A stretch of DNA of 64,000 nt from positions 10,758,741 to 10,822,740 of the forward strand of contig OZ037768.1 of the NCBI GenBank assembly GCA_964035545.1, in the 5' to 3' direction. The position numbers were made by a program, and so were the translations under genes. The DNA comes from Bugula neritina (lineage: Eukaryota; Animalia; Bryozoa). Within the stretch, counting starts at the first letter, position 1. Every line of letters starts with the position of its first letter. Below are positions 1-64,000 of the stretch, in pieces. The notes beneath the pieces are model-generated. The model saw only the letters and a list, made by a program, of their open reading frames with translations. It was not told the DNA's origin and ran no database searches.

Positions 1-420
1 GTATAGAGAACGTGTAGGAATTCCAGTATAGAATTTAGTTCGCTCATCTGTAGTGGTGAAAGTTTTAAAAACTTTTACTTTTTCAATAGTTGCTTTTTGT
101 TTAAACGTGGAACTTTTTGAGCCTTTTCTTCCAACTTTTGATTTTCGTCTATCAATAGAATGTGCAGATCTTTTTTCTGAGTAGTTGATGATTCTGGTAA
201 CTCAGTTACTTCTGATGAAGTCTGACTATGAGGATGGCTGTCAGATGAGTTCTGTTGCTCTATATCAGCTGACTCTGTTGAAGACGTTTTCTGTTCGCTT
301 CTTTCACATGTTTCATTAAAACCACTGTTTTTTTGTGCGTCTTACATTATATGCTTTAGTGCATTGGTAACCCAAATGAAGGGTTGGAGTTGAATTTTGC
401 TCAGTGGGCAGACTATCCTT
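1..420 (-). mobile_element. Degraded THAP-domain / Harbinger-type transposase remnant (runs off the window edge)
   Basis: Minus strand gives DSLPTEQNSTPTLHLGY (THAP C-terminal-like motif, ~367-417), a coiled-coil-like stretch, then DERTKFYTGIPTRSLY (1-48, like the Harbinger HTH 'FYTGLP' motif). Pieces lie in different frames with stops. Confidence 0.45.
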
Positions 421-1090
421 ATGATTATGATTATGATAGTCTGCTGTGCTCTCTGTAATCTACAGCCACCATTGGTGACTGATGAAATTTAGAATTTGAA
501 GTAAAAATGTGTTATTTTTACCTGTGCCATTTTACTAGAAATCTATATCTAGCTTTTATATAATATTCTTGTAATTTTTTCATCATAGCAATGAATAAAT
601 GACATTGTTTTCACACTAATATTTCATATATTTATAGTTTATTTGAAAGCTTACGTTGTTTATTGTGGATGTTGACTGCTGCAGAAACTGACCACTATTT
701 TCAAAATTTAAAAGGAAAACAAGTTCCTGGTGCAGAAGTGGCAGAATATGTAATACAATTTTTTTCAAATAGAAGGTAAGAAATGGGGTCATTTCAGCAT
801 TCATAAGCTGCACATAATAGCTTATAATGCGTATATTTATATGGTGTGGACTTGCTATTACTGCGAGCTACAATATTACTAGCATGGGTGGTTGATTTAA
901 CCTCTTAGTAGTTCCCATGGCTCACATACAATAAAATTCTAGTTGAATAGAATATTTACTATTGTTAAGTACAAGACAAATGACCAGAATATTTCATTTG
1001 TTAAACAGAAATTTTGTAATACTACTGTGGATTGGGTACTGTACATTAGCTAGATGTAGGCGGAGTCTACACTACTTAGCCATCCGGATG

Positions 1091-1519
1091 CATATACTAA
1101 AGGGCCATTCAAAAACCAGCCAATCAAAGTCATGTACCAAATTCACAGATGTTTACTGCAAGCTTCCAATGCTAAACAATAACCCATTCAAGCTGCAACA
1201 ACAAATAGCTACTAAGCTGGCAGTTATGTAATAATTGGCCTTAAGTTGCAAAAGTGTACCAGGTCATTTTTCTAGACATGAAATTTTTAATTGCATTTTA
1301 TAAACACTTAATTTAGACATTTTAAAAATTCATTTCAAGAGTCATCAATTTAAGATATAAAATTAAATAATGCATGAAAAAAAAGTTGCACAACTAGCTT
1401 TTAGAAGCATGCATTTTGCAATTGAACTTGCAGAATTTTATATCAGTTACAATGGTAGAACATTGACCTGGTACACTTCGCTGATTGGCTGAGTTTTACA
1501 TGGTCTATTTTGAGTATGT
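1091..1519. mobile_element. Old MITE-like element with degenerate terminal inverted repeats
   Basis: Left ...ccattcaaaaaccagccaatcaaagtcatgtacca is an imperfect inverse of right tggtacacttcgctgattggctgagttttacatgg; no clear TSD. Confidence 0.4.
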
Positions 1520-1763
1520 AAGTGATTTAACTTCATCTGCCAGCTTGTTGTGTAATGGTGTACTTGAACAGGAAGATGGCATGTTATGGAGTTTTAAAGT
1601 GACTGTTAAGTTTTTTTTATTTAATATGCATTTTACTTAGTAGATGTAGTCTGCGTTTAGTTGACCTAATTGCTGGGTACGTAGGATAGGCATGTGGATG
1701 TTTCCTGTAATCTGCTAATCAAAGACTCACTAGCCTATCTTCATACTGTTCAAATGGAAATCA

Positions 1764-1919
1764 TCTATAAGCAGCCCCAAGTTGGGGTGCCTGAGTGCAG
1801 TAGTTTTGGTTTGGAGTTGAAGTTGTGGGTTCAAAGCTCCAACCTAAACCGGTAACTTCAAACTCCAGAGTCCCAAAACTGCTGCACTCAGTCACCCCCA
1901 ACTTGGAGCTGCTTATAGA
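1764..1919. mobile_element. Palindromic MITE (~156 bp)
   Basis: tctataagcagccccaagttggggtgcctgagtgcagtagttttgg...ccaaaactgctgcactcagtcaccccaacttggagctgcttataga: long imperfect inverted arms. Confidence 0.75.
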
Positions 1920-2224
1920 AATATTCATTCAAATTTGCTTCGACTTGATGCCAGTCAACAGTGTGAAGGGAGAGTGTGTGTTTGTGCTTATGTTACAAGT
2001 TATGACTGGATATGAAATCTAGACGCACGCAGACATACATACATACATACATACATACATACAATACAGCCTGCGTTTTTGATTAGAGATTTAGTAAAAG
2101 AAGTTATCATTTTCCTGTGCTCCAAAGTAAAATTCATCAAAAACATTGAATAACTAAGGCTATATAAATTTGTCCCCTACCACATCTAACTGATGATTGT
2201 TCATATATTGGTTTATGTCTACAG

Positions 2225-4415
2225 CTCCCCCTGTTCCCACCACCTATGTGCCGGTTATCAAGTCTAACAGCATTTCTTTCATGTGGACAACTGTCAACTT
2301 AAAAGGCGACTACACAGAATTTTTATTTGATTTGTAAGTCAATAAGTATATATAACCAGGTTTATACTGTCCTCATAGTTTTTTATCACCTTTTATTGGT
2401 AGACAAAAGTTTGAAATTGAAGTTGTCTCCTCCACTGTTAACATTGACAGTTATCATTTCTTATGCTTACGTTGCTAGAATTTTGTAGCTTCTGTAAAAC
2501 CCAAGTCAATTAATTGTAAGCAAACAGCTCCTGCTCTAAGCATACAATCTGTAAGCATGATACATCCGTTACATCATGATGGTGAAGTTGCAGCATATTG
2601 CTATTATTACGTCCATAGATATGAAATGGAGTCGGGACTACAAGTACTGGTTTACAATACTACCGTGTATAAGGAGGATGCTTCCAGCAGTGGAGACTAC
2701 AACCTCACTGTGTCTGGCCTGCAGTCATCCTTCTCCTACTGCTATCAGCTGCAAGCAGTGTTGAGGGGTGTGAATGAAACTAAATACGGCTCCCAGACAG
2801 CCTGTTTTTCTGTGGCAACGGATAGTGCAGGTAATGTCATAGTGTGTGTTTGACTGTGTTAACACGTTACTTTGAGTTTTGAACGTGAATTAAATTAAAT
2901 TGTCGGAATAAAATAGAAGTTTAAGGTCAAATTTTCTGATTCATGATTTTCTCAAAACGGTCTGTTATTGTAAATCATAAGGTTAATAATTATTTTAAAC
3001 CTCTTCTCTTTTCTAGTCCCAAATGCTCCAACGATTACGGCTATCACCGGAGATGTGGCAGGCAACAAAACCGGATCATTAAGGATTGAGTTTACACCCC
3101 CAGGGTGCCTTATTGATGATGCCGACTGCCTTCAGAAATTCTTAATACAGTATAAACACGAGAATCAGACTCTATTTACCAACAAGAGTTTCTCTAAGAC
3201 AGAGATTTTCAAGGTTTGTATGTTGGACTATATTAGCGCACCTAGTTTCACCTGAATTTGTTCTGGTTTGCTATTTTCATGTAAACGCTGCCACTAAATG
3301 TGGGAGTTGGGCCTTTAATCTGGGTACTAATAGGCAATCACAGATGTACAAATGTGAAATATTGACTTGGTTGTTTAGTGAAAGGCAAAGGGCAAACTAT
3401 TGGCTGGCGTGTGAACTTGCTTTTATGTAAAGAAAGTTCAAGTCTAACCCATCATAACTATGCTAACTTTGTATTATGTCTCTAGCTGATTCTATAATAT
3501 AATAATACGTGTAAATATTTTGCATTTTCAACACCTGTTATGTTTATTCTAGTATACGCTGTCGGGGCTTGAGGCAGGACACATATACTATGTGCAGTTG
3601 GCTGGCGTGGTAAATAGCAGGAAATATGTTGGCGAAGTCATCATTGGATACTTTTCGGAACTCTTTCGAACAGATGCTATTCTGAAAAGTTAGTGGCTTA
3701 TTGCTCTCTCTCTAGAGGACATTTCATCTGATTTTTACGAAAAGTGTATCGTCTTTGTTGCCATAGCAAGCTTAGCATTTTGTTGAAGCTGACAAGTTGT
3801 GGTAAATTCTTGAGTATTACCTTTAGGTCAAGTTTACTTGATGTATGAATGCATACTCTAATACAGTTACTTTTCATTGGATAGATTTCTTTCACATTAT
3901 TAAACTCAACTTAAATAACCTTCAATTCGGTACAATATGTTTAATAATATTTGACAGATAGCTAAAATTGACATGTTGTACTTATTTCTGCCATGTATAG
4001 CTGACAGCATAAAATGTATCTTAAGGCAAATTTAATTTGCAGTAAACCCCTCGTGGTTTGATTAATCAAATTTTAGTATCCTGCAGCAATTTACAAAACT
4101 ATTTGGTTTGTGTTTTAAACTTGTGACAGATGCAACTTCCTTCTACTTTTACTCATGTGCATCACTTTGACTTGTACAATAAATAAGATTGAGTTTTTTC
4201 CATTCTATATTTTTCTCTTAGGACATGATTTTCAGATTGATTTGCTGTGTGGTGACTTTCAATTCATCTAATTGAAAATGTTGCCACAAGCAGCTATTTT
4301 TTCAAGCTGCAATCAAAACTGTAAAAATTAAATCTAAAATTGGGATTTTTTTCCCAATGTGCCTCTATTTTATACAGCACTCTGCTGTACAGAATGTATT
4401 ACACCCGTATATGTA

Positions 4416-4471
<56 letters not shown>

Positions 4472-4516
4472 GTATGCTGATTGTCAATCTAGTTGGAGTT
4501 CCAGCATATATATATG

Positions 4517-4584
<68 letters not shown>

Positions 4585-7500
4585 TGTATTAGATGTAACT
4601 CTGGTTGTTGTAGCAAACAGCACTGATGGCATCACAGAGGTAACGCCAGTTGATCCGACAAGTCCCTCCATATCAACTGCTTCCCCTCCCAACAGTGACA
4701 CTGTTATTATAATCATTGTAGTCAGTGTGCTGGGCTTCCTCCTCCTAGTCGCCATTATTGTAATAATTGTCTGCTACAAGTGAGTCCACCACATCCCTAC
4801 TCTACTCACAACTTATAAATTGCTATATCTGCATATCTGTCAGAGAATCACTAATATATTTAACGATTAAAATCGAATCATTGATATTTTGCTTGTACTA
4901 CGTCTGTAAATTCAATAATATAACCCTCAAACTTTTTTAAAGGTTTGCATTTTTTTGAAAACACCCTGTGTCAGCCAAGTTAAGTAATTTAGTGCTCACT
5001 AGAAAGGATATAAACATAGTTTGTTACCAAGCATTATGAAAAGAGCATTTAAACTTCTAAATTGAAATCTTTATTTAAAAGAATCACCTGTAGATAAACT
5101 AATTTGTCATCAATGTTTAAAAATATTTTTTTAAACATTAATATTAGAGCTTGAGCGTATAAGCCAGTGGTTCCCAACCTTTTTCATACTATTCCCCCTT
5201 TCATAAATGTTGACTATTAATTTCCCCCCTTTCGGAGAGTGAAAAGATTTTAAGACTTACTGAATGAGAATATATGGTACAATGCAATATTTTTTGTTCT
5301 ATTACATTTGCATATAATATAATTATCAAAATAGTTATATTATTGTTATTATTATGTTATAAAACACAGAGCAACTAAGTTATTAATGTTATGGCTTCAT
5401 TTGATGCTTTTGTGCCAGCTTGCTTAAGCCTGGCTCTGTGTTTGACCAGGCCCATCTTAAGCCACTCTGCAGGTTAAGGCAGTTTCTCTTCTCTTTGAAT
5501 TGATGAGAATCCTACCTCACACTGATAGGTGGTGTTGGATGGCACCAAAACTCTGCTTTGTCAATTATGTGTAGGAAGAGTTTGCTTGTTGAAACCCACA
5601 ATTATTTTAGGTAAAACTGGTGCATGTAAAGATGTCACAGGTAATAAGGACACAAATAGAAAAGTAGGTAAAAATGGCACAATGATGTTAAAATTTTTCC
5701 AAACTCAAACCCCAAACCCCCACCCCCAAACTCCAGAACCCCATGTAGAAACCCAAAATCCTCACCTCAAGCCCCTCTTTCAAACTCCAAACCCCCACCC
5801 CAATATTGCAAACATGTGCCATTTTTACCTACTTTTCCATTTCTGCCATTATTGCCTGTGCCATTTTTACTGGACACTACCCACAATTTCATCAACATGG
5901 AGAAAGTTTCAAATCAATCACCTTTCATTGCTGAATTGTGAACCAACTCAATAAAATCCTCATGTAACTCTTCTGAAAACTTTTCAACAAAGTGTTGCAA
6001 TGGGTCACATGTCAAGTTGAGAATCTAGCTCTTTCTTTTTCGGAGGTAGCTCAAAGAAATATCGTTAAAACTCCATTAAAAGTTTAGAGAGATGCCTAGA
6101 AGTTTTTTTGAAAAATTATTTGGACAGGTGGTGTCCGGTAAAAATGGCACAGGTAATAATGGCACAGTTAATAATGGCGCAAGTGAAAAATTAAGTAAAA
6201 ATGGCACATTTTCAATATTAGCATTGTAGATTTGAGTTGGGGGTTAGGCGTTCAGGATGGGGGGTTTGGAGGTTTGAGTTTGGGAAAATTTAACACCAGT
6301 GTGCGATTTTTACCTAAAATCGGAACAGGTTCTTCTATAAAAGTTCATTGGGTGCAGGAAAAACACCATGTTTTTGATAGACGCCACCACTTTAGTGCAA
6401 ATTTAAAAACATTGCTGCTGCTATGAAAAGCAATGATATGATTATTGCACTCATGCCTTTTAGGTTCAGATTATTTAGTGTAGCAAATATATTCACTAGG
6501 TATGTAGTATACAGTTCATAGAGATTGACTTGCATGGCTTCTAAAAGTTAGCCTGTTGCTTTTTGCATATTTTTGACCTTCATTCGAAGTAGCACGGAGA
6601 ACAGCTAGGGTAGAATCATTAATAAACACATTCATATAGAAGTAAACTGAGATTGTAGAATATGGTTTGGTTAAATAGATGAACTAAGATGAAGATTTAT
6701 AGATATGCATATAGTACATGTAACTTGCTAGAGCTCAAAAACCGTCAAAAAATTACGTGAATTTTTCAAAATCCAAATTCCCCCCTAAAATGTCCAAATT
6801 TCCCCCAGGTTGGGAACCACTGGTATAAGCTATTATAATTATAACTTGTTTCTAGTAAACTGTCATGTGGTTATGTGTTATTACTCATCAGGAACAGGAA
6901 ATGGTGGGAAATGCTGCTGTCTACACTACGTTTATGCTGCTCTCAGCTCAGGTCTCATAGATCTTTTAATGTTGTTGCCTAAGCTTTTGTTTTCCTATCT
7001 ATGGATATGTGTTCATCTAGTTTCTTCCTTCTGTGGTAATATTTTGGATGTTATATCGAGTTTATTAGTCACCTTCTATTGCTTCATTTTTATCTCTTCA
7101 GTGTAGTGATTTGGTTTTATGAGTTCATTTTATTTGCAATCTTTAACTATATTAGCAGTTCTTGGCAATATTAATGTTTATATTTTAGTTATGTTTTAGT
7201 AGTTGTATTGATAGCTGTAATAATAGTTGTATTTTTTTCTCCAACATAACAATTTATTTTAGTAAAAAAGTTCTGATGCGATAAATTTTATTTGAACCTT
7301 TTGATGTGAAATTTAAAAGAAGTTATAACTGTGATGTAACTGTGACTGTAGAAGATGCAAGGAACATGGCAATATGTCTGTTGATAATACAGATGATGAT
7401 CTCTGGATTGATTTGAATACACCTCTACTGGGTCCAGCTAATGCAGGATATGGTAAGCAATTGACCATAATATTATCTAGTTATAAATAAAAACTTGTAA

Positions 7501-10500
7501 GGAATTATTATTGTATTCAAATATTTTCTTGATAAGTATACTAGAATCGATTTTCATTATAATCTATATTTCTACGTCATCAAATAATTATTCCTTAGTA
7601 TCCAATGATTATTGCTCTGAGTTATTTTCATCTAACTAATTTATACCGAAGTTTTAATCAACATTAATTATATTCACACATTAGTTCTGAACTATTATTT
7701 AAAAAAAGAGTGTTTTAAATGTAACAAACAGTGCTTGCCTAGCTGGTAAAGTGTTTACGTTCCATATGGTAAATTCTGTGTGCAATCAAAACCGTATGAA
7801 AATATATGCTATTCATACGATAAAATGCTGCCGTCCTTTATAACATCAACTTCTAATAAAAAGTTTTGTTGATTAATGAATATTTTTATACTATTTAGTG
7901 GAGAGTGAGTATGAAAATATTGGTATAGATGCGTGGGCTGAGCACTGTAAGACCATGCATGCTGACACCGACATCAAGTTCACTGAAGAATACGAGTCCA
8001 TTTGTCAGCAGTCACACGCTAGCACCACTTGGACTAACTCACTCGAACCTATCAACTTGCAGAAGAACAGATACAACAATATTGTGTCGTGTATGTGAAC
8101 TGTTGTGTATTCTTTAAGTATATTGCCTTGTTCTGATATCTATTACCATACTCAGTCATATCTGATTGAATCAGAGTTGCAAGTCGATTAATCTGTGAGG
8201 TTGTTTGTTAAATGGTTCCATCTTTTTATCCATTATGATTTTTATTAGATATTTCCTTGAGAATTTGGAGAGTTATCCTCTTTTTCTAATGTTGAGTTAA
8301 ATTATTTTTTATCGAAGCAGGGTGCAGTTAACAAAGTTTAAAATTTTTTATAAGTAATTTAGCAAACATACTCTTGGCAAAGCTTCCATCATAATTTAAA
8401 AGTTGCAAAACTGAATTATTTTAATTGTTGTTGTCTATGGTGTATGTAGTTGTTCAAAATGCTCAACATTTTCAACTAAATTATTCACCTATACCTTTAT
8501 GCCCTTGTCACTAAAAAGACATTACTTTTCAATAACTTTCACAGAAAAACCACTGACGTTATCTACTCAGAAGTCAACACACATTTTCGTATCTCGCACA
8601 TTTATTAGTTGATTTTCTGCTACAGTGTATTATTTAGTTACCTAAGTATCTTCTGTTACAGATGATCATACTCGGGTGGTACTGAAGACCCAGCCAGGTG
8701 TTCTACACTCAGACTATATCAATGCCAACTACATTGATGTAAGTTTATGTATTTAGTTATATATGCAAACCATCTTGTCACATTGCTATAGGGTTTTAGC
8801 CACTGTACCAATGAGCTGCTGTTTAAATAGTGGGAACACTTGACTACCCGAACCTGACTACAATTGGTTAGTAGAAAATCGGATTGTGCAGGGTCTTGGT
8901 GAAATAACATTACTTTAACAGCACTTAATTTTGCAGTCTATGATCACAAAGGCTCAAACCCGAAACATACATTATCATTTTCGTATAATATTTAATGTAA
9001 ATTTACCTTGCTTAGCTCCTAGTGGTGGCATTTGATTCAGGTAATGCCCATACATCCCTGTTCCGCACATTGTCCTTTGTTTACTAGTTTCTATGCACTT
9101 TACCTTCCAGTAGAAGTGTCCCACCTGCTCTGGCCAGAGTACTATAGAGAGTCTATTTGTCACACTGGGTTTACACATAATATTACTGTTTCTACCTGCT
9201 AACACTGTGTCCACTTTGTAAAGGTCCATTGTCTAGTACACAAGCTCTATCATATATTGGGCAGGGAAAAGAAAATCACTCCTATATGCAACCCTCAACT
9301 AGTTCTTCTAGCTTTTCCTGCATTTTATGTGCATTCAAAATCACCTACAATATTTCTGATACATCAAAGTGCGGGTTGATATTCCCAAAGCTGTCTTTTA
9401 CGATATTGAGTTGTGTAAGGTTTGCATCAAGTAGTGTCGAAGGGTTTACTGAGGCCTGTTTCTGTATTACAGAGTTACGATAAGAACAGAGCGTTCATTG
9501 CTACCCAAGGACCTCTACCGAACACCATAGAAGACTTCTGGAGGATGGTGTGGGAGAATAACAGCAGCGTGATTGTCATGATCACGAATGTGTACGAGAA
9601 GCACAAGAAGAAGTGTGAGCAGTACTGGCCAGACAGCGGCGAGACTAAGTATGGCCGAATGTCGGTGTCTCTACTCGGTGTTGAGGAACTGGCTTACTGG
9701 ACTATCAGACGATTTGTATTAAAAACCACTAAAGTTACAAAGAAGGTAAGATATTTGTTCTGGTAGGAGACAGTTCTTTCTAAATGGTTTAAAGTTTGTC
9801 AATTAGTGAATAATTTAGTTTGGTGAAATGAGATTATAAGGTTTTATGTGCAAATTTTTAATCACTTGAAAGCTTATGTTACTGTTATGTGTTTTTTTTT
9901 GGATTTTTAGTTGTGAAAAATTAATCATTAAATAACATTGAGATTTAAAAAGTTTAACCTGAATCTTTCAATTCAGCAATTCATGACTGTCACTGCCTTT
10001 GTTATCAAAGTGTTATTATCAGGGATATATAGAGAGTATTACATTATTATTATTAGTGTATTGTTAGTTGTGTGGTTTGTTGCTTCTTTAGCTTCACTTA
10101 TGGAATTCATTGCAATTTATATAACATTCATTTGCTAAACTTTGTAGATGTTTGGTGCAAATAAGTATCAGGTAATGCAGTAGTTTGCTAACACACTGCT
10201 GATGTTCATGTTACAGCAATTGGTTTGAGTGTGGGTGCAGTCAATACGCATTAAGCAATATCTAACCAACAATGATGTGAATATTTTTAATCATTTTTTA
10301 TTATTAAACGATCATACACTGTTTTGTTGCAAATAATGTTTACTGAAAACTGATGTGGGAATTTAATATTAGAAAAGACGTAGCATGTTTGGTTGATATA
10401 CAATTAATGTGTGTATGCACCTGCACTTGGTTTCAACAGCATTCATACTCATTTTATCTTGATCTCTAACTATAATTATGTAACACTTTTCTTAAAGCCA

Positions 10501-13500
10501 GCTCGTATTTCTAGTTGCAAACTCCTATATCACACACCATATTGACATTAACTGCTTGTCATAGAGCTATGTTTATGGTACTGTTGAGCATTTGCATTCT
10601 ACATTAACTGTTATATATTTGTTTTCCAATGTAATACTACTGTAAATTTTTACTGTAGTTTTGCATCTCTTACCAAAGCTCATAAACTGAAACAATTTAG
10701 GCAATGCTCAACAGTTGAGGAAAGTGTTTATGGACATTGTAGAGAAATCAAGTGGAGAAGGTGATATTTCAGTATCACTATACAGAGTGGCCCGACCACG
10801 GTATCCCAGAATACACCTTCCCTGTTCTGGCATTCGTGAAAAAGTCCTGCGCAGCGAATCCGGCTAATGGAGGCCCTATTGTCGTACACTGCAGGTAGTA
10901 TACCATACTACTCTGTACATTCAGTGTCAATAGCGTAGACTTCAGCTCATTCATTTTCAACGATTCAAAACTACTTTTTTAAGTTCAAGCTTCTGTCCTT
11001 AATATCAAAGTGAATATGGATTTCTTTGCACTATACTAGGATATGAAAATACAAGCCAAGAATTAAAAGCCTTGTTTTATAGTTATATTCACAACTATTT
11101 TAAGTTAAAGTAAAATTTGTAAGATATTGCATAGACATATGGTCAAGGTATAATTTTTCACATCGATTTTTCATCCATCACTACTGTGCAATGTTGAACT
11201 TGTAGTTTATAACGATGCTTATGTAATTTTGTGCTTTCAACAGCTGAACTAGCATGTATTGCAAGCATTACTGATAATATTGTACTGATTGCAGTGCTGG
11301 GGTGGGCAGAACTGGCACCTTCATTGTACTGGAGGCCATGATGAAGCAGGTCACTCAGAAAAGAACTCTTAATGTGATGGGCTTTCTTCGGCATATAAGA
11401 GGATGTCGTAATCACTTGGTGCAAACTGAGGTGACTTCTTCATGTCACTGTGTCTACTTCTCTTCCCAGATCTACTCTTGCTCAATTATTAGTTATTTAA
11501 ACAAACAAATAATGGTTGCCTGTTTACCTAAAAAAAATTTGCATGCAGTTACCGTACTGCTGCTATTTATTATTGTTCATGTGTTGAAAAGTGTAGATTT
11601 TTCTTCAAATTAAATTTTTGGCGGGCTTTCATAATACCTCAGATTTTATTATGTTATCTGGATTTTGTAATTGATTTGAATTCCTATCAAATAGGTTAAG
11701 TCATTGACGAGAATAGTTTTACATTTTATAGGAGCGTGTCTGAAAACTGTTTTATTTATATTGTATATCTAAGCTTCGTCTAACAGGAAATGGTGTGCTA
11801 TTGCTAAGTGTGGAGGTGTTGCTTTGTAGGATCAATACATCTTCATACACGACGCTCTTCTCGACTTCATTGAAAGTGGAGGCGGAACTGAAATCCAGCC
11901 GAAAAAGTTCAAGACGACTATCGAGGAGTTGGACTCCAATTTTGACAGCTCCGGTGAAACTATGCTGGAGAAGCAGTACAAGACAATCGTCAAGTGGTCC
12001 CCGGCGTCACACCTTACCCGCTGTGCTTTACAAGATGTAAATAGGAGTAAAAATAGAAAGCTCTCCTTCATACCCTGTAAGTTGGTCTTTGTTAGTTGAG
12101 TGTTGCTTCGATTTCCTAGTTGAAGAGTTCATTACAGTAGCATAACTCTTGGAATAACAGATTTCTATTCCCAAATTATTAATTAAAAATTAGAATTTTA
12201 AAAGTTTGTTGTTCAAATTGTTGATTTTTTGGTGTTAGAAGTAAGAACCTTAGTCTAAAAGACTGGAAGTTTGGAAAATTTTATTCTCAATGTTTGGTAT
12301 ATTGTTATGAAGTAACCTAAGATAGCATTGTGTTGACTATCTGCCCAGTGGACAACTCGAGCAAAGTCAAGTTACCAAAGGTAGCTGGGGAGAACGGCTC
12401 TGACTACATCAATGCTACGTACCTCCACGGATACTTCCAGAACAAAGAGTTTATCATTACTCAACACCCGTCTGCTCAAACAGAATATGACTTCTGGCGA
12501 ATGGTCTGGGACCAGGTAAGACTCCCACTCTGGTCATATCTGTGTAGACTCGACGCTGATTGGTAACTGATACAAGTAGGCGTCCTGCAGTACTTGATGC
12601 TTGACTTTAGGTCTAGTAAACATGCAGTGGTGCTGCCTTATATTATTCCAGGAAGTTTTTATTTCAGCATAAAGTTTTATGTTTATTTTCTACTACTCAT
12701 TTAATTTTTATGGAACTTGCTTTTAATAGTTTCTGTAACTTCGTTTTACTTGAGCTTGCTTGTAGCATGCCTTTAATTATGATGTTTTCTAGTTGTAGCT
12801 ATAATTATTTTATTTCATTTACTTGTTGCTTATGTACAGAATATAAACTCAAAGGTAACAACAAAGTATAGAGTTTTCCTTTTATGGCTATTGTTGCTGT
12901 TTTGTTATTGTTTACACTCTACTGTAATGTTCTGTTATTTTGCGCTAAGACTTGGCTGACGAGATACAAGTGTATGGAATAATTATGTTCACATGAAACG
13001 TGTAATATGAGCATTCTACTTCCATTGCATAGACTCTCATGCAGCATCTACTATCACCCTTTTGTAGCCTAAGTTGTTCTGTTAATTCTATTTGATTGGC
13101 TATTTCATTGGTTAAAGGTGCAAATGAAGGCAGTACAATTACAAGAACAGTTGAATTGATTTTAGCTTTTTTTACTGTCACTATGAACCTCATACACCTG
13201 TTATTTATACATACAATAGATTCCTCGGTAACTTGATATCTTCTGCTCATACTCAGTCTCTGATTCCTTTGTAGAACTCAATGACTTTAGTCATGCTCTC
13301 GAATATCGGAGAGGAAGACTGCATCACTTTCTACCGACCTAAAGGGGAGCCCACCGACTGGTCACACAAGTCTTCCTTTAAACTTACATTCACTGAGGAG
13401 AATTTAGACACTATTGATGTAATCATTCGAGATTTCCAACTAGGATCTAAACAGGTAGGCATCTTGTATATGAAAATGAAACTCACGCAAGTTTATAGTC

Positions 13501-15240
13501 ACCATCCCTGTGAGAACCCCTGATGGAAGGGTTTTTGTTAAATCAGGCTAAGGACTTATTCAGATGAGGCACAGGAGCAATTATAACTGGGTGCTCTTCC
13601 TAACATCACCAATGGTCTTTGTCGGAGCTCGAACCTAAGACTTTGTGCTTACTAAGCAAGCGCTCTAACCAATAGACCATGGCTGCTCCCTTCATATATA
13701 TTGAATGTATATATACAAATATATATATACATATAACTATAACTAAAAATATGCAATAAAGTCATACCGTTTCAATAAAAAAAAACTCATGTATATTGAA
13801 ATGGTGCGACTTTATTGCATACTTTTAGTTATAGTTATTTGTACTGGATGGCTTTTTAGTTTTTTCAGCTTGTAATGTCACCCATCAGCAGGTTAATCTG
13901 CAAAGACAAGAATCAGTTAATTATTACTACTTCCTGTGTTATTAGCTTAACCTGAGTTCTATACTTATACCAGGATGATTACGAGATGCTGGCTCGAATG
14001 TTCTCCATCACCTGCTGGCCAGAGGCTTATACTGAAACACAGGCTTACAATGAAGGTGTCTTCCAGTTCATAGAAGTGGTCAACAAATGGCATTCTACAA
14101 AGAGAAACCAGACAGGCCCCATCATTGTCATAGACAAGTGAGTCCAGCTGTATATTATTCTCCAACCTATGCTTTTGGCTAGTATTGCTGTGCAACTTTG
14201 GCTTGTAAAATAGCACGTGTCTCAGTTGATGTTTCTTACATTTAGCTCTTGTATATGGATTATGGTTCAGTTTATTGAAAACCTGTAACTTATGATTAAC
14301 TTCATGTTTAGATAATAAAATTAAGTCACTGTGTATCATGCCATTAACTGTTTTGATTGACAAATTTTTTAATCCAATTATTTGTAAATTATAAAAAATA
14401 TATTTCACAGGTAGGCAAAAGCAGAAAAATAACTTGCAGTAATTTGAACAAGTCCTTTTAATATGGCTTAAATTTTTTTATTTTCTATTTTATATAAAGA
14501 GCTCCTACTTTTAAAATGTAAGCTCGCACTATGCAACCGCATGCACTTTAGTTCTGTGACATCCAGCTATCACCATAGCAGTCTGTCTATACGAGACATA
14601 CAGCTATATATTCCCATACTTTCAGATACGGAGGCAAAGCAGCTGCCCAGTTCTGTGCTCTGTACACACTCTATAACCAGTATCACAATGACTCGTTAGT
14701 AGACCTTTACTCTCTAGCTTATCTCTATCACATGAAGAGACCTGGTGTGTGGGAGACAGCTGTGAGTACCACCATATACATCATTCAGCAGTGTGTTCTG
14801 TGATTTCTCTCATTCTGCTGCTCTTCTGTAGTCTGTTATGAAGTTTAAAACTACGCCATAAGCTGTGTTAACAGTACTGTGCTGTCACGCTGTATTATTA
14901 TGGTCTGTGCCATAGTTAGCGAAGAATATAGGGTTGCAAGCAGCATGCTTCGTCTTTTCGCAATAAGTGAGGCAGCTAAATTGCTATTAGTTCGATCTAA
15001 TAAATACAAGAATACTTGCTGGGGCTATTGAAGTTTCATATAACTGTGTATTGTCGTTTCTAGAGTGATTACAGACTACTGTATAGCAGCTTGATGCAAA
15101 TATGTAAGCCACAATTAGAAGAGGAGAAAGGAAATGAAGGAAATGGAAACGGAGACTTTGCTATGCACACATTTGCTAATGTTAGAAGGACTACATTACC
15201 AAGATCTCCCGAGCATATTGTTAGGACAGACACTCTGTAA
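2225..15240 (+). CDS. Receptor-type tyrosine phosphatase, R5 subtype (Ptp99A/PTPRG/PTPRZ-like), 5'-partial: FN3 repeats, TM, active D1, inactive D2
   Basis: Phase-consistent GT-AG exons: 2225-2333, 2619-2830, 3017-3213, 3553-3688, 4614-4779 (TM), 7352-7452, 7899-8090, 8662-8738, 9473-9745, 10743-10894, 11295-11430, 11830-12076, 12349-12515, 13275-13454, 13974-14137, 14626-14761, 15064-15240. D1 motifs [39 protein letters not shown]2 has IIVIDKYGG (Asp replacing Cys), typical of R5 PTPs. Confidence 0.92.
4408..4585. repeat. Two adjacent (TA)n microsatellites
   Basis: Direct inspection; source of the YIYIYI ORFs. Confidence 0.95.
5604..5878. mobile_element. Short non-autonomous element nested in the hAT copy (aaaaatggcac-repeat family)
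   Basis: Internal inverted arms (gtaggtaaaaatggcaca / tgtgccatttttacctac), C-rich aaacccc core, flanked by direct repeat acccacaatt (5594-5603, 5879-5888). Confidence 0.65.
6131..6321. mobile_element. Second, oppositely oriented copy of the same short element
   Basis: ggtgtccggtaaaaatggcacaggtaataatggcac...tttttacctaaaat mirrors the 5604-5878 copy; both flanks end in acaggt. Confidence 0.6.
13482..13690 (-). mobile_element. tRNA-derived SINE (copy 1)
   Basis: Reverse complement has A-box-like tggtctattggttag and B-box-like ggttcgagctcc; aligns over ~200 bp with 15391-15598. Confidence 0.8.
13728..13843. repeat. Hairpin/MITE with ~50-bp inverted arms
   Basis: tacatataactataactaaaaatatgcaataaagtcataccgtttcaata ... 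tattgaaatggtgcgactttattgcatacttttagttatagttatttgta. Confidence 0.75.
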
Positions 15241-15390
15241 ACGTAACTTACCTGCAGGTAAAACTTCTCACTACTCAGAGTTAGTAATTGTACCTGTAGT
15301 TATTAGGAGGTATTGTGCAACAGCTAATTCACTCCTTCTAGCAATGCTGGTGTCAAATAGTGTATGTTATATGCTAGTTGCTTTAAGGAA

Positions 15391-15598
15391 GGAGCAGCCA
15401 TGGTCTACGGGTTAGAGCACTCACTGGCTTAGTAAACATGACGTCATGGGTTTGATCCCCAGTAAAGGCCATCGGTGGTGTTAGGAAGAGCATCCAGTCA
15501 TAATTGCTCCTGTGTCCATCTGAATAAGTCCTTAGCCCGATTTAAAAACCTTTTCCATCGGGGTTCTCACAGGGATAGTGACTATAAATTTATGTGAG
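15391..15598 (+). mobile_element. tRNA-derived SINE (copy 2), just 3' of the PTP stop codon
   Basis: ggagcagccatggtctacgggttagagc...gggtttgatcccc...ggtggtgttaggaagagcatccag; homologous and inverted relative to 13482-13690. Confidence 0.8.
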
Positions 15599-17589
15599 GT
15601 TTTATATGATAATTACCTTATACATACTTTCATGTACAGGTAGGTTATTGGGTGCAGATGTACTTGTAAAGGTAAATAGTGGAAGTAAAAACTAGTCCCA
15701 ATGAGTGTTTGTAAGCATACCATTGATTAGTCAAAGGATAAGTTTTTAGAGATATAAACTGATCGCTACATTTCAGCCTGTGTACCTGCAAATAATTCAT
15801 GCTAAATGTGACTGTTAGAATAATTCTCTGAACTCTACATTTTCCAACTTGTACAGCTCATTTTGTATCAAATCAGAGTTTGAGATGTTGTAATAGTGAG
15901 AGGAGATATTTTAATCACTGGATTTTTTTTAGAACTTTGTAAATAAAAATATTCCATAATTTCGATATCAATTTACTTATTACCATTGGTAATAATTCAA
16001 CTGTGAGACCATAATTATGTCACTTACTATGTAACATGCTTTCTAGTTTTATTATTTTGTTGTTACATGCATGAAATATGGTTTATTATAATTTGCAGAA
16101 GCTATCTGTGTGACCCAGCTGGTGAAGTTCGACCCCAATGCAGTTAGATTAACATATACTTAGTCATGTGATATTCCTAAATAGAGTTATTCACCGTACA
16201 ATTTCACCTCCTTCTTTCTTTGCAAATAGACAGGATTAGTGTTATATCACTGAGGTAGAAGTTCTTACCAGTTTGTGATATCTTTATTAGTAAAGTTTCT
16301 GAAAGTGTTTTATATCTCAATATTTCTATCAATTTTTTATGATTTATATCCTATTGCAATCTGAGCTTGGGACAAGGCATTTTTGCAAAAAAAAAAAACA
16401 ATTTTTGTACGCTAATTTGTTGTGTTAAACACTTATTCTGCATTGATACATTCATTTATTCAGCATCCTATGCTTGAAATTTTATTGTCGAAGAAATGCA
16501 AATTAATACAATTACATCAGAACTACAGTTATATTAATTTTGCTAGTATTTATGTTTTATGAACTTTGATATTACTACTTGTAAAAAATTTTCCAATTGT
16601 TTTTATATCCTTATAAGGTTAGCTGTAATGCTAGTTTTATACAGTTACTTAGAGTCTACTATTTGTAGATGGCTTATACTAACTCACAGACTGTGAACCC
16701 TTTTAGACAATATGATTATTATTATTCGGTATTTTAGAGATCTGGTAGTAGAATGTTCAACTCTATTGTCCTATCATTTAAACTTGTTCAATAGTTAAAT
16801 AAAAATGTTATGTAAACACGAATTCTATCGGTTGTTTCTACATTTTGATTTGCATAAAAATAATTGCATATAATCATGTTCAAACTGCATGGCTGTTTTC
16901 CATTTGGGTTCAGTAACTCAACCATAGTCATATGTTTTAACACTCCTGTCATGTTCGTGGTCAGATTATTTGCATCTAACCTGTAATTTGCTGACTGCTT
17001 CAGATTTTTCTCTTTTATAAGTTGTAGCTAAAATAATGTTTATGTTTCTTAATAGTGTTGAGGCATTATTTATATAATATCTTTACAACCTAAACTTATT
17101 ATATTATTTGTTGTTAAACTGCTAACCTTTTCCAGTGCATATTAGTTATTGCTTTTTTGCTGTAAAAACAATTAACTGTTTATTTTATTAGTAAATTGAT
17201 TGGTAATTGTAAATCCTAACTAATTAGAGCTGTGCAAGTTAATCATATTTCTCACTTCAAAATTGATTCAACAAAGTTTTCACTTATGGATAGTTGATTT
17301 AAGAGCTTCATTTGTTTTGAATAAGTTCATTGTGGTACAAAATGTTCTATTATTAACCTGCTACTAACGTAATAATGTGCATGCATAACTTCTCTCAGTG
17401 TAAAATGACCTGATGTATAGAAACCTAGCATCCTAATTGTAGGCTATATGACTAATCATATGCATTTACATTACAACTCAATAATTGGTTAATAACAAAC
17501 CTATTCAATACTTTTATATAATATTCTTTGTGAGTAGCAACAATAGCTAGAGCATGCAATAACATCTTTCACTCAGATGTAGTTGAAGT

Positions 17590-20500
17590 ATGGGAGAGAA
17601 CTGTAGCGTATGGAGCAACAGCACTGACTGTTTGGATTACACCACCAGGTTGGTAGAATGGAGTCTAACAACAGAACAACTACAGGCAGCTCATATCAAC
17701 AATATTATATATTACAGCATTATGCTGCCTTTGGCTATATGCGGAAACATATTCACTTTAACAGCAGTTATCATGGTACTTAAGCTAAAAACTAGCATAC
17801 CCAACTTACTTATAGGAGTTCTAGCATGTACTGACATATTTTCTATTCTCACTTGCCATATTGTATCTATAGTGAGCATGGCTGAAGGCCATTACGTTGC
17901 TAATTCGGCAGTCTGTAAATTTCAATCAATGATGACATATTCTTATTTCAAAATGGGTTTTTTGACCAAATGCTGCATTTCATTAGACCGATACATTGCT
18001 TTGACTTTTCCTCTCCAATATCGAAAACTCATAACCAAGCGAAAAGTGTTAGCTGTTACTATTCATAACATTCTCTTCAGCTTTGGTACATCTGTGCTGA
18101 CAATAGTGCTGGATGGAGAGAACATAAGTCAACTGCCAACATGGTATTTGTGTGTGAATGATTTTGAGATTTATACACTTTATAAGAGAGTCATAATAGT
18201 AACAGAAGGCGCTGTGTTCTTCCTGGGAGTTATTCTTTTCTTTGTAAGTAACTTGACTGTGATACGAGTAGTCGTAAGACTTAACAAGAAGACTCGAGAA
18301 CTTTTCTCCATTGGGCAGCTCGTAGATGAGCAGCAAGCAATAAGTCATAAAGACCCAACAGCAAATGGATATAGTAGCAGCAATGGAAACTCTATTTTAA
18401 ACAAGAAAGCTGATGTTGCCACTAATGAAGATGAAATTAATGGTAACAACCCTATTTCACTGAAAAAATTTGGATCCTTAAATAGCGTAGCCGATGGTGT
18501 CAAAACTGATGTGCTGTACCAGCAAGAAAACAGCAGCAAAGATAATGTATCAGACGCTACTAGAAAAACTAAAAAGCAGCAAAAAGAGCTTCAGCTGGCC
18601 AAGCTAACAACTGTTATAGTCACTGTATTTGTGATTCTTTGGCTACCATACATGGTAATTATAACCCCATAATATATGTTTAGTAAGTTCTGCTGGAAAA
18701 AATAAGTTCTTTAAGCAACTCAATCTGTTAAATTTCTTGTAGCTGGACAAGTAAATTTAGAAGGGCTCTACAACTTGATCACTGTTTATACTGTAAATTA
18801 TATTTATAAAATATTTGGTTACACATAAAACATGAAAAGTGAACACTATAATTCTGTAATTCATGCTGAGGTCTTTGAAAGCAAAGCTGTCGAGATGAAA
18901 GCTGCTAGTAGTGAGCCAGTTATACATAGTATATAGTTTTTCCATATAAGTTTGAAATACTATGCATCACTTTGAACAAATTGTTGCTTAACATAGTTTT
19001 TGTGCAATTAAAGAAACAGACAAAATGTGCTAAAACGTTTATAATGTCAACAAATTAGTTATTGTAGTCTTCACTTTTTTTGTTATATACAAAATAATAT
19101 GGTGGAGTGGAAGTTATAGTAGCTTGAATAACAAATGCTTATAACACGTAGTAGGAGGTAAGAAATGGATGCAAGTTGACAGGTGAAATGGATTTAGAAA
19201 TAGATGTGAGAACAAGTTGCTTGTCTTTGAAGCAATTCAAAAGAAGCTCTAGATCTCATTTTAGCCCTTATACATCTCTGTTTTAGCTGCTATAGAGATC
19301 AATGTACTTCTGGGAAACAGTGTTATCTAAACTTAGCAACACAAACAATGACCTGCGGGTACAAATATTTCCGTAGCTCTAGAGTTAAGACTATTAACTT
19401 CCACATTTGGAAAACCCAAAGGAAATTAATTTATACATGTAGTACTGCTGCTAGGCGTACACTGCTGACACTTGGAATAACACCTTACAAAGCAGAGAAC
19501 ATATTTTCTATCAACTTTATTATCATATTTTATTCAAGCATACAGTTTCCCACATTAGTATTATGTTTGCATGAATTTCCTACAATTCAGCCTACTGGTT
19601 GTATTTAGTAACTTGTACTCACTGAAAGTAGCACAAGGTTTCGAAACATTGCAATAATTAATTTATATAGCTATTGAATGCTAAGTACACTATTGACCGG
19701 CATACGTGTTATATGGCTATAAGTTTTGATGCTTAACGGATTTCCCAAAAGAAAAGTTGCACTCAGAATTTATATGTTCACATTTCTGTCTATCAGTCAC
19801 AGCAAATAATATTGTTTGTCCATTCAGACTGTAATCTACTGGGAGCACCACAATCGGAGGAAAATACATCCGTTGATAGAAGATATAGTAATCAAGCTGG
19901 TCTTTGCCAACTGCTGCATAAACCCAATATTATATGGGGTTTTCAATGCAAATTTTCGAAGAGCCTATGTTTACTATTTGAGAATGCTTGGCTTCTACTT
20001 TACGTGCAAGCTAACAAGTCGTCCTAAAGGTAAGCGATGAGATTTAATTTAGAAAATATTGGTTTAAACTGTACATGCTGACCTAAAGATTTTATACTTC
20101 AAGTTATAAATCCAATAACTAAGGTGATAAATTATATAGTCAAATACTTTAAGTATTAATCATGTTATATAGAGGTTTAAATACTTTTGAAGCTGTGAAC
20201 TATGCAAATAACTGAAGGCAATTTATTTACTATGTGTTTATTTCACAGGGCAGAAGCAGTTTATATATACGACAGAGTAACTATTAAATATTTACTATGA
20301 TGGTAGCTATATTGTTATGTTTAAAGCCTTGTTGTGATTTAAAACGGTGTTGAATGCAGTTTTAACTGAATGCCATCATACTAACCATTTATATGTGTGC
20401 TCTAAAATTTAGCACTATAATTCGTGTTTCACATATTAAGAACTGTGTTTAGTGTAGTTGTAATAACATTAGTGTTTCATAGATGGTGTGAAATTTAGCT

Positions 20501-21851
20501 GATTTTTCAATATAAGACATTGTAGACCAGTATATTATTATCATGCCTAGAATACATGTGAACTATTGGACATTTCAACTTGGCTGGTCAATAATTTCAA
20601 CTTTTAAATAAAGTAATTATTTACAATAAATATCATATAAGTACCATATAGTTAATATCCAATGACGTTAAGTTATGAAACTTAAATAGCGGAAATACAA
20701 TATTGATTTATATTATTATAAAGAATGGCATTTTTAGCTTATTATGGTACTGCTGTGTTCTAAATTACTTTCTTTCTAGTGAATTACAAGCGTTCAAGTC
20801 AGGGGTGGGCAACTTCTTGAGCACAAGAGCCATTCAGAAGTTTAAAATGTAAACTGTGTGACGGCCGAAGTGTGGAGATAATAATTTTTAGTTTTTAGAT
20901 TTTGCTATTTTTCATGATACTGATTAAATTACTTTTAACATTTTTCAATAGTAAAAAAAAGTTTAAATAAATGTAGACATAATATTTTTAAATTCATGAC
21001 AGTTTAGAAAATACATATGCAACAAGTTCAAACTCTTGAAGCATTAATTTCCTGGAGGGTTAGATCTATAACATTGTTAGGCCAACACTGTGTAGCAGTT
21101 TTTGCAGTGTATAATATATGGCTAGTTTATAACAGTAGCCATAGTTGATTTTGAAATTGGAAAAAAGCTACTTGAAAACCAGCAGAAGATTGCAGGCTAT
21201 CCACCCCTGACTTAAATGGTTTATACCACCAAGTTATATATTGTATAAATATAGTAATGTTAACAGTCACTAAAATATCTACTAGTAATGCAAATTAACA
21301 ATCTATTTCTTCACAAGTTTGCAGTGCTAATACATGTAGTTAGGCATTTAGAATTTAATTACTGATCACTTCTAAATTAAATCAAAAGTTGATTTGTTGC
21401 TGAATAATAGAATCAGCTTTTAAAAAATCAATGTTATCTTTAGGGAACTTTGAACTCGGTTAATATAGTGTTTTGATGAAAGTTATGTGCACTGATTTTA
21501 GCCCTTAGAGATGATGGAAGAACTACTAATTTTTTTGAGAAAGGAATGCTGTCAGCAAAGTTGAGGCGGCAGCTAAGAGACCATTCTCAGACTCAAGAAA
21601 CGGTCCACAGCACCAGCCAAGTGCAAGAGATCTCAAACCAAGCGCCAATGTCAACAGTCAGTTTACCGTCTAACCAAGCAATAAAACAAATTTTCAGTCA
21701 GTTTAAAAAAGACAATGAAACACTGAGCAGTGTTGATGTAGACCAGACTGCGCTAAAACTTGCTGTTGGAAATTTTTACTCTGTCCCACAAAATCAAGAA
21801 GTAACTGTAACATCGTCTAACAACGAGGAACCTCAATTTTTTGACTTGTAA
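17590..21851 (+). CDS. Class A (rhodopsin-like) GPCR, ~538 aa, possibly prostanoid-receptor-like
   Basis: Exons 17590-18654, 19828-20029, 21502-21851 in phase. GN in TM1, LACTD in TM2, LDRY, LWLP in TM6, NPILY in TM7, long ICL3. Confidence 0.9.
20800..21209. mobile_element. Old hAT-type MITE in GPCR intron 2
   Basis: Termini caggggtgggcaac / gctatccacccctg; TSD no longer recognisable. Confidence 0.45.
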
Positions 21852-23891
21852 GCTATAGTGGGAAATTTACCACAGCAATAAAATATTTTTATATAGTGTT
21901 ATCTGGTTATTGTACGTATATACTGTATGTTTGTATAAATTCAGTTTGGTTCAAATCTAGCAAAATTAAATGCGTTTAAGTTTGTTATAAGATATATTGC
22001 GTCAAGAAAACAGTTCTGCTATCCTTAACTGTGAAAGATTTTTGTTAGAATTAAAAATAATGCAGCAACATAACATTTTATTGACTATTGATTTTCTAAA
22101 AACGCTATAACAACATTTCAAGGTATTTATTCAGTGAGTCCTCATTAGACCTGTGAATAGTATTTGCACATTGAACTACAAGTGCAACCAAAATTGCACC
22201 AACAGCTTTAAGTAGCACCATGGTGACAATATGTAAAAAGTTATTAGTTGGTAGCAAATGCATTGCTGAATGAAACAAATTTTAAAGTTGAATGCGTGGA
22301 AGAATATTTCAACTGTTTTAAAAATTGTGCCATTGATTTTCAAACTTAAATTTTAGTTTAAGCAGCTTGCAATTGTTTATACCTGTATTTTAAGACAGGC
22401 TAAAATGCTAAAGCTGCTTACAGTGTCGTTCAGTATTAGTTGCATTATGGTTATATATAATTATTACTCACCTGGTGAAATAATGCAGATATTAAAATGA
22501 TGCAAAATCACCATACAAATTTTTGCCTGATAATTTATGTTTCAATTCATAAGTGCATCATTTGTAATTATTGTTACTGCGTAGTAGTACATTACTTTTA
22601 AAAACAATAGCTTGTGTAAAATAATTATGGACACCAACTGTGGCTTTGTTTGCAGCGGAGTTGTCTTTTCTAAAATTCAAATGGCGCAATTGCGCATAGT
22701 GGATTAACTATTGCATTTTTCACATTTCTGAATGTATCCAGGGTGATCTGCACGCCCGAAAGGAAAACATACTCGGAGACATTGATAAAAAGATTAACAT
22801 TTTGTTAGAACAAACTAGCAAAAACAATTTTAGTCATGTTTAAATTGAGAAAATACGTTTTATGTTTTATTTTTATATTTTGTTTAATCATTATAAACTT
22901 CTACCTATGTTTTATTAGAAGATTCATAAATTATGATTTTCCTAGTATTACTATTAGTAGCATTTCATTTTGAGTTTGATTTTGATTTAAAGCAACTTGA
23001 AGTACTAACAATTACAATAAAAGCAGCTCTAAGTTTAATAAAGAATATTGACTTTTGTTTAGTTGTGATTTTATAATTTATAATCAATAGTTATATTTAT
23101 AGTAAATTCATTTGAAACTGAACTAAAAAACCACAATTTTAATTTAATAATTTTCTAACTGCTAAAACAAAATTAACCATTGATGATTGATTGACTTTAA
23201 GATCTTTTTACCGATTAGTTATATTTTATTATTGCGACTATCGATTGCAAGATAAACCCAAGCATTTTTTCTTGAGACAGTGACACTCAAGAGTGTAACA
23301 ATTACAATATTTATGACTCTACTGTAGTTAAATTATAAAGAATTAGTAAAGATAATGTAATAAATAAATAACTCAAATCTACAAATAGCAATGACAATAT
23401 TTACCAAACAACACAAAAGTTTGTCAAATTCTGCTTCTTTTCTTGCTCTTTGTAATCAACTTTTTTTATATGTAATGTTAGTAATAAAATTAAATGTTGT
23501 TCTTTCTTACTCAAACTGAAAATTCTCTATATCCTATCAATTAATACATAAAAAAGTTGCAGGCAAAAGACTAGAAAACTATATAGTATATACTAGAATC
23601 TATTTTTTAACCAAATAACTGTAAAAGTATTAAATTATTTCATTAAAGTTCTTACAAGAAATATTATTATTTGATGCTTGGCAAAGTTTTGAAGTTAGTA
23701 ACTAAGTTTATAAAATTCATCACCAGTTTGTAACTACATATTTATAAAACAGTTGTTAGATGTTTATTTAGAACCCATGCACATGCACCAATTGATTTAC
23801 TTTTACTGTTTAATTCATGCTTATATTTTATGCAACCCACAGGTTATTAACAAACCAAAGTGAGGCACTGCTACTGTAACTTCATATTAAA

Positions 23892-25152
23892 ATGTCTCTA
23901 AGGCCAGAAGTTGTTTCCACTATAAAACGAAGTCAAGGAGTTGTCTCAAGTCTTTTGTTAACAGAATCTTCTGTAGCTGTAGTATCAATAGCTTTCAAAA
24001 GCAACCAACTCACTGGTAAATATTGCCGGAATTATCATGTATCTTGGAATATAGTTTAATGATCATGTCACAATCACTTACTGATTTTTTAGTTAAGCTA
24101 GCCATAAATTGAAATTGACAATTGGAAAAGCGAAAAAAACATTTAGGTTTGAATTGAAATGTATTGGTCAATAATTGAAATTGATTATGTATAATAAATA
24201 TATGATGTGTCACTAAAATTATGTCAATGGTTACAACTAATATTACCAAAAGCTAATGTTAAAATGGTGAATTTGCAATTATTTTGCACGTGTTTTCAGG
24301 AGAGATAAGTCTTATTGGTCTTCAATCGCCAGCCCTGAGGAATCCTGTTGTCTTTGATGTTTATAAGAATCCAAAGCTCTATATGGAAGGGCAGCTTCAT
24401 AGAATATTTCAAGCAGAAAAACTAATCAAGATCGTACACGATTGCAAAAGCTTCTGCGCTCAACTTAAAAAGCTCTACTATATAACAAGTCACTCCATGT
24501 TTGATACTCAAGTAGCCTACACATTACAAATGGAGGAAAATAATTTGCCACCACGATTAATCTCTTATGAAAATCTCCACAAAAATATTGTGGGTTTACA
24601 CATAGGAACAAGATTTTCTTATGTAAAGGTTAGATGTGTTTGCTATTCTACTATGCTTAGTGTATGTTTGCCATAATGTTTAATGCAGAGTATACCAAAT
24701 CATGCATTTAGTAATTTCATGTGCATGAATTGGATTTGTGTCTGTCACTTATAGGGTTTGGAGAAAAGTGATGGTAACCTTTGGAACAAGAGACCATTAC
24801 TAGATGAGCTGTTGTGGGCTTTGACAGAAGAGCTCAACTCATTACATAACAGTGTTTACCCTCTAATGTTTAGGTATGCAACATGAAATTGATACCCATA
24901 ATTACTATCTTTAATATAATTGCTGCATTGTTTGCATTTAAATGTATTTTTCAACTCACTTTTAGATCAATCACTGAAGGAAATGTTGAAGAATTTGAGT
25001 TGAGGTGTGGGCTGGCTGCCAGGGGTATGAGTAGAACAGGAACTGGTAGAGTACAAACCAGAAGTGGAAAGGTGGCAACATCCACCACCCCCTTACTTAC
25101 TATAAATGCAATGCAGGCTGAGCTCTTACCAAACACCAAGCCAATCACCTAG
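23892..25152 (+). CDS. EXD1/Egalitarian-like 3'-5' exonuclease-fold protein (~252 aa), predicted catalytically inactive
   Basis: Exons 23892-24015, 24300-24628, 24755-24873, 24966-25152 in phase (759 nt). Motifs GEISLIG, VVFDV, IKIVHDC, MFDTQVAY and LWNKRPL match the EXD1/Egl family. Confidence 0.8.
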
Positions 25153-25926
25153 TAACTCTACAGCAAGTAGAAGCTTTTACCTGGCACACTTTTCTCTACT
25201 GCACTATTTTCTAGCTTTTGTCTACTTTGTTCAACTCAAGCTAAAAACCTGCTCAAACATATTTTTGTTTTATGCATAATTTATCTTGATTCTTTCAAAT
25301 GATCGTGCTACATTTATTTTTGCTTAATTGTTTATGAAATAAATAATTTTATACAATTATGCGATGTGAAAAATTTACTCACTAAACGTTTTGCTGCTAT
25401 TTTTTTTGACACTTTTGTCTTTATTTACCAGTTTTTAGTTTTTATTGAATTATATTTCTGTAATACAGCACTAAAAATGAATTTAATGAAAAATTAGCTA
25501 AGCATGAAATCAAGCAGCCATATGTTTGCATAAAAGATAGAAATTTTCTATTAGTATACATCAAGTCCTCAAACATTAAACTGTCTTTTACTTTCCCTGG
25601 CTTTGCTTTTCTTGCAGTCACAAGGAAGTCTAAAAAGTATTTAAATACCATATCATTTTCAAAGAGCAGTTAACTATTGGAGGTTTAATTGTTGGCATAA
25701 AGTGTCATTGAAAGATTTTTTATTTAAAATAATTTATTTAAAGAAACTCAACTGATATAAATAACATACACTGCTAAATTTTTTCATCCGAAATATAACA
25801 CACACAATTTATACTCAACTTTTTCCAGCTATCTTGCTAAAAGTATCTATAGCTTACAGTTTTTCTCTCTAGTAGACCAAACAAGTGACTGGTAGTTGCA
25901 GTAAACCTGTTAACAACTTATTTTAC

Positions 25927-26899
25927 CTGGGCTTAATCTGATTTAAGAAAGACGTCTTTTTCAATGTTGAAAGTTCTCCTCATCAGAAGTTGTTCCAGGG
26001 ATCATCTCTGCTACCGTCTTGCAGGTGAGATGAAACAGACTATCTATACCCAAGTACCCTGCAGCCTAAACCAAAATACTTTAATAAATATCAAGTATTA
26101 TAGTATGTGTTGCTATGGCAAAGTGATTGTGAGGAAGACAGAATAAATCCGTGTTGGTAGAACTTGCTAATAAAGTTTAAAAAACATTTTCTTGTGACAA
26201 AATGAATATATTATATTTCCATGATTACTCTACATTCAATTTTACAAGTTATTTACCCAACTCAGTGCATACCCACCAAGATAAGCTCACACAGGGTGTT
26301 CTGGTCAACATGAAGAAACTCCCTATCCCAGTCACTCACATCTTTAATCTGCTCCGATATAGTTTTGTTACATTTGAGTGGTGGTGAAGATGGATCATTC
26401 TGTAATGTCACAGAGCAGTGTTAGCAGATAATAAAATATTAAAGTGTAATGTACTTTAAACATTGTAGGTACTCTGCTATATTTACTTCCTAAACACGAC
26501 TGCTAGTAACTTGTCATACACCAACAACAAATAGTTAAGTCAAACAAATTTGTGCTATCGCCAATAAAAGAGTCATTGTAGTAGTGAATATATATTTAAG
26601 TTAAATGTTCAAGAAAATAGTACCAAACAAATTATTATAAATTGTAGAGCTATATATATTTATATACAAAGATATATAAAATTATGTATTGATAAGAATC
26701 TTACCTTGTGGTGCTTACACCATTCTATAACTTTTTGAAATGTAGCTGCACTAACATTGGGCAAGCTTAGAGGCTCACTATTATTTGCATCAGCATTCCC
26801 AAAAAGTTCTTTTAAAGAAGAGAACTGGTTATATATCTCACCATCAACGTTAAATACTTCTTCACTGTCCCATCCTTTCAACTGGGCGAGGGTAGCCAT
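25927..26899 (-). pseudogene. Skp1 paralog D, disrupted in exon 3
   Basis: Exons 26899-26705, 26399-26277 (WDREFLHVDQNTLCELIL), 26065-25927 (AAGYLGIDSLFHLTCKTVAEMI...). A frameshift near 25984 gives TGA; the ancestral frame (MRRTFNIEKD) also has a TAA before the CAG|GT donor. Confidence 0.8.
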
Positions 26900-28246
26900 T
26901 TTGTATTAGGTTTAAAGTCCAGATTTATCGCAGTATAAGTTTGTGAAAATCACTTAAATAGCACTGAATACTATATTATTATATGGTTATATGTTTTTAT
27001 ATGAAAAAGCTATAACCTCCAGCATTTCTGCTGACATCATAGCTATTAGCTACCAGATAATCATGTAGAAAAGCAAAGAATAGTTTGATAAAAAAGCTAC
27101 CAGTTGAGCTTCTGAAGCTCATTAAATAAAAAAGCTGCTATACTAAAATAATCAAATGCTAATCGGCAACACTAAGATTACAATAAATGTGTAGGTGTAG
27201 ACGTGCATGCAAATAAGAAGTACTTCTTATCTTTCATTGCAGAGTGCCAAATAAGTTTTATTTCCTAAACAATTGCAATAAAACTTTGTAATGTAATGTT
27301 ACTGACATTAAAAGAATGAAAACATCGCAGAAGGACATATTTATAAGCATTAGAAACCGGTTCTTTTTTTGAAAAAAAGTCTAATAAGTACTCCAAATTA
27401 AAACTTAAATTTTACAGCAAAAAAATATGAAGAAAACAAGTAAATTAAGCAGCTTTGCATGAAATTTAGAGGCTAGAGTCTAAACTATATCATTTCAGTG
27501 AATATTTGAGCATGAAACTGCATTGTCAGTTGTTATGGTAGCAGTAATAATGGTTATGCTTAAAGTCCATTAAGAGCTGTTGGTTATTTTAGAAAGCTAG
27601 ACGTACCATAAAAAAGCTGTACACCTAAGACTTTGCATGGAGCACAGAAGTTCTGAAATATTAGAGACCTGACTAGTTAAATGCTAAGGCAGGAGATTCA
27701 GTTATATAATGCTGACGACTGCTTTGCAGTTTTGAGATTATGATATAAGAAATATACATGCATGATTGGATATAATTCATTAAATTATAAAAAGGCATCA
27801 GTTTAAGAAGTTAAAAATTATGCTGTAATTTGGCTATAATTAAAACTATTTAAATAATCTTACTACAGCGAGAAAGAGCTATTATTTAATTATAAAATCA
27901 TAAACTTCAAATTATTCCATATATATAATAACAAGTTTTATCAGAGTCATGGAGACATAAGACTAACATATGAGTAATAAGTCAATAATAATATAAGCAA
28001 CATTAATAATAATAATTAAAGCCATCTGTTCTCCAAAATCAGGATTTGATGACTTATATGTATTGCTGGATAAACATTGTTTGCTTTTGTTTTATACATT
28101 CACACCCATAATAAAATACATTAAAAGCTAATTTTAGTAGAAATGTATGTATCTTTATCAAGAAAAATAAAAAAATTATGCCCGTCATTTTCTTTCTGTT
28201 CCCAATATCTTCTAAAAAAAGATTTTTGAAAAACATTAATACTAGA

Positions 28247-28440
<194 letters not shown>

Positions 28441-28474
28441 TAATTAACAAAATAGGTGGTTCTCAAAGACATAC

Positions 28475-31400
28475 CTGTATTCCTGCTCGGTATGTAAAGA
28501 ATGGTCATTTGCTAGATTGAAATGTTCCTTCACTTCTTCTGTGGTCATTTCCCACATACCGGCTACCACTCGACAACACTCATGAAACAGTTTTGGTATA
28601 TCCAAGGAGTTAGCAGCCTACAAGGAGAAATAACAATTCATCATGTATGCATGTGGGCTATATGATTATGAGTGGGCTACAGATTGAGAGTTACCTCAAA
28701 GCCTAGCCAAACTGCACATGTCAATACACTAACTCCTAGCTAACATGAAGGCTACATTATAATATTTTGAGGCGATTTTGTTAAATGACCAAAAATCTCC
28801 AACCCTGACATTACACTACAGGAACTAAACTTTAATTAATCGAGCTTATAAATCTTACCATTTTTGATGAAAAGATAACTGAGTAGCCTATTATTACAGT
28901 TGTAAATATAATAAAATAAAGTAGCGGTGAAGTTAAACACTTACAGTGATAATCCCAAACAGGGTTTGTTGCTCTACTGACAAAAATTCCTTTATCCATA
29001 GATTGTCAGCTTCTGCTAGACTTAGTTGGGGTGGGTTGGGTTCTGCCCCTGGAGTGTCTTCAGAAAATGGACCAGCATCTTTTAACTAAAAGTCACAAAC
29101 ACAGTGTATCAAAGAATATATAGCAATGAAAACAGTTATATGCTGTATAATGTTGCAAAAAGTTTATATTGAACAAGGCGAGATAAGATGATTGGAGTAG
29201 TATAATAAGCGCCTCTACGGCTATGGAAGTAAGCATCTCGTATAGGTCAATTTGTCAACATAGTGTAGACTCTATGGCTATGGAAATTAGCATCTCGTTA
29301 ACTATGTGAGCATTGTAAGCCTTAAAGTTGACAGGTGGTAGCTATTAAATTTAGTTTACAGTGAATACACCTTTTAAGCAATTACTGGAAGGTGGATCAA
29401 TGATTAGTTTAGCTGTATATCCTTGTCCCTAACTTTATAAGTAACAAAATTTACTCACTGAGCTGAGAGTTACACAGTTTGCGAGTCAAAATTTGTGTGT
29501 TTTTTGGTATAAAACATCACCATTCTAAAATTTACATCATTCATCGTTATATGTTTTGAGCGCAAAGGTTAATCAATGATGACAGAAGTAGAAAATTTTC
29601 CCTTGCAAAATAAAGATCCTATATTTAATGAACAAGATGCAAATGTGGCTGAAGACGAGTTAGATGTGGCGAGAAAAGTTGTACATAATCGGAATACACT
29701 CATTAATAAAGTTTCGACCAGGAGAGATAATGCAAAGAATGACTGGAGCTTTTCAGAACTAAAAAAGAAACCTATCGCTATTATCCTGGTAGCACTATTT
29801 TTATCAATGAATGTAATCAACATAGTTATGAGCGGTAATGGTAGCTTTTCTGGAAAGATGTTTTCAACTAATTATACTTTAGACAGAATGTTCAATAACT
29901 GCACAAAACACTTCGAAATGACTGACAATTTAAAACTAGCTGTTTGCAACACTAAAGTTCACGGGGATTTTATAACTATACAATATTTTTTCTTGAATGG
30001 TAATATGTCTCAGAGTGATGCGTCTTCACCATCTAAGCTGTTAACAGTTTTGACTAAACACATTTTAGAAAATAATTATTACGGAATGTAATGTTTTTCT
30101 GTATACAACTCATAGTTTATAATAAAATGTTAAATGGAAACAAAAAACATGTCTTATGGTCCAACTCTATTTGCAACTCCATTTTTAAACTTATAACTTG
30201 ACACAATTTTTCTGAAACTCAAAAAGCAGAAAAAAGATAATTAACCTTATGCTAATGATGTCTGAAACTTTGACAAAGTAAAAATTAATATTAGCAAAAA
30301 TTAGGAGGTGACACAGCGGTTTCCAATTTAATCAATGGGAAGTAAAACATAATAAAATCTTGTATAACCTACGTAAACTGATATAATATCGCCCAGTAAT
30401 TAAACCCTAGATGGGTGGATTGTATTTAAAATTTAACAACTCAATTCCTCATTATAATTAAAAATCGGAAAATTTTTCAGCTAAGATGGATGACACGGCA
30501 ATTTCTAATTTACGGATGGGAAGTGTCCTAGTTGAAGTTTAAATACATATGCAACTGATAAAACACGTATCACCTACGTAAACTGATATAATATTGCTTA
30601 CGTGAGTAAACCTTAAACCGGCAGATTACAATTAAAATGTTACCACCCAACTCCCTATAATAAAAAAAGGAAAACTTTTAGTTAAGATAAATTTCATTTA
30701 CGTAGGAATAAATTACAAAATCTCAGTATATAAAAGCCTCGAAAAACTTCTATGTTTCATCGCATCTCAAACCATACAGCAAACACCATGGGAGATTTAG
30801 TAAAGAAGTTAGAAGCTGAACTACTACAACTCAGAAGAAAAGTGGGAGAAACGAGTACTAGTTCCAGTACAGTTGAACCACTCAAAGCCTTAAAGCCTTC
30901 TAAAAGAAAAAAGTAAGTAATAATATATTTCTTTTGGATATCTCACCACTAACCTGTTAGAATATTATTAACATGAGAATGATTTTAGTTTACTATAGTG
31001 TTAGCTTTCTATAACTATGCTAACCACTAACCTGTTAGAATATTATTAACACGAGAATGATTTTAGTTTACTATAGTGTTAGCTTTCTATAATTATGCTA
31101 ACCTTTTTTATCAGCTAAAAGTAGCATCTTATTCATTACAATAATATTATTTTAGTGAATCTAAGTCTGGTGAATCAAAGCGTAAGAAACCTGCATCAAT
31201 TCCAAAGGTGTATGAGTCGACTAGCGAGCCGTCTGTATCTACCAGCGTGAGGTTAGTAGAATATCGTAAATCATCAATCATCTGTAAGACTCACAATTAA
31301 TTATATTCACTTGACAAACTATAAACAAATAAACAGACGTTTGTCGTGTAATAAATTATATTATGTAGAATAAGTTACATATTATAAAACATAGTAATAG

Positions 31401-34400
31401 ATCCCTCTTTTTTAGCGCTACTACCACTCCTTCCTCTATGACATCGTCTATTCCATCCGCTAGTTCCTCTACTGGTACAACTGTTACTACAAGTGATGAT
31501 GCTGCCACTGCTGCTACCGCTGTCGATCAGAGCAAAACACCTGCAAATGAAGAAGGTTGCTATCTAGTCCCTCTTAATTATGATCAATCACAATTATCCT
31601 ACTACACTGACAATGACAAGATAATACCTACATTTAATCATTCGCGTAAATTCTTTTTTAAATCCGATGAATTTATAGGTGAATTAAAAATATACGAGTC
31701 GAAAATTCCCAACAGTGGGCCATGTTTATATGTGAAAAAATCTAAAAATCTAGAACTTTTTAAAACAAAGCTAGCTAAAATTTTTGAAAAAAAAGTTAAG
31801 TTTTACGGTAAAAGTGAAAATGCATCATTGCTCGGATGTTATGTTGACGTGGTCAGAAACATGGAAGACGAAATTTGCGTAAATGCTGTAGTCAATGGAC
31901 AACCTGTGTTATTAAATGTACAACAACTGTATGGAAAAGTGGGAAAATTAACATGCGTGTTGAGAAGCGGTGTGATAAAAAAAGTAAACGAGGACTTATT
32001 TTGGTCACTAAATGTGACCGAAATCAAACTAGACGACATATCACCGGATGAATATAATTATTTTAAACGATCGGAGCCGATCATAAAATTTTTAGGCTGA
32101 CGGACTGACACTGACTCTCTAATATAAATATGTTGTATTTTTTGGTGATGGGGAAATATTTTATGTTGGTGAATGGAATACTTTTATGCGTATTATTGTT
32201 TAAAATATTGTTACAATATATCTCAATATATAATCAGTGAAAAGAAATTCAATACTATCTCTGCCACTATTAAACACAAAATGTATAAAAGCGAGTTGTT
32301 AATACACAACATCTATATATTACAATCTATCTCAATATATACTCAATGAAAAGAAATTCAATACTAGCACTGCTACTATTGAATGTATAAAAGCGAGTTG
32401 TTAATATACAACATCTATATATTACAATCTATCTCAATATATACTCAGTGAAAAGAAATTCAATACTAGCACCGCTACTATTGAATGTATAAAAGCGAGT
32501 TAATATACAACATCTATATATTACAATCTATCTCAATATATACTCAATGAAAAGAAATTCAATACTATCTCTGCCACTATTAAACCTAAAATGTATAAAA
32601 ACGAGTTGTTAATATACAATATCTATATACTTCAATCTATCTCAATATATACTCGATGAAAAGAAATTCAATACTATCTCTGCCACTATTAAACCCAAAA
32701 TGTATAAAAGCGAGTTGTTAATATACAATATCTATATACTTCAATCTATTTCAATATATACTCGATGAAAAGAAATTCAATACTATCTCTGCCACTATTA
32801 AACACAAAATGTATAAAAGCGAGTTGTTAATATACAATATCTATATACTTCAATCTATCTCAATATATACTCGATGAAAAGAAATTCAATACTATCTCTG
32901 CCACTATTAAACACAAAATGTATAAAAGCGAGTTGTTAATATACAATATCTATATACTTCAATCTATTTCAATCTATTTCAATATATCTTAATATATACT
33001 CGATGAAAAGAAATTCAATACTATCTCTGCCACTATTAAACACAAAATGTATAAAAGCGAGTTGTTAATATACAATATCTATATACTTCAATCTATTTCA
33101 ATATATACTCGATGAAAAGAAACTCAATACTATCTCTGCCACTATTAAACACAAAATGTATAAAAGCGAGTTGTTAATATACAATATCTATATACTTCAA
33201 TCTATTTCAATCTATTTCAATATATCTTAATATATACTCGATGAAAAAGTTTAAAACACTGTTCTTATGGCTCTGATGAAGAGTGTAGTAAACCTGACAA
33301 TTCTATCTGATAATGCCACTATATGTCAAGTATATACATTTATGAGTGTATCTATTTACATATTATTAAACAATATCTCTATTTGAAGTAATTTTCTTTG
33401 ATCCTTGCATCTCTATCAAGGTGGTTAAAAGAATAATTTATACTTCAATGTTTTAGAGAAATTCAAGTGCCACATATGTGGAAAAAGTTATAACCACAGG
33501 CAAAGTTTGAGCAGGCACCAAAGTATCCACAAAAAAAGATGTGATCAATGTAAACGGTTGTATGCACCGTGGAAAACAAATCACCGATGTCATAACACGG
33601 TAATTTATCTACTGAGTGATACGATACGATATGAATATGATCATACTACATATACTATCACAACAAATTCAAAGCTAACTAATCAATGGTAATCTTGGTA
33701 AATTTTAGAATACAAACTCAAACGGAGCAGAGAGAAGGTCAAACAAAAAGCCTCAAACCACATTCAGTGATGATATTGAACGCTATCAGTACAAAGGCAT
33801 TTACGAAGAGGAAACAAATGCTCTATTGAGAAAAAACTGGTCAGCTATAAGAACGTACAACAGAAAAGGGAAATATTGTAGTGTCTACAATCGATTGATA
33901 AAAGACAATGACATTATTTCAACTTTAAACAATAAAGAAGTGAAATTAATATTTCATGAACAAACATTGAAATTCAAATGCAATGCTTCAATTGGTTTTA
34001 TCCTTTTGAATCAAAATGAGGAAAAGTTGAGATACTTTCATGCTAGCATGGGTGTTGATAAACTTTTTGCCTCGCCAAAGCTAATAGAGAATTTACAAGA
34101 TTTCAATCAACTTGTGAAAGAAATGACAGAAAAAGATTTCATAGAGAAAGCAACTCAAAACAGGCCAAACACTTCGTGGAGTGTTCACAAAATAACAAAT
34201 ATTACATTGTATGTATTTCCTATACCAGATCACAATATCGGATGCCCTATATCTCCATCTGAGAGAACAAAACAAAACAAAGCAATTATAACAGCTAGCA
34301 CTGATACAACTGGAAGACTGTATGAAGACAACTTATGTCTATTTAGAGCTCTAGCTTACTCAAAGGGACAGCAGAGTACTTTAACACAGTCTACGAAACA

Positions 34401-37400
34401 TTATTATGAAATGTACTTGAATGGTATGAACAAACTGAATCAAGATTTTACAGGAGTGCCTTTATCAGACCTCAGATTTGCCGAGCGAATACTGAACTGT
34501 TCTATTAATGTGTACACCTTGGAATACAATACAGGGAAAGAAGCTAATGCAAAGCTTATGTACAGAGCCACTACCAATTACAAACACAAACTAAACTTAC
34601 ATCTAGAGGAATCACATTTCAGTTGGATAAAAAACATCTCTCTTTACACAAAGTCATACAAATGTACATTTTGTAACAAGCTAATGAAATCAGTCAGAGC
34701 GTTGAATAGTCATAACACAGTATGTACAGCTGGTGAAACAAACCTTGTGTATCCCTACGGGGTGTATACTCCGTCTCGATCTATTTTCGAAAAGCTTGAA
34801 GATGTTCACATCACAGTTGATGAAAATAGACGACATTATCCGTACTTTGCTGTGTTTGATTGCGAAACGATGATGTCTTCGATTGGTTTACCTGCAAACA
34901 CAAATACAATACACTATGAAAACAAACACAAGTTGGCTTGTATAAGTTTATGCTCAAACGTATCTGGCTATACACAACCAGTGAATTTCATGAATTCTGG
35001 AAATGAATACGAGCTGGTTGTGAAAATGATGGATTTCCTTACAAAGCTGTCTGAAGTATGCTACCAGAGATTGCTTGTTAGATACAATGATGTGTTTAAA
35101 CAACTACGTGAAAAAGCTGACGAGTGTATCAAGAAAGAAATTGAAGCTAGTTGTAATAACAAAGCAGTGAACAATGTCAAAAAAAAGTTTGAATCACTAG
35201 AAAGTCAACTCCACTGTTATTTGAAAGACTTGATGGTCTTGTCTTTCAACGGCGCTGTCTATGACATTCCATTGATTCGACAACATATGCTACGGTATCT
35301 ATTAGAACAAAACCAAAAAGTTTTGTTTACAGCTAAAAAAGGAAACAAATACATGTGTATTCAAACGGAAAAATTAAGATTTCTAGACGTGCTCAATTTC
35401 CTTGCTCCAGGGTTTTCGTACTCTGATTATCTAAAAGCTATGGGAGTTGAAGGGGAAAAATTCTTCTGGCCTTATGACATATTTACATCTATGGAAGTGC
35501 TAGACAGAACAGAGTTCCCCGCTCATGAAGAGTTTTACAGTAAACTGAAAGGTAAAAACATATCCGTTCAGGAGTATGAAAAATGCAAAGAAATATGGGT
35601 ACAGAAAGGAATGAAAACATTAAAAGACTTACTAGAGTACTACAATAACGAAGATGTCAGACACTTTATACCAGCATTAGAAAAGCAAAATGAATTTTAC
35701 AAATCATGCAATCTTGATTTCAAGTCAGCTATATCTATACCAGGACTAGCGATTCAATATTTATTTCAATTAAAAGACCCAGAAGCGCCAATCTTTCTGT
35801 TTGGTGATAAGTTTAAAGACATTCACCAACTTATCAAATCAAACATTAGAGGTGGTTTATCAATTGTGTTCTCAAGGTATCAAGAAGCTGGCGCAACAAA
35901 GATTAAACCTGAATACTTTGGTGATCAAGCCAAAACTACGCAAACATGTGTAGGGTATGATGCGACAAGTTTATATTTGAGTTGCCTAGTGAAAGATATG
36001 CCCACAGGAGCCTTTGTAAGAAGGCGGAGAGAAAATAGCTTTAGAATAGAAAAAAGCTACTATTCGGGTGAAAAAGCTACAGTATGGCTAAAATACATGT
36101 CAAAGCTGCTCGGAGTCAAAATTCAACACAAGTTTAATAGCACCGAACGTCGAATAGGTGGACGAAACATACCAGTCGATGGATACGCTCTGGCGAGTGA
36201 TGGTAGTGAACTAGTGTTCAACTACTCAGGATGCTGGTTTCACGGACATCTATGCGACTATTGTCCAAATGGAAAGTTTAATAACAAAGAAAAAGATTTA
36301 CAAAATCAAATAGACACATACAATACGCTGAAATATTTCCAAGATTTGGGTTACAGAGTCTACCATACTTGGGAGTGTGAATTTGATAATTTGAAAAAGG
36401 AAAACAGTGATGTCAGTGAGTTCTGCTCAAATCTGGACTTCATTGTTGATTCAAGATACGTAATATCAGAAAGCAAAATACTAGAAGAAATCAAAAATGG
36501 TTCAATGTTTGGAATGGCTGAAGTTGATATAGAAACACCTGAAGACTTGAAAACAATATTTGCTGAATATCAACCTATACAAAAAAATGTACTGATATCA
36601 AGGGATGACATAGGCCCACACATGAAACAATTTGCAGAACGAAATGGTTTACTAAAAAAGCCATCACGTACTTTAATCAGTAGCTATTTCGGGAACAAAA
36701 TCCTTTTGTCCACCCCGCTACTGCAATGGTACCTACAACACGGCTTAGTGGTTACAAAAGTATATCAAGTAATTCAATACAAGCCATCAAAATGCTTCAA
36801 GCTGTTTGGTGAAAAGGTAATGGAGGCTAGGAGAGCTGGTGACCTCGATTCCTCAAAGAAGATTATATCGGATTCATGCAAACTAATAGGTATTTAGTAA
36901 ATATTGACATGTTTAAACATAGCACTTATTCAATGGTTATTAATATGCAAATCACTTAAGCATCTAGCAAGAGCGATAACTTTTGCATTGAATAATTACT
37001 CAATATATTTCAAAATAATCCACTTCGCTATATTTCAGGAAACTCTGCGTATGGCCGAACACTAGTCAACCTGGAGAGTCACACTGATATCATATATTGT
37101 GATGCTGAAGAGACAAACATCTCAAGACTGGTAAACAATCCTAGATTTAACAGCTTACAAGAAATTGATTCTCAACTAGTTGAAATTGAATCACGAAAAG
37201 CTAAGATTAGACTCAATGTACCAGTACAAATTGGCTTTCAAGTATTAGAGTATGCAAAGCTAGCCATGTTGAAATTCTATTACGATTTCTTGTTAAAGTT
37301 TCTATCTCTAGACAGTTTTGCTTTGATTCAAATGGACACTGACTCAATGTATTTAGCTCTAAGTGAAAAAACTTTGTACCTAGCGGTCAAAAGTGATATG

Positions 37401-40400
37401 AGAAATGAATTTGAACAAGAACACACTAGTTGGATGTGTAGAGAATATTGCGATGAACACAAGTCACAATATTTTCAATGTATGTTTAACGGGCAAACCT
37501 GGAATCCATTAGACTGTTGTAAAGCTAGTGCCAAGTTCCACAAAAGATCTTTGGGGTTGTTTCACTGCGAAAATGTCTCCCGAGGTGTTGTAGCGCTTTG
37601 CTCCAAATGTTACTATTGTTTCGGAGAAGAACCTAAATACAGTTCAAAAGGTGTCAGTAAATTGCACAACAACTATACCGAAAAAGATTACTTCGATGTA
37701 TTGATAAATCAGAAAATTGCTTACGGTACGAACAAGGGTTTTCGAGTAAAAGGTGAAGAAATATTCACGTACGTTCAAAATCGAAAAGCTTTAAATTATT
37801 TTTACGGAAAGAGAATTGTGTCACAAGATCACGTGACAACCAAACCTACTTTACTGTAAAAAAACTGTGTTTAGTTAGCGCGTTCAGTTAATTGGTATTT
37901 CACTGTCCGGTTGATAGGTCGCATCAATCAATATTCTACGATGGAAAATTTATACCTATTACAGAAAAACGCTTATAATTATATATGGTACAAGCTTTCG
38001 AAAATGAGTAGACAACATTACGTTAACTATTGTATAACGCAAACCGTTTTGGACATGTACAATAAACATCAAAATTGGAGTGAGGAAGAAATAAATGAAT
38101 TGGTCGAACTAGCCGAGGATATGTACGAGACTAACGGTTACGTTCAGTTTTGTAAAGTGGCAAAAGATTTGACTGATCCAAATATCTCAGCTATTCGCTT
38201 AGAAACAATATTTTTCTTGTGCGTGCAAATTTGCAAAATGTATATCGAGGCTGGAGAACACTTCGCAGTGAAATATTTTATTCAACAGATCCAATGGAAC
38301 TTGGGAATAGCTCTCGAGAAACAAAACAATGTACAATAGTTTATTTTGTATATAATTGTGTATATTTGCCTAAACTTGCCTAAACATGCCTAAACATGCC
38401 TGAACTTGCCTAAACATGCCTGAACTTGCCTAAATCTATTTATACTTTTTTATGCCTATTAATATTTTTGTACATTACTTGATACAATTATTTGGGAATA
38501 AACTCTCGGAATATACAGTTAACATCATGAGCTTACCTTTCTACCATACATTTTCAGCGATTGTAGCTGGTCCTTCAAGGGCTGGTAAAACTCAGTGGGT
38601 AAGGAAATTGATTACCAACAGTCATACAATGATATCACCTCCACCTGAAAAAATAATATATTGTTATAGTGAGTGGCAGCCACTGTTTAGTTCATACAAC
38701 AACGTTGAGTTTCATCAAGGTGTTATCGATATACAAGAATTAAACAAAAATATAAAAAACTTGATAATATTTGATGATTTAATGAGTGAAATAGATCAGA
38801 ATATTGAAAACATATTTACTAAGCACAGTCACCATCGCAACATAAGCGTAATATTTATAACACAGAATCTGTTTCAAGACAACTCTCACATGAGAACAAT
38901 GTCTCGAAGCGCTTCTTATGTTGTTGTATTTAAAAACCCTAGAGACGTGAACCAGATATCCTATTTGGCAAGACAAATGTTTCCTAAAAACCAGAGTAAT
39001 TTTGTTGTTGAAGCGTTTTGAGACGCCACTTCTGTCCCCTTTGGGTACTTGGTTATAGACTACAGGCAAGAGACAGAAGACTATTTGCGCATTAGAACAG
39101 GTGTATTTCCGGGTGAGAAAACCTATATCTATTTGTCAAACAGAAACGCTACTTCATTACAAAGAAATGCAGCTTGAAGCTAACATAAATCATGACCGCT
39201 AGAATTAAAAAACACGCCAAGACTCTAAGTTATTTAGCTGAATGTGACAAACACAACTGTAAAGCAATCATCAACGCAGCGGGTAGTGAACTGTTGAACT
39301 GTTTCTCAGATATTTGCTACAACGTATTAAAAGGCAAGGTGTCATTGTCACCTACTGAAGAAAACAACTTACGTAAATACAAAAATATTTTAAGAAAGAT
39401 TGCTGATAAAAAGAGTACACTGAAAACTAAAAAAACACTGGTACAGAAAGGAGGGTTTCTCTCGGCTCTTTTAGGACCACTAATAGGAAGTGTTCTAGCA
39501 CCACTAGCGAAAGGAATATTCAGCGGTTTTAGAAAAAGATGAATTCGCAAAGCGCTAGAAAATTCTTATTAGTGGATGCCGCGGATCTAAAACACAACTC
39601 ATTTGTAAATGCTGATGTCAGCAAAAATAATGATTATCAACAAGTCGAGAGAAACAAACCTTTGATTACTAAAGAACTATTTGCCGTAGATAAGCTAATG
39701 AGTGAAATCTTAAATGACAACACGCTATCAGAAAATGAGAAAGTAACTGCTTATAACAACGCGTTGACTAATTATCAAGAGTTAAAAACTACTACTTATA
39801 AGAAAATATCTAGCACAAGGTTGCCTACTTTATCAAAGAATAGTGAACCACAACTAAAAGAAACAGAAAGTCTTACATCTTATAACCCACTACTAGCTAT
39901 CCCTCAAAGATTTAAAACAAAGGCGAGTCAACTTTGGGATATACTGAAAAAAGATGGTAAAGTTTCTGTAAATGATGCGGGGCAGGTAACTATTAACGGC
40001 AACCAACTACGCGGAAGCAATTTATCTGATCTATTAAATCTTGCGGTTAATAGTCAACTGAAAGGTAAAACATTGGAAGGGTGGAAAGAATTTAGACAAG
40101 TATTAATTGATTACAATGTACCCAAACTACTCATTAATCAAAACGTTATCGAAGAGAAATCTAAAAGTAGAAGAGAGTCTAGTAAATTGTCATCAGGCGA
40201 GTGGGATCCATACGATGGCAAGGCGAAAACGAAAAAAGCAAAATCCAGACTCCAGCTATACTGATAAACTAATTCGAGACACCTATTTCAATATTTCTAA
40301 ACCAGCCGGATTTGGTAGTAAAGCAAAGTTATACAAATCATTAAAAGGCAAAGTAAGCAAGGGTGCAATTGATAGATGGCTTGAAAAAACAGACAGCTAT

Positions 40401-43400
40401 AACCTACATAAACCTTTGCGAAAAAACTTTCCCAGACGAAAGTATATTGTATCAGGTATTAATGCCATGTGGCAAATTGATTTAACAGATCTCCAACAGT
40501 TTTCATCCGAAAATAATGGATTCAAGTATATACTATTAAGCATTGACACATTCAGTCGTAAAGCCTACGGTGTACCACTCAAAACTAAATCTGGTTTAGA
40601 AGTGAGTAGAGCTATGAGGGAGATTATAGAAAACGAAAACAACAACACTCCACCAGAAATGATTTTATCAGATAGAGGCAAAGAATTCTTTAACCCTCAA
40701 TTTAAAGCATTAATGAAAGAATATAACATAAACCACTTTTCATCCAACAATCAAGAAATTAAAGCATCCATGGTTGAAAGACTGCAAAGAACACTAAAGG
40801 CTAAATTGTTTAAATATTTTACTCATCAAAACAGTCACAGATATCTTGACATTCTCAATGATCTAATATCATCATACAATAACTCGAAACACTCGGCTCA
40901 TAACTCAACACCTAATGATGTGACAGTTAACAATCAAGAAGAAATTTGGCATAGACTATACACAGATAGTCAGAGTGGTCAAACTAACAAACTAAAATAC
41001 AATGTTGGAGATCTCGTTAGAATATCGAAATATAGTACAGTATTTAAAAAAGGATACCTTCCTTCTTGGAGCGAAGAAATCTTTACCATAGCGAAAATCC
41101 ACACTACTAATCCTCCAGTGTATTCTCTCGCGGATGACAGCGGTGATCAGCTAGAAGGAACATGGTATGAACCGGAATTACAGAAAGTAAACACCAAGAG
41201 CAACACCTATAAAATAGAGTCAATTGTTGGTCAGCGTACTGTGAATGGTAAAAAACAATTTCTTGTAAGGTGGGCTGGATATCCGCCAAGTTTTGACTCG
41301 TATGTTGATAAAAGAGATGTAATTTTTAACTATAAGAATTAGATAATAAACTTATATGTTGTCACTCTTACAAAGATGCGCGTTGTTTTACCTAGTAATG
41401 CTTCGTTGAAGCATTTTCCAAAAAATAGTCTTTCAGTATACACAGTTCAATTGCCTCAAAGTTTAGATTTTACGGATGGCTCTTACGAAATCGGATTGAG
41501 TGAGATACAATTTTATAAATCATGGTTCAATGTGAAACAGTGCAGCATAACCTTAAAAGTAAATGAAGCTGAAGAAACAGTGCATCTAGATGACGGTTAC
41601 TACAAATCAGATAAAAAGCTAATACAATCTATCAATCAAGCAATAAATGACCAGTGTTTAAATCTGAAAGTAAAATTTAATTTCTATTACAACGATGTCA
41701 ATAAGAATTTTTATGTCATTGCTGAAAATGTTAGCGGTTGCTCTATAGACATCACATACTCACCATCTCTTGAGAAAATACTTAATGTACAGGAAGAAAA
41801 AATGGAGATAAAATCAATGACCGATGGCACAATTTTGGTCAAGTACAATACTCCAATAAGATTACATACAATATTTAACCTGATGGTGTATACAGATGTA
41901 GCAGAATCTAGTATTGTTGGAGATACTCAGGCTCAACTACTAAGAGTTGTAGGAGTCGAGGATGGTCATTGGAGGTTGCAGTCCACTAACTTTAACAATG
42001 TACAGTACTGCAAAATAAATAAAACGCATGTTTCGAGTGTATCAATTTATATATACACGGATTACGGTGAAAGAGTACCATTCACGCATGGACGTACAGT
42101 GGTAACGGTAGATATTCGAAAAGTTAAACCTATAAACCTAATATGAGAATAATTCCATTCGATTGTGATGCCGCATCAAATAGCTATAGACAGTTATATG
42201 AACAATCAGGAAATGGAATGATTCCAATATTTTCAGGAGAAAAATATCAAACAGGATACGGTTTAGGGAGCATATTTGGTAACATACTCAAAGCAGCATT
42301 GCCTGTTGTAAAACAAGGTGTAAAAAGTTTAGGAAAGACAGCAATAAATACTGGTCTAAACATTGCCAGAGATAGTTTATCCGGTAAACCATTCAGAGAG
42401 TCAATTAAAGATAACGTCAACAGCGCGGCTGGAGAGGTTATTACTAAAGGTATTACATACGTCACCAACAGAAATCGAAATAAAAAAAGGAAGCGTCAGA
42501 CTAACAGAGTTACTTCTTCCAAGTCTTCAAAGGTGAAAAGACGTAGGGTTACTAAACGCGATATCTTTTCATAGAATACTATACTATGAGTTTCATAATG
42601 GAACATAGCTGCCTCGCTGGCAAACCCGAATTAGATTTATTTTCTACACTACCTACTCAAGCATCAATCGAAGAAGGATATCACGTAGAACATATGCCCA
42701 CAACCTCATTGAATGATGAGGGACCTATAAAGTTCTCAATCTCTGGTGATTCGAACAACTACCTTGACCTCAGTTCAAGCTATCTATTATTAGAGGTGAA
42801 AATAACAAAAGCTGACGGTACGGATCTCGATGCTCAAGGTGATGCGGCTCCTATAAACCTTTTGGGTCACACATTATTTCAACAAGTAGAAATTATGCTA
42901 AATGATGTAGTTATTTCCAACGCTTCTAATCTCTACCACTACAGAGCTCTTATAGAAACTTTACTAAGTTACTCCGATGAAGCTAAAAAGTCACAACTAT
43001 CAATGTCACTCTACTCAAAGGATACACCCGGAAAAATGGATCACATTGGTGGTGATAATGAAGGCTTGGAAGCTAGAAGGCGAATTACGGGGCAGAGTAA
43101 AACTGTGCAATTAATTGTTAGACCGCACGCTGACATATTCTTTCAAAGGCGATTCATTTTAAACGGAGTAGACATGAAATTAAAATTTGTGAGGAATCAC
43201 AACAGCTTAGTGCTAATGGCTGGTGAAAACTCTACTTGCAAACTAAAAATCCTAAACGCATCTTTTTTCCTTCGAAAAGTTAAAATCAATAGCGGAATAC
43301 AATTAAAGCACATTGAAAATTTAGACAAGAAACTATTACCAGCCGTTTATCCTATCAGAAGAGTTGATATGAAGTCATTCAATATCGCATTGGGTTCACT

Positions 43401-46028
43401 GTCTTGGAACGAAGAAAATTTATTTCACGGTATTCTGCCTAAGAGGATAGTTATAGGTATTGTAAACGCTGGTGCATTCGAAGGCGCGTACAATTTGAAT
43501 CCTTTCAACTTTCAGCACAAACATTTAAAATATACAAACCTAGTCGTTGACGGGAAACAAGTACCTCAGAAGGCATTGGTTTCAGACTACACAAATCATA
43601 ATACTCTAAGAAACTATTTTACGCTCTTGGAATCAACGGGAAAGGTGTTCAACAATGGCGGAATAGATATAGATAGAGAGGAATACGAGAAAGGTTACAG
43701 TCTAATGGCCTTTGATTTAACTCCTGACCTAGATTTGAGCACTTGCTTTCATTTGATGAAGCGAGGAACAATAAGATTAGAGCTAAAGTTTTCTCAGGCT
43801 CTTGACACACCCGTTAATGTGATTGTCTACTCCGAATTTGACTCTGGTATAAAAATTGATAAGAATAGAGCGGTACTTACAAATTTCTACGCGTGATGAA
43901 TTCTAAAGAAATATATTCCATTCTTGAGAACGATGAGTGGGTGAAAAAGATGAACTTCATCGGTGTATTTCCAATCGATAGAATACCTAGTAGTAGTTTG
44001 ACGGATTATCCTTGCTGTGGAGTTGTAAACACTAAACCTCACAATCATCCGGGAGAGCACTGGGTGATGTTTCTAAAGACAGAAAATAACACAGGAGTTT
44101 ATTTCGACTCTTTTGGAAGTGGTCTTTACAACATGCCAGAGGTTGCGGCTATATTTGATTCAGTAGACTCTTGGCAATTTAGTAGCACTCAGCTACAATC
44201 TGTATTTTCTACAGTTTGCGGACAATACTGTATTTTTGTGTTAACGCATTTAGCCAGAGGTTTCTCACTAGAACACATTATATCTTTAATAAATGATTGT
44301 TGTGATACATACGCGAATGATGCTTTTATATTTAATTACATTAATCAAAAATATAGTAATTTTTTAAATAAAGAACTAGAAATTGTAGACTTACCTTTTA
44401 TTTTTGAACAAGCTTCTTATCCTGTTAAAATTTAAAGCTGTAATATTCTATTATGACATTTTTTCAAGAAAATAAACTCATGGTGAAAAGAAATCTCTTT
44501 CTGGTTATTGAATATTATACGGAGTGTAGAATTTACCAAAGTGACAACAGTGATATAACGAGGGTAACTAATCATAGATCAATGTTTTAGTACGTGAGAT
44601 TCTGACTACGTAGTTAGTTAAAAGGTGTATTCACCGTAAGCTAAATTTAATAGCTACCACCTGTCAACTTTAAGGCTTACAATGCTAATTCATCAATAAC
44701 AAATACAATGCTCACATAGTTAACGAGATGCTAATTTCCATAGCCATAGAGTCTACACTATGTTGACAAATTGGCCGATACGAGATGCTTACTTCCATAG
44801 CCGTAGAGGCGCTTATTATACTACTGATTGGATATAAGCAGCTAGTTTATTGGTAAACACTGATAAAATTTTAACATTATGAAGATTGCCAGGGAATTAT
44901 TGTCACTGTTATATGTTTGCTAAGACCAGGCCAAAATCTACATAAAAATTAGTGCTTACCACCAAGGATGTTAAGATGGAAATTAGCTGTTAAAAAGTAG
45001 TGAAATATAAATAATTACTTTGTGCCTTTTATTTAATTTAATTTTTGCTTCATAAATTTTTGGCTTACATACAACTTTTTCTTTTCAGAATTTCAAACTT
45101 TCTGTTCTGAATACTTGTTGAGCTGCGACTAAATATTTAATAATGAAAATAATAGCAAAACTGACTAATTAGTTGAAATGTTTGTTACCTGTTCACTACT
45201 CATACCTAGTAGTCACTGTCATGCTGTTTCTGATAACTTAGGCTACCAGAAACAGGGGTTTATGCAATGCCTGCTTTATATGCTACCTAACACTAAATAT
45301 TGAGTGACTTTCGTAATACTGCTATTGCACCCTTGTGTTACGTCACAGTAGCAATCCTCCTTAAAAAGAGATGCTATATCTAGGCTAAAATATTTTGATA
45401 ACTTCACCAAAGCAAAAATACCAATTCTAAATTTTCCAAAATACATTTCATAGCCAAACCAAATGCTAGACTTAATCCATACTATATAACATAATAAAGG
45501 CTACAAACATAAATCAGAGCATTTAATAATTTCACAGAAGTAACATTGCAAAATCTAAATTTGTCTAAAACCAATGCTTAGAGATATCCAAACCTCACAC
45601 CTAATTCACACTGTAAGTATAAGAGAATGGAAGCTACAAGTATGAATAATCTTAAGCATCAATAACTACACTACACATTCAATTTTAGTCAATTTAAACA
45701 CTTAAACTGAGTATGTACTCAAAATTTGTAGGACAAAAGTGGTTGGCAGAATGTAGGAATTGTAAAGAAACTTAGATAAAATATATTTAATATAGCTCGT
45801 TGTATGGTTGTATGTGAATGAAAGACAAATCTTCACCTTATAATGGGTGCACCATTGGATGACTTTCTTTAGTATGGCAGCATCTACATTAGGCAAGATT
45901 ATGGGGTCCTCATACTCGTCAACTCCAAGAAGTTCAAACATGTCTCGTAGAAAGATAGACTGCTTCATTATCTCTCTTTCTACTTTGAATACTTCCCCAT
46001 CACAGCTTTCCAAGGCAATGATCGACAT
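28475..46028 (-). CDS. Skp1 paralog C, with the Polinton inside intron 1; last exon unresolved
   Basis: Exon 1 46028-45837 (...[20 protein letters not shown]|GT), exon 2 29085-28945 (...[19 protein letters not shown]|GT), exon 3 28617-28475 ([21 protein letters not shown]...). Same intron positions as canonical Skp1; no other exon 2 seen in 44832-45836 and no exon 1 in 29086-29189. Confidence 0.75.
29196..29377 (+). repeat. Polinton left TIR (182 bp)
   Basis: Reverse complement of 44618-44825 apart from 4 substitutions and a 26-bp indel. Confidence 0.95.
29576..30091 (+). CDS. Polinton accessory protein: TM helix plus possible PC4-like domain
   Basis: 171-aa ORF with hydrophobic [20 protein letters not shown] after KKK; C-terminal [13 protein letters not shown]...FITIQYF loosely fits the PC4 strand pattern; AATAAA at 30121. 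Confidence 0.6.
   Translation: MMTEVENFPLQNKDPIFNEQDANVAEDELDVARKVVHNRNTLINKVSTRRDNAKNDWSFSELKKKPIAIILVALFLSMNVINIVMSGNGSFSGKMFSTNYTLDRMFNNCTKHFEMTDNLKLAVCNTKVHGDFITIQYFFLNGNMSQSDASSPSKLLTVLTKHILENNYYGM
30308..30736 (+). promoter_or_regulatory. Duplicated upstream module with CCTACGTAAA motifs and TATA box
   Basis: Two diverged ~200-bp copies share acctacgtaaactgatataatat (30367, 30572); inverted tttacgtagg at ~30697; tatataaaag at ~30727, about 60 bp before ATG 30788. Confidence 0.55.
30788..32100 (+). CDS. Polinton spliced gene (~301 aa), putative OB-fold ssDNA-binding protein
   Basis: Exons 30788-30912, 31156-31251, 31416-32100 with GT-AG phase-2 introns; good Kozak context (accATGg); NLS-like KRK/KRKK, Ser/Thr linker, beta-rich C-terminal domain. 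Gene model is strong; function is inferred. Confidence 0.7.
30945..31103. repeat. 78-bp tandem duplication inside a viral intron
   Basis: accactaacctgttagaatattattaac... begins at 30945 and 31023; copies nearly identical. Confidence 0.9.
32211..33247 (+). repeat. Tandem array of ~9 units (consensus 109 bp), each with TATAAAA
   Basis: Anchor tgaaaa recurs at periods 109,102,99,109,109,109,129,109,129. Confidence 0.95.
33457..37859 (+). CDS. Protein-primed family B DNA polymerase (pPolB), ~1380 aa, spliced; start codon unresolved
   Basis: Exons 33457-33599 (C2H2 finger), 33709-36889, 37039-37859. OTU-like DNLCLF...SHFSW; ExoI VFDCET, ExoII FNGAVYD, ExoIII YNNEDV; motif A YDATSLY, motif B KLIG|NSAYG, motif C MDTDS; VSR-like insert (VDG...GCWFHG...WECEF). 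Confidence 0.93.
37941..38339 (+). CDS. Polinton accessory protein, Bcl-2-like (132 aa)
   Basis: Helical ORF; [29 protein letters not shown] follows the BH1-region spacing F..V..EL.....NWGRI..FF.F....C. Confidence 0.55.
   Translation: MENLYLLQKNAYNYIWYKLSKMSRQHYVNYCITQTVLDMYNKHQNWSEEEINELVELAEDMYETNGYVQFCKVAKDLTDPNISAIRLETIFFLCVQICKMYIEAGEHFAVKYFIQQIQWNLGIALEKQNNVQ
38367..38434. repeat. 10-bp minisatellite TGCCT(A/G)AAC(A/T), about 7 copies
   Basis: Direct inspection; lies just upstream of the ATPase/structural gene block. Confidence 0.9.
38527..39177 (+). pseudogene. A32/FtsK-like packaging ATPase with one in-frame TGA (39019-39021)
   Basis: Walker A GPSRAGKT, Walker [27 protein letters not shown]. 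After the TGA the same frame continues with the family-typical [13 protein letters not shown]...RIRTGVFP to TGA at 39175-39177. Confidence 0.88.
39192..39542 (+). CDS. Conserved Polinton small basic virion protein with QxGG site and amphipathic tail
   Basis: 116 aa; [12 protein letters not shown]...[12 protein letters not shown]...[14 protein letters not shown]. Confidence 0.75.
   Translation: MTARIKKHAKTLSYLAECDKHNCKAIINAAGSELLNCFSDICYNVLKGKVSLSPTEENNLRKYKNILRKIADKKSTLKTKKTLVQKGGFLSALLGPLIGSVLAPLAKGIFSGFRKR
39539..40264 (+). CDS. Conserved uncharacterised Polinton protein (241 aa)
   Basis: [20 protein letters not shown]...L..Y and KA..L...LK...N..G....NG..L.GSN..DL patterns seen in ORFs preceding Polinton integrases; ATGA overlap with the upstream gene. 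Confidence 0.75.
   Translation: MNSQSARKFLLVDAADLKHNSFVNADVSKNNDYQQVERNKPLITKELFAVDKLMSEILNDNTLSENEKVTAYNNALTNYQELKTTTYKKISSTRLPTLSKNSEPQLKETESLTSYNPLLAIPQRFKTKASQLWDILKKDGKVSVNDAGQVTINGNQLRGSNLSDLLNLAVNSQLKGKTLEGWKEFRQVLIDYNVPKLLINQNVIEEKSKSRRESSKLSSGEWDPYDGKAKTKKAKSRLQLY
40215..41342 (+). CDS. Retroviral-like (rve) integrase with C-terminal chromodomain
   Basis: DDE triad WQIDL / SDRGKEF / [10 protein letters not shown]; [12 protein letters not shown]; chromodomain [10 protein letters not shown]...[16 protein letters not shown]. Confidence 0.95.
   Translation: MARRKRKKQNPDSSYTDKLIRDTYFNISKPAGFGSKAKLYKSLKGKVSKGAIDRWLEKTDSYNLHKPLRKNFPRRKYIVSGINAMWQIDLTDLQQFSSENNGFKYILLSIDTFSRKAYGVPLKTKSGLEVSRAMREIIENENNNTPPEMILSDRGKEFFNPQFKALMKEYNINHFSSNNQEIKASMVERLQRTLKAKLFKYFTHQNSHRYLDILNDLISSYNNSKHSAHNSTPNDVTVNNQEEIWHRLYTDSQSGQTNKLKYNVGDLVRISKYSTVFKKGYLPSWSEEIFTIAKIHTTNPPVYSLADDSGDQLEGTWYEPELQKVNTKSNTYKIESIVGQRTVNGKKQFLVRWAGYPPSFDSYVDKRDVIFNYKN
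41376..42146 (+). CDS. Minor capsid (penton) protein
   Basis: N-terminal LPSNAS...[25 protein letters not shown]...LLRVV; canonical position in the block. Confidence 0.85.
   Translation: MRVVLPSNASLKHFPKNSLSVYTVQLPQSLDFTDGSYEIGLSEIQFYKSWFNVKQCSITLKVNEAEETVHLDDGYYKSDKKLIQSINQAINDQCLNLKVKFNFYYNDVNKNFYVIAENVSGCSIDITYSPSLEKILNVQEEKMEIKSMTDGTILVKYNTPIRLHTIFNLMVYTDVAESSIVGDTQAQLLRVVGVEDGHWRLQSTNFNNVQYCKINKTHVSSVSIYIYTDYGERVPFTHGRTVVTVDIRKVKPINLI
42143..42574 (+). CDS. Core (pVII-like) basic protein
   Basis: QSGNG and [10 protein letters not shown] candidate protease sites, amphipathic middle, Arg/Lys-rich tail ending RDIFS. Confidence 0.8.
   Translation: MRIIPFDCDAASNSYRQLYEQSGNGMIPIFSGEKYQTGYGLGSIFGNILKAALPVVKQGVKSLGKTAINTGLNIARDSLSGKPFRESIKDNVNSAAGEVITKGITYVTNRNRNKKRKRQTNRVTSSKSSKVKRRRVTKRDIFS
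42586..43896 (+). CDS. Double jelly-roll major capsid protein
   Basis: 436 aa; [42 protein letters not shown] motifs. Confidence 0.92.
   Translation: MSFIMEHSCLAGKPELDLFSTLPTQASIEEGYHVEHMPTTSLNDEGPIKFSISGDSNNYLDLSSSYLLLEVKITKADGTDLDAQGDAAPINLLGHTLFQQVEIMLNDVVISNASNLYHYRALIETLLSYSDEAKKSQLSMSLYSKDTPGKMDHIGGDNEGLEARRRITGQSKTVQLIVRPHADIFFQRRFILNGVDMKLKFVRNHNSLVLMAGENSTCKLKILNASFFLRKVKINSGIQLKHIENLDKKLLPAVYPIRRVDMKSFNIALGSLSWNEENLFHGILPKRIVIGIVNAGAFEGAYNLNPFNFQHKHLKYTNLVVDGKQVPQKALVSDYTNHNTLRNYFTLLESTGKVFNNGGIDIDREEYEKGYSLMAFDLTPDLDLSTCFHLMKRGTIRLELKFSQALDTPVNVIVYSEFDSGIKIDKNRAVLTNFYA
43896..44435 (+). CDS. Adenain-like cysteine maturation protease
   Basis: GEHWV (His), YFDSFG (Asp), LQS (Gln), VCGQYC (Cys); ATG overlaps the MCP stop (TGATG); AATAAA at 44471. 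Confidence 0.92.
   Translation: MNSKEIYSILENDEWVKKMNFIGVFPIDRIPSSSLTDYPCCGVVNTKPHNHPGEHWVMFLKTENNTGVYFDSFGSGLYNMPEVAAIFDSVDSWQFSSTQLQSVFSTVCGQYCIFVLTHLARGFSLEHIISLINDCCDTYANDAFIFNYINQKYSNFLNKELEIVDLPFIFEQASYPVKI
44618..44825 (-). repeat. Polinton right TIR (208 bp)
   Basis: Inverted copy of 29196-29377. Confidence 0.95.
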
Positions 46029-47594
46029 CTTTTAACTTAAAGTATTTGAAAGTTTTTATACATCTGAATTTTATACATATATTATGAAGCTCAGGAATGC
46101 CCTACTTCTGTTATTTATATCATGAATATAGCTATATATGAGTTATATATACCTACCGTAGTTGTTTCATTTTTCAAATCTAAATTTTTCAATTTCATAA
46201 AAATTTCGCTAAAGCCAAAATGTTCTAATAAATGATAATATCAAAAGTTCTGCTTAAAATTGAGCGAGTTTTTGTATTCAAAACCACAATTCATATTATA
46301 AAACCACAAAAAGCTGTAGGTGCAGCTTATTTGTAACTTTAAAACAGAATTTATATAAATTATTATTACATTAAATGATTAATACTGTAAAGTGTACTAC
46401 TGTGTTTACTAAGGCTTAAAAATTAAATTTTTATGGAATATATTATAGGTTGTTCCCTAAATGTGCTGCTAATAATAAAAATATTTTCTCAATAATATAA
46501 GCCAAAGACTTTAAAAACACAAAGTAACTACAGCACATACCTCTGGCTACAGTCGACCAGTTTTAAAATGATTTTAACATCAATATGGCAAAAATAAATA
46601 AATAACATAAATAACAACAATATTTACCTTATGAAAAGTGTGCTTGAAATATATTCTACTGAAACAACCTCCACACCAGCTTTTTGTAAACACAATGATA
46701 GGTGGGGGCACTGAAAGTGTCAGTTAAATACAAAGTTTTTAGAATAAAAATGATTGGACCACAACTAGTTAATCTTTTGTAACTGCCATCAGCCATTGTC
46801 AGCCTGCACTGAGTGACCAGGTGTAAGTTTATTGAGTCTAGAGTAATTATCTGTAGCTGTGATGTAACTTTTGATTATTTGGCAAATATTTTAGTCAGGA
46901 AGGCTACCAAATTTTATGAAAACAAACTGTGTTACTATTTATAATTAGATTGATAGTATATAATTAGAGGAAATTAAAGTATTAAAGAATAGATTATAAC
47001 AGGTTTGGAGAAAAGGCATTATTTGCTGGGCAGTTTTAGAACCCTAATTGTATGTTAGCAAGTTAACTTATGCTTTGGGAATTCATGAGTGCTAACTGCT
47101 ATATGAAAAATGACTGTTGTTGCAATAACTTTAGTCTGGTTAAAATTTTCTTTTTGAATGATTTGGTTTAGCTGGCTTTTTTGAGAAATTGAGAATTCTA
47201 AATAAAAATGTCTTTTAGCTGTACCCTAGCCTTATTTTCATCAAGTGTAGTTACTGAGTATAATATATATACATCATCTTGACCTACAGTAAACAGGATG
47301 TTGTTGAAAGCAGCCTCCAGTTGGTTAATTCTATCCACATATATTACTGCATAACAACACATACTTAGCTTCTTTATAGCTGTAAGTGTTTTTGAGTTTC
47401 TTTAATTCAGAAAATAAATGAAACCAGCTTTGTTGCAAATTTTGTCCAATTTTATTTTCAATGAAAGACATTTATAATTAATAGATCAGAACTAAGACCT
47501 TTGACCTGCTTTGCACAGACACGTATTATTGATTAATAAATAAACACATTGATTCTCATATAATACAATAGGGTGATGGTGTCAATTCAGCAAC

Positions 47595-49317
47595 TCATAA
47601 TTGGAGAGATGATAGGGAAGGCTTTACACTACCACACCATTCATTTTCTCTTTCAATCTAAAAGATATACATGTATACAATGTTTATTGTTATCAGTATT
47701 ATGTAAAGCACACACAATTTATTATGTACCCTAATTGCCACAACAACACTACAAATGCTTCATTGTTTTGCAAGGGTCTAGGGAGTGCTCATATTGCTGT
47801 GAAATTGAGCTTTGAAAATAAATTGATACCTAAAATATTAAGTGGATTATAGACTAAAGAAAGCTAAAAGTATATTTAGATAATTGTTATGGTATTAACT
47901 ATGGCATAATGGAATATTATACCCGATATTCTTCAGCAGGAGTGAAGTCATTTTTGATATTAAAAGTTTTCCTTATCTCCTCAGGAGTTTTCCCTTCAAT
48001 CATATTGGCTACAGTCTTACAACCAATAGTCAATAAACTTTGTATTTCCAAATAGTTGGCTGCCTGCAACAAAGATACCAGTTATTATCTAAACATCTCT
48101 TTGCATCCATTTACATATCTATATTAGGAACAAATACATTTGCATAGCAATCTTTTGGCAAAATCTTTGTTTTTTACGAAATTATTTGATCTTTAATAAA
48201 CCAAGACTCAAAGACTATTACATCTTTTGATATACATGTTACAAAGCACGTAGCCTGCAGTTATTATTGGAATTCATTTCTTAAGAATTTATAGGAATCT
48301 GGTAAATAGTAACTAAATTGAAAAAGACGGATACTGTATACCCCAGCTCAAGCTTAACTTTGCAGAGTGGCCCTGACTGCTGAAATATTTCATTTCAGTA
48401 ACTCTGTTTCAATAGTTTTCACACTCCTGAACTCACTATAGAAGGTTCTTACCAAGATCAAATCAAAGAGAGTTCCCTGGTCTAGGTCAAGGAACTGCTT
48501 GTCCCATGAGCTGATATCATCTGTTGTCCTTGATCTGATGTCACACTCTGAAAACTGGTCATCCTAAAGCAAATGAAGGATTGTTTATAACAACTTTTGC
48601 AAGCATGTCATTGGTTGCATTTATACTAACTGAAACTCAGCACTGTTTTCAGGAGAGGTACTATAAAATACAACTTAAGGCTTATAGCCATTTGGTACAG
48701 GGTGCTATGTTAGGTTTATACAAACTATTTTGTAGCATATGTAAATATTTAAGCAAAAAGAGAAAAATATAATGTAGTTCATATGATATTGTATAGGAAA
48801 ATTGGTTTGAGTGATTATGCTAGAACACAGTGGTGGATAAAGATAGCAAATTAGGCAAAAAACATCTTTTTGTTGTTTACATCTAATTAATATTTACAAC
48901 TTAATATGCAATTTAAACTATATTATACAGCAGTAATAATGCTTTCTGGTGCAGATAAAAATGCATTTAAATTTTAGATGTAAAAATATTCTAAATTACA
49001 GAGCTGGATATTTTACGGTTTCAACTTAACTCTTGTTCCACATTGAAAAAAGATACTAAATAAGTGACTAATATAATATATTCAATTATTTACTGAAAGT
49101 AAGATCTGATTTCACTCACCTTGTGATAAGTGCACCATTGAATGACTTTATCTAAAGTAGCAGCATCTACATTAGGCAAGATTAAAGGATCATCATCTCC
49201 GTCATCACCCTCTCCAAGAAGTTCAAACATGTTCTTTAGAAACATAGACTGCTTGAGTATCTCCACATCAACCTCAAACACTTTCCCATCTAAACTCTGT
49301 AACTTTATATTTGACAT
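47595..49317 (-). CDS. Skp1 paralog B, intact (170 aa)
   Basis: Exons 49317-49120, 48563-48453, 48063-47923, 47657-47595; ...WCTYHK|DD...[18 protein letters not shown]|AANYLEI...|[20 protein letters not shown]. Confidence 0.9.
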
Positions 49318-51605
49318 CTCTTATAACTTAAGTAGAAAAACTAAAACTTTGAAATAATCGTTTTACCCACTGCAACTTTTGGCTGAATAAAAGCAAGTAA
49401 AATATTAAATTCAAAGCTCAGCGCAATCTCTGGCTGTTTAGCTTTTAGTATTTATTGCATTCAAATAGCTGGGTAAATACATAAACTAATCTTGCACTAT
49501 TCTGCACTGCAGGCGCTTGATTATAGCAAAACATCAAAAATATTTAAATTTTGAGGTTACAAATTAGTACAATCAGATCTAGCGAAGCTGTCTTATATTC
49601 ATAATATAATAATATATTCATAAAAACTCTTGAAAAATGGTTGGTTTGAAAACCTGGCTGCGAAATAATGATATTTACAGCTTCTTGCATTCATTCTTTG
49701 GAAACTTGGGAAAAGTTGCAACTCCAGTACAGAAAATTGATTGGTAGTGTATAAATAAGTTGAGATATTTTTAGACCTGATGGCATGACTACATTTAGAA
49801 AGCATTTCAGAATTGATGCTCTGGTCAGGTTAAATGTTAAATTACTTGATCGTCAGCACCTCCATGAGAAACTTAAAAAGCAAACTCAAATTTTCAGAGA
49901 ATTTAAAAACATAACAGCATCATTGCTCTGGAAATGCCCCTAGAGGGACTTGTGAAAAGCCTCTATTCATCCTAGTATAAATGCCAATTGCAATCTCTTA
50001 GTGGAATTGCCAATTGTAATCTTTCCTAGTAGGATCTCTAATTCTTCTGGTAAATATGCAGTATCATCATAGGAGAGATGGCAATTTTAATCTCCCCTAG
50101 AAGAGATTCGGATTGGAAACGTAACTAGGAGAATAGCCAATTTACTAATAGAAGATGTAAAATCAATTTGCTCACCTACCACAACAGCTTATTGGTTTTT
50201 GAATGTTTATGCTATATATGTTCATGTACTTTGAAATTATTCCCTGGTTTTAGTAGTGCCAGTCTGGTGTAAACACTATAAAATCCTGCGCTGGAGAAGA
50301 TTTACAGCTTTACTCTATTAATGAAACTGACTAAAAAAAAGAAAACCTAGTTGCATTGCAACTATTATGATACTATTATGATATAAACATTCTGTATTAA
50401 AAGTAGAAAACATAAAATAGCACATTTAATAAGATACAAAATGTAACCATTTTTATGTGAAGTCATTTTGCTAGAGCCATTGAGAAGTAAGTAGGTCATA
50501 CTAAAATTAAGTCCTCACTGATGACATGCTACACGCTAATTAGCTAGATATATATTATACTTATATAACAGTAATATTTTAAATAAATTTAAATTCTTTG
50601 TCTATCTAAACAGTGGCCAATTGTCTGCAATCTTGTTTGTCAAGACAACATAAGCTGCATATATATACATGTTGATATTACAGTGCTACTCTAAGTAATG
50701 GAATCTTTATTCCTAATAAGTATTTAGTAGCAACAGTCAAGCCTCTTTGGTTAAATATTGAAGAAATCATACCTGAAAGTAAAGAAATAGACAAAGTAAG
50801 GAAACATTTATCAGTAGTTTGACACTTAATATTAAAGCTGATACTTTCTGAAGTGGATCTGAAGACTAACAAGAGTGGAAGTTAAAACTAATATAAAAGT
50901 GTTTCCTGAGTTCCATTTTATCTGGTAGTTAGTAATATTTTGAATAGAGCAAGCATGTGTTTTATTAGTAAAAGTATACAATACTAATAGAATAATTGTT
51001 AAACAACTGATTTCAATTTCTCTGGTAAACTTAATATAAATTTGTTGAAATGTGATTTACTTATGTCTTGTACCAAAGCAACGCGATGATTGAAGAATGT
51101 TTCAAAACACCATGAACAGTGAAGTTTTGCTATATAACACTGATTCCCTTACACCTGTATCTTATTTAGTCATTATACATCATAGTAGAAAACAGAGTGA
51201 TGACTAAGCTAGATAATATATCATGTAATAATACGTGTTGAAAATATCTTTTCACAAGGTTTATTATATTATCATGCAAATATGCATCATAGATGTAGTT
51301 ATAACTACTTTTTTTAATTGCAACCAAAAACAACTTAAGAAGAAATTAATATATAACCACAACTTCTTACTGCATTTAAATCTAGACATTTTAGTATTCT
51401 ATTATTACAATTATTTGAATAATAAGTTGTTGAAACAGCAAAACCAAATATTCAAAAAATGTTGAATAATGAGTGATGACATAATGAGTGACACAATGAT
51501 GCCTTAATTGCGCGTTTACTGAGTTAACAAAGTTAAGGTTTATTGCTGCAACTATATGTAAACAATTTATGATTTTTCATTCAACTGTTTATTATAATGT
51601 CAAAT

Positions 51606-53635
51606 ATGTTTTTGCTTCTATTTATCTGTTTGATTAACCTGCTAGTATCCACTCACCTGGCAGTGGAGTTGTATTGGTAAGTTTTATTATTTTATAAATA
51701 TAATAACAAGTTAGATAATTTTCTGTTATTCTTATCATTTGACACTTTTATGCATGTTATGTTTTTGCTTTAAGTTCTTAAAATTTGACTGTAATTCAAC
51801 ACCAAAATGTTTACCTAACTAAGTGGGATAATTATTTGTTACAGCCAATGGGAGGTGATACTGTATAACTTCATTATACTTGGACTAGTCTTTAAAGAGT
51901 ATTCTCCACTGAAACCAAAAGCTCCAGACAGTCAAAGGTAAAATGTTGGTAGTTCAATTATGAAATGGGATGATAAGACTATATACAAATATAATACAGC
52001 TTAATGTAGCATTTTACATGTTTAAATGGTGGTTTGAATTATTGAATGTTTGTTTGGTAACAGCAAGGACAAAAAGGAGAAGGACTTAAAGAAGGCGGAG
52101 TCACTTTCAGCACACACCCCCTTATATTCTTGTGAAAAGACACCTAACAATTTCAAAGCTGTTGTGAAACCAATCAAAACTCAGGTGTATCAAGAACTAG
52201 GATCATGCACAACCAATGAAGTCAAGAACCAAATAAGTGTGATAGATGAGAAATGGCCCTGGAATGAGTGTGGATGTGCAGGTGCCTGCTGGCATGGAAG
52301 GTCCACTGCTAACATACCAGCTTCTCTTCCTTCACATACCACAGAGGAGTTAGAACCAGAAAAAACAGTGCGTCCCACCAGAAACCCGGCTCCTTTATCG
52401 AATCAACCCTCAAAGCCAATAATGCTAGAAGACTTCCTGAAAAAGTTTGAAGGGAGTGGAGCACGCCCAAAATTGCACAAACTTCACCTTCGTCAGGATA
52501 TTATCATGCGTAAGTTAAATTAGCTACCTACCTACTCCTTTCGATTTTATTACCTTATTGCGGACTTGAAAAATTTCTGGTGTCGCTTTAAATGCCATCT
52601 TTAGTATAAGTTTCTACATGGAATCATTTTTAACGCGATGTTACAGCAAAAACTGATACGGAACTCTACAAGATAGTGAAGTCCACTAAAAATTTCAGAA
52701 ACGAGATAGAACAAGCCACTCCCACTCAACTCAAACCAGCAAAGGAAGAAATGCGAGACACACGTGTTTCAGGGAAGAAAGTGGAAGTAAACTCATTACC
52801 ACTTGCCACTAAAAATCTCAAGGATTGCAATGGTACAATATATTTTCCTTTTGTTTTTGTTTTATCCCCACAAGTTTATATAAATGTAATTGCCGCTACT
52901 GACTAACATTGCAAATTTGATATGAGAAAACAATTTTTTTCCATTATAAACAAGAAACTATAAGTTGATGGGTTATAAGAAATGATAAATTAGTCTTCAA
53001 CTAACAATTTTAAGTTGCAACACATTTGATATATTATTTTGCAACAGAACTTGTACTGGCCGGTGGAGACTTACCCAACTCTCCTCTCAACAGTGTCAGA
53101 CAAGCAGTCAGGGAGAGACAACTACAAAAGTCTGTTGAATTACCTAATGAAGGACATAATGGTCAGTTTATTTGATTCAGTTATTAAGGTTTTATTATTA
53201 AAATGTTACTTTCTGATAAATAGAGTGAATTATTCGAACTTAATGAGTAAGAATTTGGGTGTAAAGATGGATATTTTCAATTAATACTCCAAGGTTAACA
53301 ATAAAGCTCAAGCTGATTTGTAATCTATAAATTAGTCTCTGTCAAATTGCTATTAAGAAATATCGAGATGAAGTTGTACTTAGACAAGATTTAAAATAAC
53401 TTCTATAACATTGTCAGAGTTTTCCATGTAGCTCAATATCATTTACCCATAACATTATGAAGCCGCCATTATGAAAAAAAACCGATAAAAAAATTAGTGG
53501 AAATATAATTATTATATGTCAAAAGAGATGCTATAATTTGTAGAGTTTGAATCAGTTCAAGAACCGGTCACACCCCGGAGCCGAAGAAATCGATTTTTAA
53601 AGTTTTTCTGTTGCTGTGTTCAGAGCAATGAATAA
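51606..53635 (+). CDS. Uncharacterised 333-aa protein: hydrophobic N-terminus, low-complexity middle, basic/CCC C-terminus
   Basis: Six phase-consistent GT-AG exons: 51606-51676, 51845-51937, 52064-52509, 52647-52832, 53048-53161, 53544-53635 (1002 nt, open). Confidence 0.7.
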
Positions 53636-54898
53636 GGTTAGGGCTCAAATTTATTAAAAGATTTTAAGAAATTTCAGTTTGTTCTTATCTATAATCTGTT
53701 ATATGTCATATATGACTCTTACAATAGCTTTCATTGCAACATTCTCTCTGTTATTCTTGTTTGCCTTTTCATTTCATCCTTAACTTGTTCCCATTATTTT
53801 ATATTTCTGTTTATTATCTAGGTATTCTACACAAACCATTCCATACTACAGCTAATACTATCTGATGTGTAGATGAGCTGCTCAGTCAACAGATGCTCAC
53901 ACCACACCCTCTAGAAACTTCTCTATGGCATTTTAATAGAATCCTCTTTGTCTCTTTTTTCTATTCTAGTCTTAGGCTGCTCAGAGACCAAATCATGCAA
54001 ATATGCATGCTGTGTTATATACTTTATTGAAGTTTATCTAGCCTAGCTGTTTTAGTTGCTTGAAATCTCTTAGTGAAACTTAAATTATTTATCTTTTTCT
54101 TTTCTGAATTATTTATCTTCAGTTAATATAGGTATACTAACAAATTAATAACTATATTTACAGCGTATAATATGAATTAATTTGAATTATTAAAAACAAT
54201 TCCTTGAAATAACTGACATCTCTACCTTGTGACTTTGTTAGTTTAAAAAACATATTAATAAATAAAATATTATATTGAATTTATCCAACTGGCACATATT
54301 CATTTATACATTGAATCTGCTATACAAATTGTTACCTGCATGTATATTTGAACACCAAATCACTACTCACAAATGATCCCTAAACATTGATTACACAAAC
54401 ATTTAATACTTTTATTTAAACTTTACTGTAAGTAGAAAAATGTGAAGGGTTTAGATTATTCTATTGAACAATTACTTGGCACTGAAACCAAAATTCCACT
54501 TTACACATAGGCTACTATTATAATTTATACCCTAAAACTTTTCTGATAAAATCTATAAAACCTGTTTTCAACAATACCACATTTATATGCATATTAATAC
54601 GAGTCTTACATATTTTTATCACTTTTTATTTAAAATAATAAACATTTATTAGTCACTTGAAAATTTATATGCTACTTCATACAACAAGCTTTGCTCTATT
54701 ATAATACAATACTTAAAATCCATTAATGAGATTATTTAACAGAAAAGTTCAACTCAAAGTATCCTTTTTATCAAGCAAATAAAATGTCAGCTAACTATTG
54801 ATAATAAATAGCGAACTGGGTAACAGTATTACATAAGTGTCCACAACTGATAGTTGGTAGTGATGTGTCCTTTCTATTCCTGAAGAAGCAAGAGCTCT

Positions 54899-57508
<2,610 letters not shown>

Positions 57509-60500
57509 CTTTTATAACTGAAACAAAAAATAAAATTCTTAAAAATTAGACAAATAGTAAAATACTACAGTTAGAGAGAGTCTTGATCCGGTCCCAGACT
57601 AAACGAAACACTCATACTAAATTTTCACAATTTGTTATACTTGTAGTACAAGTAAAATGTCACTAGTGGCTGCATATAAGGCTTAGTAAAAAGGTGTTGG
57701 CCTCAATGAATATTTTATAAGTAGTTGTCTTAATTTGCACTACATAGAAACTAAAACGTAATTATAAAATTCAAAACTTGCATTATATTATCACTGGAAT
57801 TAGGCTGATATAATTATTACTACTTGTTTAATATTATTATAATCAATAAATCAATAACACAAAATAATTTAATGTATAGTTATAGCTTGTATTTGAAATG
57901 CTTAGTTCTAGTTTTATTATTTGAAACAAATTTAAATTTAAATATTTACACGTAAATATTAAACAATCTTCATGAGTTATATTGATTCACATTATATGAA
58001 AGTCAATACGTATTTTAATTTTAAATTATCTATTGGATTTGTGGTTTGAATTTAATACTACTTTAAGAATTAGCATTTAGTTAAGCTCTCAGGTTAAATT
58101 ATTTATCTATATAGATATTTTCAATCTTTTACACTTTTAATTTGCAGTACAAGTCGTGTAACCCGGTACTTTTCCTTACAGCTAAGTCTTAGTTACATTA
58201 CTGCATGATAGACATGAATAAAAATTGTATTAAAATCTATTTTAAGCAAATAAACAAGAATATATGCATTAAACTCCATCACCATGCAGTGACAAACGGA
58301 ATAAAAACTGTGACTAAAATAGCGATGCTCTAACAAGAAGCAATTCTGTAATAATATCTAAACTTTAGTGTGTTGAACAACCAGAAAATTGTACAAAGCG
58401 CATGCTGTGGCGACCAAAGCAAACATTAGATGAATAATAAAATTAAAGGCATTACATGAACCAATCTTGAAAAAAAATTGCCACCCTTAAAAGAAGTCAC
58501 AGAGATAAAAAGTTTGTCAAACAATTAATTTTCGGAGACAGATGAGATGAACGAGGCCAAAGCTGAAAAACATGGTTTTTAGGTGGCATAGAAGAAGTTG
58601 ATTAATAAAAAAAAATAGCACCTGTACTGCAGCAAACCAATTCTGGTTTAGAGACTTAAAAAGGCTGAAATAAAACTTTAAGTTAATAAACTTGAAGTTA
58701 ATCAAACTTATGAATAAATGAAACCACCACAATTCATTAAACCTCACGTAGGAGCTATTTCATTCACATTTAACTAATTGATGTCTATTTTTTGAGGCTG
58801 AATGTACAGCTTCCCTTTTATCAATTTTTAATTTATATTGTTTATTCATTATATCCATATTATCACTATTTTTAATGTTTATTGCCAATAATGATCTAAA
58901 TAAAACTCATTGATCATGCTATGAGCAATACTAATTGGTATTTCAAAACTGCAGGTACTGGTACTGGTAGAAAGGCAAAGCTAAAACTTAAACTCAAACT
59001 GAATGTTCAATAAAACACAAAATGAAGTCAAATTGAGGATAAAGGATAGTTGGCTGTAAGACTAAGTGTAGTGTAAGCACAGTAAATATAATAGCAATAC
59101 TGTGAGTGTGTTACTGTTGGTTACATCTACTCCTAGAACTACTACTATTCTTGGCAGCAGTAGATCTAGTAGAACATTATGAATAATTTTAACTACAACA
59201 ATTACCATTACTCTATGTGTAAGAGTATAGGTTCACAATAAAACAGACTTGAAGTATTATTATTATTACATTTACTTTTAGTGATTTGCTAATAATAATA
59301 CGTAATAGTCAATAGTATTACTACTAGAGTTAAGAGAACTAATAGTAATACTGTGTCTAATGGCAATAGTAATGCTAAGTCTAATAGGCTAATACTTACA
59401 CTAACGAAACACTAATGATTACTACTTATACTAATAGTAATATTAATAGCAAATATAATAGCAAATGTAATACTAATAGTAATACTTATAATTTAAATCT
59501 AAAACTAAAAGCTACCTACACCTAGTGTAGCAGTTTTGTTAGGTCTGCTAGTAACCGCAAGCTTATCAGAGTAGGTTTAGGAATTCAACTGACGTTTTGT
59601 GAGTGTAGTTATTAGTATTTTATTCCAACTTATAACACTTTTGCTCACAAAGCTACACCGTGAAATCTAAATAAAATACACACAATATAAAGCTAAATAA
59701 AGTACAAGAATATAAGAACTGTAAGGAAATAACACACATAAAAATTATTAAAGTAAGCAAAATATTACTGCATAATAATTCATTAAAAATAATGTCAGCT
59801 ATAAACCACTTCATATAATATAAGCTAAATGTATCGATATTACAGCATTAAGACAATAAATGATAGAAAAATTAATAGCAGACAAACCTTTAGCACTTCT
59901 CTGATAACTTGATAATACAGCTTCTGCTCTTAGGTTTCAATAGATAGTAATATATATCTTGTTTAATGTAAAATTATAAGTAGTATAACTTGCTCTTTGG
60001 CTCTACTAATTGAAACTGATCAGGATAACCAATGCTTTCCAACAGCAGCAGAATAATACACAAACAACAAATAAACAAAATGATGTGTTCCAGTTCCCAT
60101 TGGTCACCCAAATTGCACCACCAGCCCCAAGTAATTCCAAATAAGGGAACAGAAATATTCTGGCAGATTTGTTGTCTTAGGCTTTTGCAATACACTTGAT
60201 TCATTGATTGTGGCTTTTGCTGCGCAGTTGTAGGAATTTATTGTTTTGTTTAGGGGCTATTAATATGCTATGATGATGGACTATGACACACGCACACACA
60301 CAGTGTGCATGTAAACATGCTGCCAGCTACTGCTACACCTAGAACTAGAAGTCTTAGTAAAACAATAACAGTAACACTAACAGTCAAGTGAAACCAAAAG
60401 TTAAACTTTAAGCCATTACTAATACTAATAGTAATACTAGTAATGACTAATGCTAATACTAATACTAATAGTAATACTAATAGCAAATTTAATATAAATA

Positions 60501-61189
60501 GTAATACTAAGTTTATTTAATAGATTATTCTATTACTCTATTAGCATTAGTAATGGTAATTTCATTAATAACAATACTAATAGTATTTATTATCCAGTCG
60601 TGCTAAATAAAATAAAAATATTAGATAATGATATTCATATTGACTTTGAGTTTGACTAAGATATAAAATTAAATGTTTATCATAAACAACAACCTTGTGA
60701 CTTTAGTTTATCACTTTTACTGTAGTATTATGTTACACAGACTAAATCACTAAATTGAAACTAAAATAGAAATCAGAAATGTAATCAGTAATCACTAAAA
60801 AAATTTGAGTAAATTTTAAACTAAAACTAAAAGTAAAAGTAAATCTGATCATAATCATAATGATAATCATATTTATAATGAATAATTATAAATCTAATCA
60901 CTATCAGAGTATCACAATCAGTATCAGTATCAGAATTGGGATTACTATTAATATTAGTATTAGTATTACTAAGTATTGTATTAAATTGATAATTATTTAG
61001 GTTGAGCACCGGTGACTATCACTATTGCAATTATAAGGCGTGCGTATTACTATCACTATTACTAGTAGTATTAGCATTGTGATTAGGCTATGCCATTTTT
61101 AAGTGAAGTGTTGTGAAGTGAGTTGTTTGATGCTACGAGAGTAAAACCAAGTCTCGGACAGTCCAAAAGAATAGTCGTATTTTGTTCAC

Positions 61190-61315
61190 AATATTACGTC
61201 AAGTAGCCGCACACTATATAGTTTGTTAGTTATGAATCCCCACAATACCCAACTTAGCATTATATATAGTATAGCATTATATCGCCACATCGTGACACAG
61301 ATAGATCACGTGAGA
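61190..61315 (+). promoter_or_regulatory. CpG-enriched CRTC promoter region with CRE-like and E-box motifs
   Basis: TTACGTCA at 61194-61201 and TCACGTGA at 61306-61313, 100-220 bp upstream of the ATG. Confidence 0.4.
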
Positions 61316-61409
61316 CACCCAGCGAAGCAATTTCCAAAACATCAACTTATCATTTGTGTGAAGTGCAAGTGAAGTTAGGTATGCGAAATAGTTCTTTCAA
61401 AAAAATGTG

Positions 61410-63906
61410 ATGGCTGCAAATCCTAGAAAATTTAGCGAAAAGATAGCGCTTATGCGTGCAAAAGAAGCTGAGGCAGATGCAGCTTTTCATCAAATTTTAA
61501 ATGAAGTCTCAGGAATTACAAAAACTTCCGACACGGTAAATTACATAAAATTAAAACTAAATAATAGTAAAACGTGGTTTTAAATCTATCGCATAGTGAT
61601 AATGACAATCTTATGACCCAGAGTCAGACTTGTACTTAGTCATTAATATTACAGTTACTATTAGTAATGCTATTGATATTACATTTAGTTTGGGCTAATA
61701 GTAATACTGACCGAGTGACAGTGCAATGCCTGGTAATCTTGAACTTAAAGAATGAGATCTAGGACTAGTCGTAAAAGTAAAACTAAAACAACTTGGTCTA
61801 CTTCTGTCTTTACCTACACTAACAGTAGCACTAATTCTAAGTTTTACACTTGCTTGTAAGTTACAGCCTACCCCTGTGTCAGAGTTGCCGTCGATGGCTA
61901 ATTGCTCACCCAATCACTTTCTCTTAATCATTATTTTGTAAGTAAACTTTCACTTCGAATAAATGCAGCATAACCATGCGGGCATATAATAATTTTAGAA
62001 CAATTATCAAAGAATAGTTACTCAATTACATTAACAATTACCATAGTTATAAAATCAAGTCATTAGTCATTATTGATTACTATTAGTATTAGTATTAACT
62101 TAGTGAATTAGCTTTTTACTTGCCTTCTGTAAACATGTATTTGATAAGTATTTATTTTTACTTTTTCATTCTCAAATAACTTCAATATTTTAAGGCTAAA
62201 TTAGTGTTTTATTTTTATTTTTCTCATTCACTGTTAGGTTTATAACTGATTCTGTGCTTATTGTTGATAACAATGCAAATTGTTAAACCTGAATTTGGAG
62301 TCATGATTTAAATATTTCGAACTCACAATAAAAAGTTAACGACTCAGTCTTGCAGTTTGAGTTTTAATTCAGTCAAGAATTTAATATGATTATTTGACCC
62401 ATCAACATCTCTTCGATAATGTTGCCACTTATAATTATATTTTATCAACAAAAATATAGTTTTAATTGATTGTAAAACCAAAAGAATTATAGTTTTATGA
62501 TTACCATTGTACTTGTAAATCATAAAGTTGAATAGTTTTATAAGTATAAAGCACAAAAGTGATAGTAACTCCACTTTAGGGATTATTTGAACAACTGTAT
62601 CTGTGATGTGTCTCTTTACCATGGTACTGCCTAGACATCTCCATTTATTTGCAGTAATTAGTTAAATTAGTTATCAAAAATAAACAGCATTCACTTAATT
62701 TTACTTACATTTCATCATAATTTATATTTTTAAATGACTACATGCTAGTGAATTGCTTTTGGAATTGCTCAATGCAACTTGTGAGTAGAATTGCCATTTG
62801 TATTTTTACTTTCCTGCATTCCTGGAGATATAATTGTAGATTTTATTAAGAGAAGGCCAAACTGAAGTCTTGCAACTTCATATGCAAGGTTATGCAAGTT
62901 AAATATAGTGCCAACCAGTTTTTATGTGATTATTTTAAAAAAGTTAAAAATGAAACAAGTATCTTTGTGGAACTCCTTGTAACTTTCACTTGCCAGGCCA
63001 ATTTTTTATCCGTAAAATATGCGATTAAGACTGTCTGTAGGCATGCTCTGTCATTTTGCCTATTGAGTGGACATGGCGATGGTGTATTTTTATCAACTAA
63101 CTATATTTACAAATAATATTTTAATTTATTTGTTTTCTCGCGACAATATAGATCAGTGATTTGTATGATTTGAATTCTTTTTGATAATTATATACTTTAA
63201 AATTTTAAATTTCAAAGCAAAGTTTCAGCTTTCATTAGTATAATTTCAATTTGTCAAGACTCATGTTTGAAAAATAAATTATCAAACCGGAGTTTTTCAG
63301 ACAAATAACTTTGTTGTTGCAGGAAGAAAACTTTAGTTCAACAGTATCGTGGTCATCATCTAGGTTAAAGCAGTTGGTATGCTGATTGTTGTCTGTATCA
63401 AAGTGATTGAAAATCTTGTTGTAGAATATACTTGTAGTTTTGTGTTCCGACTCTTGACTAACTGACTAGCTCTAGTCAGTTTAGAATATGATAGTATCCA
63501 GCACACCCTGCAGCTAAAAATGTTGTGATTCGTTTTAATCCGGAGTCGGTATTTATTGCATTCCCATTCGTAGTAAATGTGGATGTTAGATACTCAACCT
63601 CAACACTAGTTTATGATTAATGGTAACAAAGTTGAAATCATGTTAAACTGAATAATATGAAGTTGCTGAATTAAAGATATGCTTTATTTAATTTAGCAAA
63701 TACCACCATATGCTGGATTAAAAAATCTCATTCCTCATGGCAGCGCTCCGTATGCCCCATTTAAAACTGGGTCATTACCAAACATCAACCACTCCCTACA
63801 GCAGCAAATTCAACAGCAAAATGTGCAAAGACGTCAATGCTCACCCAGTCAACAGATGCTGTCACATGGTTCGGTGCCTGCTCCAGGTGCTGCCATAGAC
63901 CTCAAG
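61410..63906 (+). CDS. CRTC: CREB-regulated transcription coactivator (TORC), 5' exons; continues beyond the window
   Basis: Exon 61410-61535 MAANPRKFSEKIAL...EA.AAF..IL.EV (TORC_N); exon 63697-63906 contains GSLPNIN. Confidence 0.9.
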
Positions 63907-64000
63907 GTAATGCTTATGGTCTTCAGATGCTTGTGTGTACTTCCTTTTTCAGTAGTTGCTACCAACTTGTTCAGTTCGAACAAGTTCTTCAGAGTTTGAT

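What the first reader, a model, noticed from the sequence alone, without database searches (positions are those of the whole stretch)
28475..46028. Provirus sits antisense inside intron 1 of a Skp1 paralog, separating its exons by 16.7 kb
Seen: Skp1 exon 1 lies right of the element and exons 2-3 lie left of it; the insertion is ~110 bp from the exon-2 acceptor. Removing the element and one TSD leaves a 1,115-bp intron, close to the 1,190-bp intron 1 of canonical Skp1. All viral genes are on the opposite strand. Inferred: the host gene may still splice around the virus, and its pre-mRNA would be a full-length antisense transcript of the viral genome, a possible piRNA/siRNA source.
Basis: partly seen in the sequence, partly recalled or inferred. 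Interest (0 to 1): 0.75.

Follow-up and report, generated by a model that had tools for sequence, protein, structure and literature searches.

The report
Polinton inside a spare Skp1 intron
A 15.6-kb virus-like Polinton transposon sits backwards in an intron of one of four neighbouring Skp1 gene copies of what is likely a bryozoan, an insertion-free version of the site also exists, and the insertion likely just weakens a spare gene, with nothing yet showing that it makes antiviral small RNAs.

Summary
A 15,630-bp Polinton/Maverick (AGTAGT-ended inverted repeats, perfect 6-bp target duplication, polymerase, integrase, ATPase, protease, both capsid proteins) lies antisense in the first coding intron of a Skp1 paralog, 110 bp from the exon-2 acceptor. 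One public run holds the empty site, so the insertion is polymorphic and likely young. The host gene is one of four tandem Skp1 copies. It diverges fast, has no recognisable last exon and varies in frame at its 3′ end, so it is likely dispensable. The piRNA idea is untested and pulls against itself: clean splicing would leave the antisense RNA as a nuclear intron, whereas published genic piRNA traps are exonic or 3′-UTR insertions. No RNA run was available. The closest precedent is the Polinton remnant inside C. elegans eri-6/7, which lowers downstream exon expression. Side finding: a predicted 149-nt intron splits polymerase motif B, although core genes are described as intronless; this scan has seen intron-split Polinton polymerases in other genomes. 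Verdict: a new member of a known kind, modest interest, with a useful filled/empty allele pair.

The parts
45837..46028 (-). Skp1-C first coding exon (64 codons, POZ domain), donor GTGAAG
   Evidence: 67% identical to exon 1 of copies A and B
44826..45836 (-). 5′ part of the interrupted intron (1,011 bp, includes the right TSD); its first ~160 nt are homologous to the canonical copy's intron
44826..44831 (+). right target-site duplication GATTGG
29196..44825 (+). Polinton/Maverick element, 15,630 bp
   Evidence: skipped exactly by the empty-site contig
29196..29385 (+). left terminal inverted repeat, begins AGTAGT
   Evidence: 111 of the first 113 nt identical to the right TIR
44610..44825 (-). 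right terminal inverted repeat, 26 nt longer internally
29190..29195 (+). left target-site duplication GATTGG
29086..29195 (-). 3′ part of the interrupted intron (110 bp) with a branch-like TTGAT at 29112 and acceptor TTTTAG
28945..29085 (-). Skp1-C exon 2 (47 codons, open)
   Evidence: 37-41% identical to A and B
28475..28617 (-). Skp1-C exon 3 (143 nt); donor in phase 2, no exon 4 found; read-through stops 10 codons into the intron-like sequence (TAA at 28446-28444)
   Evidence: Pfam Skp1 23.5 bits, cut-off 22.3
29576..30091 (+). element ORF, 171 aa, no family and no relative in 81 loci
30770..32100 (+). element gene, predicted to be spliced (GT/AG-bounded pieces leading into the 220-aa ORF at 31438); no family
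   Evidence: inferred from splice-like ends only
32091..33324 (.). 109-bp tandem repeat, about 10 copies
33456..33599 (+). C2H2 zinc-finger segment, predicted upstream exon of the polymerase gene
   Evidence: zf-C2H2 E 8.2e-6; a similar finger lies upstream of PolB in L004
33709..36889 (+). family-B DNA polymerase, main segment (1,060 open codons; exonuclease motifs, motif A, first half of motif B)
   Evidence: 47% identical to L002
36890..37038 (+). 149-nt GT...AG insertion inside polymerase motif B, predicted spliceosomal intron
   Evidence: absent from 15 of 16 loci with a match to the main segment; spanned without a gap by a high-depth X1 contig
37039..37859 (+). polymerase C-terminal segment (rest of motif B, DTDS motif C)
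   Evidence: 52% identical to L002
37941..38339 (+). element ORF, 132 aa, no family
38527..39177 (+). packaging ATPase, interrupted in this copy by a premature stop at 39019-39021
   Evidence: both pieces match adjacent stretches of one gene in relatives
39192..39542 (+). conserved basic ORF, 116 aa
   Evidence: matched in 38 of 81 loci
39539..40264 (+). ORF, 241 aa
   Evidence: matched in 11 of 81 loci
40116..41342 (+). retroviral-type integrase with C-terminal chromodomain
   Evidence: rve E 2.4e-14, Chromo E 1.8e-6
41376..42146 (+). minor capsid (penton) protein
   Evidence: model pLDDT 94.5, best match mavirus penton E 1.8e-12
42143..42574 (+). conserved basic ORF, 143 aa
   Evidence: matched in 61 of 81 loci
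42586..43896 (+). double jelly-roll major capsid protein
   Evidence: pLDDT 87.8, Sputnik and PBCV-1 capsid proteins E ~2e-16
43896..44435 (+). adenain-like maturation protease
   Evidence: profile hits ASFV pS273R E 2.8e-8, adenain E 6.3e-6
54899..57508 (-). Skp1-A, canonical copy, four coding exons, intact
47595..49317 (-). Skp1-B, four coding exons, open frame
25927..26899 (-). Skp1-D, frameshift and early stop in exon 3

Best explanation
A Polinton/Maverick of a multi-copy family sits antisense in an intron of Skp1-C, one of four tandem Skp1 copies, at a site that also exists empty; it likely arrived recently through its own integrase and likely lowers or truncates the Skp1-C message from the filled allele, which the host likely tolerates because Skp1-C is a spare, fast-changing copy. 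Shown: the anatomy, TSD, orientation, empty allele and four copies. Inferred: the recent date, integrase-mediated entry, reduced expression by premature polyadenylation or mis-splicing across a 15-fold longer intron, and dispensability. The antisense orientation needs no special function: one of two orientations, and the one selection is reported to spare in introns.
For: Perfect TSD and empty allele. The four longest element contigs of X1 without a joint differ from this copy at 14 of 6,639 bases (plus one 3-nt gap), while host alleles beside the site differ at 8 of about 231 and 9 of 201. Element depth in X1 is about 1,000-1,400, against about 60-110 for single host contigs, and TIR ends run into other flanks. 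Skp1-C exons 2-3 have dN 0.62 against copy A, while B has 0.20. The Pfam Skp1 score is 23.5 bits against 89.6 and 76.6. No exon 4 was found in the 1.57 kb before copy D. An X1 allele carries an 11-nt duplication at the end of exon 3 that changes the frame there. The host-gene strand of the element has 7 AATAAA, the first at 44402. Precedent: C. elegans CB4856-like strains with large Polinton remnants inside eri-6-7 show raised upstream and lowered downstream exon expression (bioRxiv 10.1101/2024.01.15.575659). Full-length DNA elements are under-represented within 2 kb of exons in human and mouse introns (PMC3088655).
Against: There are no RNA data, so reduced expression is not shown. Donor, branch-like site and acceptor are intact. 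The antisense strand has fewer AATAAA than shuffles (7 vs 11.1), and the canonical intron itself holds 3 AATAAA, so hexamers alone do not end transcription here. In the same C. elegans study all 16 single-gene strains with RNA-seq spliced over 90% correctly (the passage does not say which of them carry the remnants). Exons 2-3 are still open despite long divergence, so Skp1-C has been under selection and may have its own role. The mammalian zone sizes may not carry over to this animal. X1 may be the window's own source.
Confidence: 0.55

Rival explanations
1. Clean splicing: the spliceosome removes the whole 16,751-nt intron, Skp1-C is made normally, and the antisense viral RNA is a short-lived nuclear intron with no effect on either party.
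For: Splice signals are intact and the insertion leaves 104-110 nt before the acceptor. All viral genes and their own splice and poly(A) signals face the other way: 21 AATAAA on the viral strand, 7 on the host strand. Over 90% correct splicing in single-gene eri-6-7 strains.
Against: The other coding introns of the four Skp1 copies are 211-1,190 nt. The exon-2 acceptor scored lowest of 10 in one crude model and 165-371 of 873 AGs in the element scored as high, but 12-27 of 66 AGs in the empty intron did too, so these models are weak.
Confidence: 0.2
2. Genic piRNA trap: Skp1-C transcription runs into the element and, where splicing fails, ends inside it, so part of the element (most likely its right arm, not the full length) becomes an antisense 3′ UTR that is exported and cut into piRNAs silencing the other copies.
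For: The whole host-gene strand is antisense to every viral gene. Candidate poly(A) hexamers lie at 44402, 44103 and 43424. The family is multi-copy and likely young. Any expressed host locus can act as a trap when the insertion is exonic (PMC13226689).
Against: The insertion is intronic, not exonic. Antisense U content is 37.0%, against 34.7-36.9% for host DNA on that strand, so it is not distinctive. Germline expression of Skp1-C is unknown. There is no sign that the filled allele has spread: the one run has the empty site. Two AATAAA in the host intron (45033, 44851) could end the RNA before the element.
Confidence: 0.1
3. Skp1-C was already silent or recently pseudogenised, so the insertion fell into dead DNA and has no transcriptional consequence.
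For: No exon 4, an out-of-phase exon-3 donor, a frame-changing allele in X1, and neighbour D is frameshifted. No protein matching exon 2 was found (0 of 28 candidates), although a spliced-looking 94% match to the nearby receptor gene is on record. The best exon-3 matches are ordinary Skp1 proteins at 38-42%.
Against: Exons 1-3 are open with correct phases. In a substitution-only neutral simulation 94 codons stay stop-free in 4.2% of runs at 0.3 changes per site and 1.0% at 0.5, so long-term death is unlikely; at 0.1, 24% stay open, so recent death is not excluded. Missing database hits are weak evidence.
Confidence: 0.15

Closest known systems
Polinton/Maverick elements of animals (proposed polintoviruses/adintoviruses; PMC8097293, bioRxiv 10.1101/2023.08.22.554363)
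   Same: Size, TIRs with (AGT)2//(ACT)2 ends, 6-bp TSD, PolB, rve integrase, ATPase, protease, major and minor capsid proteins. Gene order matches relatives such as L002. The closest named capsid relatives are from the bryozoan Watersipora subatra, 62-65%.
   Different: The polymerase gene is split by predicted spliceosomal introns, one inside motif B, whereas intact vertebrate and nematode elements are described with intronless core genes. All genes lie on one strand. The ATPase of this copy has a premature stop.
Polinton insertions in C. elegans eri-6/7, CB4856-like alleles (bioRxiv 10.1101/2024.01.15.575659)
   Same: A large polymorphic Polinton insertion between exons of a host gene, with insertion-free alleles in the species.
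   Different: There the inserts are remnants, RNA-seq shows the effect, and the host gene is a small-RNA helicase. Here the element is full-length with a TSD, the host is a spare Skp1 paralog, there is no inversion, and there are no RNA data.
Genic piRNA traps: Tirant in Fs(2)Ket and cactus 3′ UTRs (PMC13226689); KoRV-A in a koala host 3′ UTR (as cited there and in PMC12958612)
   Same: An antisense insertion of a multi-copy virus-like element in a host transcription unit.
   Different: Those are retroviral, exonic or 3′-UTR insertions, exported and shown to give piRNAs. This one is a DNA element in an intron, with no small-RNA evidence.
Intronic transposon insertions near exons, with antisense bias (PMC3088655; PMC3517506 and PMC1794541 seen as listings only)
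   Same: A full-length element close to an exon, in antisense orientation, polymorphic.
   Different: Those data are from mammals and other element classes.

Membership tests
Polinton/Maverick | terminal inverted repeats with (AGT)2//(ACT)2 ends | tested here: met
   end motif as in PMC8097293
Polinton/Maverick | 6-bp target-site duplication | tested here: met
   GATTGG on both sides, one copy at the empty site
Polinton/Maverick | family-B DNA polymerase | tested here: met
   Exonuclease and A, B, C motifs in order (motif names recalled); 47-52% identical to the single 1,340-codon frame of L002. Pfam and PDB sequence searches gave no polymerase hit
Polinton/Maverick | polymerase is of the protein-primed type | not tested
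   Inferred from context (TIRs, relatives); terminal-protein subdomains were not examined
Polinton/Maverick | retroviral-like integrase | tested here: met
   rve E 2.4e-14
Polinton/Maverick | packaging ATPase | tested here: met
   Adeno_IVa2 E 4.6e-5, above cut-off; broken by a premature stop in this copy
Polinton/Maverick | adenovirus-like cysteine protease | tested here: met
   Profile of 41 sequences hits pS273R and adenain; the single sequence alone gave only E 0.21
Polinton/Maverick | double jelly-roll major and single jelly-roll minor capsid proteins | tested here: met
Polinton/Maverick | intronless core genes (reported as typical, not definitional) | tested here: not met
   149-nt GT-AG insertion in PolB motif B and a predicted upstream zinc-finger exon; splicing itself not observed
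Polinton/Maverick | virion formation (needed for 'provirus' in the strict sense) | not testable with these tools
   Capsid genes are open; no particle data
Genic piRNA trap (Tirant/KoRV-A type) | insertion antisense to a host transcription unit | tested here: met
Genic piRNA trap (Tirant/KoRV-A type) | insertion lies in an exon or 3′ UTR of the mature RNA | tested here: not met
   It lies between an intact donor and acceptor; an alternative end inside the element is possible but unobserved
Genic piRNA trap (Tirant/KoRV-A type) | host gene expressed in piRNA-making tissue, and antisense piRNAs produced | not testable with these tools
   No RNA holder listed
Genic piRNA trap (Tirant/KoRV-A type) | U-rich antisense RNA | tested here: inconclusive
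   37.0% U against 34.7-36.9% in host DNA on the same strand
Skp1 | N-terminal POZ domain | tested here: met
   69.7 bits, cut-off 21.9
Skp1 | C-terminal dimerisation (F-box-binding) domain | tested here: inconclusive
   23.5 bits, cut-off 22.3, profile positions 2-38 of 48; the last exon was not found

The most novel reading that the evidence does not exclude
The insertion turns a dispensable Skp1 paralog into an antisense trap for a DNA virus-like element: failed splicing makes part of the Polinton a new 3′ end of the Skp1-C RNA, which yields piRNAs that silence the family's other copies. The filled/empty allele pair would then be a natural experiment on how animals become immune to Polintons, and on a family whose polymerase itself depends on host splicing.
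Probability: 0.08. Interest if true: 0.65.

Novelty: new member of a known kind. Interest (0 to 1): 0.3.

Why it matters
As it stands it is a well-preserved example of an ordinary event: a likely young Polinton insertion in a host intron. Its practical value is the filled/empty pair at one site, which allows a direct test of whether a small-intron animal can splice across a 15.6-kb virus-like insert and whether such inserts feed small-RNA defence. That has been shown for retroviral insertions in 3′ UTRs; my searches (top listings read) showed no case for a Polinton in an intron. The predicted intron inside the polymerase active-site motif matters for annotation, because ORF-based screens would score such elements as broken.

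Tried and rejected
No whole genome is held for this window, so copy number and other Skp1 copies could not be counted from an assembly. No RNA holder was listed; this is no evidence on expression. No X1 contig listed bridges the filled junction; contigs drop variants, so this is not evidence of absence. A protein search with Skp1-C exon 2 found nothing (0 of 28 candidates), and exon 3 found only 2 ordinary Skp1 proteins. A viral-contig scan with the single capsid sequence confirmed 0 of 8 stretches; the alignment confirmed 1 of 68. Acceptor models trained on 9-10 host sites were too crude to predict splicing. dS values between the Skp1 copies are near saturation, so no dN/dS ratio is claimed. 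Considered and rejected: (1) Assembly artefact: the TSD is perfect and the empty site has one copy. (2) Exon 1 and exons 2-3 belonging to different genes: no other Skp1 exons lie between them and the empty contig joins the two intron halves. (3) The sequence after exon 3 being a fused exon 4: by eye it resembles the start of the canonical intron 3. (4) Exon 2 being a relic first exon because it starts TTAAAAGATG: its exon-2 frame shares FSE with copy B and the tryptophan-to-donor block with all copies. (5) The cluster lying inside the + strand exonuclease gene on the left: that gene's frame ends at 25152. A + strand gene entering from the right was not excluded. One motif-B pattern match (L034) was judged spurious and dropped before the count. 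The primary koala paper was not held. Supplements of the preprints were not seen and may show how the CB4856-like strains splice.
Full report
The observation. On the − strand, a Skp1 first coding exon lies at 46028-45837 (Pfam Skp1_POZ, E 2.4e-19). Exons 2 and 3 lie at 29085-28945 and 28617-28475, with GT/AG ends and phase-0 junctions as in the canonical gene. The intron between exons 1 and 2 is 16,751 bp. It contains an element at 29196-44825 with inverted ends beginning AGTAGT and the 6-mer GATTGG on both sides. Without the element and one TSD the intron is 1,115 bp, the canonical intron is 1,190 bp, and the element ends 110 bp from the acceptor. All 13 ATG ORFs of 100 aa or more inside the element are on +. 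Every number in the finding checks. The size match of the two introns is weak evidence, though: the same intron is 556 and 305 bp in two further copies, and only about its first 160 nt align with the canonical one.

The element. It is a Polinton/Maverick. It has an rve integrase with a chromodomain and an IVa2-like ATPase. It has a protease whose 41-sequence profile hits pS273R and adenain. Its major capsid model (pLDDT 87.8) matches Sputnik and PBCV-1 capsid proteins, and its minor capsid model (pLDDT 94.5) matches the mavirus penton. The polymerase has family-B motifs in order (motif names recalled) and is 47-52% identical to relative L002, but it drew no Pfam or PDB sequence hit. End motif and TSD fit the description in PMC8097293 (passages) and the core gene list fits bioRxiv 10.1101/2023.08.22.554363 (passages). 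This copy's ATPase has a premature stop at 39019-39021, so it likely could not package DNA by itself. The closest named relatives of the capsid and of a host receptor gene in the window are bryozoan (Watersipora subatra, Bugula neritina), so the host is likely a bryozoan. That rests on best named hits only.

Empty allele and age. One run, X1 (contigs, kind not on record, covering introns), holds the region. One contig joins 29188 to 44825 and skips 15,636 bases, which is the element plus one TSD. It is the only contig listed over 44832-45015. Element depth is about 1,000-1,400 outside the tandem repeat, against about 60-110 for single host contigs, and TIR ends continue into other flanks. The family is therefore multi-copy, though the tool warns that depth is no copy number. 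The four longest element contigs without a joint differ from this copy at 14 of 6,639 bases plus one 3-nt gap, while host alleles next to the site differ at 8 of about 231 and 9 of 201 bases. The insertion is thus polymorphic and likely much younger than the host alleles. X1 also has contigs identical to the window at 45238-45438 and 45673-45828, so it may be the window's own source and heterozygous; it is not an independent population sample. No listed contig bridges the filled junction, which proves nothing.

The host gene. The window has four tandem Skp1 copies on −: A (canonical, 57508-54899), B (49317-47595, open), C (split by the element) and D (26899-25927, frameshifted in exon 3). C's exon 1 is 67% identical to A and B, but its exons 2 and 3 only 37-44%. 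dN against A is 0.23 for exon 1 and 0.62 for exons 2-3; for B it is 0.16 and 0.20. Its Skp1 dimerisation score is 23.5 bits against 89.6 and 76.6. Its exon-3 donor is in phase 2, no exon 4 was found in the 1.57 kb before D, and read-through stops after a short tail. An X1 allele has an 11-nt duplication there that changes the tail again. Against calling it dead: exons 1-3 are open, and in a substitution-only neutral simulation 94 codons stayed stop-free in 42 of 1,000 runs at 0.3 changes per site and 10 of 1,000 at 0.5, but 239 of 1,000 at 0.1. So C was under selection for much of its history, may have lost it lately, and has two intact-looking neighbours. In X1, 3-4 differing contigs lie over exon 1 and its flank, which hints at further C-like copies elsewhere. 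No database protein matched exon 2 (0 of 28 candidates).

Can it splice round the element? The donor, a branch-like TTGAT at 29112 and the acceptor survive, and 29085 is the only in-frame, stop-free acceptor among 10 AGs tested. On the host-gene strand the element has 7 AATAAA (11.1 expected from 100 shuffles) and 11 ATTAAA; the viral strand has 21 AATAAA. The canonical intron holds 3 AATAAA, so hexamers are not decisive. Two crude acceptor models put 165 and 302-371 of 873 element AGs at or above the true acceptor, but also 12-27 of 66 AGs in the empty intron, so they decide nothing. The best precedent is C. elegans eri-6-7. Strains with large Polinton remnants between exons had higher upstream and lower downstream exon expression, while all 16 single-gene strains with RNA-seq spliced over 90% correctly (bioRxiv 10.1101/2024.01.15.575659; abstract and Results parts 2-3). 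In human and mouse, full-length DNA elements are under-represented within 2 kb of exons (PMC3088655; abstract and section 6). I therefore expect some correct splicing at reduced output. This is inference.

The piRNA idea. In Drosophila, antisense Tirant insertions in host 3′ UTRs trigger piRNAs because chimeric exonic RNA is exported; the same paper cites the koala KoRV-A case as a 3′-UTR insertion (PMC13226689; abstract, passages and Discussion; also review passages in PMC12958612). A companion preprint describes piRNA biogenesis as sampling of cytoplasmic RNA with a U-rich bias (10.64898/2026.02.07.704324; passages). An intron that is spliced out cleanly does not meet that condition, so 'splices round it' and 'full-length antisense piRNA source' pull against each other. 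A trap is more plausible if splicing fails and the RNA ends inside the right arm. Antisense U content (37.0%) is not above host background (34.7-36.9%). No RNA holder was listed, so none of this could be tested. My paper searches (listings only) showed no report of a Polinton intronic piRNA trap or of this locus.

Side finding. The polymerase is interrupted inside motif B by a 149-nt, 27%-GC GT...AG insertion at 36890-37038. Of 81 related loci, 16 matched the main polymerase segment. In 15 of these motif B is continuous (L002 and L003 are near-identical, and one spurious match was dropped). The sixteenth, L035, has its own 81-nt GT...AG insertion four codons further on. A 1,680-bp X1 contig at depth 1,133 spans the insertion with no difference and no joint skips it, so it is a family trait, likely a true intron. 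A C2H2 zinc-finger segment upstream is likely a further exon, as in L004. Core genes are described as intronless in vertebrate and nematode Mavericks (passages), and introners are reported in dinoflagellate Polinton-like elements (PMC11957031; passages). Searches (listings only) showed no paper on introns in animal Polinton polymerases. This scan has noted intron-split Polinton polymerases in several other genomes; those notes are unchecked and were not used as support.

Verdict. The anatomy is real and is strengthened by the empty allele. The most likely reading is an ordinary, likely young, polymorphic intronic insertion that weakens a spare Skp1 copy (0.55). Clean splicing gets 0.2, an already silent gene 0.15 and a piRNA trap 0.1. 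New member of a known kind; interest 0.3.

Noticed in passing
window 36890-37038; L035:3566-3646: Predicted spliceosomal intron inside polymerase motif B, shared by the high-depth X1 copies; a distant relative has a different insertion four codons away in the same motif, suggesting independent gains.
   Followed up: partly
window 32299-37889: An X1 contig at depth 540 joins these two places and skips 5,589 bases including the whole polymerase gene: likely a multi-copy non-autonomous derivative, with 11 of 322 and 23 of 225 bases different from this copy.
   Followed up: no
window 32091-33324: About ten 109-bp tandem repeats just upstream of the polymerase gene; also 10-bp repeats at 38346-38444 and a 78-bp duplication at 30942-31097.
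   Followed up: no
window 30770-32100: Predicted multi-exon orphan gene in the left arm of the element, with a Lys/Ser-rich start; no family or relative found.
   Followed up: partly
window 25927-57508: Four tandem Skp1 copies in graded decay. Copy C looks chimeric: exon 1 and the start of its intron are much closer to copy A than exons 2-3 are, which suggests gene conversion or a partial duplication.
   Followed up: partly
window 23890-25152 (+): 3′-5′ exonuclease-domain gene tail-to-tail with Skp1-D; best solved matches are Egalitarian (E 1.2e-7) and EXD1 (E 0.009). EXD1 is recalled as a piRNA-pathway factor; orthology was not tested.
   Followed up: partly
window 45522-46030: Three to four differing X1 contigs and loose ends over Skp1-C exon 1 and its intron start hint at further C-like copies outside the window.
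   Followed up: no
window 17590-20290 (+): Rhodopsin-family receptor gene; a 94%-identical protein that runs across its introns is on record (P0121), so a transcript-like assembly of this or a close species exists.
   Followed up: partly
window 49668-53172 (+): Coding-like segments between Skp1-B and Skp1-A with no Pfam family; the leftmost has stops and may be a decayed gene.
   Followed up: no
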